64,000 bases of DNA from a virus (Duplodnaviria > Caudoviricetes). How positions within the stretch are numbered: position 1 is the stretch's first letter; each line of letters begins with the position of its first letter. The stretch covers positions 5,172-69,171 of IMG/VR virus record IMGVR_UViG_2932446441_000001; one strand, given 5' to 3'. A program made the position numbers and the translations under genes. A model generated the notes under the pieces. That model was not told where the DNA came from, did not search any database, and saw nothing but the letters and a program-made list of their open reading frames with translations. Shown here one piece after another: positions 1 through 64,000 of this stretch.

Positions 1-66
1 GGCCGGCGCCGCGCCATCGACAAGGTCGCCGAACTGCGCCGCGACCTGAGCCTCGCGCTCAGCCAG

Positions 67-399
67 ATGCACGCCGCTGGAGACGAGATCGCGCTCCTGC
101 AGCAGGACCTTGCCGTGGCCCGCGGGATGCAGGCCGAGGCCGAAGAGATCGTCGTCCAGCAGCAGGCCGAGATCGACGACCTCGCGGCCGAGCGCGACCA
201 GTGGATGGCCGAGACGCTGGCGCTGAAGGCGAGGTTCGCCGCGCAGCTCGCCGCCGAAGCGAACACCCACCGGATCGACGTGCCGCCCATGGTGCGCGAC
301 ACCACAGCGATCGAGGACCAGGCGACCGGGCCCATCGACGTCCGGCCCCTCTGGGACGCGCGCGGCATTCGACCCGTCACCGACCCGGGCCGCATCTGA
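67..399 (+). CDS. Coiled-coil hypothetical phage protein (probably extends 5' of the window)
   Basis: Frame is open from the window start; heptad-like A/E/Q/L composition. Confidence 0.6.
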   Translation: MHAAGDEIALLQQDLAVARGMQAEAEEIVVQQQAEIDDLAAERDQWMAETLALKARFAAQLAAEANTHRIDVPPMVRDTTAIEDQATGPIDVRPLWDARGIRPVTDPGRI

Positions 400-510
400 C
401 CCGCCGCCCGCCGGATGACCACGGGCCGGCGGAGCGGCGCCACAAGAAGAAGCCCCGGACGACGCAACCGCCCGGGGATCCCACACCAGCATCCCACAGG
501 GAGAAGACTC

Positions 511-1053
511 ATGATCGGTGAGACCACCGAGTACCGGATGGTTGTCCACGGCGAGCAGCGGTACACCGTCCCCGACGCCATCCAGGCGGCCCCCGGACTG
601 TTCGTGTTCCGCATGCCCGCCGACCAGTCCCTCAACTGCGCGGCCCGCTGGCGCATCGGCCACCACGGCGGGCTCGCCATCGCCGAAGCGATGCGCCGCG
701 AGGACGCCTTCAAGGGCGTCGAGATCCTCGTCCAGTCCGGCATCGACTGGACGCAGGACACCGAGGCCATTCAGGCCGCCATCAAGGGCGACGCAGTCAG
801 CGACCTGACCGCCAAGCTCTCCTGGGCCTGGTGCGAGCAGCCCGGCACCTCGTACATGCCCGGCGACGTGTCCGGCAACGGCATCTACACGGACGCCGAC
901 ATCGAGGCCACAGCCGCCGAGTTCAAGGCGGACGGCTACAAAGCGCTCGACGTCATGGTCGCGATGACGCACCGCGTGCCGTGGATGGGCCTCGACACCG
1001 AGGACTTCAACGAAGCCCACAACCGGATCGTCGAGCTGTCCGGCGCCGCCTGA
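511..1053 (+). CDS. Hypothetical phage protein
   Basis: GGGAGA RBS before ATG 511; typical high-GC3 codon usage. Confidence 0.75.
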   Translation: MIGETTEYRMVVHGEQRYTVPDAIQAAPGLFVFRMPADQSLNCAARWRIGHHGGLAIAEAMRREDAFKGVEILVQSGIDWTQDTEAIQAAIKGDAVSDLTAKLSWAWCEQPGTSYMPGDVSGNGIYTDADIEATAAEFKADGYKALDVMVAMTHRVPWMGLDTEDFNEAHNRIVELSGAA

Positions 1054-1180
1054 CCCACAGCCACATAGCCGGCGGCGCGTCGAGCCCCCCACTCCGCGCC
1101 GCCACCCAGGGCCGCCAGCCCCGGACCCACCCCCCGGTCGGGGCTGGCGGCCCCACCTCGCACACCCTTTTGGAGACCAC

Positions 1181-1312
1181 ATGAGCACCACAAACCCCAT
1201 CCGCCACTGGCAAATCGCCGTCGCACTGCTCGCCTGCATCCTGTGCGGAAGCACCACCGGACCCTTCACCTTCGACGGCCGCTGCGAGACCTGCGCGGAC
1301 GGCATCGCATGA
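1181..1312 (+). CDS. Small Cys-rich (CxxC...CxxC) protein, 43 aa
   Basis: GGAG RBS; MSTTNPIRHW...CILC...CETC; stop overlaps next start (ATGA). Confidence 0.55.
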   Translation: MSTTNPIRHWQIAVALLACILCGSTTGPFTFDGRCETCADGIA

Positions 1313-2163
1313 CCGCCGCCGTCGAGATCGAGGCGCCGAAGGTCGTCGACGGCCTGTCCGCCGAGGCGTACCACGCCGACAAGACGTCGATTTCCTCGTC
1401 CGGGCTGCGCGCTCTGTTGAACCCCGGCTGCCCCGCCCAGTTCAAATACGACCGCGACCACCCCCAGCCGCCGAAGAAAGAGTTCGACCTCGGACACGCC
1501 GCCCACCTGTACGTGCTGGGAGAGGGCCCGGAACTGGAGGTCATCGACTTCCCGGACTGGCGCAAGAAGGACGCCCAGATCCAGCGCGACGATGCCTACG
1601 CGGCAGGCAAGGTGCCGCTGCTGACGAAGGACCACGACATGGTCGTGGAGATGGCGGAGCAGATCCGCCGGCATCCGATCGCCGGGCCGCTGTTCACCCC
1701 CGGCACCGGTGTCGCAGAGCGGTCGATCTACTGGACCGATCCGGCGACCGGTGTGCGCTGCCGGGTCCGACCGGACTGGCTCCGCGGGCCGATCATCGTC
1801 GACTACAAGACGATCAAGGATGCGGCGCCGGACACCATCAGCCGCGCCATCAAAGACCGGGCGTACCACCAGCAGGACGCCTTCTACATCGACGGAGTCG
1901 AAGCCGCAGGCCTCGCCCCCGACGGCGCCAGGTTCGTCTTCGTCTTCCAGTCGAAGATCGCGCCCTACCTGATCACGGTCCGCGAACTCACCGACCAGGA
2001 CCGCGACATCGGCCGCGCCCGCAACGAGCGCGCCCTCCGCCTCTACGCCGACTGCGTCGCCAACGACCACTGGCCCGACTGGACCGGCCCCGTCACCGAA
2101 ATCCCCCAGATCGGAATGCCGACCTGGGACACCCTCCGACAGGCCGAGGAGTACCTCGGATGA
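1309..2163 (+). CDS. recE: RecE-like exonuclease VIII (PD-(D/E)XK nuclease)
   Basis: YHAD..SISSSGL, FDLGHAAH, CRVRPDWL..IVDYKT, YHQQDAFY motifs; upstream of a RecT-like gene. Confidence 0.88.
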   Translation: MTAAVEIEAPKVVDGLSAEAYHADKTSISSSGLRALLNPGCPAQFKYDRDHPQPPKKEFDLGHAAHLYVLGEGPELEVIDFPDWRKKDAQIQRDDAYAAGKVPLLTKDHDMVVEMAEQIRRHPIAGPLFTPGTGVAERSIYWTDPATGVRCRVRPDWLRGPIIVDYKTIKDAAPDTISRAIKDRAYHQQDAFYIDGVEAAGLAPDGARFVFVFQSKIAPYLITVRELTDQDRDIGRARNERALRLYADCVANDHWPDWTGPVTEIPQIGMPTWDTLRQAEEYLG

Positions 2164-2597
2164 GGGCCGTGAAGCCGATCGAGGATCGGCTCTTCCCGAA
2201 GGTTGACGCCACCGGCATCTGCTGGCTGTGGACCGGCGCGAAGGCTCGTAACGGATACGGCGTGATCAACAAGGGTCGCCGAGCAGACGGAGTGTCCGTC
2301 GTCCACCGCGTGGTCTGGGAGCTCCTTGTCGGCCCGATACCGGACGGAACCGAGCTTGACCACGTCTGCCGGATCCGCGCCTGCTGCAACCCCGACCACC
2401 TCGAACCCGTGACCCGCACCGTCAACGTCGCCCGCGGCTCTCGCCGAGCCGGAGCCCCGCGCAAGACGCACTGCAAGAACGGCCACGCCTTCACCCCCGA
2501 GAACACCCTCCCGAACGGACCGCGAGGACGCGCCTGCCGGAAGTGCATGAACGCCGCCAACCGCCGATACCGAGCACGAAAGAAGACCGCCGCATGA
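2160..2597 (+). CDS. HNH endonuclease
   Basis: CWLWTG, HRVVWELLVGPIP, LDHVCRIRACCNPDHLEPVT..VN, C-terminal THCKNGH...CRKC zinc ribbon. Confidence 0.92.
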   Translation: MRAVKPIEDRLFPKVDATGICWLWTGAKARNGYGVINKGRRADGVSVVHRVVWELLVGPIPDGTELDHVCRIRACCNPDHLEPVTRTVNVARGSRRAGAPRKTHCKNGHAFTPENTLPNGPRGRACRKCMNAANRRYRARKKTAA

Positions 2598-3370
2598 CCT
2601 CCAACGAGATCGCCCAGCGCGACGAGCAGCAGGCCGTCGCCACCACCGACCAGCAGACCAACACCCTGCCCGCCCCGGCACCGAGCGCCGCCACCACCGC
2701 GCTCATGCAGTGGGCGCAGGAAGCCGACCTCGCCTACCAGATGGCGCAGAAGCTCGCCGCCACCTCCTTCGTCCCGCAGTCCCTGCGCGGCAAGCCCGGC
2801 GACATCACCGCCGCGATCCTCGCCGGCGCCGAGCTCGGGCTGAAGCCGATGGCGACGCTCAAGAGCATCGACGTCATCCAGGGCACCCCGGCGCTGCGGG
2901 CGCACGCCATGCGGGCCGTCGTGCAGAAGCAGGGCCACGAGATCGAGCTCGTCGCCTCCGACGCCACGCACTGCGTGATGCGCGGCCGGCGCAAGGGCTC
3001 CGAGAACTGGCAGACCGTCGAGTGGACCATCCAGCGCGCCGCGCAGATGAAGCTCACCGACAAGGGCGAGTGGAAGAAGCAGCCGCAGAACATGCTCGTC
3101 GCCCGCGCCACCGGCGAACTGTGCCGGCTGATCGCCTCCGACGCCCTGCACGGCATGCCCTACGTCTCCGAGGAGCTGGAGGGCACCGTCCACGCCGAGG
3201 TGCTGCCGCAGAAGGCGCCGCTGTCCGTCGCCGCCCTCACGGCCCCCGCCCCGCAGCCCGAGCCTGCACCGGCCGCCGACAGCGCCTACAGCGTGCAGAT
3301 CGGCAACGGCGACTGGGACACCGACGCCGCCGACGACTCCGTCGACTGGCAGCCCGAGAACGAGCAGTAG
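2594..3370 (+). CDS. RecT-like single-strand annealing protein
   Basis: SFVPQSLRGKPGD...GAELGLKPM..L..IDVIQG, WKKQPQNML.ARA; acidic tail; follows recE. Confidence 0.8.
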   Translation: MTSNEIAQRDEQQAVATTDQQTNTLPAPAPSAATTALMQWAQEADLAYQMAQKLAATSFVPQSLRGKPGDITAAILAGAELGLKPMATLKSIDVIQGTPALRAHAMRAVVQKQGHEIELVASDATHCVMRGRRKGSENWQTVEWTIQRAAQMKLTDKGEWKKQPQNMLVARATGELCRLIASDALHGMPYVSEELEGTVHAEVLPQKAPLSVAALTAPAPQPEPAPAADSAYSVQIGNGDWDTDAADDSVDWQPENEQ

Positions 3371-3431
3371 CCCGCACACCTGAGGCCGCCCCGCGGGTAT
3401 CGGGGCGGCCCCACCTCAAGGAGAGCACACC

Positions 3432-3806
3432 GTGACGACAACACCCGAGCAGGCCCGCGCCGACGCCAACAAGCTCCTCGCCGCCCTCTACGCCAACGTC
3501 ACCGACTGGACCGAGGCACTGTTCGACCAGGCCCTCCTCGCCATAGCAGGCACCGGCCGGCCGTTCTCCGCCAACGACCTGTGGCAAGTCCTGCCCGAGA
3601 GCGGACGGGCCGCCTGCGGCCTGTACTTCGCGCGGCTCACCCACCTCCGCAGCCCGCAGGTGCTGATCCGCATCGGCTACGAGCCGTCGATCAACCCGAA
3701 GGCCCACGGCAAGCCCGTCAACGTGTACGCGCTCACCGCGCCCGGCCGCGATTACATCAAGCAGCGGCAGGCCGAGCGCGGCCAGCAGCGGAGGACGGCC
3801 GCATGA
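3432..3806 (+). CDS. Hypothetical protein (possible winged helix)
   Basis: AAGGAG RBS, GTG start; RPFSANDL...HGKPVNVY. Confidence 0.7.
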   Translation: MTTTPEQARADANKLLAALYANVTDWTEALFDQALLAIAGTGRPFSANDLWQVLPESGRAACGLYFARLTHLRSPQVLIRIGYEPSINPKAHGKPVNVYALTAPGRDYIKQRQAERGQQRRTAA

Positions 3807-3991
3807 GCCTCGTCTGGCTGGTGCCCGCCGTCCTCGCCCCGGGCGCTTTCTTCGCCGCCCGCTCCTGGTGGCGCGAACGCCGCTACCTCCCCGCCGCGGC
3901 CGACAACCAGCCGCCCCGCGACATCGACGCCCTCATCACCTGCCGCCGCATCAGCGCACTGCCCACCGCACGCCGAGAGGAGAAGCCGTGA
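3803..3991 (+). CDS. Small membrane-anchored protein
   Basis: Hydrophobic N-terminus MSLVWLVPAVLAPGAFFAA; coupled overlaps on both sides. Confidence 0.6.
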   Translation: MSLVWLVPAVLAPGAFFAARSWWRERRYLPAAADNQPPRDIDALITCRRISALPTARREEKP

Positions 3992-4935
3992 CCACCGACC
4001 AGGCCATCCGTGAAGCGAAGAACCGCTGGGCACGGCGACGCCGCCGCCTCATCGGCTACGGCCAGTGGCAGCCCTTCACTGACGCCGAACCCGCCCGCCG
4101 CCACGTCCTCGCCATCCAGGCGACCGGCATGGGCCTTGCCGGGATCGCCAAGCACACCGGCGTCAACCGCGGCTCCCTCGACCACCTGCTCTACGGCAGC
4201 CCTCCCATCCCGCCCGCCGCACAGATCCGCACCGAAAACGCGCAGGCCCTCCTCGCCTACTGGCCCAGCCTCGACGACTACGAAGACCGAGCCATCATCG
4301 ACGCCACCGGCACCCGTCGCCGCATGCAGGCCCTCGCCGTGGCCGGCTGGCCCTCCAAGGCCATCCACCAGCGCGTCCAGGTCGGCAACTTCCAGACCAT
4401 CGAGAAGCTCCGAGCCCGCACAAAGGTCACTGCCCGGCTCGCCCGCGTGATCCGCGACTTCTACGACGAGGTCTCCGCGAAGACCGCGGAGGACTACGGC
4501 GTCGAAGCGTGGGTGGCCGGTCGGACCCGCACCTACGCGGCCAAGGCCCAGTGGGCCGGGCCGGAGGCGTGGGACCCCGACACCATCGACGACCCCGAGG
4601 CCCAGCCCGACTGGACCGGTTGTTGCGGCACCGACCGCGGCTGGTGGATGCACAGCATCAACGACATCCCCGCCTGCCCGCGCTGCGAGACCGCCCACGC
4701 CGACTGGCTCGCCGAACGCCGGGACCTTCCCGCCAAAGAGCGCTGGCGCCAACTCGCCCTCGCCAAGGGCGCCGCCTCCAACCGCGGCGCCAACCTCGCC
4801 CACGACGCCCGCGAACTCATGCGGATCTCCGGCCTCACCTACGACCAGGTAGCCGAACGCCTCGGCATCACCCGCCAGCACCTCTACCAGGAACTCACCC
4901 GCCACCCCGACACCGAGACGGAGCTCGCCGCATGA
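3988..4935 (+). CDS. DNA-binding protein with HTH motifs and a CGT...H...CxxC zinc finger
   Basis: GMGLAGIAKHTGV and GLTYDQVAERLGITRQ HTH-like segments; CCGTDRG..H..CPRC. Confidence 0.7.
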   Translation: MTTDQAIREAKNRWARRRRRLIGYGQWQPFTDAEPARRHVLAIQATGMGLAGIAKHTGVNRGSLDHLLYGSPPIPPAAQIRTENAQALLAYWPSLDDYEDRAIIDATGTRRRMQALAVAGWPSKAIHQRVQVGNFQTIEKLRARTKVTARLARVIRDFYDEVSAKTAEDYGVEAWVAGRTRTYAAKAQWAGPEAWDPDTIDDPEAQPDWTGCCGTDRGWWMHSINDIPACPRCETAHADWLAERRDLPAKERWRQLALAKGAASNRGANLAHDARELMRISGLTYDQVAERLGITRQHLYQELTRHPDTETELAA

Positions 4936-6614
4936 TGTACCGCCACGACAACGACGCCTTGACGGTCATGGACTGGTTCTGTGGCGCTGGAGGCTCCAGC
5001 CAGGGCATGCACTCCATCCCTGGCGTCCGCATGGAACGGGCGGCGAACCATTGGGAGCGCGCGATCGAGTCGCACGCCGCGAACTTCCCGACCGTCGATC
5101 ACTACCGCGGCGACATCCGCGAAGCCCCGGTCGACAAGTGGCCCGTCACGGACATCTTCTGGGCGTCGCCCGAGTGCCCGCAGTGGTCCAACGCCCGCGG
5201 CAAGAAGCGCGACTTCGACGCCTCCCTCCAGGGCGACCTCTTCGACGGCTTCGGCCCGTCGGAGGAAGTCGAGCGCAGCCGGGCGCTGATGGAGGAAGTC
5301 CCCATGTACCTGCGCGGCGTGCAGGAGCGCGGCGGCCTGGTCAAGGCCGGCGTGGTCGAGAACGTCGTCGACGTCCGGGCGTGGGATCAGTGGGACCGGT
5401 GGCTCGGCGAGATCCGCAAGCTCGGCTACAAGACCCGCGTCATCGCCCTCAACAGCATGCACGCCGACCCGCGCACCGTGCACAAGGCGCCCCAGTCCCG
5501 CGACCGCCTGTACGTCGCCTACTGGCACGAGACCCTGGCCCGCACGCCCGACTGGGACAAGTGGCTGAGGCCGCGCGCCTGGTGCACCGGCTGCGACACC
5601 TGGGTGCAGGCCTTGCAGCGGTTCAAGCAGCCCGGGCGCGACATGGGCCGCTACCGCCAGCAGTACGTCTACCGCTGCCCGAACACCACCTGCCGCAACC
5701 AGGTCGTCGAACCCGAGACGCTCCCGGCCGCGGTTGCGATCGACTGGACGATCCCGGGCCAGCGGATCGGGGACCGGGCCAAGCCGCTCGCCGACAAGAC
5801 CCTCGCCCGGATCCAGGCCGGCCTCGACAAGTTCGCCCGGCCCATGGTCGTCCCCGCGGGCGGCACCTGGCGTAACGAGGCCACCCCCGCAGACGAGCCG
5901 ATGCCGACCCGCACCACCCGCGAGAACGACGGGCTGGCCATCCCGCCCTTCATCACCGAACTCCGAGGCGGCAGCAGTGTCCGGTCGGTCGGCGACCCGC
6001 TCGCGACGGTGGCGACCTCGGGCGGTCACCACGGCCTAGCTGTCCCTCCGCTGCTGATCCCGGTCGAGGGGCGGGACGGTAAGGAGCCGCGCTCAGCCAA
6101 CGACCCGCTGCGCACCCAGACCGCCCGCAACGAGACCGGCCTCGCCTGGCTCCCGTTCATGGTCACCATGCGCGGCGGCGGCGACCAGCTGCGCGGACGC
6201 TCCATCGGCGAGCCGGTCGGGACCGTGTCCGCCAACGGCAACCACCACGGCCTCGTGACCCCGGAGAACGTCGACTGGCAGTCGCTCCTGGTGCCGTACT
6301 ACGGCAACGGCCAGGCGCGCACCGTCCGCGAGCCCGTCGGCACGCTGTCCACCCGCGACCGGTACGCCCTCGTCCGAGGCGACGTCGACATCAACGACGT
6401 GCTGTTCAGGATGTTGGAGCCTCACGAGATCGGCCGGGCCATGAGCTTCGCCGACCAGTACATCGTGCTCGGCAACAAGCGGGAGCGCGTCCGCCAGTAC
6501 GGCAACGCCGTCACCCCCAACTGCGCCGAGGTCATCGTCGCCGCCCTCGTCGAAGCGATCACCGGCGAAGACCTCGACCGACACACCGAGCCGCAGTACG
6601 AGACCGCCGCGTGA
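4932..6614 (+). CDS. DNA (cytosine-5) methyltransferase
   Basis: Motif I DWFCGAGG, motif IV SPEC, motif VI VENV, motif VIII QSRDRLY, motif X QYGNAVTP; long repetitive variable region. Confidence 0.92.
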   Translation: MMYRHDNDALTVMDWFCGAGGSSQGMHSIPGVRMERAANHWERAIESHAANFPTVDHYRGDIREAPVDKWPVTDIFWASPECPQWSNARGKKRDFDASLQGDLFDGFGPSEEVERSRALMEEVPMYLRGVQERGGLVKAGVVENVVDVRAWDQWDRWLGEIRKLGYKTRVIALNSMHADPRTVHKAPQSRDRLYVAYWHETLARTPDWDKWLRPRAWCTGCDTWVQALQRFKQPGRDMGRYRQQYVYRCPNTTCRNQVVEPETLPAAVAIDWTIPGQRIGDRAKPLADKTLARIQAGLDKFARPMVVPAGGTWRNEATPADEPMPTRTTRENDGLAIPPFITELRGGSSVRSVGDPLATVATSGGHHGLAVPPLLIPVEGRDGKEPRSANDPLRTQTARNETGLAWLPFMVTMRGGGDQLRGRSIGEPVGTVSANGNHHGLVTPENVDWQSLLVPYYGNGQARTVREPVGTLSTRDRYALVRGDVDINDVLFRMLEPHEIGRAMSFADQYIVLGNKRERVRQYGNAVTPNCAEVIVAALVEAITGEDLDRHTEPQYETAA

Positions 6615-6702
6615 CCGCGGTCCGCCGGCCGCGCGCCGGACCCTGACCCGCCAGCACCGACAAGCCATCCGCCGCCCGCTCTGACCAAGAAGAGAGAACC
6701 CC

Positions 6703-7599
6703 ATGGGCTACGAGCTCCGCCGCCAACTGCGCGAGGCGCTTGGGCCGGACATCACCGGCCTCCAGCGCGCCGTCGCGCTGGAGATCGCCGACGACGCCAA
6801 CGAGCGCACGCGGCGAAGCTGGGCCGCGCTCGAGGACCTGGCGCGCTGGACCGGCGCCAAGGATGGGAGCGTCGTCCGGAACGCGCTGAAGCGGCTTGCC
6901 GCGGCCGGCTGGGAGTTCCGGGTTCCGATCGGCAAGGGCAAGGACGGGCGCGCCCTGTACGCGGTGCCCGGCACTCGAATGACGTTCCTCGTACCCCACT
7001 TCGAAGGGGGAGCCACGGCTACCCCTTCCAGTGGCAAGGGAGAGCCCGGGCTACCTCTAGGGGGAGCCACCGCTACCCCTTCACCCCCACAAGGGGGAGC
7101 CACGGCACCTTCAGAAGGTGCCGTGGCTCCTTCTGAAGGTGCCGTGGCTCCCCCCTTCTCCTCATACTCCTCAGACTCAAAGAAGCTAGCTAGCCGGCAG
7201 CCCGCCGCCGATCTTGACTACGGGATCCCCGCCGACGCCCGCCCGCTCATCAACAGCCTCGCGGCAGCAGGCGTCAACGTCCGCTGGCCCTTCCGCGGCA
7301 ACGACTGGTTCCCCCTCCTCGCGCTCATCAAGAAGTCCGGCGTGCCCGCCATGGTCGACCACGCCCTCAAGGTCGCCGCCCGCACCCCGGTCGACTCCGC
7401 CCGCTACTTCATGCCGGGCTGGAGCGAACTCGCACCCATCCCGCCCGCCGACACCCCCCGGCCCGCACTCCACGCCGTGCCCGCCACCCGCTCCACCGCC
7501 GACCAGCGCGTCGCCCAGGGCCAGGCCCTCGCCGCCATGTTCCGCGAGCAGGAGCAGCGCGCCCTCGAGGCCGGCCACACCAACCAGGAGCCCGCATGA
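6703..7599 (+). CDS. Replication initiator-like protein (N-terminal HTH, internal iterons)
   Basis: Lies before helicase loader and helicase; LEDLARWTG...VRNALKRL HTH; DNA repeats in the low-complexity linker. Confidence 0.75.
   Translation: MGYELRRQLREALGPDITGLQRAVALEIADDANERTRRSWAALEDLARWTGAKDGSVVRNALKRLAAAGWEFRVPIGKGKDGRALYAVPGTRMTFLVPHFEGGATATPSSGKGEPGLPLGGATATPSPPQGGATAPSEGAVAPSEGAVAPPFSSYSSDSKKLASRQPAADLDYGIPADARPLINSLAAAGVNVRWPFRGNDWFPLLALIKKSGVPAMVDHALKVAARTPVDSARYFMPGWSELAPIPPADTPRPALHAVPATRSTADQRVAQGQALAAMFREQEQRALEAGHTNQEPA
7006..7155. repeat. Iteron cluster / putative replication origin inside the initiator gene
   Basis: GGGGGAGCCAC(G/C)GC at 7006, 7060, 7093; inverted copies at 7114-7130 and 7135-7155; perfect 17-bp inverted repeat 7096-7112/7114-7130. 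Confidence 0.75.
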
Positions 7600-7838
7600 C
7601 CCTCGCCGAAACCGCAGACCTGCTGTCCATCGCCGCCGCCATCGACAAACGCACCCTCGGCGAATCCGACGTCCGGGCCTGGCAGATGGTCCTCGACGAC
7701 ATCCCCTTCGAAGCCGCCCGCATCGCGCTGCGCGAGCACTACCGCGAGACGACCAAGCCCGCCATGCCCGCCGACATCGTCCGCCGCGCCAAGCCCACCA
7801 ACACCTACGAGTCCTACGCCGAGAAGGGGATCTTCTAG
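7596..7838 (+). CDS. Helicase loader/inhibitor-like small protein
   Basis: ET..LL...AA.D.R......AW..VL.D..F..A..A...HY......MPADI pattern; sits between initiator and helicase. Confidence 0.7.
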   Translation: MTLAETADLLSIAAAIDKRTLGESDVRAWQMVLDDIPFEAARIALREHYRETTKPAMPADIVRRAKPTNTYESYAEKGIF

Positions 7839-9151
7839 TGACGACCGACCTCGAGCCCGAGCTGCTCGAGCGGACACCGCCCCGCGACATCGCCGCCGAA
7901 CAGTCAGCCCTCGGTGCCTGCCTCATGTCGCGCAGCGCCTGCGCCGAAGTCCTCGCCACCGTCACCCCCGAGGCCTACTACAAGCCGCAGCACGCCACGA
8001 TCCACTGCGCCATCGCCGACCTGTTCATGGCCGGCGAGCCCATCGACCAGATCACCGTCGCCAAGTACCTGGGCGACCGCGGGGACCTCGCCAGGATCGG
8101 CGGCCAGGTCTACCTGTGGGAGCTCGTCCGGGCCGTACCCACACCGGAGAACGGCCCGTACTACGCCGAGGTCGTGCAGGACCGCGGCCTGCGCCGGTCG
8201 CTGATCGAACTCGGCAACCGCCTGGCGCAGATGGGCTACAGCCCGGACGGCGAAACCACCGAGATCATCGAGCGGGCCGTGACCCTGACCCGCGAACTGC
8301 GCGACCAGGGCCGCGAAGCGGAAGACCTGCCGCTGGAGGACATCCTCGACTTCGTCCAGCACGAGGACACCTACGACTGGATCGTGCCCGGCCTGCTCGA
8401 GCGCATGGACCGGCTGATCCTCACCGCCTCCGAAGGCGGCGGCAAGTCCGTGCTGCTGCGGCAGATGGCCGTCACCCTCGCCGCCGGCATCCACCCGTTC
8501 GACACGTGGAAGACCATCGACCCCATCCGGGTTCTCACCCTCGACTGCGAGAACAGCGCCAGCTCCAGCCGCCGCAAGTACCGCCCCCTGCTCGCTGCGG
8601 CGAACGACCTCGAGCAGCCCGTGCAGCGCGGCCAGTTCCACATCGAGTGCCGCCCCGAAGGCCTCGACCTCACCCGCGCCCAGGACCGCGCCTGGATGAT
8701 GCGCCGCGTCGAGAAGGCCAAGCCCGACCTGCTGATCATCGGTCCGATCTACCGCCTCCACGCGGGCGACCCCAACTCGGAGGAACTCGCCCGCAAGGTC
8801 AGCGTCGTCATCGACGAGGCCCGCGCCACCGCCGGATGCGCCGTCCTCATGGAAGCCCACAGCCCGCACCACAACGGCTTCGGACAGCACCGCACCCTGC
8901 GGCCCGTCGGCTCGTCGCTGTGGATGCGCTGGCCCGAGTTCGGCTTCGGCCTGCGCCCCGTCGAGGACGAGAAGTCCGCAGCGCCCGGCGACGGCGCCCG
9001 CGGCCGGCGGGTCATCCCGTGGCGCGGCATGCGCGACGAACGCGACTTCCCCGCCTTCATCAAGCAGGGCGACAAGTGGCCCTGGATCTCCTACAAGCCC
9101 ATCGACGCCGACCCCCTCACCGGCTACAGCGAAACGGGAGCGATCTGGTGA
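7838..9151 (+). CDS. Replicative helicase: DnaB N-terminal domain plus RecA-type (AAA_25-like) ATPase
   Basis: PPRDIAAEQSALGACL, YYKPQHATI, PIDQITV (DnaB-N); Walker A ASEGGGKS. Confidence 0.85.
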   Translation: MTTDLEPELLERTPPRDIAAEQSALGACLMSRSACAEVLATVTPEAYYKPQHATIHCAIADLFMAGEPIDQITVAKYLGDRGDLARIGGQVYLWELVRAVPTPENGPYYAEVVQDRGLRRSLIELGNRLAQMGYSPDGETTEIIERAVTLTRELRDQGREAEDLPLEDILDFVQHEDTYDWIVPGLLERMDRLILTASEGGGKSVLLRQMAVTLAAGIHPFDTWKTIDPIRVLTLDCENSASSSRRKYRPLLAAANDLEQPVQRGQFHIECRPEGLDLTRAQDRAWMMRRVEKAKPDLLIIGPIYRLHAGDPNSEELARKVSVVIDEARATAGCAVLMEAHSPHHNGFGQHRTLRPVGSSLWMRWPEFGFGLRPVEDEKSAAPGDGARGRRVIPWRGMRDERDFPAFIKQGDKWPWISYKPIDADPLTGYSETGAIW

Positions 9152-9435
9152 CTGACCCCAACCCCCTCTACGGCGACGCCTGCGAGGCCTGCCCGACCTA
9201 CGACGTGTTCCCCGAGTCCGCGCTCCGCGACGGCGCCGAGGGACTCATCGCCGGCTACCACTGCCCCAACTGCGGCCACATCTGGACCTGCGGCTGGCAG
9301 ATCGTCCCCGGCCGGGCCATACCGCCCGAGCCCGCCGTCGACTCGCCGCTCTTCAACGAACACGTCACCGCGCGCATCCACGAGCAAGCCGCCATCGCCC
9401 GAGCCCGCAAGCACCTCAACAAGGAGACCCCGTGA
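9148..9435 (+). CDS. Zinc-ribbon hypothetical protein
   Basis: CEAC...YHCPNCGHIW; GTGA overlap. Confidence 0.65.
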   Translation: MTDPNPLYGDACEACPTYDVFPESALRDGAEGLIAGYHCPNCGHIWTCGWQIVPGRAIPPEPAVDSPLFNEHVTARIHEQAAIARARKHLNKETP

Positions 9436-9507
9436 CCACGACCCACCACCCCGCCGCCTGATGCCCGCCGCGCGTTGACGCCCGCCTGACCACCCAGAGG
9501 AGACACC

Positions 9508-9987
9508 GTGAGCACCGACCTGAAGCCTCTCGCCCCGCTCGCCCGCACCATCGCCGAAACCGTCCGCGACACCCCGGTCCGCGTCGGCACCCCGGAAGGC
9601 GCCGCAGACCTCGTCGCCCAGCTGACCGTGAAGGTCGCCGCCTACATGGGCCGTGAGCTCCCCGACACCCCGGGCCTCGCCGCGCACATGGTCGAGGTCG
9701 ACGCCGAACGCCAGCGGCAGCTCGCGAAGTGGGGCGACCAGCACCACCCCGACGGGACGGGTGCCCGTCGCTGGCGGGACGCCGCGAACCACGTGCGCGG
9801 CGAGGTGGACGACGACGCCCGCCTGGGGCGCACGACCTGGCAGGGGATTCTCCGCGAGGAGGTGTTCGAGGCTCTCGCCGAGTCCGACCCCAAGGCCCTG
9901 CGGACCGAGCTGGTGCAGTGCGCGGCCGTCATCCAGGCGTGGATCGCCGACATCGACTCCCGCCCCGCCGCCACCTCTGCCCCGTGA
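9508..9987 (+). CDS. MazG-like (all-alpha NTP pyrophosphohydrolase) protein
   Basis: ERQRQLAKWGDQ...ILREEVFEA...LRTELVQCAAV pattern of acidic helices. Confidence 0.6.
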   Translation: MSTDLKPLAPLARTIAETVRDTPVRVGTPEGAADLVAQLTVKVAAYMGRELPDTPGLAAHMVEVDAERQRQLAKWGDQHHPDGTGARRWRDAANHVRGEVDDDARLGRTTWQGILREEVFEALAESDPKALRTELVQCAAVIQAWIADIDSRPAATSAP

Positions 9988-10061
9988 CCGCAGACGGCCC
10001 GGCGGTGGAGCTAGCACCGCCGGGCCTGGCACCCACCGTACCCAGCCCCGGAAGGAACCCG

Positions 10062-10448
10062 ATGACCGACGACCACGTGCAGCACACCTGGCACCTCGCC
10101 CACCCCAACGGCGACGAGATCACCATCGACCTGTGGACCGACGGCGAGAACGTGCGCGTAGACGGCGGACCCGACGACGGCCACGACGACGACCGCGGCC
10201 AGACGGCGGTCGACCATCTGCTGGCGAAGTACACCGCGGCCGGCTACCGGCTGGTGCGCGACTACCCCGTCAACGACCCGGAGACGCACCACGACGAGGC
10301 GCCAGACGCCGAGCCCGACGGCAAGCCCGACCAGTGCCCCGAGTGCGGCAGCCCCGTCGAGTACGCGGCGAACCACAGCAGCGACTACCGCGAAGGCCCG
10401 GCCTGGCTGTGCACCGGCTGCCGCTGGGGCCAGTACCTCGTCGCCTGA
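10062..10448 (+). CDS. Hypothetical protein with C-terminal zinc ribbon
   Basis: AAGGA RBS; CPECG...CTGC. Confidence 0.65.
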   Translation: MTDDHVQHTWHLAHPNGDEITIDLWTDGENVRVDGGPDDGHDDDRGQTAVDHLLAKYTAAGYRLVRDYPVNDPETHHDEAPDAEPDGKPDQCPECGSPVEYAANHSSDYREGPAWLCTGCRWGQYLVA

Positions 10449-10500
10449 CCACCCGCCCCGCCGGCCGTCTCGCGCGGCCGGCCCCACCCCTGGAGGACCA

Positions 10501-11340
10501 ATGACCGACCAGACCGCCTACACCGAAGTGCTCGCCCGCCTGCTCTGTGCCGCTGATGTTCATGTCCACGGTGACGACCACCCCACCTGGCAGCAGCTGG
10601 TCGGCGAGCCCGGTGGCCGTATCCGGGACGACTACCGCAAGGCCGCCAGCTGGCTGGCCGCCCGGCTGACCGTCACGGGCCAGATGCCCGCCGCTCCCGC
10701 CGTTCAGGCGCCCGCCGCCGACCGGGACGCCGCGACCGCAGGGTTCGTGCTGTGGCTCGACGCCTCGGACGGCTCGGTTCCCACGCACGATGGAGTCCAG
10801 TGGCCTGACGGCATCGTGACCATCCACCACCGCCACTTCGGGATCACCACCACGCACCACAGCGCTGAAGCCGCCTGCCAAGCCGCGCACGGCAAGCAGG
10901 GTCGCATCGTCTGGCCCGAGCCCGCGCCCACCGACCGGGCCGAGTGGGACGCCCTGGCCAGTGACACCGACCGGCTCCGGAAGGCCTGGGGCGAGATGCG
11001 GGACCGTGCCGAGCGCATCGAGGCGGAGGTGCAGCGGCTGACCACCGACCGGGCCGCCGTGCTGCGGGAAGCCGCCGCTCACCTCGAACGCCAGGCCGAC
11101 CAGCTGTGGGCGTCCGGCAGCAGGGCGCACACGGTGATGTACGCCGACGCCGCCGAGCTGCGTCGCATGGCCGACGGGGCGGGCGCATGGTGCAAGTGCC
11201 GATCCTGCTGGGGCTGGTTCGTCAACGACCACCCCGGCGAGGACCTGGACGAGCTGGGGAAGGACCTCAGCTGGTGGTCGGGCCTCCCGGTGCACCGCGA
11301 TGCACCCACCGGGGCGCAGCAGCCGGGGGAGTCCCGGTGA
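10501..11340 (+). CDS. Mosaic hypothetical phage protein
   Basis: GGAGG RBS; modular composition including RAAVLREAA. Confidence 0.7.
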   Translation: MTDQTAYTEVLARLLCAADVHVHGDDHPTWQQLVGEPGGRIRDDYRKAASWLAARLTVTGQMPAAPAVQAPAADRDAATAGFVLWLDASDGSVPTHDGVQWPDGIVTIHHRHFGITTTHHSAEAACQAAHGKQGRIVWPEPAPTDRAEWDALASDTDRLRKAWGEMRDRAERIEAEVQRLTTDRAAVLREAAAHLERQADQLWASGSRAHTVMYADAAELRRMADGAGAWCKCRSCWGWFVNDHPGEDLDELGKDLSWWSGLPVHRDAPTGAQQPGESR

Positions 11341-11996
11341 CCGGCCCGTCGTCTGCCCCCCGCGGCGAGCGGGCCGGTACGCCGGGTGCCCGTTGGGAGA
11401 CGCGGCTGGTGTGGTCCGGCGAGGAGGTCGTCGACGACGACGCGGAGCCACCCCGGCCGAACCGGGCCACACGGCGCGCAGCGAAGCGGCAGCGACCGCG
11501 TAAGGCGGAAGAGGCCCGAGAAGGCCCCCAGACGCCCGTCTCCCGGCCGAACACCCCGCAGTGGACCCCGTTCCCGCTCCGAGCCGCAGACGGGCGCTCA
11601 GAGCCGCCAATCCGAACCGTCGACCCCACGGAGCCCCGAATGACCCCCGAACCCCAGCCCCGCGGCCCCGTCGACTGGGCCCGCCGGCAAGCCGCCGAAC
11701 GCCAGCAGCGGCTCGACCCGGACGCCATCATCCGGGCCGCCAAGTTCACCGCCGCCCACTGGCACCAAGCCGCCCTCGACCGCGACGACATCCCCATGGC
11801 CCACGCCATCGCCTGCATCCGCGCCGCCCTCGCAGGTGAGGCCCGCCCCGACCAACTCGGTCTGGACGAGCACGAGCACGACGCGTTCCGCGCCGCACTC
11901 CAGCCGCCCGCCCACAACGACGGCCGCAGCGTCGCCGAGGCCGCTGCCGACGACCGCGCCCACTGGGAACGCAAGTACGCCGGGGAGGGCCAGTGA
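11337..11996 (+). CDS. Hypothetical protein (start uncertain; 11640 is an alternative)
   Basis: GTGA overlaps at both ends; C-terminal SVAEAAADDR..W motif. Confidence 0.5.
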   Translation: MTGPSSAPRGERAGTPGARWETRLVWSGEEVVDDDAEPPRPNRATRRAAKRQRPRKAEEAREGPQTPVSRPNTPQWTPFPLRAADGRSEPPIRTVDPTEPRMTPEPQPRGPVDWARRQAAERQQRLDPDAIIRAAKFTAAHWHQAALDRDDIPMAHAIACIRAALAGEARPDQLGLDEHEHDAFRAALQPPAHNDGRSVAEAAADDRAHWERKYAGEGQ

Positions 11997-12382
11997 AGCC
12001 CTACCGCGTCCTCGTCACCGGCAGCCGCGACTGGCCCACGCCCGCCGTGGTGTGGGGCGCGCTCAACGACGTCCGCGACGAAGCCCTCACCGCCGACCGG
12101 CACCTTGTCGTCGTCCACGGAGCCTGCCCGCGCGGCGCCGACGACCACGCCGCCAAGTGGTGCACGACCGCCGTCCAGTTCGTCAACGGCGTCACCGAGG
12201 AACGCCATCCCGCCGACTGGCAGATCAACGGCAAGCGGGCCGGGTTCATCCGCAACGCCCACATGGTCAACCTCGGCGCCGACCTGTGCCTCGCCTTCAT
12301 CCGCAACGGCAGCCGCGGCGCCAGCCACACCGCTGCCCTCGCCGAACAGGCCGGGATCCCCGTCCGGAGGTGGACGGCGTGA
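11993..12382 (+). CDS. SLOG/YspA-like (DUF2493-type) protein
   Basis: RVLVTGSRDW, VVVHGACPRGAD, HPADW...AGFIRNAHMV, SRGA. Confidence 0.85.
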   Translation: MKPYRVLVTGSRDWPTPAVVWGALNDVRDEALTADRHLVVVHGACPRGADDHAAKWCTTAVQFVNGVTEERHPADWQINGKRAGFIRNAHMVNLGADLCLAFIRNGSRGASHTAALAEQAGIPVRRWTA

Positions 12383-12567
12383 CCTGGCAGCGGCAGGAGA
12401 TCGCCACCACCTGCGACTCCTGCCGCGCCTACTGGAACGTCCTCCAAGACCTCGGCGAGGAATGGGACGCCGCCGGACGGCCCGCCGACCCCGACCACTG
12501 GGGCGTGATCATCGCCCGCGCCCTCGCCGCCTACAGCCAACACCTCGCCGACCACCTCCCCGCCTGA
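12379..12567 (+). CDS. Small hypothetical protein
   Basis: GGAGG RBS; GTGA overlap. Confidence 0.55.
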   Translation: MTWQRQEIATTCDSCRAYWNVLQDLGEEWDAAGRPADPDHWGVIIARALAAYSQHLADHLPA

Positions 12568-12596
12568 CCCGCACCGCCCGCACGAAAGGCACCGCG

Positions 12597-13229
12597 ATGA
12601 TCGACGACGCACCCGCACCCCGTTGCGTGATCTGCCCGCGCCAACTGCTCGACCACGAGACCGGGAGGTTCATCTGCCTGCCGTGTGAGCACCGCATCGA
12701 CCAGGACCTGCGGAAGCTGGCCGGGCCCGCAGGCCTCTACGCCCGGCTCTGCCTGCGCATCCAGCCCGGCCGCGGCGGCGACGGACCCGCCGTCTCGGGA
12801 ACCCCCGGCCGCGCCATGCCCTGCAACGAAGCCGTGCTCACGATGACCGCCAACGGGGGCCTGGTGTCCACGCTGGAGACGTGGGTCGAAGACTGGGCCA
12901 CCTACGGGCTCGCCCGCCGCAGCACCGGCGGCCGGCTCCAGCATCGCGTCGACGTTGCCGTCGAGACGCTGCGGCTCAACCTCACCCGGGCCGCGTCCCG
13001 TCACCCGGCGCTGGATGAATTTGCCCGGGAGGTCCAGCAGGCCGCGCGGCAGATCGAGGCCATCATCAGCGGCGAACGGGCGCCCCGGCGCATCCCCGTC
13101 ACCTGCCCCTGCGGCACCGTCCGGTCGGTCACCCTCGATACTGACGGGTTCGAATGCCGCGGCTGCGGGGCGGAGTACGGGCACAGCGAGGCGCTCAAGC
13201 TCACCGTCGCGGAGAGGCGGGCTGCGTGA
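12597..13229 (+). CDS. Zinc-finger protein at the end of the early operon (candidate late activator)
   Basis: CVIC..CLPC at the N-terminus, CPC..CRGC at the C-terminus; last gene of the replication operon. Confidence 0.6.
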   Translation: MIDDAPAPRCVICPRQLLDHETGRFICLPCEHRIDQDLRKLAGPAGLYARLCLRIQPGRGGDGPAVSGTPGRAMPCNEAVLTMTANGGLVSTLETWVEDWATYGLARRSTGGRLQHRVDVAVETLRLNLTRAASRHPALDEFAREVQQAARQIEAIISGERAPRRIPVTCPCGTVRSVTLDTDGFECRGCGAEYGHSEALKLTVAERRAA

Positions 13230-13249
13230 CGGAGAGCTTCCCACCGCCG

Positions 13250-13302
13250 AGCGGTTGTCAGTATTGACAACCGCTGCCGCGCCCCTTAAGTTTTCAGTAT
13301 TG
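13250..13302 (+). promoter_or_regulatory. Housekeeping-sigma promoter overlapped by a palindromic operator
   Basis: TTGACA (13264-69)-N17-TAAGTT (13287-92); perfect inverted repeat AGCGGTTGTCA-GTAT-TGACAACCGCT; TCAGTATTG occurs twice. Confidence 0.75.
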
Positions 13303-13337
13303 GAAACCAGGCACGGCCGATCCGAGAGGTACCCGCC

Positions 13338-13604
13338 ATGACCGCCTCCTTCCGCGTCTCCCAGGACTCCACCAAGGAAGACCTACTCACCAAGATCGAC
13401 GGCCAGAAGCGCCAGATCGCCAAGCAGGAAGCCAAGATCGACAGGCAGCGCGCCCAGATCGCCGCACTGAGCGAGCGCGCCGCCGAACGGAACCGCACGA
13501 TCGCCACACAGGACCGGGTGATCGCGGAACAGGCCGACGAAATCCAGGCCCTCAAGGAGCAGATCGCCCGCCTTCAGGAGACCCAGAAGGGGCTCACCCG
13601 ATGA
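13338..13604 (+). CDS. Coiled-coil protein
   Basis: GAGAGG RBS; continuous heptads. Confidence 0.75.
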   Translation: MTASFRVSQDSTKEDLLTKIDGQKRQIAKQEAKIDRQRAQIAALSERAAERNRTIATQDRVIAEQADEIQALKEQIARLQETQKGLTR

Positions 13605-14089
13605 CGCGAATCACCGTCTACAACAACGACGGCGACACCCGCCTCGGCTGGTTCGACCTTGACGCCGCCGAAGTCGTCCAGATCGAGGACACCCGGTGGG
13701 ACGGGCACAACATGCGTGGCGTCATCTCCGGCCTCCAAACCGAGACGGCCGCCCTCTATCGGACCAAGGGCGGCCGGTGGGTCGAGAACATCGACGCCCG
13801 CCGCGAGGGCGGTACCGAGACCTGGCGGTTCCTGACCGACGACGAGGCCCGCAGTTGGATCATCGCCTCGGGTGCCGACAATGCTGAGGACAACCTGGCC
13901 AAGTGGTTTCCAGACACTCCGGAGGAGGAAGGTCCCGCCCCGCAGGGCGGCCGGCCCGCAATCGGCCCCACCATCAACGTTGCCTACCCCAAGGAACTCC
14001 TGGACAGGATCGACGCGGCAGCCAAGGAAGCCAAGATTTCCCGCGCGGCATGGCTGCGCCAAGCTGCCGAGAAGTGTCTGCAAGCGTAG
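13601..14089 (+). CDS. Protein with C-terminal ribbon-helix-helix domain
   Basis: GRPAIG.TINVAYPKELLDRIDAAAKEAKISRAAWLRQAA. Confidence 0.8.
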   Translation: MTRITVYNNDGDTRLGWFDLDAAEVVQIEDTRWDGHNMRGVISGLQTETAALYRTKGGRWVENIDARREGGTETWRFLTDDEARSWIIASGADNAEDNLAKWFPDTPEEEGPAPQGGRPAIGPTINVAYPKELLDRIDAAAKEAKISRAAWLRQAAEKCLQA

Positions 14090-14105
14090 GACGCATGGAG
14101 GAGAA

Positions 14106-14133
14106 GGGCCCCGACCCGGATGGGTCGGGGCCC
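14106..14133. terminator. Bidirectional hairpin terminator
   Basis: GGGCCCCGACCC-GGAT-GGGTCGGGGCCC between convergent genes. Confidence 0.75.
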
Positions 14134-14147
14134 ATTCGCATGTCCGC

Positions 14148-14381
14148 CTACGCCGCCTCTCCGATCACCGGCGGCTCGGCCGGCTTCCGCCCGTTCAACA
14201 CCTGACGCACCCAACCCTCCGACAGCCCCAGCCGCGCCGCCAACTCCGCCACCGGCACACCGTGCCGCCACGCCGCCCGCAACGCCGCATTCCGCCGCAA
14301 CTGCCACCGCTCCCGCGCCACCCGGCCCGCCACCGTGCGGTGCAGGAACACCGCCGCAGTAAGCAGCAACCGGCCCGCCAT
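14148..14381 (-). CDS. Small HTH protein
   Basis: GVPVAELAARLGLSEGWVRQVL. Confidence 0.65.
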   Translation of the reverse strand: MAGRLLLTAAVFLHRTVAGRVARERWQLRRNAALRAAWRHGVPVAELAARLGLSEGWVRQVLNGRKPAEPPVIGEAA

Positions 14382-14495
14382 GTTGCTCCACTTTCGCTGC
14401 ACACAAGCCCCCTGTCAGTGCACCGACAACCAACCCACACCACGGTCGACGGCGCGCGAAAGCGGCACAAGGGCGCGAAGCGGGCGCACACACAG

Positions 14496-14524
14496 AACGC
14501 CCCCACCGAGGAGGCGGGGGCGTT
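14496..14524 (-). terminator. Hairpin terminator
   Basis: AACGCCCCC...GGGGGCGTT just downstream of the stop at 14538. Confidence 0.55.
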
Positions 14525-14537
14525 GCTGGTGGGGCGG

Positions 14538-14834
14538 TCAGGCGCGGGACACCGCAAGCGGCGCCGGCACCGGCGGGGCATCCAGACCGAACCTCTCCGC
14601 GAGGAGCATCCGGGCCGCGGTGTCGCGCTCGAAGGCGCTGCGGCCGGGCGGCATCGACAGGACGCGGGAGCCGTCAGGGGCCTCGACGAACGCCCCGAAG
14701 AACGTCGCATCCGTGATCGACGAGTCGACGAGTTCCACGTCCAGCTCGGCGAGGAGCTCGTCGAGTGGCGCATCCAACAGGTGATCTGTCGACAAAGCGG
14801 GGCGCGCTAAAGCCAGTGCTTCGCTACTCTTCAT
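14538..14834 (-). CDS. Hypothetical protein
   Basis: GGAG RBS before ATG; acidic ORF of about 98 aa with good codon usage. Confidence 0.65.
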   Translation of the reverse strand: MKSSEALALARPALSTDHLLDAPLDELLAELDVELVDSSITDATFFGAFVEAPDGSRVLSMPPGRSAFERDTAARMLLAERFGLDAPPVPAPLAVSRA

Positions 14835-14996
14835 GCGTAGCTCCATCCTTCACAGGGGTTGGGTTGCTGGATTCGCGAGTCGCCACTCGCGGGTCGAACT
14901 GGCCGGGCGGTCGCCACCGCCCGGCCGTTCGCGTTTCTAGGAGCCTCATGGATGAGGCGGCCGGATTGGGAGGGCACCACACAAGACCTTCACAGG

Positions 14997-15407
14997 TCAG
15001 TGCGGCAGCACCTCGTCGAGCCACGCCTGAACAGGCCCGTACAGGCCGTAGGGCACCAGGCCCGGGATCTCCTCATGCCGCACCCAGGCGACCGTGTCGA
15101 GCTCCTCCTCATCGGCCACCGTCGCCGTCCCCGAGACGACCTCGCATGCCGTGTACGCCATGAACTTGCCCGTCTTCGGGTGAACGCGGTCGCCGATGTA
15201 CTTCACCGGTTTCACCGTCAGGCCGGTCTCCTCGAGCGTCTCCCGAACCGCCGCCTCTTCCGCGGTCTCACCGTCCTCGACGCCGCCGGCCGGGAACTGC
15301 CATGACAGCTCGCCCTCCTTGACGCGGCGGCGCACCATCAGGACACGCCCTCCGTCGGTGATGATGGCGGCGGAGATGCCGGGCTTCTCGGTGGTCGTCT
15401 CGGTCAT
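14997..15407 (-). CDS. Nudix hydrolase (canonical box)
   Basis: WQFPAGGVEDGETAEEAAVRETLEETGL fits GX5EX7REUXEEXGU; GGAGG RBS. Confidence 0.92.
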   Translation of the reverse strand: MTETTTEKPGISAAIITDGGRVLMVRRRVKEGELSWQFPAGGVEDGETAEEAAVRETLEETGLTVKPVKYIGDRVHPKTGKFMAYTACEVVSGTATVADEEELDTVAWVRHEEIPGLVPYGLYGPVQAWLDEVLPH

Positions 15408-16042
15408 GCAATCGCCTCCAGGGCGCTCAGGATGGGCGGGTAGATGCGGTCGGTGGGGATGAAGCGGCTGAGCTCCCTTATCGGAGCCCATGCCACGGCG
15501 ACGTTCTCGGAGGAATCCCCGTTGACCGCCTCGCCGTACACGTAATCGCAGATGAAGTAGTCGCACATTGCGCGCGTATAAGGGTGGAGTCGTTCACCCA
15601 GGTGTTCGCGGACCATGCAGTGCACCCCGGTTTCGTCCAGGGTTTCCCGCACGGCGACCTTCGACGCCGAGCCGCCCGGCTTCACGATGCCAGCCGGGAA
15701 CTGCCACGAGATGTCGTCGCCGTCCTGCCTGCATACGAGCAGCACGTCACCGTCTCGGCGGACCACTGCGATGGCCACCCGCAAGGCCTGCGCCTCCGGC
15801 TGGGGAGTCGCTATCCGCGACAAATGGATGAACCGCCGGCGCACCGCATCACCTGCCATTCCGTAGGTCGTGTCCAGAATGCGCTGCGTCTCTGGCTGGG
15901 GCACCATGCTCGGGTTCGCGCGCCACGACGCGACACTGCGAACAGACACCCCCAGCTTTCCTGCGAATGCTTCCTGGGTCATTTCGAATGCGTCCTGGAG
16001 CCGGGCCGCTTTCTCCCCGGTCCACCGCTGAACGTCGTCCAC
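15404..16042 (-). CDS. XRE-type HTH fused to a degenerate Nudix domain
   Basis: MTQEAFAGKLGVSVRSVASW HTH; WQFPAGIVKPGGSASKVAVRETLDETG. Confidence 0.85.
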   Translation of the reverse strand: MDDVQRWTGEKAARLQDAFEMTQEAFAGKLGVSVRSVASWRANPSMVPQPETQRILDTTYGMAGDAVRRRFIHLSRIATPQPEAQALRVAIAVVRRDGDVLLVCRQDGDDISWQFPAGIVKPGGSASKVAVRETLDETGVHCMVREHLGERLHPYTRAMCDYFICDYVYGEAVNGDSSENVAVAWAPIRELSRFIPTDRIYPPILSALEAIA

Positions 16043-16191
16043 TATCGGCTCCTCGGCCGCCTTTGTGGGCCCTCTTGCGGCGGGTCTGCATCAGCCTGCA
16101 TCGCCCGCTGCAGATCACTGCATGGTGCTGCACGGGGTCTTCATGGTCTGGCTGCGCCCACGCGCGAAGACTCGATCCCATGCAGCACTGG

Positions 16192-16446
16192 TCACTCACC
16201 CCTGCCGAACTGGTGGGCGCGTTGGTATGTGACGCCCCCCATGATTTGTCCGATCTCCTTCCAGGTCTTGCCCTGACCCTTGAAGCCCAGCGCGATCTCC
16301 TGCCGCTGTCGTCGCCGGAACATCTCGAGCTCGTCTTCGAGGTGCTTGGCGAGTTCGAGGTATGCGGCCCAGCGTTCGGGGAGGTCTGTGATGGCTCGCA
16401 GTTGGTCCTCGTATCGGGCGTAGGGGGCGTCGGGAGAGTCGGCCAT
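16192..16446 (-). CDS. Small HTH regulator divergent from the transfer operon (Kor-like by position)
   Basis: GKTWKEIGQIMGGVTYQRAHQ HTH. Confidence 0.75.
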   Translation of the reverse strand: MADSPDAPYARYEDQLRAITDLPERWAAYLELAKHLEDELEMFRRRQRQEIALGFKGQGKTWKEIGQIMGGVTYQRAHQFGRGE

Positions 16447-16510
16447 GACGTGAGGGTACGGGCGATCCGGCGGGCACTCAAGACGCGATTGGAGAAGTTC
16501 AGTTGGGCGC

Positions 16511-16574
16511 TTGACTCCCCGCCGCGTCGCCCTTACGGTCGTATCAGTCGCTCTCAAGGCAACAGCTTGAGAGC
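16511..16574 (+). promoter_or_regulatory. Promoter and palindromic site for the transfer/spread operon
   Basis: TTGACT (16511-16)-N17-TACGGT (16534-39); inverted repeat GCTCTCAAG...CTTGAGAGC at 16550-16574. Confidence 0.65.
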
Positions 16575-16699
16575 GGCGAACGTCGTCCACTCTCACCGGA
16601 CCCAGTCCGCGGACGGCGCACAAATGAAGACGGGCCGGACAACGCGACTCTCACCTCGCGTGCCGGCCCTGACCAACAGGTTCTGACTAGGAGACCACG

Positions 16700-17197
16700 T
16701 TGGCTACCACCGATCTTATCGGTGCGCTTGGGCGCGCCGACAACGCGGGCGACACCGCCCCGCTTCCGCCGGCCGCCATCGATGTGGCTCGCCGCCTTGA
16801 GCTGGAGCTCCGGTCTCCGGTCGACGTGCTGCGTATGCGGGTCGGTCGCCTGGAGGAGTCGCTGTGGATTCAGCGGCAGGGCCGGGACTTCGACCTCGTG
16901 CAGATGCGGAACCCCGCACTGTCCGAGCTGGAGCGCGCCGAGGCCGAGGGCTCCTTCCGCAGCACGGCCTGGGAGATCGTGGATCTGCGCCGCCAGCTGC
17001 GCGAGGCGAAGGCGGCCTTGGAGGTGGCGATCCGCTTCCAGGAGGCGGAGTCGACGTACCGGCTGATGTCGGCACAGACGTCGCGCATCGCGCCCGGAGA
17101 GTTCGATCGGCTGCTGTGCCTCCAGGACGAGATGCGGATGTGCCGCTGCCAGCTGGAGGCCGCCGGCCGCCTCGACCTGATCGGCGGTGCCGCGTGA
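16700..17197 (+). CDS. Hypothetical protein, first gene of the transfer operon
   Basis: AGGAG RBS, TTG start. Confidence 0.65.
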   Translation: MATTDLIGALGRADNAGDTAPLPPAAIDVARRLELELRSPVDVLRMRVGRLEESLWIQRQGRDFDLVQMRNPALSELERAEAEGSFRSTAWEIVDLRRQLREAKAALEVAIRFQEAESTYRLMSAQTSRIAPGEFDRLLCLQDEMRMCRCQLEAAGRLDLIGGAA

Positions 17198-17484
17198 TGA
17201 CCGCCGCTGACGAAGCCCCGCAGCCGGAGCCGACGCCGGATCTGCCGCCGCTGCCGCAGGACACTGCGGCCCGCCGCCGGGCGATGAAGGTCCGCAAGTG
17301 GTGAGCGCCGAGCACGAGCGCACGAAGCCGCCGCTCCCCGTGCGTCCTCCGCGCCCGCACCCCCAGGGCTGACCGCCCACCCCCGTACCGCCGCGGTGGC
17401 GGTGTCCGCCCCCGTCCCGCCACCGCGGCTTCCCATCTCGCTCCACCCACTCCATCCCGGCATGACCAACCGAGGAGATCAGCC

Positions 17485-17808
17485 ATGCCTTCTTCCACCC
17501 AGACCACCCAGTCCAGCGCCTTCGCTGAGCCGTGGCCGGAGGGCGTCATCGCCCGCTACCTCACCGTCGCCGGGGCTTCCCTGGCACGCGAGGACCTGGC
17601 CGTCGACATTACGTACTCCACCAAGAGCGGACTGATCACGAACACCTGCGCGGGTTGCGGCAGCACCGAGCACACCAACACCGACGGATCCTTCGCCGAC
17701 TCCCCGGAAGCGGAGCAGGCCCGCGTCGAGCAGTGGCTGCCGCAGGCCAAGCGTGACGCCCAGTCCCACGCGGAGACCTGCCGCGCCCTGCCCCGCCCCA
17801 CCGCCTGA
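17485..17808 (+). CDS. Hypothetical protein with zinc ligands
   Basis: GAGGAG RBS; CAGC...HAETCRALP. Confidence 0.7.
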   Translation: MPSSTQTTQSSAFAEPWPEGVIARYLTVAGASLAREDLAVDITYSTKSGLITNTCAGCGSTEHTNTDGSFADSPEAEQARVEQWLPQAKRDAQSHAETCRALPRPTA

Positions 17809-17851
17809 CCTTCCCTTTCCCGCCCCACCTGACCAGTGAGGATCCACCGCC

Positions 17852-18052
17852 ATGCCCACGCTCACCTTGATCACGTCTGCTCCGTCGTCGGACGCCGAGT
17901 ACCGCACCGATCTGATCCGCCGCTACCTGGCTGCCTCCGACTCCTTCGCCGAGATGGCGCTGCTGGCTGAGGCGGCCCGCTACGACAAGGCCAACCCGGG
18001 CGAGTCCCTCGTCGACGAGCTGCTCGGCGCCGCCCTCGGAGACGTGGCCTGA
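17852..18052 (+). CDS. Small hypothetical protein
   Basis: GAGGA RBS; coupled to the next ORF. Confidence 0.65.
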   Translation: MPTLTLITSAPSSDAEYRTDLIRRYLAASDSFAEMALLAEAARYDKANPGESLVDELLGAALGDVA

Positions 18053-18246
18053 TGGCCCGCGAGGAGCTGGCCCGGGCTGCCGGTGAGGCCACGGTCGACA
18101 CGTACACGGCAGCGGCTGCCTTCGGCGAGACGCACGAGGTGACGCACCTCGCGGCCGGGCGAGCGCTGAAGCTCGCCGTCGAGGCGCAGCAGGCGGGTGC
18201 GTCCCCCGCCGACATCTGCCGGGCGGCCGGACTGCCCACCCCCTGA
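18052..18246 (+). CDS. Small hypothetical protein
   Basis: TGATG coupling. Confidence 0.6.
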   Translation: MAREELARAAGEATVDTYTAAAAFGETHEVTHLAAGRALKLAVEAQQAGASPADICRAAGLPTP

Positions 18247-18320
18247 ACCGCCGGGCGCGGTCACCCCCTGCCGCGTCCGGCATCCAGCCCGCCGATCAAT
18301 CAACCCGAGAGGAGCCCATC

Positions 18321-18515
18321 GTGGCCCTGTTCCGCCGCACTCCCGAGCCGAAGGGCTACCGCCCCACCGAGGCCGAGGTGAAGGACGCTGCCGCCCAGTT
18401 GAACGCGGGTAGCCATCACGCCGCCTACGACCTGGCCGCCCACTCCGGCGACTACCAGCAGGACACGGCGATGCGGATCCTCGGCCACTGCATCGAGGAC
18501 GGGGACGGCTCGTGA
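18321..18515 (+). CDS. Small hypothetical protein
   Basis: GAGGAG RBS; MALFRR start. Confidence 0.65.
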   Translation: MALFRRTPEPKGYRPTEAEVKDAAAQLNAGSHHAAYDLAAHSGDYQQDTAMRILGHCIEDGDGS

Positions 18516-18700
18516 GCGCCCCTGCCCCGAACACGCACTTCCACTGCCCCGACTGCCACCCGCAGCTGCAGCGCGGTGTGACCCCGGCGATCTGCGGCGA
18601 GATCATCCCGCCTGTCGTCGTCGGCACCGGCCCGGAGCGGAAGTGTCGGCCCTGCAGGAGCCTGCTGCGCCAGCACAAGGCCAGCCACCGCCGCCGCTGA
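18512..18700 (+). CDS. Small Cys/His zinc-binding protein
   Basis: HFHCPDC...AICG...CRPC. Confidence 0.6.
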   Translation: MSAPAPNTHFHCPDCHPQLQRGVTPAICGEIIPPVVVGTGPERKCRPCRSLLRQHKASHRRR

Positions 18701-18795
18701 CCGGCTGTCCGCGGCCCGCGTCGCGCACGCGGGCCAAGAAGAACTGGCGCAGCACCACCCCATTGCACACCCCCACGAGTCCTGGAAGGACAGCC

Positions 18796-20136
18796 ATGAG
18801 CAGCGGATACCGTTCCTGGGAGGAGCGTGACGCCGACGTAGCGAAGACGAAGGCCGAGACCGCCCGCATCAAGGCGGAGGCCGACGCGGCGGCGCAGGCA
18901 GCCGAGTCTGCCGCGGCTGCGACCGAGACCGCGAAGCTTGCCGAGAAGGTTAAGCAGGCGCGGCTGCAGAAGCAGCTCGGCGACGTCAAGGAGACCGCCA
19001 AGGACGACAAGGTTGCCCGGAAGGCGAAGCGGCGCGAGCAGCGCGACGAGGACGGCGCCACCTTCAAGGTTCTCGTCAACGTGGTCATGGCGCTCGGCCT
19101 GCTCGCCGCCCTCCCCGCCCAGATCTCCTACTTCCTCGGCCTGCACCGCAAGGACGACAAGGATCCCGGCCCGGCGTGGACACTCACGCCGATCCCGTTC
19201 TTCCTGGAACTCCTCGCCTGGGTGGGCGTCATGGGTACCCGATGGGCGCACCGCAAGGGCCTGCCACGGTGGCCGTTCTGGATCCTGACCGCGACGCTCG
19301 CTTCCCTCGCCGGCTGGATCAACTACGCGCACGGCGTCACCGAGTACGGCCCGGTCGCCGGCTACGCCCTCGCTGCGACGTCCATGATTGGCCCGCTGCT
19401 GGCGGAGGTCCGCCAGTTCCTGGAGTCGAAGGCCGCCGAGGACGGGCGCGATCTGAAGCAGCGCGCCAAGGACCGGCGCGCGGCCCGGGAGAAGGCGAAG
19501 GCCGACCGTGAACGGGAGCAGGTCGAGCGGGCCGAGGACGAGCGTCGCAAGAAGCTGTTCCCGAGCGAGTTCGAAGAGTACGAGCGGATCATGGCCGCCT
19601 ACCCCACCGGCGGCATCACCCGGGCTGCGGCATGGGAGCAGGCGTGGGACACGATGCACGCCCTTCCCCTCGCCGTAACGGCCGGCAGCATGGCCGCCCG
19701 CGAGGTAGCCCGGGAAGCCGTCGAGGAGCTCCTGCGGGATGCCGACCGCAGCCCCGAAAGCATCGCCGTGGACCTGTTCCTCGCGAAGGCATTCGACCCG
19801 AACGGCGGCGACGACGGACCCGCAGGAGCTACCCCAGGAGGCGGATCCAGTGGGCCTACGGGGGGAGGGTCACGGGCCCGTCGTGCGGAGCCCTCCGAAG
19901 GGCCTACAGCCCTTGGGCGTAAAGGGAAGCAGGGCTCTGGCCGTACCGCCGCGAAGACCCCCGAGAAGCCGCTCGATCCGGCTCACATCGAGAAGGTCCG
20001 CAAGCTCGTCGAAGCCCTCGGAGACGTTGACCGGCTCTCCGCCCGCAAGGTCCGCGAAGTGATCGGCGGCGGCAGCAACGAGTACGCCGTCCGCCTCCGC
20101 AACCACGTGAAGAACGAAGCCGCATCCGCCAACTGA
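18796..20136 (+). CDS. Spd-like (SpdB2/DUF2637-type) membrane protein
   Basis: About 4 TM segments flanked by coiled coils; C-terminal HTH-like LSARKVREVIGGGS..A..L; upstream of traB. Confidence 0.7.
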   Translation: MSSGYRSWEERDADVAKTKAETARIKAEADAAAQAAESAAAATETAKLAEKVKQARLQKQLGDVKETAKDDKVARKAKRREQRDEDGATFKVLVNVVMALGLLAALPAQISYFLGLHRKDDKDPGPAWTLTPIPFFLELLAWVGVMGTRWAHRKGLPRWPFWILTATLASLAGWINYAHGVTEYGPVAGYALAATSMIGPLLAEVRQFLESKAAEDGRDLKQRAKDRRAAREKAKADREREQVERAEDERRKKLFPSEFEEYERIMAAYPTGGITRAAAWEQAWDTMHALPLAVTAGSMAAREVAREAVEELLRDADRSPESIAVDLFLAKAFDPNGGDDGPAGATPGGGSSGPTGGGSRARRAEPSEGPTALGRKGKQGSGRTAAKTPEKPLDPAHIEKVRKLVEALGDVDRLSARKVREVIGGGSNEYAVRLRNHVKNEAASAN

Positions 20137-20159
20137 ACCCACCTGTCAGGAGTCTGAAC

Positions 20160-20636
20160 ATGAACGTCACCCTTCGCCGTATCGCCGTCTCCACCACCGC
20201 GACCGTCGCCCTCCTCGGAGGCGCCACCGCCACCGCGTCCGCCGCGTCCCCGGAGCACGAGGCGACCGTCGTCGCCATCGCCAAGGCCGAGACCCCGCCG
20301 GGCGGAACGGACGGCATCACCAACGGCCTCACCCCCGACCACGGCGGCATGGGCTCGCAGCTGCAGAACCCCGTCAACGGGCAGGTACCGGCCGGCTACC
20401 CGCAGCAGATCCAGACGCAGGCCTCGGGCGGCGCGATCGGCGCCGGGGTCGTCGCGATCCTCGTCCTCGGGATCATCGTGTTTGTCCGGGTCCGCGGCAA
20501 GGACATCAAGGTCGGCGACGCGGTCGTCGTCACTCTGTTCGGCATCGCCGTCTCCGGCACGGTCATCGGAGCCCTGGGTGACCAGCTCACCGACTCCGCC
20601 GTCGCCTCTCTCGGCAGCATGCTCGGCGGCCTCTGA
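20160..20636 (+). CDS. Membrane protein resembling small AICE/plasmid spread proteins
   Basis: Signal-like N-terminus; GVVAILVLGIIVFVRVRGKDIKVGDAVVVTLFGIAVSGT two-TM hairpin. Confidence 0.65.
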   Translation: MNVTLRRIAVSTTATVALLGGATATASAASPEHEATVVAIAKAETPPGGTDGITNGLTPDHGGMGSQLQNPVNGQVPAGYPQQIQTQASGGAIGAGVVAILVLGIIVFVRVRGKDIKVGDAVVVTLFGIAVSGTVIGALGDQLTDSAVASLGSMLGGL

Positions 20637-20696
20637 GCCACCCACCCGCGGGGCCCGCACCGGGCCCCGCCCCTCACTCAGGAAGGAAGCAGGCCA

Positions 20697-22940
20697 GTGG
20701 CCACCGAGATCGAGCCCCAGTACGCCGAGCAGCAGCCGCAGGAGGAGACGGCCGAGCCGACTCGCGGCGAGCGCATCAAGGCCGCGTTCGCCGAGCAGCG
20801 CAGCAACGCCGGTGCCCGCACCCGCGACTGGCTGGCAGGCGGCGACCTGGACGAGGCCGACGTCATCCATCTGGCCACCGAGACGAAGCAGCGCAAGCAC
20901 GCCGAGCAGGTTGCCCAGCAGGAGCGGCGCGCTGCCGAGGCCCGCGGGCGTTTCCACGTGGCCAAGGCGCAGGCCGAAGACAGCGAGACCAACAGGGGGC
21001 ACGGCAACGTCGCCGCTCTGGCCGGACGAGCCGCCCAGGAAGAGGCCAGGCTCGAAGCCCTCCGCGCCACCCCCGTGCTGCCGCCCACCGACCGGGAGAT
21101 CAACGCGGCCCGCAACGGCAAGAGGGCCGGACGGGCGGCGATCCTCGCCGGCGGGACTCTGGGCGGACTGTCCGCCTTGGGCACCGCCGTCGAGCAGGCC
21201 GCCACCGGGCAGCCCATGCTGCTTGCCGTCGTCACCACCGGGGCGAGCCTCGGTTGGTATCTGATCTCCCGTCCCTTCGTCCGAAGCCAGGCCGGTGAGG
21301 TCCCTTTCGGGATGACCCCGGCCAGCCTGCCCGCCACGTTCCAGGCGGAGCCGGCCGGGGGAGCAGCGCCGATCGTCGGTGGGAACGTCGTCATGTCCGT
21401 CGAGCAGCTGCCCGAAGGCGCCAAGCCGCACCCGCTGCGGAACGCGCACACGCCTGACCAGCTCGCCCAGTGCGTCCTGCTGGCCGCCCGCGCCGAGAAC
21501 GTGCCGATCGTCGAGGTGTCGGACGTGACGCGGCAGCCGTGGGGCTGGCAGTGCACGGTCCGCGTCAGCGAAGGCACACCCGAGGCGATCATCGAGAAGA
21601 GCGGCGACCTCGAGACGAAGTTCGACCTGCCCACCAACGGTGTCCGGCCGCAGCCGATCAGGGCCCGCCGCGCCTGCGCCATCCTCCGCCTTGTCGATGG
21701 CGACCCCTTCGCTACCGCCCCCGGCATGCCGTACCGAGCCCCCAAGTCCCTGTCGATCACCGACCGGTTCCGGATCGGCACCAGCGTCGGCGGCGACCCC
21801 CTGGAGGTATCCCTCGCCGGCGTGATGGGCCTGTGGGTCGCGGCGTCCGGCGGCGGCAAGACCGGCATCCTGCAGGCCCTCGCCGAGGGCACCACAGCGT
21901 GCCGGGACAACATCACCATCGACCTCGACCCGTTCGGTGACGGCCTCGAAGACCTCGGGGACGCCGTGCGGATCACCGCCCGCACGAACGAGCAGATCGA
22001 AGCCGTCCTGTTGTTCTTCCTGGTCATGGCCAAGGCGCGCGCCCGGCTGAGGGCGAAGCTCGGCATGGGTAAGAAGTGGAAGGCCAGCCCCGAACACCCC
22101 GCTGTCACGATCTTCTTCGACGAGTTCCCGAAGGCCACGGAGCTGGCCAAGAAGCTGGCGTTCGACCTGCTTCTCGTCGGCCGCAAGGAGCTCATCGAAG
22201 TCGAGATCGCCTCCCAGGGCGGGCAGAAGGGCTACCTCGGCGAGAACTTTGCACAGATGGTCGCCCTCAAGGCCGTCGGCCCGTGCAAGGTCGGGGACAC
22301 CCGCGCCGTGTTCGGTGACGGGGCCGTCAAGGAGGGCTACCTGCCGCACAAGCTCTCCCCGGCCACCGACACCGACCCCAAGGACGCCGGTCACATCTTC
22401 ATTCAGGGCGTGCCCGGCATGGCCGACGAGCCGATCGAGTACGCCGTTCACGAGACGCCGTCCGCGGTGCTGCGTCAGCTCGCCCAGGAGCGCCTGGAGG
22501 CCGGGCTGCTCGAACCGGACCAGGACAGCCTCGACGCGATGAAGGGTGTCGACCTGCCCGAGTACGTCGAGCCGGTCTGGGACAACGAGGGCAACCTCAA
22601 GAAGCCGGCGCCCGTCGACCTGCTGTCGTGGGAGCAGCTGTTGAAGCTGTGCGGTGCCGAGCCGCCTGCCGGCGCGGAGCTGGCGGATGGCCCCGAACGG
22701 GCTGTGATCGAGGACGCGGTCGCGGTCATGGAGAAGTCGGGCGTCGATCGGATGAAGACCGAAACGCTGCTCCTGGCACTCCGCGACTACGACCCCGATG
22801 CCTACGGCGAGATGGAAGTCGAGGCGTTCAAGGCCCTGATGAGTAAGGCGGGCGCTGGAGGCCCGATCACGCTGGGCCAGATCGGCGAGGAGAAGAACCC
22901 GCGCGGCTTCAAGCGGGATCGACTCCGCCACCTGCTGTGA
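20697..22940 (+). CDS. traB: TraB-like FtsK/SpoIIIE-family conjugative DNA translocase
   Basis: N-terminal coiled coil and 2 TM segments; Walker A AASGGGKT; Walker B VTIFFDE; GRKELI..EIASQ; C-terminal wHTH-like domain ending NPRGFKRDRL. Confidence 0.82.
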   Translation: MATEIEPQYAEQQPQEETAEPTRGERIKAAFAEQRSNAGARTRDWLAGGDLDEADVIHLATETKQRKHAEQVAQQERRAAEARGRFHVAKAQAEDSETNRGHGNVAALAGRAAQEEARLEALRATPVLPPTDREINAARNGKRAGRAAILAGGTLGGLSALGTAVEQAATGQPMLLAVVTTGASLGWYLISRPFVRSQAGEVPFGMTPASLPATFQAEPAGGAAPIVGGNVVMSVEQLPEGAKPHPLRNAHTPDQLAQCVLLAARAENVPIVEVSDVTRQPWGWQCTVRVSEGTPEAIIEKSGDLETKFDLPTNGVRPQPIRARRACAILRLVDGDPFATAPGMPYRAPKSLSITDRFRIGTSVGGDPLEVSLAGVMGLWVAASGGGKTGILQALAEGTTACRDNITIDLDPFGDGLEDLGDAVRITARTNEQIEAVLLFFLVMAKARARLRAKLGMGKKWKASPEHPAVTIFFDEFPKATELAKKLAFDLLLVGRKELIEVEIASQGGQKGYLGENFAQMVALKAVGPCKVGDTRAVFGDGAVKEGYLPHKLSPATDTDPKDAGHIFIQGVPGMADEPIEYAVHETPSAVLRQLAQERLEAGLLEPDQDSLDAMKGVDLPEYVEPVWDNEGNLKKPAPVDLLSWEQLLKLCGAEPPAGAELADGPERAVIEDAVAVMEKSGVDRMKTETLLLALRDYDPDAYGEMEVEAFKALMSKAGAGGPITLGQIGEEKNPRGFKRDRLRHLL

Positions 22941-22960
22941 CCGTTACGCGAAGTATGCAC

Positions 22961-23123
22961 CCCTGATCAGGGCCTGCTCAGCCCTGCTCACGCCACAAAC
23001 CCGCAGGTCACAGCTGCTCAGCCTGCTGCTCACCGCCTGCTCAACCTCTGCTCTGAGCAGCACCTGAGCAGGCGCCTGAGCAGCCCTGACCTGCGGCTTC
23101 TCCCGCTGAGCAGTGCTGAGCAG
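22961..23123. repeat. clt-like cis-acting locus: mirror-symmetric CTGCTCA/TGAGCAG array
   Basis: CTGCTCA at 22974, 22984, 23014, 23026, 23037; TGAGCAG at 23054, 23065, 23077, 23107, 23117; CCGCAGGTCA 23001 and TGACCTGCGG 23087; starts 20-35 bp after the traB stop. Confidence 0.8.
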
Positions 23124-23163
23124 GCAGAACAAACCACCACAAACTAGAAACGGAGCCCGACTC

Positions 23164-23550
23164 ATGCCCAAGACGTGGCAGCCCCACCAGGAGAAGAAGT
23201 TCGTCCGCGAACTCAAGCTCGGACAGCCCTACTACGTGATCCGCGACCTCGAAACCCGCGGCGCCCCGTTCGAGGACGCCCAGCGGTACGAGGAGCACGT
23301 GTTCACCGAGCGGTCCCGCCTCACCGGAACCCCGCGTACCGACGGCGGCATGACCGCCACCCAACTCTGCAGGAACTGGGGCCCGGTCTACGACACGCCG
23401 CCGCGCAACATGCGGCGCAGCGGTGAGCCCGGCCCGCAGGTCGGCGCCCCCCTCGGCCGCGACTACACCGCCTACCTCGACGAAGCCGAACTCCGCGGCC
23501 TCGACAAGAGGCTCCGCGACACCAGCGACCCCCGCACCCGCCGCATCTAG
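23164..23550 (+). CDS. Hypothetical protein
   Basis: GGAG RBS; good codon usage. Confidence 0.7.
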   Translation: MPKTWQPHQEKKFVRELKLGQPYYVIRDLETRGAPFEDAQRYEEHVFTERSRLTGTPRTDGGMTATQLCRNWGPVYDTPPRNMRRSGEPGPQVGAPLGRDYTAYLDEAELRGLDKRLRDTSDPRTRRI

Positions 23551-23640
23551 CTGAGCCGGGGCGCCCCTCCCGCCTGCCAGCAAAGCAGGGGCGCCCCGTT
23601 CTACCCCACCCGATCAAGACCAGACGAGGAGATCACCATC

Positions 23641-23814
23641 ATGACCGACGAGCAGTGGGAGGCCCAGAACAGCAGCCTCTCCCCGGACGAAGCCCACGCG
23701 CGCGGCCTGTGCTGGTGTTGCGCCGGCAACCGCGTTCTCTACACCGCGTTCGGCGGCGTGCAGCGCAAGGTCGACTGCCACGAATGCGGCGGCACTGGCA
23801 AGGCCCAGAGGTGA
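23641..23814 (+). CDS. Small zinc-finger protein (CWCC...CHECGGTG)
   Basis: GAGGAG RBS; 57-aa ORF read manually. Confidence 0.65.
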   Translation: MTDEQWEAQNSSLSPDEAHARGLCWCCAGNRVLYTAFGGVQRKVDCHECGGTGKAQR

Positions 23815-23816
23815 CC

Positions 23817-24314
23817 ATGGCCGTCGCCGCCCCGGCCGTCGACACGAGCCTCGACCTCGACGCGCGGCTCGCCCTCACCCTCGCGGTCATGGACGAACGC
23901 TGCACCCTCGCCGTCCTCGCCGTCGAAGTGAACACCGCCCACCTGCCCGTCGTTGAGCCGCTGCCCGAGATCACCGCGCCGCTCACTGTCCCCCTCGCGC
24001 CGGCGCCCAGCCCCTACAGCACCCCCCTCGCCGCTCTGCTCCACCGGGCGAGCCTCCGACTGGAGGCCGCCGGCTGGTGTACCGGTGCGCTGCGCGACGA
24101 GCAGGGCGCCGCCTGCCTCATCGGCCACACCCGTGCCGAAGCCGCAAGCCGCGACCAGGCCGACGACGCCTGCGCCCTCCTACTGGAAACCATCCGCCGC
24201 GACTTCACCGACGCCGAAACCATCCCCAGCTGGAACGACGCACAGCGCAACCCGCGACTGCCCCTCATCTACCTCGGCCGCGCCGCCGACCTCGCCCACG
24301 CCCGCAACCTCTGA
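23817..24314 (+). CDS. Hypothetical protein (DUF6197-like)
   Basis: GWCTGAL....G.ACLIG...IPSWND. Confidence 0.6.
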   Translation: MAVAAPAVDTSLDLDARLALTLAVMDERCTLAVLAVEVNTAHLPVVEPLPEITAPLTVPLAPAPSPYSTPLAALLHRASLRLEAAGWCTGALRDEQGAACLIGHTRAEAASRDQADDACALLLETIRRDFTDAETIPSWNDAQRNPRLPLIYLGRAADLAHARNL

Positions 24315-24325
24315 GGAGAACCCCC

Positions 24326-24604
24326 ATGTGCGACACCATTGAAGCCCCCGACTTCCTGACCGGGACCATCACCCCCGGCACCTACGCCGAGAACGACCGG
24401 AGGGAGCTCCGCGACCTCGCCGTGCACCTACTCGTCGACAGCCAGCGCCTCCAGCGCGCCGGCTGCGCCAGCCGCATGCACCTGCTCCTCCACGTCCACC
24501 CTGCCATCGACCACGCCGTCAAGGTCGGCTGGGACCGTGACGACATCCACGCCGCCGCCGACCGCGAGTACGGGCAGTGGCTCATCGACAACGCCGGGAG
24601 GTAG
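24326..24604 (+). CDS. Hypothetical protein
   Basis: GAGGAG RBS. Confidence 0.6.
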   Translation: MCDTIEAPDFLTGTITPGTYAENDRRELRDLAVHLLVDSQRLQRAGCASRMHLLLHVHPAIDHAVKVGWDRDDIHAAADREYGQWLIDNAGR

Positions 24605-24609
24605 GACCG

Positions 24610-24843
24610 ATGACCGAACCCGCATGGTGGCCGCAGATCCTGTCCGCTACGTCCCTGCGTCGTCAGGCGGCGGGCATGCTCCTCGCCCAAGCCACCCCTA
24701 GCGTCGTGCGCGGCACGCTGCGGCTGGAGTTCCCCCGGACCGGCCTCGTCACGGCCTGGCGGGACAGCCGGGCCGAAGCAGCACTGGAAGGCGCGCTCGC
24801 CCACTACGGGTGGGCCATGCCGATCGAGGTGACAGAGGCCTGA
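24610..24843 (+). CDS. Small hypothetical protein
   Basis: AGGA RBS; followed by a terminator. Confidence 0.6.
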   Translation: MTEPAWWPQILSATSLRRQAAGMLLAQATPSVVRGTLRLEFPRTGLVTAWRDSRAEAALEGALAHYGWAMPIEVTEA

Positions 24844-24854
24844 CCGCAACACAG

Positions 24855-24885
24855 AGCCCCCGACGAACCCAGCGTCGGGGGCTTT
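24855..24885 (+). terminator. Intrinsic terminator ending the transfer operon
   Basis: AGCCCCCGACG-loop-CGTCGGGGGCT followed by TT. Confidence 0.75.
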
Positions 24886-24994
24886 GCCGTGACCGTATCG
24901 GGCGAATCCGGGTCACGGAATGAACACTTCACCTTCACGCTCACCCCAGTCGCGCGCATGATGCACCCCACGCACACTGATCCATGGGGGGACC

Positions 24995-25408
24995 ATGCGC
25001 CGTACCGTCACTGCCGTTGCCGCCTGCCTGCTCGCCGTAGGCGCAGTCGGCTGCTCAAAGTCCCACGACGAGAACGTCAAGGGCTGCACCGCCGCGCTCG
25101 CTGAGCAGACCGGAGGCGATCCTGCGGACACGCCGACCGTCAGGGAAGCGGAGGAGAGGGTCGATGCACTCGACAAGACGCTCGCGGGCATGGTCCGGTC
25201 CGGGTACGAGGGCGTGGCCAGGGACGCGCTCGACACGGTGGAGAAGAAGACCAAGGAGGGCGGGAAGGACCGGCCGGAGGCGTGCGAGCCGCTCTCGAAG
25301 GACGACTACACCGCGCTGCTGACGGCCAAGGCGATCGATGGTCTCGGTTGGACGGACAACGACGGCCAGTTCGACAAGCTCAAGATGGTGGAAAGCCTCG
25401 GCGACTAG
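24995..25408 (+). CDS. Lipoprotein
   Basis: MRRTVTAVAACLLAVGAVGC lipobox. Confidence 0.8.
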   Translation: MRRTVTAVAACLLAVGAVGCSKSHDENVKGCTAALAEQTGGDPADTPTVREAEERVDALDKTLAGMVRSGYEGVARDALDTVEKKTKEGGKDRPEACEPLSKDDYTALLTAKAIDGLGWTDNDGQFDKLKMVESLGD

Positions 25409-25477
25409 CCTTGCTGTGGTCGTGGCGAGGCCCCGCACCGAATCGTCCTCCGGGCGGGGCCGTCGTCGTGCGGTGCA

Positions 25478-25720
25478 TTAGTCGTACAGCGACCGCCCGG
25501 CACGCTGCACTGCCTGCCGAAACCCTGCCTCGACCGCGCCGTCGTCGATGATGAGCAGTTGGCCGGGTGGGCAGCACGGGCTGGCTCGCAGGGTGATGTG
25601 GTCGTAGCCGCGTTCGTCGATGACGGCCTGGATCTCGTCGAAGCGGCCGGGCTCGCAAAGAACAGTGCGGTTCGCGTCGCCCTCGATCTGCGCCCAGAAC
25701 GCCTCGTCTGCGTTGCTCAT
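25478..25720 (-). CDS. Hypothetical protein
   Basis: ATGA coupling with the upstream ORF. Confidence 0.6.
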   Translation of the reverse strand: MSNADEAFWAQIEGDANRTVLCEPGRFDEIQAVIDERGYDHITLRASPCCPPGQLLIIDDGAVEAGFRQAVQRAGRSLYD

Positions 25721-26037
25721 CCGGTCTTCTCCTCGCTGCTCACCGGGTGCTCCTGGAGCGTGGCCACCTCGACCCGCAGATCATGGATCACGCGCACGAA
25801 CTGCTCCGTTGTGTGCGTGGCCAAGTGCTCGCGCAGCGCTGCCTCCGTCTGCTGGGCCTCCGTGAGACAGGCTCGATGCGCGATCGAGGTGACAGCTTCG
25901 CTGAAATCCCGGGCAGCCGGGTCGGCTGTGACGCCGAGCTCGGCGATCCGGTCGACGCTGGGCGGCGGGACCTCGTGGCGCCAGCCGCATTCGAGCGGGC
26001 ACAGGTAGCGGGTCGTTCCGGGCGCCGGGCTATTCAT
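25717..26037 (-). CDS. Hypothetical zinc-binding protein
   Basis: RYLCPLECGW.H...LREHLATH. Confidence 0.65.
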   Translation of the reverse strand: MNSPAPGTTRYLCPLECGWRHEVPPPSVDRIAELGVTADPAARDFSEAVTSIAHRACLTEAQQTEAALREHLATHTTEQFVRVIHDLRVEVATLQEHPVSSEEKTG

Positions 26038-26050
26038 GCCGTTCAGCATC

Positions 26051-26239
26051 TCACCTGCCGCGCGATCGCCGTGTGCGCCAGCCTTTGCGGGCCATGCCGG
26101 AGCGCTCCGGGAAGGTACGGCCGGCGTTGGAGATGCGGGCGGCCTTGGTCTTCGAGGCGCCCTTCCGGCGGAGCGCGCGGTAAACGGCGTGGCGTGAACG
26201 GTAGACGAACCCCCAACGTCCTCCACGGTCGGAAACCAT
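26051..26239 (-). CDS. Small very basic protein
   Basis: VYRALRRKGASKTKAARISNA; TGATG coupling. Confidence 0.75.
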   Translation of the reverse strand: MVSDRGGRWGFVYRSRHAVYRALRRKGASKTKAARISNAGRTFPERSGMARKGWRTRRSRGR

Positions 26240-26460
26240 CAGCGGCCCTTCTTCCTGTTGGTGATCGACGGGTACTTGCGTTTCACGGCCTTCCGGACCT
26301 GAGCCTTCTCGCTGCTGGTGCCGTGCTGGGCTACGCGCGCGAGGGCGTTGCGGGCTCGCCCCTTCGTGTCGAGGGGGTACTTCCGCTTGGAGGGCACGCC
26401 GAATGCCGACTTGGGGAGGCTCTTGCGCTTCCTGGTGGTCATCTTGGACGACTTGGCCAC
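26239..26460 (-). CDS. Small very basic protein (DUF6582-like)
   Basis: LPKSAFGVPSKRKYPL....ARNALARVAQ; AAGGGAG RBS. Confidence 0.8.
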   Translation of the reverse strand: MAKSSKMTTRKRKSLPKSAFGVPSKRKYPLDTKGRARNALARVAQHGTSSEKAQVRKAVKRKYPSITNRKKGR

Positions 26461-26542
26461 GGGTCCGCTCCCTTCCGTCCTCCCATGGTGCGCCTGCGAC
26501 AGGGGGTTCGGTAGCGGAGTGGGCGACTATTGGACCTCAATG

Positions 26543-26559
26543 TCCTACGATTCGAAGGT
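26543..26559. promoter_or_regulatory. Late-gene box, copy 1 (TCCTACGATTCGAAGGT)
   Basis: Matches copies at 28932, 52411 and 52443. Confidence 0.65.
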
Positions 26560-26608
26560 AAAACTGGTGTGACGGTAAGGATCTGATGGCGATCGGGGAG
26601 GGTGAGGT

Positions 26609-27229
26609 ATGGCTGGCGGACCCGTCCCGTACAACCGGCGCAACCCCGCCGAACGCGCCCAACTGGCCGAGATCATCTTCGACCTCAAGGCGCAGGGCCT
26701 CTCCAACTACACCATCGACTCGATGACCCAGCACCCCGACGGCCCCACCGGCGGCGTGCGCGTCCCCGCATCCACCGTCCGCGACCTCATCCGTGAAGAG
26801 ACCAGCCGCCGCGTCGACCCCAAAGTCGACGAATACCGCACCCTCGAACTCGCCCGCCTCGAAGCCACCCTCGAACGCCTCCACAACATGGAGGAATCCG
26901 TACAGCGAGTCATGGCACGCAAGCACATCACCGTCAACAACGGGCGCGTCATCCGAATCCTCAACCCCGACAGCGGCGAAGAGGAACCCGTCGAAGACGA
27001 CACCTTCATCCTCCAAGCCGTCGACCGGCTCAACCGCATCGAAGAATCCCGCCGCAGAACCAGCGAATCCATCCGCCGCCTCCTCGGCCTCGACATGCCC
27101 GTCAAGGTCGACGCCACCATCACGGAGACCACGCAGCAGGACATCGAGCTGCAAGAGATGATCCGCGACGCCAAAGCCAAGGTGCAGATGGAAGAGCAGC
27201 AGATCATCGACGGCGGCGCCGATGACTGA
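26609..27229 (+). CDS. Terminase small subunit (putative)
   Basis: N-terminal HTH-like segment, coiled coil, RRLLGLDMPVKVD; directly upstream of the large subunit. Confidence 0.75.
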   Translation: MAGGPVPYNRRNPAERAQLAEIIFDLKAQGLSNYTIDSMTQHPDGPTGGVRVPASTVRDLIREETSRRVDPKVDEYRTLELARLEATLERLHNMEESVQRVMARKHITVNNGRVIRILNPDSGEEEPVEDDTFILQAVDRLNRIEESRRRTSESIRRLLGLDMPVKVDATITETTQQDIELQEMIRDAKAKVQMEEQQIIDGGADD

Positions 27230-27392
27230 CCTCCACGTCATCCCGCTGAACGACCTGGTCGAACACGACACGAGCGTCGGCGGCAGCTGTGCATGCGGTC
27301 CAACTGATAGGCCGGTCAAGCGAGACGACGGGTCCATCGGCTGGGTAGCTGTGCATCACAGCCTTGACGGGCGCGAACCGAACGAGAGCTGA
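27222..27392 (+). CDS. Small His/Cys protein
   Basis: HVIPLNDLVEH...CACGP...HHSLDGRE; overlaps both neighbours. Confidence 0.65.
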   Translation: MTDLHVIPLNDLVEHDTSVGGSCACGPTDRPVKRDDGSIGWVAVHHSLDGREPNES

Positions 27393-28939
27393 TGGCGACC
27401 GCGGTCCGCGCGCCCAGTTACCTCGACGGCCTGGACGCCGAAACCTTCGACCTGACGGCCTACCTCGCCCAGTTCGACGCCGAGATCCTCGACGACCCGG
27501 AAGGCCGCCGAACCCTCACCCGCCTCAACCCGCTGCTGTTCGGCCTCGTCTATCTGCGCCACCACCTCCGCGACAGTGAGGGTCGCATCACCTTCGGGGA
27601 CGCGCACCTCGACTGGTGCCGCGCCGCACGCAAATGGGTACGCCCGCCCACCCGGCCGGCCGTGGACCGCGACGCCTACATCGCCCCCCGCAACATGGGG
27701 AAAAGCACCTGGTGGTTTTTGATCCTGCCGATGTGGGCCGCCGCCCACGGGCACGTCAAGTTCGCTGCGGCGTTCGCGTCGTCCGCCACCCAGGCGGAGA
27801 CCCACCTGTCCACGTTCAAGGCGGAGATCGACCGCAACGAGCTGCTGCGCCGCGATTTCCGCACCCTGTGCACACCGGCCAAGCGCCCATCCGGCGCCAA
27901 CGTGGCGGACACCCAGTCGATGTACATCGCCGAGTCCGGGTTCGTGTTCGCCGCCCGCGGCATCGACTCGTCGAACCTCGGCATGAAGGTCGGCGAGCGC
28001 AGGCCCGACCTCATCCTGTGTGACGACATCGAGCCTGATGAGAGCAGTTACAGCCTGGATTTGGCGCGGAAGCGGCGCACCACTCTGATCGACTCGATTC
28101 TGCCCCTCAATGTTTACGCGCGTGTCGTCATATCCGGCACCGTGACAATGCCCGGCAGCATCGTGCATCAGCTCGTCAAGCATGCCCGCGGCGTGGAGAC
28201 GGCAGACTGGATCCAAGAGGAAGGCTTCCGAGCCCACTACACCCCGCCGATCATCAAACGGGACGACGGCACCGAGCGCAGCGTATGGCCAGCGAAGTGG
28301 CCTTACCCGTACCTGACGTCCATAGCCCACACCCGCAGCTATGCAAAAAACATGGCCAACGATCCGATGGGCGCAAACGGCGATCTGTGGACGCCGGACG
28401 ACTTCCGCTACCCGGGCGACGAGGGCGTGGACCCGATCACGCACATGATGCTGTCGATCGACCCCGCGGTAACGGCGAAGAAGGGCAGCGACTTTACGGC
28501 GATGGCGGTGGTGTCGTGGTCGGCGCAACGTCGCCGGTGCACCGTGCACGCGGCCACGGCCATGAAGATCCAGCCGGGCCCGCTACTGCGGGAGCGGGTG
28601 CTGGCGCTGCTCGATGAGTTCCCGGAGATCGGGCTGATCCTGATCGAGGTGAATCAGGGGCAGGACACGTGGCAGGCGATCCTGCACGACATGCCGGTGA
28701 AGGTGAAGCCGGTGTCGCAGACGGAGAACAAGTTCGTCCGCGCCGAGGGGGTCCTGCATCACTACCAGCGTGGCCGGGTGATCCATGCGCGGCGGCTGGT
28801 CGAGTTGGAGCAGCAGATGTGCGCGTTCCCGAAGGCGCCGCACGACGACCTGGTGGATGCGGTGGGGTCGGCGATACGACGCTTCATCCCCAACAAGCCG
28901 AGGGAAGCATCAAAGGCCACAAAGGCAAGTTACCTTTGA
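27392..28939 (+). CDS. terL: Terminase large subunit
   Basis: Walker A APRNMGKST, Walker B LILCDDIE, nuclease SIDPA...SDFTA, HDDLVDA. Confidence 0.95.
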   Translation: MATAVRAPSYLDGLDAETFDLTAYLAQFDAEILDDPEGRRTLTRLNPLLFGLVYLRHHLRDSEGRITFGDAHLDWCRAARKWVRPPTRPAVDRDAYIAPRNMGKSTWWFLILPMWAAAHGHVKFAAAFASSATQAETHLSTFKAEIDRNELLRRDFRTLCTPAKRPSGANVADTQSMYIAESGFVFAARGIDSSNLGMKVGERRPDLILCDDIEPDESSYSLDLARKRRTTLIDSILPLNVYARVVISGTVTMPGSIVHQLVKHARGVETADWIQEEGFRAHYTPPIIKRDDGTERSVWPAKWPYPYLTSIAHTRSYAKNMANDPMGANGDLWTPDDFRYPGDEGVDPITHMMLSIDPAVTAKKGSDFTAMAVVSWSAQRRRCTVHAATAMKIQPGPLLRERVLALLDEFPEIGLILIEVNQGQDTWQAILHDMPVKVKPVSQTENKFVRAEGVLHHYQRGRVIHARRLVELEQQMCAFPKAPHDDLVDAVGSAIRRFIPNKPREASKATKASYL

Positions 28940-28948
28940 TTCCAAGGT
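28932..28948. promoter_or_regulatory. Late-gene box, copy 2 (ACCTTTGATTCCAAGGT)
   Basis: Same quasi-palindrome, upstream of the portal gene. Confidence 0.65.
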
Positions 28949-28984
28949 GACTGCGTATGCTTGCCTTGACGAGGGAGGGCCGCA

Positions 28985-30505
28985 TTGGATGACGAGTCGC
29001 TCGACGACCTCATGTACGGCATCGAAGAGCTGAAGGACGCCCGCCCCCGCTACGACCAGGCCGAGGCCTACTACGACGGCAAGGTCCCCGAGGTCTTCAG
29101 CTCGACCCGCATCCGGCGCGCCCTCGCCGCGAACGACATCGACTTCGACCTCAACTTCGCCAAGACCCCCGTCAATGCCGTCACCAACCGGCTCAAGATC
29201 GCATCGGTCACCAGCCCCGACGACGACGTCAACACGCTCATCTCGAAGATCTGGCAGGACAACCAGCTCAACCTGGAGATGCCCGACCTGTTCCGCCGCG
29301 GCGGAGAGTTCGGTGACGCCTACCTGTTCGTCCTCCCCGTGGAGGACGAAAAGGGCCAGGTCGTCAGGGTCGAGATGTTCTACAACTCGCCCAAGACCGT
29401 GCGGGTGATCTACAGCGAGGACAACCCGCGGCGCAAGGCGTACACGATCAAGAAGTGGTGTGAGGGTAAGTACCACCGCGCCGAGCTGCTGTACGACGAC
29501 CGCATCGAACGCTGGACCACCGGCCAGAACTCTGACGGCGACAAGCCGGGCGACTGGATGCACTGGCCCGCCGACCCCGACGATGCCGACTCGTGGCTCC
29601 TCGAACACGACTGGGGCGAGCAGCCCGTGTTCCACTTCCGCACCGACCGCCCCTACGGCGTGCCCGAGCACTTCGGCGCCTATGGCCCGCAGAACGCCAT
29701 CACCAAACTCCAGGCCACCCATATGGGCACCGTCGACTACCAGGGAGCACCCCAGCGGTACGCGCTCACCGAGAACGCCACCACCGACACCAGCGACCTG
29801 GAGCCCGGGGATTTCGACGACTTCCCGCCCGACGACGCTGGTGCTGGCCCCACCGACTCTGGCGACGACAGCAGCCTCAAGGCCGGGCCCGGGGAACTGT
29901 GGCTGCTCCGGGGCTTCAAGGGCGTCGGCCAGTTCGATGCCGCGAAGCCCGACGTGTTCCTCGACCCGATCCAGTTCAACGTGCGGGCGATGGCGCAGAT
30001 CACGGACACGCCGCTGCGCATGTTCGACCCGCAGTCCAACCAGCGCTCAGGCGAGTCGTACCGCGAGGAGGACGGACCGTTCATCAGCAAGGTCGAGAAC
30101 CGGCAGACGTCCTACGGAGCGACCCTGCACGAGGCGTTCGTGTTCGCGCTGCGCCGCTTCGGCGTGGTCGACCCGGTCGTCAACGTCGACTGGGTGCCGG
30201 CCAAGTCCGTTACCGACGCGCAGGGCTGGCAGACCGTCAAGGCGAAGATCGACGCCGGGGTGCCGCGCAGGCAGGCTCTCATGGAGGCCGGATACCGGGC
30301 CGAGCAGGTCGACGCCTGGCTGGCCGGTGTGGACGACGCGGAGCTGCAGCGCCGTGTCACCATCCTCGCCAGCCTCGCCGACTCCGCGCAGAAGCTGGGC
30401 GCCGCCACGGCTCTCGGCGTGGTCACCAGCGAGCAGGCCCAGCAGCTCCTAAACGGCGCCCTGTCCGACGTTGAGCTCCTCGCCGAAGCGCAGGCCCAGG
30501 CATGA
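28985..30505 (+). CDS. Portal protein (SPP1 gp6-like)
   Basis: YYDG, NFAKTPVNAVTNRL, PQRY, SGES; follows terL; TTG start after GGAGG. Confidence 0.92.
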   Translation: MDDESLDDLMYGIEELKDARPRYDQAEAYYDGKVPEVFSSTRIRRALAANDIDFDLNFAKTPVNAVTNRLKIASVTSPDDDVNTLISKIWQDNQLNLEMPDLFRRGGEFGDAYLFVLPVEDEKGQVVRVEMFYNSPKTVRVIYSEDNPRRKAYTIKKWCEGKYHRAELLYDDRIERWTTGQNSDGDKPGDWMHWPADPDDADSWLLEHDWGEQPVFHFRTDRPYGVPEHFGAYGPQNAITKLQATHMGTVDYQGAPQRYALTENATTDTSDLEPGDFDDFPPDDAGAGPTDSGDDSSLKAGPGELWLLRGFKGVGQFDAAKPDVFLDPIQFNVRAMAQITDTPLRMFDPQSNQRSGESYREEDGPFISKVENRQTSYGATLHEAFVFALRRFGVVDPVVNVDWVPAKSVTDAQGWQTVKAKIDAGVPRRQALMEAGYRAEQVDAWLAGVDDAELQRRVTILASLADSAQKLGAATALGVVTSEQAQQLLNGALSDVELLAEAQAQA

Positions 30506-31542
30506 TGGCCCGCCGCCCCGACCGCAACGAGGAACTCGCCCACCTGGTGCAGGGCGAACAGACCGACGAAGTCCGCGCCTTCGAGGACCGCATCGCCGCA
30601 CGCGCGCTGAGCGACCTTGAGGCGCGCTTCGGCGTCCTAACTCGCCGGTCCATCACCGCGTGGACCGTCGCATTCGGCAGCCCGCAAGCAGAGGCCTCTA
30701 ATCCCGGCGCGCTCCGCCGCATCCTCGCCGTGATCCGGGCGGCGATCCGCCGCCTCCTCGGCCCGCTCGCACCCCGGACCGAACAGGCCCTCAGTGACGC
30801 GCTCCTCGAAGCGGTGCGGCTCGGCGCCCGCCAGCATGCCGCGTTCCTCGACGAAGCCACGGGACGGAGCCGGCGCCCCGTCTCGACACGCCCATCTCAG
30901 CGTCTGCGTGAACGCGTATCCGCCATCAGCGACGCGGTGGCCGACCGCCGCGACCGAGCCCTAGCCATGCTCCGGCCGAACCTCGTCCGCCGCTGGAGCG
31001 ACGCCCAGGCCGGCATCGGCGTCGCACGCAGCGCCACCACCGCTGTCCGCACCCACATCACCACCGTCGTCGGCGAGGCCGTCAACGAAGCCACCCAGGC
31101 AGCCATCGACTACACCGGCGCCAAGAAGGTGTGGATCGCCGAGCGGGACGCCTGCGTCAACTGCGCCGCCTACGCCGGGCTCGTCGTGGCAGCCGACGCC
31201 AAGTTCCCGGCCGGCTTGTCGTGGGATCCCAGCCAGCGTGGCCGCGGCAAGGCCCCCGATGCGCCGCCGCTGCATCCGAACTGCCGGTGCCGTGTGACGG
31301 CGTGGGACGAGTCGTGGGCGCAGCAGGGCGTCATCTCAATGCCGGAGGCGCTGCGCCGTGAGGCGCGCCGCTCGATCGCCCGCGGCTGGTCCCTGCCCAC
31401 CGAATCCGGCGCGGCCCGCATCCGCGCCGCCCGCGAACTCCTGCGCGTCGGCGCTGGCCTGCCGAAGAGCGTGGAAGAAGTCGCGCGGCTCGCCGTGGCC
31501 GCTGGCCGCTTCCAAGACCGCACCGTACCGACCGGCCCGTGA
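30502..31542 (+). CDS. MuF-like head morphogenesis/minor capsid protein
   Basis: KVWIAE.DACVNC...PPLHPNCRC. Confidence 0.85.
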   Translation: MMARRPDRNEELAHLVQGEQTDEVRAFEDRIAARALSDLEARFGVLTRRSITAWTVAFGSPQAEASNPGALRRILAVIRAAIRRLLGPLAPRTEQALSDALLEAVRLGARQHAAFLDEATGRSRRPVSTRPSQRLRERVSAISDAVADRRDRALAMLRPNLVRRWSDAQAGIGVARSATTAVRTHITTVVGEAVNEATQAAIDYTGAKKVWIAERDACVNCAAYAGLVVAADAKFPAGLSWDPSQRGRGKAPDAPPLHPNCRCRVTAWDESWAQQGVISMPEALRREARRSIARGWSLPTESGAARIRAARELLRVGAGLPKSVEEVARLAVAAGRFQDRTVPTGP

Positions 31543-31577
31543 TGGGTAACCCGCAACCCCCGAGATGGGAGCACCAC

Positions 31578-32372
31578 ATGAAAGACCTTGAGCTCGACAC
31601 AGCCGAGGCTGCGGCAATCAGCCTGCCGCCCGGCACGATCCTCGGCTACCGCGCCGACGGCCGACCCATCCGCGTCATAGCCGGCGCCGCCGAGACCGAC
31701 GACGAGCCGGACACCGAGGTGCCCGACGAGGAACCGGAGGCGGAGCCCGGGACTGACGACAGGCCCGAGGGAGAGCCGGACGAAGAACCGAAGCCGAAGC
31801 CTCCCGCGAAGAAGGCCGAGCCGAAGCCGGGCGACGACGACTACAAGCCGCCGTCGAAGGATGAGTGGGCGCGCACGCAGGCCGCGTTGAAGAAGGCCAA
31901 CGACGACGCGAAGAGGCACCGGCTCCGCAACAAGGAGCTGGAAGAGAAAGCCCGCGGAGACGAGACCGAGCACGAGAAGGCGCTCCGGGAGGCCCGCGAG
32001 GAGGGCGAGCGCCGCTTCCGGGCACCGCTGGTCCGCACCGCGGCCCGCTCCGCGCTGATAGAGGCCGGAGCACTGGCGTTCCTGCAGGACGAGAAGGACC
32101 CCGAGTCGGCGGGCGCCCGGGAGAAGGGGGAGTCCCGCATCAAGCGACTCCTGAAGCTGGTGGATACCGACTCGCTCGACGTCGACGACGACGGCTCCGT
32201 GTCCGGCCTGGATGCCGCCATCGACGAGCTGCGCCGCGACTACCCGGAGCTGTTCGCCGCGCAGGCCCGGAAGGTTAAGCCGCGACCGACGGGCGCGCCG
32301 CGGCAGCCGGCGCCGGAGAAGCCCAAGTCGACGGCGGAGCTGCATGCCGCGCGACTGCTGGGCAGGGCTTGA
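31578..32372 (+). CDS. Capsid scaffolding protein
   Basis: Acidic/Pro region, coiled coil, YPELF; precedes the major capsid gene. Confidence 0.85.
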   Translation: MKDLELDTAEAAAISLPPGTILGYRADGRPIRVIAGAAETDDEPDTEVPDEEPEAEPGTDDRPEGEPDEEPKPKPPAKKAEPKPGDDDYKPPSKDEWARTQAALKKANDDAKRHRLRNKELEEKARGDETEHEKALREAREEGERRFRAPLVRTAARSALIEAGALAFLQDEKDPESAGAREKGESRIKRLLKLVDTDSLDVDDDGSVSGLDAAIDELRRDYPELFAAQARKVKPRPTGAPRQPAPEKPKSTAELHAARLLGRA

Positions 32373-32510
32373 CCACAAGAGGTATATTCAGCACCAGGTG
32401 AATTGCTCCGGTGATCGGAGCTTGCCGCCGCCCTTGCTTGCGAAGGCGCCCGTGATGGGGCCCGAGCCTCAACCGCTTACCCCCATCACGCCGCCCGCAG
32501 GAGGGCCAGC

Positions 32511-33425
32511 ATGGCGCGCAACACCCTTGAGGCATGGATCCCGGAAGAGTACGAGACTTCCCGGGTCATCCAGTCCATCCAGCAGATCTCCGCCGTTGAG
32601 GCGCTCGCCGCCCGCATCCCCATGGGATCCGACACCAAGCATGTGCCGCGCACCGCCGGTATGGGTGTGGATGTGGTCGCCAAGGGTGGCGCCTACGGTG
32701 AGGACACCTCCCTCAACGACGAAGTCCTCCTGACCGCGGTCAAGTTCGGTAAGGCCGCGCGCATCGCCGAGGAGGACATCAACGACTCGGTGGCGAACGT
32801 CATCGAGGCGAAGATGGTCGGTTGGGGCAAGTCCTACGCCAAGATGATCGACAACGCGTCGCTCGCGGTGTCGGCTGCGGCCAACGGCACCACCGTGCCG
32901 TTCACGTCGCTGTACCAGCTGCTGAACACCACCGACGCCACCCTCAGCTACACCGGCGGCACGAACGTCACCACCGCCGCCGCGGCTGGCGCCCCCACGT
33001 ACACGGAGTTCTCTACCGCGATCGGCAACGTCGAGTCCGGCGACTACTTCGACCCGGGCAGCATGATGGCCATCGCCCATCCCGCGTTCCGCAAGAGCCT
33101 GCGCGGCGTCGTCGACGGCCAGAGCCGCCCGATCTTCAACGAGAACGGCGCCGGAACCCCCGACACGATCTTCGGTGTACCGGTCCGCTGGAGCCTCGGC
33201 GCGAAGATCTCCGCCACCGCCACGCCCACCCCGACCGGACGGCCGATCATGGCGTTCGTCAACCCCGAGCTCATGCTCCTCGGCGTCCGCTCCGGCCCCG
33301 AATCGGTGTTCATCGACGGCCGCGACGGTCTGTCCGCCCTCACCGACGAGTCGATCCTCAAGATGCGCGCCCGCCGCGGCTGGGCCTACGGCCACCCCAA
33401 CGGCGCCAGCATCCTCGTCGGCTGA
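32511..33425 (+). CDS. Major capsid protein (HK97 fold)
   Basis: WIPEE, V.L...KFG...I.EE.I.DS, LRGVVDGQSRPIF, TIFGVPV. Confidence 0.92.
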   Translation: MARNTLEAWIPEEYETSRVIQSIQQISAVEALAARIPMGSDTKHVPRTAGMGVDVVAKGGAYGEDTSLNDEVLLTAVKFGKAARIAEEDINDSVANVIEAKMVGWGKSYAKMIDNASLAVSAAANGTTVPFTSLYQLLNTTDATLSYTGGTNVTTAAAAGAPTYTEFSTAIGNVESGDYFDPGSMMAIAHPAFRKSLRGVVDGQSRPIFNENGAGTPDTIFGVPVRWSLGAKISATATPTPTGRPIMAFVNPELMLLGVRSGPESVFIDGRDGLSALTDESILKMRARRGWAYGHPNGASILVG

Positions 33426-33437
33426 TCACCCTCAAAC

Positions 33438-33470
33438 GCCGTACCGCCCGCCGGCTCCGGGCGGTACGGC
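33438..33470 (+). terminator. Hairpin after the capsid gene
   Basis: GCCGTACCGCCCG-loop-CGGGCGGTACGGC, 13-bp stem. Confidence 0.7.
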
Positions 33471-33490
33471 CCACAGAAGGGAGGTGAGCC

Positions 33491-33943
33491 GTGGCAACCA
33501 GGAAGACCAGCAGCAAGACCGGAGCCACCGCGGCGCAGGCCCCGAAGGGCGAGGACCGCGAGCAGCTTCGGCAGCGGCAGTTCCCCGCGAAGGCCGGAGC
33601 ACCCGAGGTTGAGGTCGACGAACGCTCCGCCGACGGCGCCGAGGGAACACGCCACGTCAAGGAGTTCGTCGTCCCGGCCGCGCGGTGGACGGGCGAGGAC
33701 TACCAGCACGAGGCGAACCGTGCCGGTGTGGTGAACGAGGCGATCCAGCGCGGCCTGCACCCGCGCGGTGAAGTCTCCTTCGACGGCCAGGAAGAGCACC
33801 CCGACGGCGTCTCACTCGTCCTCACCTACTCGGTAGAGACGGTGCCGTCCTCGGTGGACCACGAGCCCGAGGACACCACCACGCCGCGCGACGTCATCGA
33901 GGCCGACGGCAAGGACACCAGCAGCAGCAAGGCCGAGGGCTGA
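33491..33943 (+). CDS. Hypothetical virion-region protein
   Basis: GGAGG RBS; position after capsid. Confidence 0.75.
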   Translation: MATRKTSSKTGATAAQAPKGEDREQLRQRQFPAKAGAPEVEVDERSADGAEGTRHVKEFVVPAARWTGEDYQHEANRAGVVNEAIQRGLHPRGEVSFDGQEEHPDGVSLVLTYSVETVPSSVDHEPEDTTTPRDVIEADGKDTSSSKAEG

Positions 33944-33944
33944 C

Positions 33945-34388
33945 ATGGTCGACGCTTGGGCCACCCCACAGCAGGTCATCGACATCACCGGCACCACGGT
34001 GACCGATGGCCAGCTGCTGCAGGCCCAGTCGTCGATCGAGATGCTGTCCAACAGGATCTTCGACGACACCTCGCGGATCCGTACCCGTGACCTGTACTGG
34101 CTGCGCAAGGCCGTCGCCTACCAGGCGGCGTGGCTGAAAGGGCAGTACGACCTGCACACCCGCCTGGACGCCAACCAGGTACAGCAGGACGGCGTCGTCG
34201 CCAACCTCACCGACAAGGCCATGACGCTGGGCCCGGAGGCGAAGTGGGCGCTGCAGCGTTGCTCCTGGATGCGGTCCCGCACCATCCACGTGCGGTCCCC
34301 GTTCGTCGACGGGCAGCGCGGCTACGCCGACCCGCTCTCCGACGCCAGCGACGAGCAGCTCCCGTGGACGCCGACGGGGGGCGGCTGA
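33945..34388 (+). CDS. Head-to-tail adaptor
   Basis: WATPQQV, LRKAVAYQAAW; position. Confidence 0.7.
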   Translation: MVDAWATPQQVIDITGTTVTDGQLLQAQSSIEMLSNRIFDDTSRIRTRDLYWLRKAVAYQAAWLKGQYDLHTRLDANQVQQDGVVANLTDKAMTLGPEAKWALQRCSWMRSRTIHVRSPFVDGQRGYADPLSDASDEQLPWTPTGGG

Positions 34389-34723
34389 TGTACGTCGCCA
34401 CCACCACCGTCAGCATCCTCGGCGGCACCAGCGAGGACGAGTTCGGCGACGAAACCGACGGCACCACCGTCCTCACATCGGACGTCCCAGCGTCGCTGAT
34501 CGAGTCGACGCGCACGGTCAACGAACCCGTCACCGGCACGCCCCGCATCATCCGCACCCACATCTGCCGCCTGCCCCCCGGCACGACCGTCGACGAAACC
34601 AAGCGGATCAAGGACGAACAGACAAGCGAGATCTACATCGTCGTCGCCGTCACCCGCAACGCCAACCCAGTCCTCACGCAGCCGCTGCGCGCGGACCTGA
34701 AACGCACAGGACGAGCCGCCTGA
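34388..34723 (+). CDS. Head-to-tail stopper
   Basis: EDEFGDE motif; beta-rich; position. Confidence 0.7.
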   Translation: MYVATTTVSILGGTSEDEFGDETDGTTVLTSDVPASLIESTRTVNEPVTGTPRIIRTHICRLPPGTTVDETKRIKDEQTSEIYIVVAVTRNANPVLTQPLRADLKRTGRAA

Positions 34724-34821
34724 AGGCTCCGACATAGCGACCGCCCAGCAGGCATCCACGGCCCGTAAACGGCCAGCCAGCAGGGCACCGAGACCCGCCA
34801 GCCGTAGAGGAGGTGAGGGCG

Positions 34822-35199
34822 ATGCTCAGCGCGAACTTCGAAGTCAAGGTCAACCATGGTTGGCAGGGCTGGGTCCGCAACGCCATCACCCGCTACCTCC
34901 GAAAGCTCGGCCGCGAGATCCAAAACGACATGGAACGCATGGCCCCGGTACGAACCGGCCGACTGCGCGGATCCCTCTACCACGAGGTGAACCGCGGCCA
35001 GCTCCGTGTCGGGGTCCGCAATGTGCCGTACTGGTCGACGGTCGAGTTCGGCTCCGGACCGCACGAGATCAGGCCCGTGAACGCCGCGGCGCTGTACTGG
35101 CCCGGCGCCCGGCACCCCGTCAACCGCGTCTGGCATCCCGGCACCCCAGCGCAGCCGTTCATCCGGCCCGCGTTGTACAAGCGGCGGGGGAGTCTCTGA
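34822..35199 (+). CDS. HK97 gp10-like neck protein
   Basis: APVRTGRLRGS, VEFG, HPGTPAQPFIRPAL. Confidence 0.85.
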   Translation: MLSANFEVKVNHGWQGWVRNAITRYLRKLGREIQNDMERMAPVRTGRLRGSLYHEVNRGQLRVGVRNVPYWSTVEFGSGPHEIRPVNAAALYWPGARHPVNRVWHPGTPAQPFIRPALYKRRGSL

Positions 35200-35651
35200 T
35201 GGCGGTCACCCCCAAGGCGAACACGGAGCTCGTCGCAGTCGCCTGGCTGGCCTCTGCGGAAGGCATCGAGCCGGGACAGGTCGCCACCACTCTGCCGTCC
35301 GACGCCTCAGCGTGGGAAACGAACGGCTTCGTGCACGTCGTGGGGGCCGTGGGCGGGACACCGCAGTTGTACTACGCGCTGCGCGAGCCGGTCGTTCAGG
35401 TCGACTGCTACGCCGTCAATCTCAACACTGGCAAACCTCCATGGGGCAAAGCCGCCTCCCTCATGGAGCTCGTCGTAGCCGCCACCTACGACGAGGCAGG
35501 GCTTCAGCGGGCTCTCACGCTGCGCCCGGGCTATCCGCAGGCCCGTGTCCTCACAGCCCACTTCACGTCCGAGCCGCGGCGAATGCCGGGCGACGACTCC
35601 TCCTACGCCCGCTATCAGGCAGATCTCGCCCTGCACTGGATCACCCTCTAG
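35199..35651 (+). CDS. Tail terminator protein
   Basis: PVVQVDCYA, YARYQADL; precedes the tail tube gene. Confidence 0.75.
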   Translation: MAVTPKANTELVAVAWLASAEGIEPGQVATTLPSDASAWETNGFVHVVGAVGGTPQLYYALREPVVQVDCYAVNLNTGKPPWGKAASLMELVVAATYDEAGLQRALTLRPGYPQARVLTAHFTSEPRRMPGDDSSYARYQADLALHWITL

Positions 35652-35659
35652 GAGCGCCC

Positions 35660-35848
35660 GTGCCGACCGTCCGAACCACCATGCAGCCCGACGTCGACCT
35701 CGACGTCTCCGACACCGAGTACGTCGACCTCACGCGGCAGGGCCTCCTCGTCCAGAAGGACGAGCCCGCCGCCGAGACCGAGCGTGCCCCCGCTCCTGCC
35801 GCCGCACCGGCCAAGACCCCCGCCGCGAAAAGCAGCAAGGAGAACTAG
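35660..35848 (+). CDS. Small hypothetical protein
   Basis: AGGAG RBS, GTG start. Confidence 0.65.
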   Translation: MPTVRTTMQPDVDLDVSDTEYVDLTRQGLLVQKDEPAAETERAPAPAAAPAKTPAAKSSKEN

Positions 35849-35851
35849 GCC

Positions 35852-36412
35852 ATGGCGGTCACCGCAACAAACCTGATCATGGGGCCGGCGGACCTGTACA
35901 TCGGATCCTTCGGCGCAGTCGAGCCCCTCGACACAGCCGTCAACACCACGCCCGCCGCGTCCTCCTGGACCGATCTCGGCGGCACGCAGGACGGCGTCAA
36001 GCTGTCCATCGACCAGACGTACACCGCGCTCGAGGTCGACCAGATCGTCGACGAACCCGGCGCCCGCCTCACCAAGCGCCTGTTCACGGTCGAGACGAAC
36101 CTCGCCGAGGCCACCCTCGAGAACCTGAAGTACCTCCTCAACGACGGCACCGCCGCGTCGGGGGCGGGCTACAAGTCCTTCGAGCCGATCTACGCCTCCT
36201 CGGCGACGCAGCCCACCTACCGGGCGATCATCCTCGACGGCTATGCCCCCCAGCAGTTCCGGCGACGGTTCATCGTCCGTAAGTGCCTGTCCAACGACAA
36301 GGTCGAGTCGACCTACAAGAAGGACGGACAGACCCTCTTCACCGTGAAGTGGCAGGGCTTCTACGTCTCTGCCTCGATCGCCCCGTTCAAGCTCGTCGAC
36401 GCCACCAGCTAG
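35852..36412 (+). CDS. Major tail (tube) protein
   Basis: NLIMGPADLYIG, WTDLGGTQDGV, LAEATLENL. Confidence 0.85.
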   Translation: MAVTATNLIMGPADLYIGSFGAVEPLDTAVNTTPAASSWTDLGGTQDGVKLSIDQTYTALEVDQIVDEPGARLTKRLFTVETNLAEATLENLKYLLNDGTAASGAGYKSFEPIYASSATQPTYRAIILDGYAPQQFRRRFIVRKCLSNDKVESTYKKDGQTLFTVKWQGFYVSASIAPFKLVDATS

Positions 36413-36420
36413 GAGCCACC

Positions 36421-36837
36421 GTGACCGCCCGAGCGCCCAAGACCCGCACCGCTCCGGTGCCCGCCGAAGACGACAGCGTGCTGCGCCTGTCGACCGCCTC
36501 GACTCCGGCCGTCGACGAGGCCCGCGAGCCGCTGTTCTACATCGACGACGAGCCCTTCACAGTCCCCAAGCTGATCTCGCCGCGGATCGTGTATCTCGGC
36601 ATCGACAAGATGCGCCGCGACGGCCCTCTGTTCGGCTCCATGTACGTGGCGGAGCTGGTGCTGGGCACCGACCAGTACCAGCGACTCCTCACCCACTACG
36701 AGGCCGAGGACATCACCCAGGACCAGTTCGACCAAGCCATCAAGCTGATCAGCAACCTGTTCTTTGACCAGGACAAGCGGGCCAGCCGCGGCGAGGACGA
36801 GGCGGGAAAAGCCTCGGACGCTTCACCGGCCAGCTAG
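36421..36837 (+). CDS. Tail assembly chaperone (short form)
   Basis: Between tail tube and tape measure; GGGAAAA slippery site at 36804-36810. Confidence 0.85.
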   Translation: MTARAPKTRTAPVPAEDDSVLRLSTASTPAVDEAREPLFYIDDEPFTVPKLISPRIVYLGIDKMRRDGPLFGSMYVAELVLGTDQYQRLLTHYEAEDITQDQFDQAIKLISNLFFDQDKRASRGEDEAGKASDASPAS

Positions 36838-37118
36838 TCGATGTTGCCTGGATCGGTGAGTACCGCGGCGATGTTGACGCGGACTTCCTCGCCATCTACG
36901 GCATCGATCTGGAAAACGCCCCAAGGCTCGACGCGAAACGGTTCCTGTCCCTCGCCGCCCGCCTGCCCGCCTACGACGGCGCCATGGCCGCCGTCGTAGC
37001 CAGCCTCGACCAACCCGCACAGGCAGCCGCACCTGCCGCACCCGATCAGCCGGACGAGGTGTCACCCGACGCCCTCAACCTCATCGTCCCCGGCCTCATC
37101 GAACGCGTGGAGGTGTGA
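36421..37118 (+). CDS. Tail assembly chaperone, long form via -1 frameshift
   Basis: -1 frame is open from 36810 to TGA 37116-37118 and reads ...DVDADFLAIYGIDL...RFLSLAARLPAYDGAM. Confidence 0.8.
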
Positions 37119-37124
37119 CCAGCA

Positions 37125-40100
37125 GTGTCCTTCCTGATCGCCTCCGGGCACGTCGAGGTCGAAGCCAAAACCGACAAGGCCCTATCCGCAATCACCGGCC
37201 TCGTCGGTGCACTCGGCGCTGTCGGCCCCGTGGCTGGCGTGGCCGCAGCCGGACTCGCCTCAGCCGGCGCGGGCGTGGCGGCATTCGGGCTCGCGGCGGG
37301 CAAGCAAGTCGCGGACATCAAGAAAGCGTCCGAAGCCCAGGGCAAGTATCAGGAAGCTGTCGCACAGAGCGGCCGGGGTTCGAAGGAGGCGGCCAAAGCC
37401 CAGCTGGAGTATCAGCGGGCAATCGCCGGCATGCCGAAGGCCACGCGCGAGGCTGCGGCGGCCTGGTCCGCGCTGACGGATGAGTACAAGGAGTGGTCGG
37501 ATTCCCTGGCCGCCGACACGATGCCGGTGTTCACGCACTCATTCCAGCTGTTCCAGGCGATGCTGCCGAAGACAACCGGCCTGGTGAAGGGCACGTCGGC
37601 CGAGCTGGACCGCTTCCTCACGCTCGTCGCTGGCGAGGTGGCGTCGCCGGGCTTCGACCGCATGATGGCCGACTTCACCGAGTTCTCCAGGGGATCGCTC
37701 CGCTTCGTCCTCGACGGCGTCCTCGACCTGTCTAGGGCCGTAGCAAGCTTCGCTGTCGGCGGCGGCTTCGACGACTTCGCCGATACGGCGAAGGAGGCGG
37801 GCCCAATCCTCGGAGACCTGCTCGCCAACCTCGCCGAGCTTGCGCTGAACCTGACTGCGGCAGGCGGTGATCTCGGCATCACCATGCTCACGGTGGCCAA
37901 CGCCCTGGCTGAGATGGCCAACGCAATCCCACCCAGCGCCTTGTCGACCATGCTGCAGATGTATGCGGCACTGAAGCTGGTCGCTGTCGGCGTGGCCGCG
38001 GTCAACACGGTCGCCGCCTCGGGGGCCGTGGCCCGGCTCGCCGCCTACTTTGCGGTGATGCGCGCCGCTGGCGTGGGCACGACGCTGCGCGCGACGGCCG
38101 CGAGCATGACCGCGGTGCAGAAGGCGGGCATCGGCTTGGGCGTGCTGGCGATCGGGGCGATCGCGATCGACAAGTTGGCGGACAGGGCGCGCGGCGCGCC
38201 GCCGGATGTCGACCGGCTGGCGACCAGCTTGAAGAACCTCGCCACGACGGGCCGGTTCAGCGGCGAGTTGCAGAAGACATTCGGTGACCTCGACGGCCTG
38301 GTGGAGAAGGTCAAGAAGCTTCACACGGAGGCGGAGAAGGCGAGCAACACGGCGTTCGGGTTCCGCATTCCGGTGCTGGACGATGTCGCCGACTGGATCT
38401 CCGGCAAGATCAACGACATGGCGAAGGGGTCCGAGTCCCTCGGCGCCCTGAAGGACGACTTCAACAGCCTTGACCAGGCCATGGCCGGGATGGTGTCGTC
38501 CGGCTACGCCACGCAGGCCGCGCAGGACTTCAACGTCATGCGGGACTCTCTGCGGGAAGCGGGCTTCTCCACCAAGGAGATCAACGCCCTGTTCCCCGAG
38601 TACCGGGCATCGGTCGCCTCCCTCAAAGCGGAGCAACAGCTGGCCGCCCAGGGCATGGGGCTGTTCGGGCAGCAGGCCATGGAGACGAAGAGCAAGCTGG
38701 ACGCGCAGAAGGCCAGCGCGGACGGCTTGAGGCAGTCGATCATGGCGTTGAACGACGTCAACCGATCCGCCTACGACTCCCAGATCGCGTTCGAGCAGGC
38801 CATCGACGACCTGACCGCCTCCTTCCGGGAGAACGGCAACACCCTCAACCTGAACAGCGAGGCGGGCCGGAAGAACGGCCAAGCTATGTCGGCGGCTGCG
38901 AAAGCCCACGACGAAATGCTGGCCGCCGGTTTGGCGGCGGGTGAGTCGCTGGGGTCGATGACCAGCAAGTCGGACCAGCTCCGCGCGAAAATGATGCAGT
39001 TGGCGACGGCCACGCTCGGCAGCAAAGAGAAGGCACGCGACTACGTCAACACCCTGCTGGGCGCACCAGGCGAGATCAAGACCGTGGTCAAGCTGGAACG
39101 CCAAGAGGCGATCACCGGGCTTCAGGCGGTGCAGGCCGAGATCCGCAAGACGCCTGGCGCGAAGACGGTGACGGTCTCCACACTCAACGCCGCCGCGATC
39201 AAAGCCCTGGAAGCGGTGGGCCTGAAGACCCGACAGCTCCCCGACGGGCGCACCGAGGTGTTCACGGCCAACGGGAAAGCCATCGGCCCCATCGACGCAG
39301 TCCGCAGGGCCTTGGCCGCCCTGGACGGGAAGACCGCCAAGACCTACGTCACCACGACCAAGCACTACATCAACATCACCGAGAACCGGGTCATCAACAC
39401 AGGCAAGGGTGGTCGCGGACCCAACGCAGGTCTGGCCCGGGGCGGCCGAGTGCCAGGCTACGCCGGAGGCGGTGACGTCCAGTACTTCCCCTTCGGCGGC
39501 TACGTCGACGGGCCCGGCAGCAGCATGTCAGACAGCATCCTCGCCCTCATGGGCTCCGGTGCTGCGGCTCGCGTCTCCGACACCGAGTACGTGATCCGTG
39601 CGGCAGCGGTCGACAAGTACGGTGTGCCATTCTTCGACGCCCTCAACGCCGGACGCCTGAGCGTGCCCGGGTTCGCGAAGGGCGGCAAGCTCACCGAGAA
39701 GCAGAAGGCTGAACTCCAGCGGAAGAAGGAAGCCCGCGGCTACCTGACCGCGAACACCACTCTCACCGACATGTCGCACATTGCCGGTGTGCAGAACGCC
39801 GAGATCAGCAGCAAGCTCGGCAAAGAGCGCTCAGAGTCTGCCCTGGTCGACTTCCTCAACCAGTTGCAGACGCAGGTGTCCAAGGCGGGGTTCTCCAAGG
39901 GGACCAACGCCGCACTGCAGAAGCAGATCACGTCGTCGGCGAAGAAGCTGTTCGCGCTGAACGATCAGTACGACAAGGTCACCGCGTCGCTGGAGAAGGC
40001 GAAGGGCAGCCTTGAAGACCTGAAGGGCAAGTTCGACAACCTCAAGACCAGCGTGGCCTCGTCGCTGGTCGGCTTCGGCAACATCACAAAGCTCGGCAAG

Positions 40101-40817
40101 TACGGTACGTCGGCCGACACCCTCATCAACCAGCTGCGGTCCGACACCGGGCGCACCACCGAGTTTGCCGCGCAGCTTGATCAGCTCAAGGCGAGGGGCC
40201 TGAACGCGACCGCGATCAGCAACATCGCTCAGGCGGGCGTTACCGGCGGCGGTATGGCCACCGCCCAGTCGCTGTTGAACGCCACCCCTGAGCAGATCGC
40301 CGAGATCAACGCCCTGCAGAAGCAGCTCGAAGCGTCGGCTACCAAGGCCGGCACGGTCACCGCGGACGCCATGTACGGGGCCGGCCTCAGGGCGGCCGAG
40401 GGCCTGGTGAAGGGGCTGACGGCGCAGCAGTCCGCCATTGAGGCGGCGATGATGTCCATCGCCAAGGCGATGGAGAAGTCCATCAAGAAGGCCCTCGGCA
40501 TCAAGAGCCCCAGCCGGGTGATGGAGCCGATTGGAAACTTCGCCTTCCAGGGCGTCGAGGCTGGCTGGGTCAAGCGCATGGCCCAGGGCAACACGCTCCT
40601 CACCGGCAGCACCGCCGGGCTGCGCACCAAGCCGGCCATGCTCCGAGCCGCGGTGCCTGCCGCTACGGGGGCCGGTGCAGCGCCCTCTGTGAACCTGACG
40701 GCGACGTTCAACACGATGACCCTTCCGTCAGCGGCCGAGCGGAAGGCCTTCGCCACGGCGATGGTCAAGGACATCAATGACGCGCTCCTCGACTACCAGA
40801 AGGGCCGGAGGCGCTGA
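37125..40817 (+). CDS. Tape measure protein
   Basis: 1230 aa, Ala/Gly-rich and helical; GPGSSMSDSI...EYVIRAAAV and LGIKSPSRVM motifs. Confidence 0.95.
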   Translation: MSFLIASGHVEVEAKTDKALSAITGLVGALGAVGPVAGVAAAGLASAGAGVAAFGLAAGKQVADIKKASEAQGKYQEAVAQSGRGSKEAAKAQLEYQRAIAGMPKATREAAAAWSALTDEYKEWSDSLAADTMPVFTHSFQLFQAMLPKTTGLVKGTSAELDRFLTLVAGEVASPGFDRMMADFTEFSRGSLRFVLDGVLDLSRAVASFAVGGGFDDFADTAKEAGPILGDLLANLAELALNLTAAGGDLGITMLTVANALAEMANAIPPSALSTMLQMYAALKLVAVGVAAVNTVAASGAVARLAAYFAVMRAAGVGTTLRATAASMTAVQKAGIGLGVLAIGAIAIDKLADRARGAPPDVDRLATSLKNLATTGRFSGELQKTFGDLDGLVEKVKKLHTEAEKASNTAFGFRIPVLDDVADWISGKINDMAKGSESLGALKDDFNSLDQAMAGMVSSGYATQAAQDFNVMRDSLREAGFSTKEINALFPEYRASVASLKAEQQLAAQGMGLFGQQAMETKSKLDAQKASADGLRQSIMALNDVNRSAYDSQIAFEQAIDDLTASFRENGNTLNLNSEAGRKNGQAMSAAAKAHDEMLAAGLAAGESLGSMTSKSDQLRAKMMQLATATLGSKEKARDYVNTLLGAPGEIKTVVKLERQEAITGLQAVQAEIRKTPGAKTVTVSTLNAAAIKALEAVGLKTRQLPDGRTEVFTANGKAIGPIDAVRRALAALDGKTAKTYVTTTKHYINITENRVINTGKGGRGPNAGLARGGRVPGYAGGGDVQYFPFGGYVDGPGSSMSDSILALMGSGAAARVSDTEYVIRAAAVDKYGVPFFDALNAGRLSVPGFAKGGKLTEKQKAELQRKKEARGYLTANTTLTDMSHIAGVQNAEISSKLGKERSESALVDFLNQLQTQVSKAGFSKGTNAALQKQITSSAKKLFALNDQYDKVTASLEKAKGSLEDLKGKFDNLKTSVASSLVGFGNITKLGKYGTSADTLINQLRSDTGRTTEFAAQLDQLKARGLNATAISNIAQAGVTGGGMATAQSLLNATPEQIAEINALQKQLEASATKAGTVTADAMYGAGLRAAEGLVKGLTAQQSAIEAAMMSIAKAMEKSIKKALGIKSPSRVMEPIGNFAFQGVEAGWVKRMAQGNTLLTGSTAGLRTKPAMLRAAVPAATGAGAAPSVNLTATFNTMTLPSAAERKAFATAMVKDINDALLDYQKGRRR

Positions 40818-42022
40818 TGCCGCAGGGTGACTGGGGAGATCTGAAGATCGGCCGCCTGTTGTTGAGGGAAACATTCAAGGAGGCCGAGTCGGTCGGTACG
40901 CAGCGCACGCTCGATCTGGAGGGGCAGGAGTCCTCACCTCCGCTGACGCGCAGTGAGCTGGTGTGGCGGCACGACAACATCACCGCCCTGGAGTCCGGCA
41001 CGGTGATGCCGCTGACGTTCACCGACAAGCCGGAGCGCAACGCCTACGTCAACGTCGATTCGGTGTCCGCGGACTACACCGAGTGGCGCACCGATGTCGT
41101 CACCTCGGATTGGAAGCTCGGCCTGACGAGGCTCGGCTCCGATAGCGAAGTCGACCTCCAGTCCCGCCTGACCGGCGTCTCGAGGGTGAACGACTTCGCC
41201 CTGACGGGGGAGCGGTGGCATGCCCCGCCGATCGGCCACTACGGCTACCAGACGGGCACCTCGAACCCTACGACGATGACCCGCACCGGAGCTGACGGCG
41301 CTATGACCGTCTACCGCAGCATCCCCGCCGGGGTATCCCCGCGCTGGGGCTGCGCCACCACCGCCTACCTCAATGGGCGGGTACGGCTCACCTCGAGCGG
41401 CACCGAGCTGTGCGGGGTCGACCAATCCGTGTCACCGACCGGCTGGGCCCTCACCAACGGCCTCGTCAACGTCACCCCGGGCGCATCGGCAACGTTCGAC
41501 GTGCAGGCCTACACCGGCGGCGCTTGGCGCTCCAAGCTGTGGAACGTCAGCGCGGCAGGCTCCGGTGCTTCGATCACCTCGTGGGACGGGGCGACCCTGC
41601 TCCGCAACGACTGCGAGCACGTCATCCTCAGGCTCAGCAAAGGCCTCAACCCAGGGCGCGCCACACTCGATCTCACGCTGCGCCGCGGCAGCCGCACCGT
41701 CGAGGGCTACCTGCAGACCACCAGCTCCAACACCCTCGCCGCCTACCGCTCAAGCCTCGAGGCGAACACCAGCTTCGCCGCATCCGGCTACGTCACGGCC
41801 ACCAGCAACGACGCCGACGGCAACCGATTCGCCGCCGGATCCGCCCGCACCTTCACCGCCCACACCAACGGAGGCGTGCAGAAGGCAGCCACGACCACAC
41901 TCGACTTCTGGATCGGAGTCGCCGCCGGCGGGGGCAGCGCTGTCTCCGGGGATGCGGCAACCGACCTGCGCAATCAGTACATCGGCGCCCTCCCAGAGAT
42001 CATCTACGCGGTGAGGCGGTGA
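40817..42022 (+). CDS. Minor tail protein (distal tail position)
   Basis: Directly after the tape measure gene; Thr/Gly/Trp-rich. Confidence 0.8.
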   Translation: MPQGDWGDLKIGRLLLRETFKEAESVGTQRTLDLEGQESSPPLTRSELVWRHDNITALESGTVMPLTFTDKPERNAYVNVDSVSADYTEWRTDVVTSDWKLGLTRLGSDSEVDLQSRLTGVSRVNDFALTGERWHAPPIGHYGYQTGTSNPTTMTRTGADGAMTVYRSIPAGVSPRWGCATTAYLNGRVRLTSSGTELCGVDQSVSPTGWALTNGLVNVTPGASATFDVQAYTGGAWRSKLWNVSAAGSGASITSWDGATLLRNDCEHVILRLSKGLNPGRATLDLTLRRGSRTVEGYLQTTSSNTLAAYRSSLEANTSFAASGYVTATSNDADGNRFAAGSARTFTAHTNGGVQKAATTTLDFWIGVAAGGGSAVSGDAATDLRNQYIGALPEIIYAVRR

Positions 42023-42026
42023 CCCT

Positions 42027-44903
42027 GTGACCGTCAACCAAGTCCTCGGTGCCCTCGGCTCGTGGGACATCACCCTCAAGTCGACCACCCCACCGGACCT
42101 GTGGGACCAGGTCGACTTCTTCGGCCATGTCGCCTTCATTCCTGGCCGCCTAGACCCCGCCCAGTACGGCGACAACCTTCTTGCCCCCGGAGTGGCCCGT
42201 TACGTCGGCGTCGTCCGCAAGCGCGACAACTCTGGCGACGACCGGCGCACCAAGCAGATCGAGCAGGGCTACGAGCTCGGCGGCGTCGGCATGAACTTCT
42301 GGCTGGGCGACGACGAGGATAAGGGCGACGTCTACGAAACCCCTGTCACGATCAACAGCGCCACCTTCGCCAACGCCATCCGAGCCCTACTGCCCGCATC
42401 CGGCGCAGTCACCGAAGGCACGCTGCACAGCGTCGCAGGCACCTACTCCGGCCGCCACCAGTACGAGACACCCCGCAAAGCCATTGCCTATGTTGCTGAC
42501 ACATTCACCGCCTCCTCGGGACAGAAGGTCAGCTGGCGTGTCAACGGCAACGCCACCCTGGATGCCGGCCCTGAGACGGCCCTGTACGTCACCGACCCGC
42601 GGTGCGTGATCTCCCGCAAGACAGCAGGCAAGGACACGTCCGGGATCGAGTCCGTGCCCGGCGCCTTCGGAGTCACCCGCGACATGGAGGACTACACCAC
42701 CCGCGTCGTCCTGCTCGCCGAGGGGGAGGGCGAATCGATCGCCACAGGCACCGCGGACATCTCACCCGGCCTGAACCCGTACAAGAACATCCACGGCGGG
42801 TCCCTGAAGCTCACGCGGCTGGCCAGCGAGTCGGATACCGGCGTCACCCTCGCCGACACCCGGGCCGAACTGCTGCTGTCCCAGTACACGGCGTCTCAGG
42901 ACGAACTCGTCGTCGAGACCGACAACTACTACATCGAGGGCAGCTTCACCGTCGGCGACTACGTGTGGGTGTGGGACCCCAACGCCGGACTCGTCGACCC
43001 AGACAACGAGATCACCTTCCGCGGCGAGCGCCTCAACCCCATCAAGCTCCAGGTCACCGAAGCCAAATGGCCGATCACCGACGGGTACACCGTCGCCTAC
43101 CGGGACGCCAACGGCGTCTGGTACGACCTCACCGACCACGTCGAATGGGACGGCTCCCACACCGTCTACGTCACCGTCGGCGGCTTCGCCCGCGCCCTCG
43201 AAGGATCCGGCGCCCAACCCATCGGCACCCGCCCCAGCCAAGACACGTCCCTGCCTGGCGTGCCCACGTTCGTCACCCCGTTCACCGGCAGCGCCTACCT
43301 CGACTCGCGCGGCTACACCCGCGCGCGCACCATCATCGCCTGGAACGCCCCGAACAACGTCGACGGCAGCACCGTGTTGGACGGCGACCACTACGAGATC
43401 CGCTACGCCGTCGACGCCGACCTCATCTACCCCGCCACCTGGACCCAGGTCTCCCAAATCACCTGGGCCGACATGGAGACCTGGGGGCAGCCCTTCGTGG
43501 CCCCCACCGGCCAGTGGCAGACGATGTTCGTCGCGTGGGGCGAGTCCACGGCGCAGCTCAACGACCTCAGCCCCGGCGTCGGCTACGACGTGCAGATCAG
43601 GGCCGTAGACAAGGCCGGCAACCGCGGCGCCTGGTCCAACACGGCCACGTTCGTCGCCAGCGAGGACAACATCCCCCCGTCCACGCCGGCCGCCCCGACG
43701 GTAGCCGGATCACGGATCGCCCTGCAGATCACACACAGCCTCGGCAAGAGCTCAGGCGGCACCTACAACCTCGAGTCGGACCTGCAGCATCTGGAGATCC
43801 ACGTCTCCTACGAGCCCGGCTTCACTCCGACCGAGGCCACCCTGAAGGGCAAGGTCAGTGCCACCGCGGGGATGATTCAGGCGCAGATCCCGGCCGTCAC
43901 CACGGTGCAGGTGGAGGAAGTCTCGACCCGCTACGTGCGGGTCGTGGCGGTCGACAAGACCGGCAACAAGTCCGGACCGTCCGACGCGGCCTCGGCGACC
44001 GCGCTGCTCATCGACGACGCACACATCTCCGACCTGACCGTCAGTAAGGTCACCGCTGGCACCATCTCTGCTGACTGGGTTGTCGGCGCCCGCATCAAGA
44101 CCGCCGACACCGGAGCCCGCGTCGAACTCAACTCGGGCGGCATCGGATGCTGGAACGCGGCCGGTCAGCAAACTGTCGCTATCGCCGCGGCAGACGGGTC
44201 GGTCTCCATCCTCGGCCAGCTCATCTCGGGCACCTCCGGCCGCCGCCTGGAGATCATGCCCACCTCGACACTGCTGCCAGAGCTGCGCTTCTACGCCAAC
44301 AGCGGCAGCAACTACGCCTACATCAACACCTCTTCCACCGGCACCGACTCCAACGTCGGCGTCAACAGCGGCACCTTCGACGACAGCGGCGTCACCGTGT
44401 ACGCCCGCGCCTACCTCACCAGCGGCACCAGCGAGATCGCCATCATCCGGGAGGACACCCAGGCCCGCCGCGGCGGCTACAGCCGCTACACCACCAGCAA
44501 CTTCTTCGCCGGGTACAACAGCGGCGGCCTCGATGGAGGTGTGTATTCAGCAACGGCCACCCAAGCGAAGATCGGGTGGGACAGCGGCACCGCCTCCACC
44601 GCGAACTACTTCACCTTCGAAAGCGGCCTGACCCGCCACATCGGCCGCTACCGGGACTTCGTCGCCGTCGACTCCAACGAAGGCCTGTTCACCGGCTCCG
44701 TCTCGCCGCCGAGCGGCGCCTCCAGCTGGGCCGCCACGTTCGGCCCGACCATGCTCACCCAGCTGCTGCCGATCGTGTCGATCCGCGACGACGTCGTCCA
44801 CTCGAACGCCATCACCGACTCCACAACGACCGGGTTCACCGTGACCATCAGCCCCGCCGCCAACGGCGCCTGGAGCGTCTATTTCTGGGCCTTCCGAATC
44901 TAA
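42027..44903 (+). CDS. Minor tail/baseplate protein with fibronectin type III-like domains
   Basis: LSPGVGYDVQIRAVDKAGNRGAWS and YVRVVAVDKTGNKS. Confidence 0.85.
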   Translation: MTVNQVLGALGSWDITLKSTTPPDLWDQVDFFGHVAFIPGRLDPAQYGDNLLAPGVARYVGVVRKRDNSGDDRRTKQIEQGYELGGVGMNFWLGDDEDKGDVYETPVTINSATFANAIRALLPASGAVTEGTLHSVAGTYSGRHQYETPRKAIAYVADTFTASSGQKVSWRVNGNATLDAGPETALYVTDPRCVISRKTAGKDTSGIESVPGAFGVTRDMEDYTTRVVLLAEGEGESIATGTADISPGLNPYKNIHGGSLKLTRLASESDTGVTLADTRAELLLSQYTASQDELVVETDNYYIEGSFTVGDYVWVWDPNAGLVDPDNEITFRGERLNPIKLQVTEAKWPITDGYTVAYRDANGVWYDLTDHVEWDGSHTVYVTVGGFARALEGSGAQPIGTRPSQDTSLPGVPTFVTPFTGSAYLDSRGYTRARTIIAWNAPNNVDGSTVLDGDHYEIRYAVDADLIYPATWTQVSQITWADMETWGQPFVAPTGQWQTMFVAWGESTAQLNDLSPGVGYDVQIRAVDKAGNRGAWSNTATFVASEDNIPPSTPAAPTVAGSRIALQITHSLGKSSGGTYNLESDLQHLEIHVSYEPGFTPTEATLKGKVSATAGMIQAQIPAVTTVQVEEVSTRYVRVVAVDKTGNKSGPSDAASATALLIDDAHISDLTVSKVTAGTISADWVVGARIKTADTGARVELNSGGIGCWNAAGQQTVAIAAADGSVSILGQLISGTSGRRLEIMPTSTLLPELRFYANSGSNYAYINTSSTGTDSNVGVNSGTFDDSGVTVYARAYLTSGTSEIAIIREDTQARRGGYSRYTTSNFFAGYNSGGLDGGVYSATATQAKIGWDSGTASTANYFTFESGLTRHIGRYRDFVAVDSNEGLFTGSVSPPSGASSWAATFGPTMLTQLLPIVSIRDDVVHSNAITDSTTTGFTVTISPAANGAWSVYFWAFRI

Positions 44904-44911
44904 GGAACCTC

Positions 44912-45493
44912 ATGGACATCTATCAGGTGGAAACGGTCGAAGCCACCACCACAGCGCAGGGCACACCCATCTGGATGGTGTCCATGCGCAAGCCCGACGG
45001 CAGCATCCACGCCCACACCTTCCCCCCGTCGACCATCGAATGGCGCATGGCCGAGTACGGGCTGGACAGCGTCGATGAAGCGCTGGACATCATCCTCCAC
45101 GAGCCGTGGGCCACCGATCCCACCGACCCCATCGCGGGCCGCGAAGACCCCGCAGTGCGAGCCGGGATGACCGTCCTCCAGGCCGGGGCTGCGACAGCAG
45201 AGCCCATCCGATTGCACAACGCGCCGACGATCGCCGACGCCCGCGAGGCACACCGGCTGCGGATCGCCGACGCCAAAACCCGCATCCGCATCACACCGCC
45301 AAAGGGCAAGCAGGATCCACTCGACATCATCCGGCAGCAGCACGGCGTCACCGGGGAGGGCCTGCGCCAGAAGGCGGCGCTCGTCGACTCGGTCCGGCGC
45401 GCCATGCGCGGCGAGCCGGCGCCCAGGAACGCCGACATCGTCATAGACCCCGAGGCGCACACGCGCACCGTAAAGGAGACGAGCCGTGCCTGA
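44912..45493 (+). CDS. Hypothetical tail-region protein
   Basis: AAGGA RBS; position. Confidence 0.75.
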   Translation: MDIYQVETVEATTTAQGTPIWMVSMRKPDGSIHAHTFPPSTIEWRMAEYGLDSVDEALDIILHEPWATDPTDPIAGREDPAVRAGMTVLQAGAATAEPIRLHNAPTIADAREAHRLRIADAKTRIRITPPKGKQDPLDIIRQQHGVTGEGLRQKAALVDSVRRAMRGEPAPRNADIVIDPEAHTRTVKETSRA

Positions 45494-46532
45494 CACCCCC
45501 ACCACACGGCTGGGCATGTACAAATCCGCCTCCGACGGATCCGAAGACGTGTCCTACACCCAGGACATCGGCCAGAACCTCGACAAGCTCGACGCCGCAG
45601 TCGGCTTCCAGCCGGTCACCTCGACCACACGCCCATCGTCCCCGTACAGCGGCAAGCCCATCTTCGAGACCAACACGAGCTACCGCACCTACTTCTCCAA
45701 CGGCACCAGCCCAGCCAGCGCCTCGTGGGTGGAGATCCCCAACAGCAGCGGCACCTACGGCGGCAACCTGGCCCTATCCAGCGCGTCCAGCATCACCCTC
45801 GGCGGCGACACCAACCTGCGCCGCGACGGAGCAGGCGCCCTCACCACCGACGGCCTCTTCCGCGCCTACCGCAGCAGCGCCGGGACCAACGCCATCTCCC
45901 TACGCGTCAATGGCGACACTTCAAGCCGCCTCTTCATCAACGCCGACGGCAGCATGAACTGGGGGCCAGGCGGCGCAGCAGCCGCCGACACCAACCTGTA
46001 CCGCAGCGCCACCGACACCCTCCGCACCGACGACAACTTCATTGTCGGTGGCAACCTCACCGTTTCGGGGATCGGGCAGATGCTGTACGCCCGCAAGACT
46101 GCAGACACGTCCCGGGCCAGCAGCACCACCATGGCCGACGACCCGCATCTCACGGTCTCACTCGCCGCCAGCGCCCACTACCTGCTCTTCGCCTACCTCG
46201 TCTACCAGGCGGGCACCACGGGCGACATCAACATCGGCTTCAGCCAGCCGACCGGAGCCGCCGGGTCCTGGCAAGGCACGGGCATGGGACGCGACGTTAC
46301 CGCCTCTATCGGCACCGGCGGCTGGACCGTCCGCATGAACGCCAACGACGTCGGCACGACCCAGCTGCGTTCTTACGGCGGTGACACCACCAACCAGGCC
46401 GTACAGGTCATGGGCATCGTCCGCACCTCGTCGGCCGGCGCCTTCACCGTCCAGTGGTCGCAGGCCGCACTCGATGCGACCGCCACCATCCTCCGCACCG
46501 ACTCGTGGATGCAGCTCACCCGAGTGGCCTGA
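45486..46532 (+). CDS. Tail fibre / receptor-binding protein
   Basis: TTRLGMYK...NLDKLDAA N-terminus; repeated DTNL.R.....L.TD motif; S/T/G-rich. Confidence 0.75.
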   Translation: MPDTPTTRLGMYKSASDGSEDVSYTQDIGQNLDKLDAAVGFQPVTSTTRPSSPYSGKPIFETNTSYRTYFSNGTSPASASWVEIPNSSGTYGGNLALSSASSITLGGDTNLRRDGAGALTTDGLFRAYRSSAGTNAISLRVNGDTSSRLFINADGSMNWGPGGAAAADTNLYRSATDTLRTDDNFIVGGNLTVSGIGQMLYARKTADTSRASSTTMADDPHLTVSLAASAHYLLFAYLVYQAGTTGDINIGFSQPTGAAGSWQGTGMGRDVTASIGTGGWTVRMNANDVGTTQLRSYGGDTTNQAVQVMGIVRTSSAGAFTVQWSQAALDATATILRTDSWMQLTRVA

Positions 46533-46548
46533 CCCCGAAGGAGACATC

Positions 46549-46749
46549 ATGGAACTGCCCTACCCGTGGACCAAGGTCGTCGGCGCCTTCCCCTCCGAGA
46601 GCGGCGTCGAGGTCCGCCTCGCGGTCATCCACAGCAGCGACCCCGTCGAGGACCAGGCCGTCGTCGACGCAGTCAAGCAGGCACTCACGGAAGCGGGCGC
46701 CACGTCGGTGGCGGCCACCACCTACTCGGTTGCGTCCACGCCCGCCTAG
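46549..46749 (+). CDS. Small hypothetical protein
   Basis: AAGGAG RBS. Confidence 0.65.
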   Translation: MELPYPWTKVVGAFPSESGVEVRLAVIHSSDPVEDQAVVDAVKQALTEAGATSVAATTYSVASTPA

Positions 46750-46761
46750 AAGGGACCCGCA

Positions 46762-46842
46762 ATGTCCACGTTCCAGGTCATCCTGCTCATTGAGGTCGGC
46801 ATCATCGCCATCGGCAGCCTGCTCGGCTGGCGGCGACCCTAG
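46762..46842 (+). CDS. 26-aa single-TM peptide
   Basis: AAGGGA RBS; MSTFQVILLIEVGIIAIGSLLGWRRP. Confidence 0.5.
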   Translation: MSTFQVILLIEVGIIAIGSLLGWRRP

Positions 46843-47066
46843 GGGCGCTCGTCGCCCGAGTACGGGCCGGCCCCTGGAGACTCAGACTCACCGGGCGACG
46901 GCCGCTGTGAGGCGCCCTGGAGAAGGCTGTTCTGCTGCTCCAGTTCCTCTACCCGCCGCTCCAGCACGGCGACCTGGGCCCGGAGAAGGACGTTCTCGTC
47001 GGCGACCTCACCGTGCCGCTTCCGGAACGCTTCCAGCGCGTCTTCGATACTGATCTGCTGGCCCAT
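46839..47066 (-). CDS. Small coiled-coil protein
   Basis: TGATG coupling; ENVLLRAQVAVLERRVEELEQQ. Confidence 0.7.
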   Translation of the reverse strand: MGQQISIEDALEAFRKRHGEVADENVLLRAQVAVLERRVEELEQQNSLLQGASQRPSPGESESPGAGPYSGDERP

Positions 47067-47929
47067 CACGCCACCGCCTTGTCTGCGAGCTCCCGGTACC
47101 GGTCCAGGAGATTGGTGTTGTTGAGGAACGGATGCTGCGGGAAGAAGCTCCAGTGCGACACAATGGCGTCGCCGCGGAGGATGTTCGGCCGGCCGGTGGC
47201 GAGCGGCTGGTGCACGGTATGCCAGCTCTCTTCCTCGTCGGGGACGAGGACGCCGGGCTTGGGGAGTGCCGCGTAGTCCTCGCCGCGGCTGGCGAAACAG
47301 CTCACGGAGAACTGGGTGCCGGGCTGGAGGGGGAAGTCCTGGTAGAGGTACAGGTCTTCGACCGTGCCGGCCTCGACGTGGTCGAGCAGCATCTCGTGCA
47401 GCTTCACGGCGAACGGCCCGTTGGCCCATCCGGTGGGGTCCATGCAGTAGGCGGCCACCTGCCCCCACTCCATGGGGATCTTCCCGCAGGCTTGGAGGAA
47501 GTGGCTGCAGATCGCGTTGTTGATGATGACGGGGAACACGGCGATCGGGGAGGGCATCTCGATGCGGGCCCGGACGAGGTTCTCAATGGCGTCGTCGTGC
47601 AGGTAGACGACGTCGTCGTCGAGGCGCAGGTACACGGTGTCCGGGTCGGTCATGTACCGGTACGCCAGTCCCGTGTAGCGCTGCTTGGGGAGCCGCCCGA
47701 GGTTGATGCCGTCGGGCCGGTGGACGAGCTTGAACCAGTCGTGCTGCTCGTCGAGCTCGTGGGCGTAGGCGATGTCGTCTTCCTGACCCTGCGGGTCTGT
47801 GTTCATGTAGGCCCAGGCTTCGTCGATGAGCCCGCGCTCGACGTCCCGCTGCAGGTACTTGGCGAGGATGCTGTACGTCCGGCGCCTGCCGTAGGGTGTC
47901 CAGGCGATCACGCGGCGGCCGTCGATCAT
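47066..47929 (-). CDS. GT-A fold glycosyltransferase-like protein
   Basis: VIAWTPYGRR; DxD motif in YLRLDDDVVYL; SHWSF..Q. Confidence 0.75.
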   Translation of the reverse strand: MIDGRRVIAWTPYGRRRTYSILAKYLQRDVERGLIDEAWAYMNTDPQGQEDDIAYAHELDEQHDWFKLVHRPDGINLGRLPKQRYTGLAYRYMTDPDTVYLRLDDDVVYLHDDAIENLVRARIEMPSPIAVFPVIINNAICSHFLQACGKIPMEWGQVAAYCMDPTGWANGPFAVKLHEMLLDHVEAGTVEDLYLYQDFPLQPGTQFSVSCFASRGEDYAALPKPGVLVPDEEESWHTVHQPLATGRPNILRGDAIVSHWSFFPQHPFLNNTNLLDRYRELADKAVA

Positions 47930-48399
47930 GTGGTGTCCTCTCCTGCGCGCCATTCCGCGCGGTAGTCGGGATGGCTGGCGTACACGGAGGCGAGGACGCG
48001 AAGGGAGTGGCTGACACGTTCATCCCGCCCGCAGTCGCAAGGGCTGCCGTCCCCGTAGTCGGCGCCGCAGTAGACCTCGGTCGAACCGCCCGGCCGCAGC
48101 ACCGCATGCCCCTCGCCGAGGAGCTTCTCCAGCATTCGCCGCTTGGCTTCGACCTCGGCGAGGGCGCGGGCCGGGTCGTAGCGAATGATGTGGTCCCGCT
48201 CTCGCGGCCACGCGAACTTCACCCGAGGCTGGAGGTCCGTATCCCAGACCCCAGCGTCTTCTTTGGGGCTGGGAACCCAGCGCGGTACGGGCTTCCCGTC
48301 CTGGACGGCGGCCATGACGTTGACTCCAATCACCCGTCGAACCGCCTCGAAGTCCTCACTCAGCCGGTCGCGCAGGAACTGCACCAGATCGTCACTCAT
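47926..48399 (-). CDS. DUF6221-like phage protein
   Basis: LVQFLRDRL.ED, DPARALAEVEAKRR, LASVYASHPDYRAEW. Confidence 0.75.
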   Translation of the reverse strand: MSDDLVQFLRDRLSEDFEAVRRVIGVNVMAAVQDGKPVPRWVPSPKEDAGVWDTDLQPRVKFAWPRERDHIIRYDPARALAEVEAKRRMLEKLLGEGHAVLRPGGSTEVYCGADYGDGSPCDCGRDERVSHSLRVLASVYASHPDYRAEWRAGEDTT

Positions 48400-49421
48400 G
48401 CCGCTGCCCTCTCGCTCGCCGTTGCGGTGAGGGCAGATTCCCACTGCCGGTTGACCGCTTGCAGGATCGACCCCGAGGCTTCGGCCCGAGCCGCCATGCC
48501 GACCCGCTGCCGCAGGTCGGGATCATCGGCGAGCTGCTTGAGGATGCGCCCCCACTCGTGCTCCCGCCGGACGAGGAACCCGTTCTCCCCATGCCGGATC
48601 ACCCGCCGGTACGGCTCAATGTCGGAAGCGATCAGCGGGATCCCGAGCATCGACGACTCCAACCACTTCGTCGGGAACTTCGCCCGGTTGAACGGGATGT
48701 CCCGGTACGGGGCCACCCACACGTCGAACTCCTTCACCGCCGCCAGGTAGTGCCCGAAGTTCTCCACCCAGCCCAGCGCGCCCAGACGGTCCCCGCGCAG
48801 GCCGCTCGCCATCGCCGTGCGCGCATCGATTCCGACCAGCCGCACGAAGGTCTCGCCGGGCCGACGGTAGCCGGAGATCCGGTTCAGCGCCCGCACCACC
48901 CCCGGCACCTGCAGTTCGTGCACCGTGGACGACGTGCCGGCCCAGCCGACCGACAGCACCTCAGGGTCGTAGTCGCGGACCTCGCCCAGGTACTGGGCGG
49001 GCAGCCCGTTGCCGACGACCCGCACGTCGTCGTGGTGCTCGCGCAGCACGGCAGCTAGCGGCTCGGAGCAGCAGGTGACGGTGTGCGCCACCTGCATGTT
49101 GTCGATCAAACCCTGCCGCAGGGCGGGGTCGGTCCACAGTTGGTAGGCGGCTGTGTTGGACGGGTCGAGGTGGAAGTAGTCGTCGTCCAAGTCGAGCACG
49201 AGCCGGATACCGTGGTCGCGCATCTCCCGCCACGTCTTGGACGGCTGAGACTTGGCGACACGGCAGCCGACGACCACGTTCAGGCCCTGCTCCCGCCAAC
49301 TGCCGGGCAGGTACGGGCTGGCGCTCGTGTTGTGGCCGAGCCAGTTGAGGGCCATCGCGGGCAGCACCCCCCGGTACAGGCCGGAGCCCGCCTCGTCGGC
49401 CGTCCAAAAGTGGATCCGCAC
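48396..49421 (-). CDS. GT-B fold (GT4-like) glycosyltransferase
   Basis: DLDDDYF, VGWAG...H, FNRAKFPTKWLESSMLGIPLIASD..PY, I.HGENGFLV. Confidence 0.9.
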   Translation of the reverse strand: MRIHFWTADEAGSGLYRGVLPAMALNWLGHNTSASPYLPGSWREQGLNVVVGCRVAKSQPSKTWREMRDHGIRLVLDLDDDYFHLDPSNTAAYQLWTDPALRQGLIDNMQVAHTVTCCSEPLAAVLREHHDDVRVVGNGLPAQYLGEVRDYDPEVLSVGWAGTSSTVHELQVPGVVRALNRISGYRRPGETFVRLVGIDARTAMASGLRGDRLGALGWVENFGHYLAAVKEFDVWVAPYRDIPFNRAKFPTKWLESSMLGIPLIASDIEPYRRVIRHGENGFLVRREHEWGRILKQLADDPDLRQRVGMAARAEASGSILQAVNRQWESALTATASERAAA

Positions 49422-49422
49422 G

Positions 49423-49629
49423 TCAGGCCCCCGTGTGCTTTCCGCACCAGCTGCACCGGCGCCCGCGAAGTGCGGCGATGTACCTGTAGTCGTGCAGGCC
49501 GATGCGGTGACGTAGGCGCCTGGTGCTCGCGTACAGCCAGATCCATGCCTGGTAGCTGCGCGGTACGGCGTCGTTGTCGTCACCTGACCACGGGCACGGG
49601 ATGAGCAGAGCGGTGACTCGGTGCGGCAC
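49423..49629 (-). CDS. Small hypothetical protein
   Basis: GGAGAG RBS; IGLHDY...CSWCG. Confidence 0.5.
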   Translation of the reverse strand: MPHRVTALLIPCPWSGDDNDAVPRSYQAWIWLYASTRRLRHRIGLHDYRYIAALRGRRCSWCGKHTGA

Positions 49630-49646
49630 TGTGTCTCTCCGTCCCG

Positions 49647-51326
49647 TCAGGCTGCCAGATACCCAGGCAGCCAGTGCTCGGCGTAGTAGCGGACGGTGTG
49701 GTGGATGCCCTCGTCGAGGGGCACGAAGTCGTCGGCGGTCATACCGATCTGCTGGAGCGTGCTGGTGTCGGACGTGACGACCGCGTTGGGGACCTCACCG
49801 GGCCGCATGGGCAGATGCTTGATACCGACCGGCTGGAGCCCGGTGTAGCCGGTGGCCTCCTCGGCGACGAGGCGGGCGATGTCGTTGACCGTGCACGACT
49901 CGAGCGGGCCGACCTCAACCGGGCGCTCGGTGGGCCCGTGTTCGGCGGTGTGCTCGAGCGCAGCGACGAAAGCGCGGGCGACGTCGGCAACGTACACGCA
50001 GTCGCTGATCTGAGTGCCGTCTCCGTACACCTCGATGTCGGTGCCGGTGAGGGCTCGGCACACGAACGAGGGCGCGATTTTGCGGACCTTGCTGGAGTTG
50101 TGCGACGCAAACCCGTTGGCGATGTAGGTGTGCGACGTAGTCTCGATGTCCCACAAGTCTGTCTCGCCCAGCTCCTCGATGGCCACGATGGTTGCCCGCC
50201 CACCGTTCGGGGCCCTGTCTTCCCAGAGCTGTGAAGCCTTGGCGAGGAGTCGGACGGGGCGGAACTCACCCAGCAGCCGGAGTCGTGAGGACAATCCCGA
50301 GACCCACGCGTCCACGACGATCCGGCCGTTCTCCTTGGTCCGGGTCTGGGGGGCGAACTCGAACTCTTTGAGGAGGTGGAGGTACTCGTCGAGCACAGGC
50401 CCAGGGTTCTGTGTGAATACCGGCCCGTGACCGCCTACGTGCCCCTCGCCATCCAGAAGGCCAGCGATGTAGCCGTGGGAACGGCTGTCCCCGGTGCCCC
50501 AGGTCTGGTCCGTAACCCACACAACGCGGTCCCCTGTGCGGAGCTTTCGCGCCTCCATCCATTGGCGGATCTGCCCCGACGGTGAGGAAGCGAGCCAGGG
50601 GTGATCGAGCGAGCAGGTGACGGACCGGCCATCGTCGAAGTGGAGGCGGACCGCGTGCTTTCGCGTCGCCCATGAACCCGTCACGGTGGCCCGACGCAGC
50701 TTTCGCTGCTTCCTCGCAGGCGCGTACTCGTCGATGCCGATGATCTCGTCACCTTCCCGCAGGCTGGAGATCGGCCTCCAGGCGAGGTCGCTGCACAGTA
50801 CGGGTGTGCGCGGATCGACGCAGCCATACGGCGTCGCAATGGACTGTCCGGGCCCGTAGGCGTTGACGGGCCGGACGATCGTGATGCGCCCGCCATCGCG
50901 GTACAGGTTGTACATGCGGGCGAGGTCTTCGGCGGCCGACTTGGTGATCGTGTAGCAGCCTGTTCCCTGGAGCCTCATGGCGTGGTTGCCGACCCCGGCG
51001 TAGACGGTGGGGAGCCGGTACTGGGTGGCGGCTTCGAAGACGTTCAGGGAGCCGAGGATGTTCGTCTCGGCGGACGGCCGCGGGTTGCTGATGGTCTCCT
51101 GCGTGCCGAGGACGGCGGCGAGGTGGATGATGCCGTCGACGTGGGCGGCGGCTTCGGTGACGGCGGTGGCGTCGCGGACGTCGCCGAGGAAGAACTCCTC
51201 GCCGGCGGCCAGCTGCTGGCGGCGGTCCTGGTGGTCGAAGACGAGCACCTGGTGGCCGCGCGCGTTGAGTTCCTTCCTGATCCAGCCGCCGATGAATCCG
51301 GCGCCGCCGGTGACGAGGGTCTTCAT
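49647..51326 (-). CDS. NAD-dependent epimerase/dehydratase (extended SDR) containing an intein
   Basis: TGGAGFIG, IIHLAA, YTITK (YxxxK), RPVNAYGPGQ, VYGDGTQISDCVYVADVA. Confidence 0.92.
   Translation of the reverse strand: MKTLVTGGAGFIGGWIRKELNARGHQVLVFDHQDRRQQLAAGEEFFLGDVRDATAVTEAAAHVDGIIHLAAVLGTQETISNPRPSAETNILGSLNVFEAATQYRLPTVYAGVGNHAMRLQGTGCYTITKSAAEDLARMYNLYRDGGRITIVRPVNAYGPGQSIATPYGCVDPRTPVLCSDLAWRPISSLREGDEIIGIDEYAPARKQRKLRRATVTGSWATRKHAVRLHFDDGRSVTCSLDHPWLASSPSGQIRQWMEARKLRTGDRVVWVTDQTWGTGDSRSHGYIAGLLDGEGHVGGHGPVFTQNPGPVLDEYLHLLKEFEFAPQTRTKENGRIVVDAWVSGLSSRLRLLGEFRPVRLLAKASQLWEDRAPNGGRATIVAIEELGETDLWDIETTSHTYIANGFASHNSSKVRKIAPSFVCRALTGTDIEVYGDGTQISDCVYVADVARAFVAALEHTAEHGPTERPVEVGPLESCTVNDIARLVAEEATGYTGLQPVGIKHLPMRPGEVPNAVVTSDTSTLQQIGMTADDFVPLDEGIHHTVRYYAEHWLPGYLAA
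50097..50822 (-). mobile_element. Intein (242 aa) with a LAGLIDADG-type segment
   Basis: Starts C1 CVDPRTPVL...PISSLREGD; block B CSLDHPW; YIAGLLDGEG; ends WDIETTSHTYIANGFASHN followed by Ser+1. Confidence 0.93.
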
Positions 51327-51970
51327 GCCTGCTCCTTGCTGGTGGTGGTCTGAGGCCATGGGGTGGCGGCTGCTGCGGCGCGGGTGACGGCGTCCCAGAA
51401 CTCGCGGGCAGCCGCATCAGGCTGGTAGTTCGGCCCGATGGTGATGTGGCCGTCGGGGTGGATGCCGACGATGAGCGTGCCGTCGTCCTCCCGTAGGGAC
51501 AGCGCGAACTCGGGTTCAGCCTCGGCGGCAGAGGCGGGCTGGTGTGGCACCGCGCCTCGTGCGCTGTCGTTCCACACGGTGCGGCCAGATGGGCCGCTGC
51601 GTGCACTGGCATGCCAGTCGCCGTACTCGCCGCCCTTGTGCCCGGCGCGGAACGCGCACGTGTAGAGGCCGTCTTCGTTGTCGATGCGCGCTGTGCAGTC
51701 CGGCAGATCGGCGTGTGCGCTACTAATGTGCGCGTCAACCCGGTTGCGGGGCGGCGCTTCAACACAGTGCGGGCATTGCTCGCGGATGGCGTCGTCGGCC
51801 TCGTCTGTACGCGGAGCGTGGGGGCAGACCTTGCAGTGGTCGCACTGCTCGGCGCCATCAGGGCAGTCGCAGCGTGGGCAGCGGCGGGCGGCCGGGCACT
51901 GGATCGGCGTACCCCAGCCGTCGGTGTGCACCTCGCCGCCGCACTCCCGCCGCGTGCACGGGCCGCTCAC
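51323..51970 (-). CDS. Cys/His-rich hypothetical protein
   Basis: Multiple CxxC and C..H clusters; coupled to neighbours. Confidence 0.65.
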   Translation of the reverse strand: MSGPCTRRECGGEVHTDGWGTPIQCPAARRCPRCDCPDGAEQCDHCKVCPHAPRTDEADDAIREQCPHCVEAPPRNRVDAHISSAHADLPDCTARIDNEDGLYTCAFRAGHKGGEYGDWHASARSGPSGRTVWNDSARGAVPHQPASAAEAEPEFALSLREDDGTLIVGIHPDGHITIGPNYQPDAAAREFWDAVTRAAAAATPWPQTTTSKEQA

Positions 51971-52080
51971 CGCACGCTCCTGGCGGCGGGCATGTAGTCG
52001 ATACGCACCTCGACGGGCTGCAGCGACGACAGGACGACGAACGCGAACAGGAAGGAGAGCGCGGCGCAGATGACGGTCAC
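51967..52080 (-). CDS. Small membrane peptide
   Basis: VICAALSFLFAFVVLSSL; GTGA overlaps. Confidence 0.5.
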   Translation of the reverse strand: MTVICAALSFLFAFVVLSSLQPVEVRIDYMPAARSVR

Positions 52081-52289
52081 GACTCGCCTCCGTCCGCCTC
52101 GGTTTCGGAGCGCTGGCGGACAGCGGTCAGGATCTTGTCGGCCAGAGCGGGCACCCACTCCTGCGAGTCGGGATCGGCTTCGAGCGCATAGGAGACCTCG
52201 TCCATCCCGAAGTCGTCGTAGGGGAACTCGCGGATGACGGCGACGACGTGATCGCGCAGCGGGGAGTGGGTCGGCGTGGCCTCAGCCAT
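52077..52289 (-). CDS. Small acidic protein, first gene of the leftward operon
   Basis: AGGAG RBS before ATG. Confidence 0.65.
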   Translation of the reverse strand: MAEATPTHSPLRDHVVAVIREFPYDDFGMDEVSYALEADPDSQEWVPALADKILTAVRQRSETEADGGES

Positions 52290-52410
52290 GGGTTGCTCCT
52301 GGGTGCGGGTTCGTGTGCGGGTGGGGTGCGGGTTTTGGTGTGGCAGGGGAGCAGACCCGCACGGCCACACCCCTGCCACTGGTTCCTGAGCCAGAACCTC
52401 ACCCCACGAT

Positions 52411-52459
52411 ACCTGTGATTCGTAGGTTACTGGCGGGGTTCAAGCTACGATTCAAAGGT
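52411..52459. promoter_or_regulatory. Late-gene box, copies 3 and 4
   Basis: ACCTGTGATTCGTAGGT 52411-27 and AGCTACGATTCAAAGGT 52443-59, between the divergent glycosylation and lysis operons. Confidence 0.65.
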
Positions 52460-52482
52460 ATCGGCCGCACTGAGGAGACCAC

Positions 52483-53421
52483 ATGGCCGCACCGATGACA
52501 CCCGCCGACTTCCTGAACTGCCTCCGAGACGAAGGCCTCGACGTCGTCCAAGTCGGCAACTGGGAAACCCACAACCGCAACAGCAAAGGCCCGTGGGGAC
52601 CCGTCAACGGCGTGATGATCCACCACACCGTCACCCGCGGCGCAGCGGCCACCGTCGACATCTGCCGCAACGGCCACAGCACCCTGCCCGGGCCGCTGTG
52701 CCACGGCGTCATCACCAAGGACGGCAAGGTGCACCTCGTCGGCTACGGCAGAGCCAACCACGCCGGCCTCGGCGACCCCGACGTCCTCGCCGCCGTCATC
52801 GCCGAACGCACCCCGCCCGCCGACAATGAAGCCACCGTCGACGGCAACAGGCACTTCTACGGCTGGGAGTGCGAGAATATGGGCGACGGCAAGGACTCGT
52901 GGCCCGACGCGCAGATCGAGGCGATCGTCCGCGTCATCACCGCCCTCTGCCGCCACCACGAATGGTCCGCCCGCTCGGCGATACGGCACCTCGACTGGCA
53001 GCCCGGCAAAGTGGACCCCCGCGGACCCGGCATGGACTGGGAAGACATCCTCGACCGTGTCGCCCGGCGGCTCGCCGGTACGACGCCCTCCACGCCGAAG
53101 CCGCCGGCGCCCAAGCCGCTGCCGAAGCCGTCCCGGCCGGTCGTCGACCTGTCGAAGCTGGTCGCCGCCGCCAAGTCCAACCCGGCGCAGCGTGGGATGC
53201 CTGTCACCTACAGCGGCGTGCGCACTGTCGAGGCCGCCCTCGTCGACGCCGGGCTGCTGGCCAAGCGGTACAGCGACGGCCACTACGGCACCACCACCAT
53301 CGCCGCCTACGCCAAGTGGCAGCAGAAGCTTGGTTACCGCGGCAAGGCCGCCGACGGCATCCCCGGCAAGACCAGCCTCGAGCGCCTCGGCGACCGCTAC
53401 GGCTTCAAGGTCGTCGCATGA
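52483..53421 (+). CDS. Endolysin: N-acetylmuramoyl-L-alanine amidase plus peptidoglycan-binding domain
   Basis: VMIHHT, LPGPLCH, GRANHAG, GWECEN, H..W...KVDP; PK-rich linker; DGHYG..T, ADGIPG. Confidence 0.93.
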   Translation: MAAPMTPADFLNCLRDEGLDVVQVGNWETHNRNSKGPWGPVNGVMIHHTVTRGAAATVDICRNGHSTLPGPLCHGVITKDGKVHLVGYGRANHAGLGDPDVLAAVIAERTPPADNEATVDGNRHFYGWECENMGDGKDSWPDAQIEAIVRVITALCRHHEWSARSAIRHLDWQPGKVDPRGPGMDWEDILDRVARRLAGTTPSTPKPPAPKPLPKPSRPVVDLSKLVAAAKSNPAQRGMPVTYSGVRTVEAALVDAGLLAKRYSDGHYGTTTIAAYAKWQQKLGYRGKAADGIPGKTSLERLGDRYGFKVVA

Positions 53422-53615
53422 AGCTCACCCCGCAGCGCGTGGCCTGGATCCACTACATCCTCGCCGGAGCGTGGGCACTCCTCCTGATCCCCACCCTGCT
53501 GCTGTGGACGAACAGCGTCCTCTGGGTCGCCGCGATGAGCTTGTACGCCAACTTCGTCGGACACCTCTCCGCGGCCAAGGCGAGCCGCGCCGAACAGGAA
53601 GCAGAGAAGCAATGA
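53418..53615 (+). CDS. Small two-TM membrane protein
   Basis: Hydrophobic ORF coupled to the endolysin. Confidence 0.7.
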   Translation: MKLTPQRVAWIHYILAGAWALLLIPTLLLWTNSVLWVAAMSLYANFVGHLSAAKASRAEQEAEKQ

Positions 53616-53968
53616 AGATCTTCGGCAGAGAGCCGGTCGTCGTCCTCAACACCCTGTCCGCGGTACTCGGCCTCATCGTGAGCCTCGGCGTTACTGGCCT
53701 GACCGCCGAGCAGGCCGGCGCCACTGTCGCCGTCGTCTCGGCGGTCCTGGGCGGAATCGCCGCCGCCATGACCCGGCCCGTCGCCCCCCAGGCGTTCACC
53801 GCGATCGTCGCGGCCGGCGCGACCGCCGTGGCCGCATTCGGCTACGAGGTCAGCCAGGAGACTGTCGGCGCCATCAACACCGTGGTCCTGGCCCTGCTGA
53901 CGCTGGCGACCCGCGTGCAAGTCACACCGTCCAGCCCGTCCGCACCCACCGGCCCGATGGGCGTCTGA
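53612..53968 (+). CDS. Holin
   Basis: MKIFGREP, 4 TM segments, LTAEQ, R.QVTP. Confidence 0.8.
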   Translation: MKIFGREPVVVLNTLSAVLGLIVSLGVTGLTAEQAGATVAVVSAVLGGIAAAMTRPVAPQAFTAIVAAGATAVAAFGYEVSQETVGAINTVVLALLTLATRVQVTPSSPSAPTGPMGV

Positions 53969-53983
53969 ACGTAGGAGCCGCAC

Positions 53984-54331
53984 GTGGCCGACGAGCCGAC
54001 CCTCGGCGAGGTCGCCAGACGCCTTGAGGCCATCCACGCCGACCTCAAGGAAGACCTCCGCGAGTACGGCGCTCGGCTCGAGAAGAAGGTCAGCGTCGAA
54101 CGGTACGAGTTGGAACGCCGCACCGCCGATGATGTTCACCGGCAGGTCATAGAGCGGGTGGCGGCAATCGAGGTGGAGCGCGCACAGGAGAAGAAGGATG
54201 CCGAGCAGGAGCGGCGGAAAGCCGAGGATCAGCGGCGCGCCGACAAGCGGCTCATCCTGACCGGGCTGATCGTGCCGGTGCTGCTCGTCCTGCTGCAGGT
54301 GTACCTCTCGGCGAGGGGGGCGGGCGCGTGA
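53984..54331 (+). CDS. Coiled-coil protein with C-terminal TM (lysis cassette)
   Basis: EPTLGEV.RRL; C-terminal hydrophobic helix. Confidence 0.75.
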
Positions 54332-55038
54332 GTGCTCACAGCTCACCGGCGAAGGCCCGCCGACGCGCCGACGTCAGATTTGTGCTCGCATCGATGTTTG
54401 CGCTCGCCGTGCTGGCTTGGGTTGTCATCACCATGCAGCAACTGGCGCACGACCTGCGCACCGCCAACGAAGCCCGGGACGCCCTGGCCAACCAGGTGGA
54501 ACGACTCGGAGAGAGCCCCGTGGCCGGGCCGCCAGGGTCCCGTGGCGAGCCCGGCGAGTCCGTGCGCGGACCACAAGGCGACCCGGGAGAGCCAGGTATG
54601 CCGGGTGACGCGGGAGCCTCCGGCGAACCAGGGCGGCCAGGCCCGTCCGGCTCCCCAGGCCAGCCAGGGGCAGCCGGCGAAGACGGCCAGCCGGGAGAGC
54701 CCGGCCCGTCGGGGAAGCCCGGAGCTGACGGAGCGGCGGGCGCAGATGGTGCCGACGGCGAGGCCGGACCTCCCGGACCGCAGGGAGAAGCCGGACCAGC
54801 CGGACCTGCCGGACCGCAAGGCGAGCGCGGCGAGAAAGGAGAGCCGGGCGGGCAAGGACCGCCAGGCCCAGCACCGGCGAGCTGGACGTTCACCTACCGG
54901 GGCGCCACCTACACCTGCACCCCGGACGGCGACGGCTCCACCCACTACACCTGCCGCCAGACCGGCGGAGACCAGGACCCCGACCTACCCGGCCCGCTCG
55001 CCGCCGGCCTCGACCCGACGCGCCGCCAATACCCGTAA
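54328..55038 (+). CDS. Membrane-anchored collagen-like protein
   Basis: N-terminal TM, long Gly-X-Y run, C-terminal WTFTY..YTC...YTC. Confidence 0.88.
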
Positions 55039-55047
55039 GGAAACCCT

Positions 55048-55431
55048 ATGGTTGGTGTCCTGCTGGCACATCTCGTCGGCGACTACATCCTGCAATCCGA
55101 CTGGATGGCGAACGAGAAGACGAAGCGCTGGTTCCCCGCCTGGGCGCATGCGGTGACCTATGGCCTGCCGTTCCTGCTCGTCACCCAGTCGCCCGTCGCG
55201 CTCGCAGTCATCGTCATCACCCACGCCGTGATCGACCACTACCGGCTTGCAAGGCACGTGGTGTGGGTGAAGAACTTCATGGCACCGCGCTCCTACTGGC
55301 ATCCGTGGTCGGAGTGCTCCGGGACCGGCTACCACAAGGATCGGCCGCCGTGGATGGCTGTCTGGCTGATGATCATCGCGGACAACACGATCCACCTCAT
55401 CATCAACGTCGCCGCCGTCCGCTACCTATAG
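55048..55431 (+). CDS. DUF3307-like membrane protein
   Basis: LAHLVGDYILQSDWMA..K, HAVTY, THAVIDH, DNTIH. Confidence 0.8.
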   Translation: MVGVLLAHLVGDYILQSDWMANEKTKRWFPAWAHAVTYGLPFLLVTQSPVALAVIVITHAVIDHYRLARHVVWVKNFMAPRSYWHPWSECSGTGYHKDRPPWMAVWLMIIADNTIHLIINVAAVRYL

Positions 55432-55440
55432 GAGCAGTCC

Positions 55441-55599
55441 ATGCCCGACCCGATTCCCCTCGCCCCGCGCCGGGACGACACGGCGGCGGACATGCGGAGC
55501 CTCGTGCAAATGGGGGAGGCCGAACCCCAGCCCATCCCCGCGCCGGCCATCAACCCGTTCCTCGAACCCGACTGGCCGGCCGACGACGAACCCGCGTGA
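55441..55599 (+). CDS. Small acidic Pro-rich protein
   Basis: AGGAG RBS; 52 aa. Confidence 0.55.
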   Translation: MPDPIPLAPRRDDTAADMRSLVQMGEAEPQPIPAPAINPFLEPDWPADDEPA

Positions 55600-55602
55600 C
55601 AA

Positions 55603-55630
55603 CGCCCCCACCGCTCTTGCGGTGGGGGCG
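55603..55630. terminator. Bidirectional hairpin terminator
   Basis: CGCCCCCACCGC-TCTT-GCGGTGGGGGCG between convergent genes. Confidence 0.8.
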
Positions 55631-55645
55631 CTCGCTGTGCGGACG

Positions 55646-56281
55646 TCAGCCGGTGATCTCACCTTCGAACTCGGGGAAGTCGAGGCTGAAGTCGTCGCTG
55701 TTTCGCTGCACAGTCACCACGATCTTCTTGCCGTACTTCGTCTCGAGGGCGTTGTCGTCGGTCTTCGTCGCGCTCACGCCGGGAGCAAGCCGACCCTCGA
55801 GCGGCTGGGAATCCGTGGCGAACCCGGTCGTGGCCGCCTCGCCGCCATTCGTCGCTCCCTCGATGAACACCGACAGGTCATCCAGCTTCACGGGCGCCTC
55901 GCCGCCGTTCGTAACCTTCACCTTGACCCGGAACTCCGTCTGCGCCGGATCGTCGGTGGCGTAGTCCTCGTCAGTGAACTGCGTCCACTCCTTGGCCTCC
56001 AGAACGGATACCTTAAGCCCGTCCGGCCATGTGTACGACTCGCCGAACTTCAGACCCGTCAGCTTGCCCTCTGTGCCGTCCCCACCGGTGCCGGCCTCAC
56101 CAGAGCAGTGCTTCATCCATTCGGCCTGGTCGAGAGTCTGGTCCGTGCAGTCGACCTTCTCGCTAGGCGTGGCCGTGGCTGGCGGCGTACTCGCCGCGGC
56201 CTTCTCGCTGCTGCCGCCACCGCATGCGGTGAGTGTCGCCAGGAGCAGGGCAGCCGTCGCTGCGGTAGCGCGAACGCGCAT
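55646..56281 (-). CDS. Lipoprotein with an Ig-like (DUF4352-like) domain
   Basis: Lipobox LTAC; LKFGESYTWPDGLKVSV, VKVTNGG, L.PG. Confidence 0.8.
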   Translation of the reverse strand: MRVRATAATAALLLATLTACGGGSSEKAAASTPPATATPSEKVDCTDQTLDQAEWMKHCSGEAGTGGDGTEGKLTGLKFGESYTWPDGLKVSVLEAKEWTQFTDEDYATDDPAQTEFRVKVKVTNGGEAPVKLDDLSVFIEGATNGGEAATTGFATDSQPLEGRLAPGVSATKTDDNALETKYGKKIVVTVQRNSDDFSLDFPEFEGEITG

Positions 56282-56416
56282 GAGTTCCCCCAAGGTTGAA
56301 CGTCGGAACACGGTAAAGCAGGTGTGGGGGAGATGTGTGCAGGAGTCACCGAGTCGTGACACGACCGCGCCCCGCCCTCCTTCTTCGGCATGGGAGCGGG
56401 GCGCTTCGTTGTGTCG

Positions 56417-56599
56417 TCACTTCTTCAGGAGACGGCCAAGCATCCAGGCACCGCCCGGTGCGATGACGAGGAAGGCGACGGATGCGGCGGCGAAGCGGGC
56501 CCAGCCGAGTTCGCCAGGGAGGACGATGGCCGCGAACACGCCGAGGGCGACGACGACCGGGACGAAGAAGCTGACGTTCGTGCGGGCCGAGCTGTCCAC
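56417..56599 (-). CDS. Small two-TM protein
   Basis: AAGGAG RBS; hydrophobic. Confidence 0.6.
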   Translation of the reverse strand: MDSSARTNVSFFVPVVVALGVFAAIVLPGELGWARFAAASVAFLVIAPGGAWMLGRLLKK

Positions 56600-56601
56600 G
56601 G

Positions 56602-56904
56602 CTACTCCTTCAGGCCGCTGTGGCCGTCCTTGGCTTGGTGGCGACGGACGCTGGCGGGCGCGCCCCGGTATCCGCAGACACACTCCTGCCAGCCTGCCTG
56701 CTCCACAGCCGCCCCGGTGACGGAGTGCTGGGGGCCGTAGCCGTGGGCGTGAAGGAAGTGGGGCACGCTGCCCTCGTACTTGAGGGCGATGAGCGCGGAC
56801 TCTGCGGTCTTGTCGTGGCCTTGGGCGAAGAACTTCCCGAGGCCGACTTCCTTTCCGCAGCCGCACCAGCAGTTGCCGGTGGGCAGGAGGCGGGGCTTGC
56901 TCAC
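56602..56904 (-). CDS. Zinc-binding hypothetical protein
   Basis: CWCGCG.....FAQGHD; CVCG...H...H. Confidence 0.75.
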   Translation of the reverse strand: MSKPRLLPTGNCWCGCGKEVGLGKFFAQGHDKTAESALIALKYEGSVPHFLHAHGYGPQHSVTGAAVEQAGWQECVCGYRGAPASVRRHQAKDGHSGLKE

Positions 56905-57044
56905 TGCTGGCCCTCGGCTTCCACGGTCTCGACGATGTCGAACGAGACATCGGCATCCTCGGTCGCTGCCAGGAACGCCCCTGCGGCCTCGCTTGCGGTG
57001 TCGGCCTCGCTGTAGACGGTAAGGGTCATGCGGTAGGTAGGCAT
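56901..57044 (-). CDS. Small acidic protein (probably leaderless)
   Basis: MPTYRMTLTVYSEADTASEA...; GTGA overlap. Confidence 0.55.
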   Translation of the reverse strand: MPTYRMTLTVYSEADTASEAAGAFLAATEDADVSFDIVETVEAEGQQ

Positions 57045-57045
57045 G

Positions 57046-57093
57046 AACTCAAGATAGCAAGTCAAGACTTGAAGTCAAGAGTGTGCGACAAGA
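57046..57093 (-). promoter_or_regulatory. Leftward promoter overlapped by four 13-bp-period repeats
   Basis: AACTCAAGA 57046, AAGTCAAGA 57059 and 57072, GCGACAAGA 57085; minus strand reads TTGACT-N16-TATCTT. Confidence 0.6.
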
Positions 57094-57198
57094 CTGGAGT
57101 GGAAGGTAGCGCATAACGTTCCCTGAAGCGCTGGCCATTGAGGGCGACGGCCCTCGATAACATGCCATATCGCGGGCGAAAAAACGGTACAATTAGAC

Positions 57199-57708
57199 AT
57201 GCCAGAAAGCCCTCTCGAACAACCCACTCAGTCCGCTGACGCGCTCTACACCGCACTCGGGCAACGCATCCGAGCGGCCCGCGAAGCGCGCGGCCTGAAC
57301 CAGTCCACTCTTGGGGCTGCGATCGGCATCGGACGATCCTCCGTGTCCAACGTCGAAGCTGGACGGCAGCACCTCGCCGTCCATCAACTCGTCGCAGCTG
57401 CGCAGGCTCTCGGCGTTGATCCGGGCGATCTGCTGACGGGCCCGCTGCCGGATATGACCCGGCCGTCTCCTCGGCCTGCCTCAATCGCCAGGCCGTTCTG
57501 GCTCCAGCGTGACCGTGACGTCACGGGAGCATCAGGAACCGGCGTCGTCGCACACGGCACGCTCTGGCCCGATGGCACCGCCTCTGTCCGCTGGACAGGC
57601 GAACGGCGCTCAACCGTCTTCTGGGATTCCATGGACGACGCGGAAGCCGTTCACGGGCACGGCGGCCATACCCGGATCATCTTCGCCGACGAGGGGGTCA
57701 ACGGATGA
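57199..57708 (+). CDS. XRE-family HTH protein with a C-terminal phage domain
   Basis: LGQRIRAAREARGLNQSTLGAAIGIGRSSVSNVEAG. Confidence 0.85.
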   Translation: MPESPLEQPTQSADALYTALGQRIRAAREARGLNQSTLGAAIGIGRSSVSNVEAGRQHLAVHQLVAAAQALGVDPGDLLTGPLPDMTRPSPRPASIARPFWLQRDRDVTGASGTGVVAHGTLWPDGTASVRWTGERRSTVFWDSMDDAEAVHGHGGHTRIIFADEGVNG

Positions 57709-57971
57709 GCACCCGCCCACCGCTGATAACTGATCACTGGTTCCGGCCTGGACCCGTGAACCCCGATGGCACAGACGGCTACTGGATCTGCGATCGCTGC
57801 GGCCAACACCGAGGCGACCACCTGCAAGTCGAAGGGCACTGGCTGAAGCCGCTGCATGCGTTCGTCCCTCAGGCGAACTTGCGGCCGTCGCACTGCCGGA
57901 CCTGCGGCAGGCATCACCGTCACACGACGCACACCCCATGGGCGTGGAAGCAGTTGGAGGTCACCGAATGA
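57705..57971 (+). CDS. Small Cys/His protein
   Basis: Two H.F....CxxCG....H repeats. Confidence 0.65.
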   Translation: MSTRPPLITDHWFRPGPVNPDGTDGYWICDRCGQHRGDHLQVEGHWLKPLHAFVPQANLRPSHCRTCGRHHRHTTHTPWAWKQLEVTE

Positions 57972-58987
57972 CCGACCTCGCGCCGCTCCAGCCGGACGCC
58001 ACCCCTGCCGTCCACGACGCCGCGACACTCGCCGTCCTGCACGCCATGGAAGAGGCAGCCGAGAAGCACCTCGACGCCATCCGCCCCCACAACACCAAAC
58101 GCAGCTACGCCAACGACTGGGCACTCTGGGAGGAGTTCCACGGGTGGCTCGCCGAACGCACTGGGCAGCCGCTGCCGTTGACCGCGGTCACCAAGGGCAC
58201 GCTCGTCGGGTTCGTCGTCTGGCTCGATACCATCAAACTCGCCGCACCCAACAGCATCGACCGCCGCATCACCGGCGTCACCGTCACCGCGCGGAACGAG
58301 CACGGCATCGAAGTCCCCAAGGCCGCCACAGTCGCTGCCCGGCAGGCCCTCAAGCCGCTGAAGAACGACCCCGAACGCATGGCGCGCGGCCGAGGCAAGG
58401 CTGCCGCCGCCACCCCCGAACAACTCCGGCAGATGAACGCCGCCGTCGCCGACGGACTCACCGGACTCCGCGACCGCGCCCTCTGGCTCACCGCCTTCTC
58501 CATCGCCGGACGCTCCGCCGAAGTCGCCGCCCTCCGTGCCGAGGCGATCGTCCACGTCAGTCAGGGCCTGGAGGTTCACGTCCCGGCCGTAAAGGGCCGC
58601 CCACCCCGGGACGTCGTTGTCCACGAAGGCAAGAACGTGGACACCTGCCCCGTCCGCGCCTGGCTCACCTGGCGCGCCGCCGCAGGCATCACGTCGGGGC
58701 CCGCCTTCCTGCCCATCACCGTCCACGGCCGCCTCGGCAACCGCGCCCTCTCACCCGAAGCCGTCCGCGAAATCATCGCCCGCAACGCCGAACGCGCCGG
58801 ACTGTCCGTCCGACTCACCGGCCACTCGATGCGGGCCGGATTCATCACCACCAGCCGCCGAGCCGGGAAGCGTGAAGAGAAGATCCGCGAGCAGTCCGGG
58901 CACGCCGAGAACAGCCCAGCCTTCTGGGGCTACATTCGGGAGGCCGACAAGTGGACAGACGCCGCGAGCGAGGACATCGGCCTCTGA
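57968..58987 (+). CDS. Tyrosine recombinase, Cre-like resolvase architecture
   Basis: NT.RSY...W core-binding domain; RDRAL...GRSAE; LTGHSMRAG; SGH; Y in WGYIR; no arm-binding domain. Confidence 0.88.
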   Translation: MTDLAPLQPDATPAVHDAATLAVLHAMEEAAEKHLDAIRPHNTKRSYANDWALWEEFHGWLAERTGQPLPLTAVTKGTLVGFVVWLDTIKLAAPNSIDRRITGVTVTARNEHGIEVPKAATVAARQALKPLKNDPERMARGRGKAAAATPEQLRQMNAAVADGLTGLRDRALWLTAFSIAGRSAEVAALRAEAIVHVSQGLEVHVPAVKGRPPRDVVVHEGKNVDTCPVRAWLTWRAAAGITSGPAFLPITVHGRLGNRALSPEAVREIIARNAERAGLSVRLTGHSMRAGFITTSRRAGKREEKIREQSGHAENSPAFWGYIREADKWTDAASEDIGL

Positions 58988-58995
58988 GCACGACA

Positions 58996-59027
58996 ACGCC
59001 CCCGCAGCGATCCAGCTGCGGGGGCGT
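58996..59027 (+). terminator. Hairpin terminator
   Basis: ACGCCCCCGCAGC-loop-GCTGCGGGGGCGT. Confidence 0.7.
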
Positions 59028-59395
59028 CCTGCTGTCCGGGGCTTAGCCCCAGGCGGTGTCGTCGCTCATGATGCCTCCCCATCGGTGCGGCCACGGTACG
59101 CGGAACACCACCGTCCTGTCAGGAGGTCGTGCCACACTGGCCGCAGGCCCCGCCGGGCTCCCCCGTCTCGGCGGGGCCTGTCACGTTTCGAGCAGCCGGG
59201 CCAGCCGGTCTCGTGCGGCAGCGGCGTCACCGTCTTCATCCGGCGCCTTCTCCAGTGCCCGCAGCGTGGCGCGGGCCTGGCCGCCGTTGAGGAGCAGGGT
59301 GTAGACAGCTTCGCCGTCGGCGAGCTCAACGAAGGCATCCTCGAATCTCTTCACGATCAGGGCAACGCTCTGCAGCGAGAGGAATCACGGCGGCC

Positions 59396-59734
59396 CTACC
59401 CCTCGAGGAACCCGAGCTCCGAGTCGGGCCGGCACGCCCCGCAGGCTTTGACCCCGTCGGCGAGCGCCCGCAGCGCCTCGTCCCGCCGTATGCCCCGGGT
59501 GCGCTTCCCCGCGTTCCAGCAGTCACCGACGTGCACCTGCACCGCCGGGCTGTCCCGGTTGAGGCCGAGCTCGATCAGCCAGTCGGGAGGCGCCGGCCGC
59601 CGCTCGATGCCGGTCTGCCGCTCCGCCTCCCGGGTCTCGGCCGCCGCGATGGCCCGCCGTACCTCGTCGAGGAGGAGTGCGAGGAACGTCTCCAGGGTGC
59701 GGAGGCGGGGCAGGTCGGGCGGCAGGTCGGGCAT
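59396..59734 (-). CDS. DUF6233-like protein
   Basis: PPDW.IE, VHVGDCW, ACGACRPDSELG. Confidence 0.8.
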   Translation of the reverse strand: MPDLPPDLPRLRTLETFLALLLDEVRRAIAAAETREAERQTGIERRPAPPDWLIELGLNRDSPAVQVHVGDCWNAGKRTRGIRRDEALRALADGVKACGACRPDSELGFLEG

Positions 59735-59773
59735 GTGTTCGATTCTATGGCTGTCGGTGGCGTCTGCCATCCT
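59727..59773. promoter_or_regulatory. Divergent DNA-damage-type promoters: LexA-box-like (minus) and PafBC-motif-like (plus)
   Basis: Minus strand TCGAAC-ACAT-GCCCGA (59727-42) next to TAGAAT; plus strand TGTCGG-N10-CATCCT (59752-73). Confidence 0.55.
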
Positions 59774-59779
59774 TGGGTC

Positions 59780-60037
59780 ATGGCGGACCGCGAACTGATG
59801 CCCATTGACTGGCTGCACCATCTGAGGAAGCGGACGGCGGAGCGAGACAACGAGATCGTGCACAACATGTTGCAGGTGCCGGACTATCCGCCGCTGCCTG
59901 AGTGCCCGACCTGCGAAATCGAGCCCGAAAAGATCACCAGGCGTGCAGCCGATCTTCCCCACGATGGGCTGCTCGTCGACTTCGCCCCGTGCGGCCACCG
60001 CTTCGAGGTCCCAGCGTCCGAGCTCCTGCGTGGCTGA
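59780..60037 (+). CDS. Zinc-ribbon hypothetical protein
   Basis: CPTC...PCGHRF; probably leaderless. Confidence 0.6.
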   Translation: MADRELMPIDWLHHLRKRTAERDNEIVHNMLQVPDYPPLPECPTCEIEPEKITRRAADLPHDGLLVDFAPCGHRFEVPASELLRG

Positions 60038-60230
60038 CGCTCCCGGCCGTTACCACCTCACCCTGACCCGCGACGGCCGCCCCGCCATGCACGGCTGGTG
60101 GGGGAGCGAGACGGTGGCCCGCGGCCGACTGCGCGGCTGGATCGGCGACTGGGGCGGGCCCGGCGCCCGCATCACCCTCGTCGATGAGGGCACCGGCGCG
60201 ACGTTGACGACCTGGCCGGACGAGGCGTGA
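60030..60230 (+). CDS. Small hypothetical protein
   Basis: RYHLTLT.DGRP.MHGWW...ITLVD...TWP. Confidence 0.65.
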   Translation: MADAPGRYHLTLTRDGRPAMHGWWGSETVARGRLRGWIGDWGGPGARITLVDEGTGATLTTWPDEA

Positions 60231-60250
60231 CCGTCTGTCATTCTGGCGGC

Positions 60251-60484
60251 ATGGATGAACGCCTCTCTGCGGCACTGTCCGCCATTCAGCGCGTCGAGGA
60301 AGTGCTCGACGTTCACGCCGACACCGAGTGGGCGCGGCGCCCGGAGACGCAGGAGATCCGGGACGCGATCGCCGACATTGACACGATGGACGGCGCCTGG
60401 GATCCCAGGGTCGGCGGCGAAGCGACCGCCGGCACCTACGTCCTGTCGACGCGGCGCCCCGGCGCTGTCAGTGGCCCCTCGTAG
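60251..60484 (+). CDS. Small hypothetical protein
   Basis: ORF with plausible composition. Confidence 0.45.
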   Translation: MDERLSAALSAIQRVEEVLDVHADTEWARRPETQEIRDAIADIDTMDGAWDPRVGGEATAGTYVLSTRRPGAVSGPS

Positions 60485-60668
60485 AGTGGCCGCATCATCC
60501 CGACGAGCAAGTCGGGTTTGCTCTGGCCCCGCCGCGGCGTGATGCACCGAGGCGGGGCTTGCTGCTGTCAGCCCTCGGCGGGTGCCCGAACCGCAGAAAT
60601 GCGGGTCCCTGGACCGCCCTGGCCGAGGGCCGCCATGCTGGTCGCCGACCACTCTGGGGAGGGACCGC

Positions 60669-61343
60669 ATGACGAGACAGCCCGGCGACGATGAATGCGC
60701 CCCGCTCACGCGCCGACTGGCCGAACTGCTGGAGCTACGAGGCCACGGCTGGAGCTACGACGAGATCGGCGCCGAGTACGGCCTGCAAGGGACCACGGTG
60801 CGCGCGTACCTCCGCCATGCACGCCTCCTCCTGGGCGCCGGCACTGCAGACGAGGCCATTCGGGACGCCGCCCGCCGGGGCATCATCGAGCTGGGCGGAC
60901 AGGGGCAGCTGCACCCGCGGCCCCAGGGTCCGCGCTGGGCCATCCCGGAACCTGCGTCGGTCGCGATTCGCTTCGTGGGCGGCCCGGCTGACGGCCGCAC
61001 TCTCGCAATCCCCGGCAGCGAACCGCCTCCGCTGTACCGGATCCCCATTACCCCGTCGATCGCCGAGTCGTCCATGGCCAGCCTGCTCAGTCCCGAGCCG
61101 TCGCGGGCGGCCGAATACGAGCCGCTTCGAGACGGCGGCCAGTTGCGCCGTGCAGACGACGGCGCCTACCTGTACGAGCATCGGGCCGCTCCGCTGAACC
61201 TGGAACAGCGGCGTTCGGTGGAACGCGCCCGTGAGGAGGCGGGGGCTGCGCGGCAGCAGCGGGACGCCGAGTTGGACGAGGCGTGGCGGCGGATCCGCGA
61301 AGAGCGCCCGCATTACCCCGCGGACTGGCGCGACCTGTCCTAG
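60669..61343 (+). CDS. LuxR-type HTH-containing protein
   Basis: LTRR..ELL.L...GWSYDEIG...GL...TVRAYL......LG. Confidence 0.7.
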   Translation: MTRQPGDDECAPLTRRLAELLELRGHGWSYDEIGAEYGLQGTTVRAYLRHARLLLGAGTADEAIRDAARRGIIELGGQGQLHPRPQGPRWAIPEPASVAIRFVGGPADGRTLAIPGSEPPPLYRIPITPSIAESSMASLLSPEPSRAAEYEPLRDGGQLRRADDGAYLYEHRAAPLNLEQRRSVERAREEAGAARQQRDAELDEAWRRIREERPHYPADWRDLS

Positions 61344-61537
61344 CCCTCCGCGTGCCGCACGGCCTTCTTGAGCGCCATCTCCACGGTGTACCGCGACAGC
61401 CCGGCCGCTTCGGCGTGCGCGGTGATGGCGTCCTGCACGGCGTTGGCGGTGGCGACGGTGAGCCGCCCGGCCTGATGCTCCTCCCAGGCGGCGCGCTCCA
61501 GGGCTATCAGGGCGTCGGGGAACTCGATGTCGCTCAC
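61340..61537 (-). CDS. Small hypothetical protein
   Basis: IEFPDALIALE...SRYTVEMALKKAVRH. Confidence 0.65.
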   Translation of the reverse strand: MSDIEFPDALIALERAAWEEHQAGRLTVATANAVQDAITAHAEAAGLSRYTVEMALKKAVRHAEG

Positions 61538-61601
61538 GAGCGGATCCTACGTGGCCAGATCCCGCCTTCCAACCTTGCATCACGTGCTGCATAGTTGTGG
61601 T

Positions 61602-61835
61602 GTGACAGACGAAAGACCGCCCGACCTTTGGACCATCGACGACGTCGCCGCCTATCTCGGCATCCTGCCGAGCAGCGCGCGCGGCGCCCTCTCACGCATG
61701 GGGGTGCGAGCCCACAGCTTCCGCCCCCACCCCCAGAGCCACCGGGCACAAGCTCTGTACGACCCCGAGCAGATCCGGGCCGCGAACGCCGAAAGGCCCG
61801 GACAAGGAGCCCGCACCGACAGGAGAGACACATGA
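61602..61835 (+). CDS. Small winged-HTH (Xis/MerR-like) protein
   Basis: WTIDDVAAYLGI...ARG.LSR, RPGQGARTD. Confidence 0.7.
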   Translation: MTDERPPDLWTIDDVAAYLGILPSSARGALSRMGVRAHSFRPHPQSHRAQALYDPEQIRAANAERPGQGARTDRRDT

Positions 61836-62026
61836 ACGTCGGCAACATCAGCCGCCCGGAGCGCCCGCACGAGACAACACCCACGCCCATCCTCAAGGGC
61901 GCCCTCGCTCGCGCAAGCCAGGACGCGCAGCGTTACGCCCAGACCGGGCCGAAGGCGCACGAGGATGTCTGCCACCTGCTGGCCGATGAGTACCTGGAGG
62001 AACTCGGGGAGAGGGGCGAACTGTGA
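61832..62026 (+). CDS. Small hypothetical protein
   Basis: AGGAG RBS; ATGA overlap. Confidence 0.6.
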   Translation: MNVGNISRPERPHETTPTPILKGALARASQDAQRYAQTGPKAHEDVCHLLADEYLEELGERGEL

Positions 62027-62406
62027 CGAGCTGGCACGCGAAGCCCCCGGTATGCAGGAACTGCGGCAAGGAGATCGCGAACAAGGGCCAGCCATCCATG
62101 GGCGGCAACCACGAGATCCTCTGGATGCACGTGCCGGGCGGAACGGTCTGTGACCCGCAGCAGGGAGCGGACAGCCAGCGTGCCGAACCCGCCGTCCAGG
62201 CGGGCGAGATCTGGTATTCGATGATGGGAGACGCCAACTACCTCGTTCTCAAGGACGGGCAACTGGGGGCCTACGCCATCGAGGTGGAAGAGTATCCGAC
62301 GTCAGGGCAGTGGCATCCCGTTCCGGGAGAGTCCAGGGGGTGGCTGACCATTCAACAGCTGACTCAGTACGGAGCTCTCGTGGGGCACCAAGAGCCCACT
62401 GTGTAG
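62023..62406 (+). CDS. Hypothetical protein
   Basis: CRNCG...W.H....C; followed by a hairpin. Confidence 0.6.
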   Translation: MTSWHAKPPVCRNCGKEIANKGQPSMGGNHEILWMHVPGGTVCDPQQGADSQRAEPAVQAGEIWYSMMGDANYLVLKDGQLGAYAIEVEEYPTSGQWHPVPGESRGWLTIQQLTQYGALVGHQEPTV

Positions 62407-62453
62407 ACACTCGGGAGGCGCCGCCCGAAGCCCCGCCATCGTGCGGGGCTTCG

Positions 62454-62624
62454 TCACGCGGCCTCGACGACGTCCCCGCGCTCCACCCGCCGCAGCTCCG
62501 CACACAGCCGCCCGTACTCCTCCCGCTGCTCCGCCGTCAACGGCACCGCCGGGTGCGACCACAGCGCGCGAATGAGCTCGTTCAGCTCGGCCGCAGACCG
62601 CGACGGCGGGGGAGTGGTGGGCAT
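62454..62624 (-). CDS. Small hypothetical protein (leaderless)
   Basis: RSAAELNELIRALW....LTAEQREEY. Confidence 0.65.
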   Translation of the reverse strand: MPTTPPPSRSAAELNELIRALWSHPAVPLTAEQREEYGRLCAELRRVERGDVVEAA

Positions 62625-62630
62625 GGCGAG

Positions 62631-62652
62631 ATCGTAGCCGCCGGGTCTGACA
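62631..62652 (-). promoter_or_regulatory. PafBC/RecA-NDp-like promoter motif
   Basis: Minus strand TGTCAG-N10-TACGAT, 6 nt before ATG 62624. Confidence 0.6.
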
Positions 62653-62657
62653 GCGGG

Positions 62658-63059
62658 CTATGAAACGGCGCCACCCAGCCGCTGCTGCTGGCCGCCCAGC
62701 CGGAACCCGTGAATGCTCACACCGGCCCGCTGGGCAACCGAGACGGCGTCATCCTTCGACAGAGGACTGCCCGCCGGCGAAACGAACAGCGGGCCCGCGT
62801 CGCGGTCTCCGATCAGCTCCCGCAGCATCCCAGCTGCCTGCTCACTGAAAGGCACGGTGCGGGGCTCGCGCTCGCGCTTCGGGAAGTCCACCGGTGCTGT
62901 ACGCGCTGCCAGGTCAACGTCTCGGACGTCCAGAGACAGCAGATCCCCCAGCCGCAGTTCGCCCTCTCGCAGCAGTGCCCACAGGGCGCGATGGAGGAGC
63001 GGGATCGACTCGTCGGCGATGAGGTGACGGTAGTCCTCTTCGTTGATGGCGTCAGACAT
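62658..63059 (-). CDS. Truncated tyrosine-recombinase catalytic domain (133 aa; possibly a pseudogene)
   Basis: RALWALL...LRLGDLLSLDV.DVDL, K, RTVPF, GPLF, IHGFR; ends before the catalytic Tyr. Confidence 0.7.
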   Translation of the reverse strand: MSDAINEEDYRHLIADESIPLLHRALWALLREGELRLGDLLSLDVRDVDLAARTAPVDFPKREREPRTVPFSEQAAGMLRELIGDRDAGPLFVSPAGSPLSKDDAVSVAQRAGVSIHGFRLGGQQQRLGGAVS

Positions 63060-63086
63060 GGGGTCAGTCTGCCCGAGCAGGGCGCG

Positions 63087-63353
63087 CTACGGGGCGGACT
63101 TCGGCGGCTGGCCGACGTAGGTGCCGCGCCCCTGCACCTTCCACACGACCTGCTCCTCGACGAGCACGTCAAGCGCGCGCCGCACCGTCGTCCGCGCGAT
63201 CCCGTACTCCTGCACGAGCCGCGTCTCGGACGCGATCGGCCGACCTTCCGCCCAGTCGCCGCGCGCGATCCGCGCCTTCAGGATCTCGGCGAGCTGCCGG
63301 TACGGCGTGACAGGACCCTCGTGGTCGATCTCTGCATCCGGATCTGTGGCCAT
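63087..63353 (-). CDS. GntR-family HTH regulator (HTH only)
   Basis: PYRQLA..L...I..G, SETRLVQEYGIARTTVRRAL..L, QGRGTYV. Confidence 0.9.
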   Translation of the reverse strand: MATDPDAEIDHEGPVTPYRQLAEILKARIARGDWAEGRPIASETRLVQEYGIARTTVRRALDVLVEEQVVWKVQGRGTYVGQPPKSAP

Positions 63354-63516
63354 GATCCGAAGCTAGGCAGCGCCCTACATGTCAGCATCTCCGGCTACGT
63401 ATCGATACGTCGCGAGACAGGCCGATACAAGTCGGGCTAGCCTGCAATTGCACGCAGGACCCCCGCGACCGCGGACACGGCCCGGGGGCATGGCCCACGC
63501 TGACAGGAGCGCAGGC

Positions 63517-63837
63517 ATGGACGAGGGTAGAGACCACCCAGCCACCGCGGGAAGCGGGCCGCCCATAGCCGGCGACCTTCCGCCCATCCAGCGGGCCTAC
63601 CGCAGGTACGTCACCCACTTCCTCAAGTGCTGGGGCTGCCGTGACCTCGACCGCCGCTGCGGCGAAGGCGAGCAGTTGTGGCGGGCCTACGAGGCGATCG
63701 GTGAGGCCACCGGGCGGCAGATGACCGCCAGCCGAGGCAGCGACTCGGGGGTCAACCGGACGGCGGGAGAAGCTCGGCCGGCGGCACCTCCAGCGCCCGG
63801 GCGAGGAGCAGCAGGTCCGCATAGCGCGGGTCGCTGA
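63517..63837 (+). CDS. Hypothetical protein
   Basis: QRAYRRYV.H...C..C.....C..G..LW; divergent from gntR. Confidence 0.45.
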   Translation: MDEGRDHPATAGSGPPIAGDLPPIQRAYRRYVTHFLKCWGCRDLDRRCGEGEQLWRAYEAIGEATGRQMTASRGSDSGVNRTAGEARPAAPPAPGRGAAGPHSAGR

Positions 63838-64000
63838 CGGCACGCTCGTACCGCTGGATGGTGCGCCGCTCGACTCCCATCCGGTCGGCTAACTGGTCCT
63901 GCGAGAGGCCGAGGGCGCGGCGGCGAGCGGCGATGCGGATGCCGAGAGCGAGCTGTTCTTGACGGACCCAGTCGGGGCGGGGGTTGCGGCGGGCTGGCAC
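63752..64000 (-). CDS. XRE-family HTH regulator
   Basis: LG.RIAARRRALGLSQDQLADRMGVERRTIQRYE. Confidence 0.88.
   Translation of the reverse strand: MPARRNPRPDWVRQEQLALGIRIAARRRALGLSQDQLADRMGVERRTIQRYERAVSDPRYADLLLLARALEVPPAELLPPSG

Follow-up and report, generated by a model that had tools for sequence, protein, structure and literature searches.

A mirror-arranged repeat array behind a TraB/FtsK-like translocase gene of a Streptomyces prophage is a candidate clt-type docking locus

Streptomyces conjugates by means of just one FtsK-like pump together with a clt site. What, then, is the function of a dense array of short inverted repeats that directly follows the gene of such a pump in a phage genome? 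The stretch of DNA analysed here (64,000 nucleotides; hereafter the window) is part of an IMG/VR provirus, in which genes for the large terminase, portal, MuF, scaffold, tail, amidase and a tyrosine integrase are present; the element is a tailed prophage of Streptomyces and not a plasmid. A DNA similarity search with the segment 20000-26000 against deposited phages gave no match. From comparative sequence analysis and structure prediction we consider it fairly probable that the array at 22963-23123 is a clt-type docking locus for the upstream TraB/FtsK-like translocase. The features of the region are collected in Table 1.

Table 1. Genes of the transfer-like region and elements of the repeat array (positions in the window)
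Feature	Position	Strand	Basis and remarks
NUDIX hydrolase gene	15404..16042	-	Pfam NUDIX, E 8.9e-15; 5' of the transfer-like operon, encoded on the other strand
Small Cys-rich protein (CxxC...CxxC), possible zinc ribbon	18512..18700	+	Sequence reading
Membrane protein, SpdB2-like by layout	18643..20136	+	N-terminal charged, coiled-coil-like part; four hydrophobic segments
158-aa protein, signal-peptide-like start, hydrophobic C-terminal segments	20160..20636	+	Sequence reading
TraB/FtsK-like dsDNA translocase, 747 aa	20697..22940	+	phrog_12531 'FtsK/SpoIIIE-like', E 1.1e-67
Predicted C-terminal winged-helix domain of the translocase, aa 658-747	22668..22937	+	AF2 model; wing bears T725 and R736
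Extra left-arm copy CTGATCA, within palindrome CCCTGATCAGGG	22963..22969	+	Sequence reading
Left arm, five CTGCTCA (starts 22974, 22984, 23014, 23026, 23037)	22974..23043	+	Exact matches; positions kept in 34/34 relatives
Left core decamer CCGCAGGTCA	23001..23010	+	Exact match; GCAGGTC invariant in alignment A1
Central 13-bp palindrome CTGCTCTGAGCAG	23048..23060	.	CTGCTCT (23048-23054) abutting the first right-arm TGAGCAG
Right arm, five TGAGCAG (= CTGCTCA on the minus strand; starts 23054, 23065, 23077, 23107, 23117)	23054..23123	-	Exact matches
Right core decamer TGACCTGCGG; conserved part is the octamer TGACCTGC	23087..23096	-	Exact match and alignments
A+C-only tail GAACAAACCACCACAAAC	23127..23144	+	Between the array and the RBS GGAG (23152-23155); conserved
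128-aa protein, first gene past the array	23164..23550	+	ATG with RBS
DUF6197 protein	23655..24314	+	Pfam DUF6197, E 4.8e-15

The array occupies a 224-bp intergenic region just 5' of an RBS and ATG, and its first copy begins 23 bp past the translocase stop. The preliminary description had reported that five CTGCTCA and five TGAGCAG heptamers and a CCGCAGGTCA/TGACCTGCGG pair lie symmetrically about 23048.5, that the outer coordinates sum to 46097 for all six pairs, and that the spacers are mostly not complementary. We confirmed the positions and the sums for the five heptamer pairs as well as for the core pair (23001 + 23096), and found that mirror complementarity is complete in the heptamers (35/35) and in the core (10/10), whereas only 10 of the 38 spacer positions pair. 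The strict five-plus-five arrangement did not stand: because two more left-arm copies are present at 22963 and 23048, the array consists of seven plus five copies and its mirror is imperfect. The extra CTGATCA copy was aligned in 30 of 35 sequences, 22 of which read CTGATCA. The word of the array is CYGMTCR, in twelve copies, and the copies of either arm face the centre. They start 11, 10, 30, 12, 11, 11, 6, 11, 12, 30 and 10 bp apart, that is, at a spacing of about one helical turn, and both 30-bp gaps contain the core decamers, of which there are no further exact copies in the 64-kb window. The two strands of the window together contain 21 copies of the heptamer, where 9.08 are expected (sd 2.87). 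None of 100 shuffles reached 21, and 10 of the 21 copies fall inside 150 bp; chance is thus no explanation for the array. A genome-wide, KOPS-like skew was considered and rejected: outside the array 11 copies were counted over both strands, and 9.08 are expected for the whole window. The heptamer pair at 25051/25102 is inside a coding region and showed nothing special.

An alignment showed the array in all of 34 close relatives (15 IMG/VR loci and 19 loci from Streptomyces genomes), each time next to the 3' end of the translocase gene. Heptamer positions are constant amid variable spacers; of 347 sites, 340 retain G3 and 337 retain T5, and spacer complementarity in the relatives amounts to 6-16 of 31-38 positions. 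The A+C-only tail is conserved in alignment A1 and in the 35-sequence alignment, and it also follows the arrays of the distant loci L066, L074, L096, L109 and L111. One possible reading of such inverted repeats is that they work as a nucleic-acid structure, either a DNA cruciform or a long RNA hairpin that acts as a terminator, an attenuator or an RNase III site. In fact, the folding energy of the 22941-23164 RNA is -107.1 kcal/mol, and that of shuffled sequences is -71.9 (sd 4.4; z -7.9). Across 16 sequences, pairing at the mirror positions amounts to 86.0%, a value that none of 500 shuffles attained (83.9% there), with 12 pairs changed on both sides. However, spacer pairing is at chance level, and at the variable heptamer position broken pairs (5, 9 and 6) outnumber compensated ones (2, 1 and 2). 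Across 35 loci, variant mirror pairs match in 5/114 cases (4.4%) and non-mirror pairs in 31/452 (6.9%). Furthermore, the A variant is site-specific (L2, R4 and R1) while the mirror partners retain C, two extra copies in the left arm are unpaired, there is neither a T tract nor a terminator match, and Rfam gave two chance matches to miRNA families alone (E about 0.7). Variant heptamers are uncompensated in their mirror partners, and therefore there is no selected hairpin; on the alignments, the hairpin or terminator reading was rejected, and we regard a structural role of the nucleic acid as very improbable. The earlier view that conserved positions reflect protein-binding geometry and not a hairpin is borne out by the alignments, and the array seems to act as a protein-binding array.

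The upstream gene had been taken for a TraB-type translocase with a winged-helix tail, and structure prediction agrees with this. The Walker A motif reads SGGGKTG (K388) and Walker B reads FFDEFP (D475, E476), and none of the three residues varies in alignments A2 and A3. By eye, two hydrophobic stretches can be made out at about aa 146-196. For the AF2 model of aa 230-747 (pLDDT 95.5), the top PDB matches were the FtsK motor domains of E. coli and P. aeruginosa (E 1.9e-14 to 3.9e-13, TM 0.63-0.69 on the target); TcpA and EccC/EssC came next. According to this model, the motor has a RecA-like FtsK fold with alpha and beta domains. The protein matched no Pfam family up to E = 10, missed the gathering score of FtsK_SpoIIIE (PF01580), and had no match in a PDB sequence search. 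Of 20 relatives scanned with PF01580, two were above the cut-off (P0073, 26.3 bits; P0136, 29.5 bits) and five more gave sub-threshold matches (P0020, P0035, P0048, P0056 and P0118). The translocase is a divergent branch, assigned via its fold and its relatives. The tail, aa 658-747 (pLDDT 94.3), is modelled with the topology H-strand-H-H-hairpin-H, and its top structural matches were winged-helix domains with Z 5.0-7.0, namely ORC/Cdc6 (Z 7.0) and H1, Rex, PadR, MarR, TubR and TcpK (Z 5.0-5.9). Winged-helix matches of the tail in Foldseek were weak (E >= 0.07), and FtsK gamma was absent from its top 50 fold matches.

The true start of the SpdB2-like membrane protein is probably internal, near 18796; the product is 28% identical over 127 aa (tblastn, E 2e-6 to 4e-6) to that of the DUF2637 gene upstream of the pFP1 translocase, found no match in Pfam, and has a detectable homologue in 8 of 15 relatives. 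The 158-aa protein gave no match in a family search and has a homologue in seven of these, and a homologue of the NUDIX hydrolase, which we take to be possibly Pif-like, lies upstream of the translocase in 5 of the 15 IMG/VR relatives. The small Cys-rich protein was likewise without a match in a family search; in the plasmid CP108056.1, a gene annotated as an 'RRQRL motif-containing zinc-binding protein' adjoins the translocase and is set beside the Cys-rich protein here by annotation and position. The relatives that carry the module have sets of terminase, portal and capsid genes that differ from those of the window, and with the window-type large terminase as the query no match was found in five module-bearing Streptomyces genomes.

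The array is not restricted to prophages. The translocases of pFP1 (NC_006912.1, from Streptomyces sp. FQ1) and CP108056.1 are 31-32% identical to that of the window over aa 243-737, and are followed by arrays of CTCTAC|GTAGAG with the same core CCGCAGGTCA...TGACCTGC. In other plasmids the words are GTTGTCC|GGACAAC (L021) or CTGATCGG|CCGATCAG (L022 and L025), and in two of the eight plasmid loci (L020 and L023) a clear array is missing. In Streptomyces phages of the BE cluster, a homologue (34% identity) is directly followed by coding sequence, with no gap in between, and an array is missing. In the reverse direction, we fetched 80 loci with the core pair; the upstream open reading frame matched the family HMM in 25 of these, and in all 25 its stop lies 23-60 bp before the core. 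These comparisons indicate that the array is linked to the translocase family in phages and plasmids. The CCGCAGGTCA/TGACCTGCGG pair is conserved regardless of the heptamer word and probably has a separate reader, which fits the earlier suggestion of a second factor at the core pair.

Phased short repeats in direct and inverted orientation, as seen here, are reminiscent of iterons and of plasmid centromeres, and the array might be a replication origin or a partition centromere of the element. The theta plasmids of Streptomyces, pFP1 included, have repA and iteron loci with direct and inverted repeats (PMC3583192). However, the replication genes of the phage, for a DnaB-like helicase (7214-9151) and an HTH protein (6703-7599), are about 14 kb from the array, no ParA- or ParM-type gene was seen beside it, and it follows the translocase whether the element is an integrated prophage, a circular plasmid or a linear plasmid. 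We hold a role in replication or partition to be very unlikely. An alternative possibility is that the array is mainly a transcriptional control region for the operon that starts at 23164, at which a repressor, or the pump tail in autoregulation, would bind; the array would then play no part in DNA transfer. Helically phased repeat arrays, such as this one, are typical of cooperative repressors. Moreover, the array fills the intergenic region that is the 5' region of the next operon, and several subfamilies have a constant distance between the A+C-rich tail and the RBS. On the other hand, a scan of 22500-23600 for promoters of the sigma-70-like type found none. The array also remains with the translocase when the downstream gene is exchanged, as in L005, L007, L009 and L011-L013, where the region past the array begins with other proteins, and plasmids have the same architecture after the translocase with different downstream genes. 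A control region of this kind seems improbable to us.

If the pump tail reads the heptamers, as the docking reading would have it, words and tails may be expected to change together. Between L109 and L116, protein identity is 81% and DNA identity 80% over 2.9 kb. The tail has NPNG in the former and NPRG in the latter, and about eleven copies correspondingly read CCCCTCG or CTGCTCG; the change of word and wing in L109 is a single event. L062 and L110 share the tail domain alone (35-42% identity), and their word is CTGCTCG, whereas loci with a similar motor but a different tail (GGARGYRLDTIK) have the word CGTGAC. For P0107 and P0112, where the shared part is the tail domain alone, no relatives were found among viral contigs. 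The residue at the position of T725 (T or A versus P, S or G) pairs with heptamer position 7 (A versus G) in five of five independent pairs on a motor-only tree, with a median p of 0.0625. However, the word class changes eight times against five residue changes, three word changes occur without a change of the wing residue, and L001, L004 and L009 have T at the wing residue yet G at position 7. The association is inflated because the C-terminal coding region adjoins the array and the two can be inherited together as a cassette. Covariation of the heptamer with helix 3 of the winged helix had been anticipated. This was found for a wing residue, at p of about 0.06, and not for helix 3, whose residues had no simple link to the word in the close subfamily. 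Taken with these limits, the data suggest that the repeat word tracks the C-terminal domain of the pump.

The heptamers might instead be read by another protein of the module (the 128-aa, DUF6197 or small Cys-rich protein), in an operator, accessory or partition-like complex, and the pump tail might read something else, perhaps the core. Homologues of the 128-aa protein, which had no match in Pfam and other family searches, and of the DUF6197 protein lie past the array in 14 of the 15 relatives each and also in loci of other subfamilies (L074, L109, L115 and L120); the former was found 3' of the array in 12 of the 80 core-pair loci. Both the core and parts of the tail (NPRG/RGY wing) stay the same from one subfamily to the next, and the three word changes with an unchanged wing residue are in line with a different reader. 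In Streptomyces plasmids, proteins of the SpdA type bind short palindromes of their own (PMC4170104). Against this stand the loci in which the first downstream gene was replaced and the array kept, the persistence of word and tail domain in L062 and L110 despite a different motor, and the coincidence of the word change in L109 with a substitution in the pump wing. We give this explanation a small chance.

Returning to docking by the pump, we propose that the pump, as a hexamer, would contact the twelve inward CYGMTCR copies with its winged-helix tails (aa 658-747), chiefly via T725 and R736 of the wing; if the tails read the repeats, the pump would therefore assemble on the DNA of its own element. 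The CCGCAGGTCA...TGACCTGC pair, which is invariant, and the A+C-rich tail may be distinct conserved parts with a different reader; docking as such leaves the invariant core and tail unexplained. As cargo, the phage genome would travel virion-free between compartments of a hypha or between cells. A more speculative extension, which we think possible but unlikely, is that the mirrored array is a two-way loading platform, on which one TraB-like hexamer per arm would load in opposite orientations and a conserved factor would clamp CCGCAGGTCA/TGACCTGC around the six inner repeats, so that both arms of the excised, covalently closed phage genome, forming a loop, would be driven across the cross-walls of the hypha or into an adjacent one.

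The array family bears on the loading of the pump, the direction of its movement and the passage of closed circular DNA. Since its architecture is fixed (two inward arms, core pair, A+C-rich tail) and the words vary with matched changes in the pump tail, it is a natural series in which recognition and polarity are testable. The module recurs regularly in many tailed prophages of Streptomyces whose sets of virion genes differ, and therefore a particle-free spread of phage genomes through the mycelium is possible; if this is true, phage spread and lysogen formation in filamentous bacteria would be understood differently. If the two-way platform exists, tailed Streptomyces phages would have a second, virion-free spreading route, and there would be a hint as to how a ring-shaped pump handles circular dsDNA uncut.

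The clt loci of pSVH1, pWTY27, pJV1 and pIJ101 are likewise at or after the 3' end of a tra gene, span about 150-175 bp and contain multiple 7-9-bp repeats and inverted repeats (PMC3583192, PMC4447253). That of pWTY27 consists of 16 bp inside traA and 159 bp after it, with 7-bp repeats and a TraA footprint (PMC3583192). The C terminus of TraB reads 8-bp clt repeats (PMC4447253), and TraB of pSVH1 was reported to do so via helix 3 (PMC3583192), whereas the covarying residues here, T725 and R736, sit in the wing. In the clt systems the repeats are read by a C-terminal winged helix of the pump, and here the same is predicted from sequence. Different from clt, which belongs to conjugative plasmids or AICEs, the array of the window is in a tailed prophage, has two inward arms (seven and five copies) around a palindrome, and is of a type with an invariant 10-bp core pair and an A+C-rich tail across subfamilies with different words. 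The plasmids pFP1 and CP108056.1 have, like the window, a membrane protein (DUF2637 in these plasmids) before a homologous translocase and, after it, about 220 bp of non-coding DNA with the same core and a mirror array, but differ in their word. Relatives of about 860 aa in the pFP1 branch (P0035, P0048, P0056 and P0073) have an extra N-terminal FtsK-gamma domain. The traB gene of pFP1 is reportedly functional, a result credited to Zhang et al. 2008.

For phages, Thoma et al. (2015) name SpdB2 homologues alone, in phiC31 and VWB, and a full-text literature search, a weak absence since its coverage was partial, gave no paper on such arrays or on TraB/clt modules in prophages. The Streptomyces elements pZL12/phiZL12 and pFP4 were reported to conjugate and to form phage particles (PMC4170104, PMC3583192); they are episomal, whereas the window is from an integrated provirus, and they are likened here by published description alone. 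The FtsK gamma/KOPS system likewise combines a hexameric motor of FtsK fold, a winged-helix tail and oriented short words. However, KOPS are scattered over the chromosome with skewed polarity, whereas the words of the window are confined to a 160-bp array and the other 11 copies are at chance level. To judge from the gene order and repeats, the layout is one familiar from conjugative plasmids, here built into a tailed phage.

Reading of the sequence (22700-23400) and word location by script recovered the layout of the preliminary description: behind the gene of the TraB/FtsK-like translocase (hereafter the pump) stand five copies each of CTGCTCA and TGAGCAG and a pair of conserved decamers (the core), with outer coordinates that sum to 46097 for all five heptamer pairs and likewise for the core pair (23001 + 23096). 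The spacers are indeed mostly non-complementary; mirror complementarity in the window is 35/35 for the heptamers, 10/10 for the core and 10/38 for the spacers. The mirror symmetry described earlier holds for the ten heptamers and the core, but not for the count of five on each side: the array comprises seven left and five right copies. The two unlisted left-arm copies are CTGATCA and CTGCTCT, the latter adjoining the first right copy to form the palindrome CTGCTCTGAGCAG. All copies are oriented inwards and spaced by 10-12 bp, except for two 30-bp gaps in which the core decamers sit. Counting both strands, the window holds 21 heptamers where 9.08 (sd 2.87) would be expected, a total not attained in any of 100 shuffles; a stretch of 150 bp contains ten of them. 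No further exact copy of the core was found in the window.

Coordinates of the array and of genes of the element in the window
Feature	Position	Strand	Remark
Pump gene	20697-22940	+	747 aa
CTGCTCA	22974, 22984, 23014, 23026, 23037		left arm
Unlisted left-arm copies	22963, 23048		CTGATCA, CTGCTCT
TGAGCAG	23054, 23065, 23077, 23107, 23117		right arm
Core, left	23001		CCGCAGGTCA
Core, right	23087		TGACCTGCGG
A+C-only tail	23127-23144		GAACAAACCACCACAAAC
Large terminase	27392-28939		phrog_38, E 5.3e-64
Portal			phrog_104, E 1.1e-57
MuF-like, scaffold, gp10-like and tail-tube genes			in window
Amidase			in window
Tyrosine integrase	57938-58987		
C5 methylase	4509-6614		early gene, phage-encoded
PDDEXK nuclease, HNH, DnaB-like helicase			early genes
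NUDIX gene	15404-16042	-	upstream of transfer-like operon
GntR-family gene	63087-63353	-	past integrase
NAD-dependent epimerase/dehydratase gene	49647-51359	-	

The element is a provirus and no plasmid, the window being bases 5172-69171 of a 69,171-bp IMG/VR provirus record with the gene content listed in the table. In integrative conjugative elements of actinomycetes, e.g. pSAM2, Tra genes are accompanied by genes of the NUDIX and GntR-family types. The epimerase/dehydratase gene is apparently interrupted by an intein; its Pfam Epimerase match is split in two, with LAGLIDADG_3 and Intein_splicing matches between.

The pump has no Pfam match even at E = 10 and no sequence match in the PDB; it matches phrog_12531 'FtsK/SpoIIIE-like' (E 1.1e-67). 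For the AlphaFold model of aa 230-747 (pLDDT 95.5), the best PDB matches are FtsK motor domains (E 1.9e-14, TM 0.65-0.69), followed by TcpA and EccC, and the Walker A and Walker B residues do not vary within the pump family. This family has 247 members among 1.84 billion representatives (E <= 0.001); 2 of the 20 relatives scanned pass the Pfam FtsK_SpoIIIE cut-off, and an FtsK-gamma domain is present at the N-terminus of four relatives that are about 860 aa long. The last 90 residues of the pump (pLDDT 94.3) follow the order helix, strand, two helices, beta-hairpin, helix, and their top structural matches are winged-helix domains (Z 5.0-7.0), with FtsK gamma not among the best matches. Three library proteins (P0107, P0112 and P0128) have this C-terminal domain in common with the pump (38-45% identity), and their ATPase part differs from that of the pump and was not recognised; judging from these sequences, this tail domain moves between motors of different types. 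Upstream in the module are genes for a 158-aa membrane or secreted product and for a membrane protein that has four hydrophobic segments, is SpdB2-like by layout and weakly resembles (28%/127 aa, E 2e-6) the product of a DUF2637 gene adjoining the pFP1 translocase. DUF2637 is presumably connected with SpdB2.

A single-protein search gave 15 loci in IMG/VR and a further 19 in contigs of Streptomyces genomes (68-88% protein identity), and the array is at the identical place in all 34. The alignment of the 35 array sequences is nearly gap-free; among 347 aligned heptamer sites, CTGCTCA occurs 169 times, CTGATCA 35 times and CCGCTCA 30 times, G3 is retained at 340 and T5 at 337, and C-Y-G-M-T-C-R is the consensus. 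Hardly any variation is seen in the core, GCAGGTCA...TGACCTGC, or in the A+C-only tail. In several relatives, the array is retained although the first downstream gene has been swapped. The window-type terminase occurs in one of the 15 relatives, and was not found with the window query in five module-bearing Streptomyces genomes; in three other relatives a phrog_9 terminase lies 3-7 kb downstream, with a portal in two and a capsid too in L055. These varied virion gene sets indicate that the pump-array module recurs as a mosaic unit among tailed prophages of different kinds. One Streptomyces acidicola contig (NZ_VMNX01000001.1) has two translocase-plus-array modules about 90 kb apart, the arrays of which are identical in the alignment; they could belong to related prophages or result from duplication.

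An inverted repeat of this kind might act as a hairpin, and as RNA the region folds with -107 kcal/mol (z -7.9); such folding energy is expected of any inverted repeat. In 16 sequences, 86.0% of mirror pairs are paired versus 83.9% in shuffles, a small excess, but at the variable heptamer position the broken pairs (5, 9 and 6) outnumber the compensated ones (2, 1 and 2). Over the 35 loci, 114 of the 172 mirror pairs include a non-consensus heptamer, and the identical variant is found on both arms in 5 of these 114 (4.4%), compared with 31 of 452 within-locus non-mirror pairs (6.9%). At heptamer position 4, C/A mismatches number 43 and A/A pairs 7. The variant with A is site-specific (L2 on the left arm, 15/35; R4 and R1 on the right, 14/35 each), and the mirror partners retain C. 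Pattern scans found no terminator or sigma-70-like promoter at the array, nor was there a credible Rfam family. The uncompensated variants, together with the lack of a terminator or Rfam match, point to selection on the sequence and position of the copies, not on pairing, and so bear out the protein-site geometry favoured in the preliminary description. The distribution of the GATC-containing CTGATCA is non-random: in the 35 loci it occurs at L2, R4 and R1 (the sites aligned with 22984, 23065 and 23117 of the window) and in the extra copy at the left end, and is rare elsewhere.

As for the protein that reads the words, sequence comparison shows the repeat word tracking the C-terminal domain of the pump, not the motor. 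Two loci (L062 and L110) that resemble the window protein in the C-terminal domain only (35-42%, aa 670-746) have the word CTGCTCG, and loci with a 39-41% similar motor and a different tail, ending GGARGYRLDTIK, have CGTGAC. Within one subfamily, the IMG/VR loci L109 and L116 share 81% protein identity and 80% DNA identity over 2.9 kb; L109 alone has NPNG, all other members NPRG, and in its array (about 1963-2140) some eleven copies of CCCCTCG/GTCCTCG replace CTGCTCG/GTGCTCG. This concerted change of all copies is beyond what linkage alone explains. The GAGCAC right after the right core is the same in both loci and may be part of the conserved core, not of the repeat set.

Covariation of heptamer and winged helix was examined in 48 distinct arrays, by comparing the residue aligned with T725 of the pump (P-x-T-L-G) with heptamer position 7. 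With T or A at this residue, position 7 is A in 32 arrays, G in 3 (L001, L004 and L009) and mixed in 2; with P, S or G, it is G in 8 and mixed in 1; with Q, it is G in 1 and mixed in 1. On a tree of the motor part only (43 rows, Q and mixed rows omitted), the residue switches class on 5 occasions and the word on 8. All five independent pairs agree in direction, with a median two-sided p of 0.0625, which is suggestive and not significant. The association is moreover inflated by co-inheritance, because the tail-coding DNA adjoins the array, and the residue is not the sole determinant of the word.

More distant pump homologues (<60% identity) occur on Streptomyces plasmids (44 records, 42 of them from Streptomyces). 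In pFP1 (NC_006912.1) and CP108056.1 (31-32% identity), the core CCGCAGGTCA...TGACCTGC lies within about 220 bp after the stop codon, in a mirror array with a different word, CTCTAC/GTAGAG, and the central palindrome CTCTACGTAGAG. Six further plasmid loci (L020-L025) were inspected: the word is GTTGTCC/GGACAAC in L021 and CTGATCGG/CCGATCAG in L022 and L025, L024 has a weaker version, and L020 and L023 have no clear array. The BE-cluster phage Spilled has a pump homologue with neither intergenic space nor array behind it. A reverse search of viral contigs for CCGCAGGTCA, 70-100 nt and TGACCTGC gave at least 119 stretches, 80 of which were fetched. Of these, 25 are preceded by an ORF that matches a family HMM and stops 23-60 bp short of the core, and all 25 have repeated words; the remaining loci are mostly repeat-free, probably chance inverted repeats. 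The words that accompany the unchanged core, often with an A+C-rich tail too, include CTGCTCA, CTGCTCG, CCCCTCG, CGTGAC, CCGGAC and CGGTACG. Five of the IMG/VR core-pair loci (L061, L076, L084, L093 and L099) have clear arrays (e.g. GCGAATA x7, CCGCTAC x5), and ahead of these arrays no long ORF with a match to the family HMM was found in the orientation scanned; these arrays may stand behind other translocase types or broken genes. The A+C-only tract AACAAACCAYCACAAAC follows arrays of very different subfamilies (the window, L066, L074, L096, L109 and L111) at a fixed distance from the ribosome-binding site of the next gene, and our guess is that it keeps this site unstructured beside the strongly self-pairing array.

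Whatever the invariant core and A+C tail serve must be shared by all subfamilies; a second reader and a structural role are both conceivable. The preliminary description proposed, from the arrangement of the repeats, that the two arms would load two motors in opposite directions. A full-text literature search of incomplete coverage turned up no paper that describes mirrored arrays or TraB/clt modules for prophages; Thoma et al. 2015 point to SpdB2 homologues on phiC31 and VWB, and plasmid-phages that both conjugate and form particles are mentioned by Thoma et al. 2014. The nearest known system is the clt of Streptomyces conjugative plasmids. According to PMC3583192, pWTY27 requires traA and a 175-bp clt across the end of traA, which contains 7-bp direct repeats and inverted repeats and is footprinted by TraA; for pSVH1, PMC3583192 and PMC4447253 state that the C-terminal winged helix of TraB reads 8-bp repeats. 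From its likeness to the clt of pWTY27 and pSVH1, the array is taken to be the site at which the TraB-like pump encoded by the same prophage docks, a reading that we consider probable.
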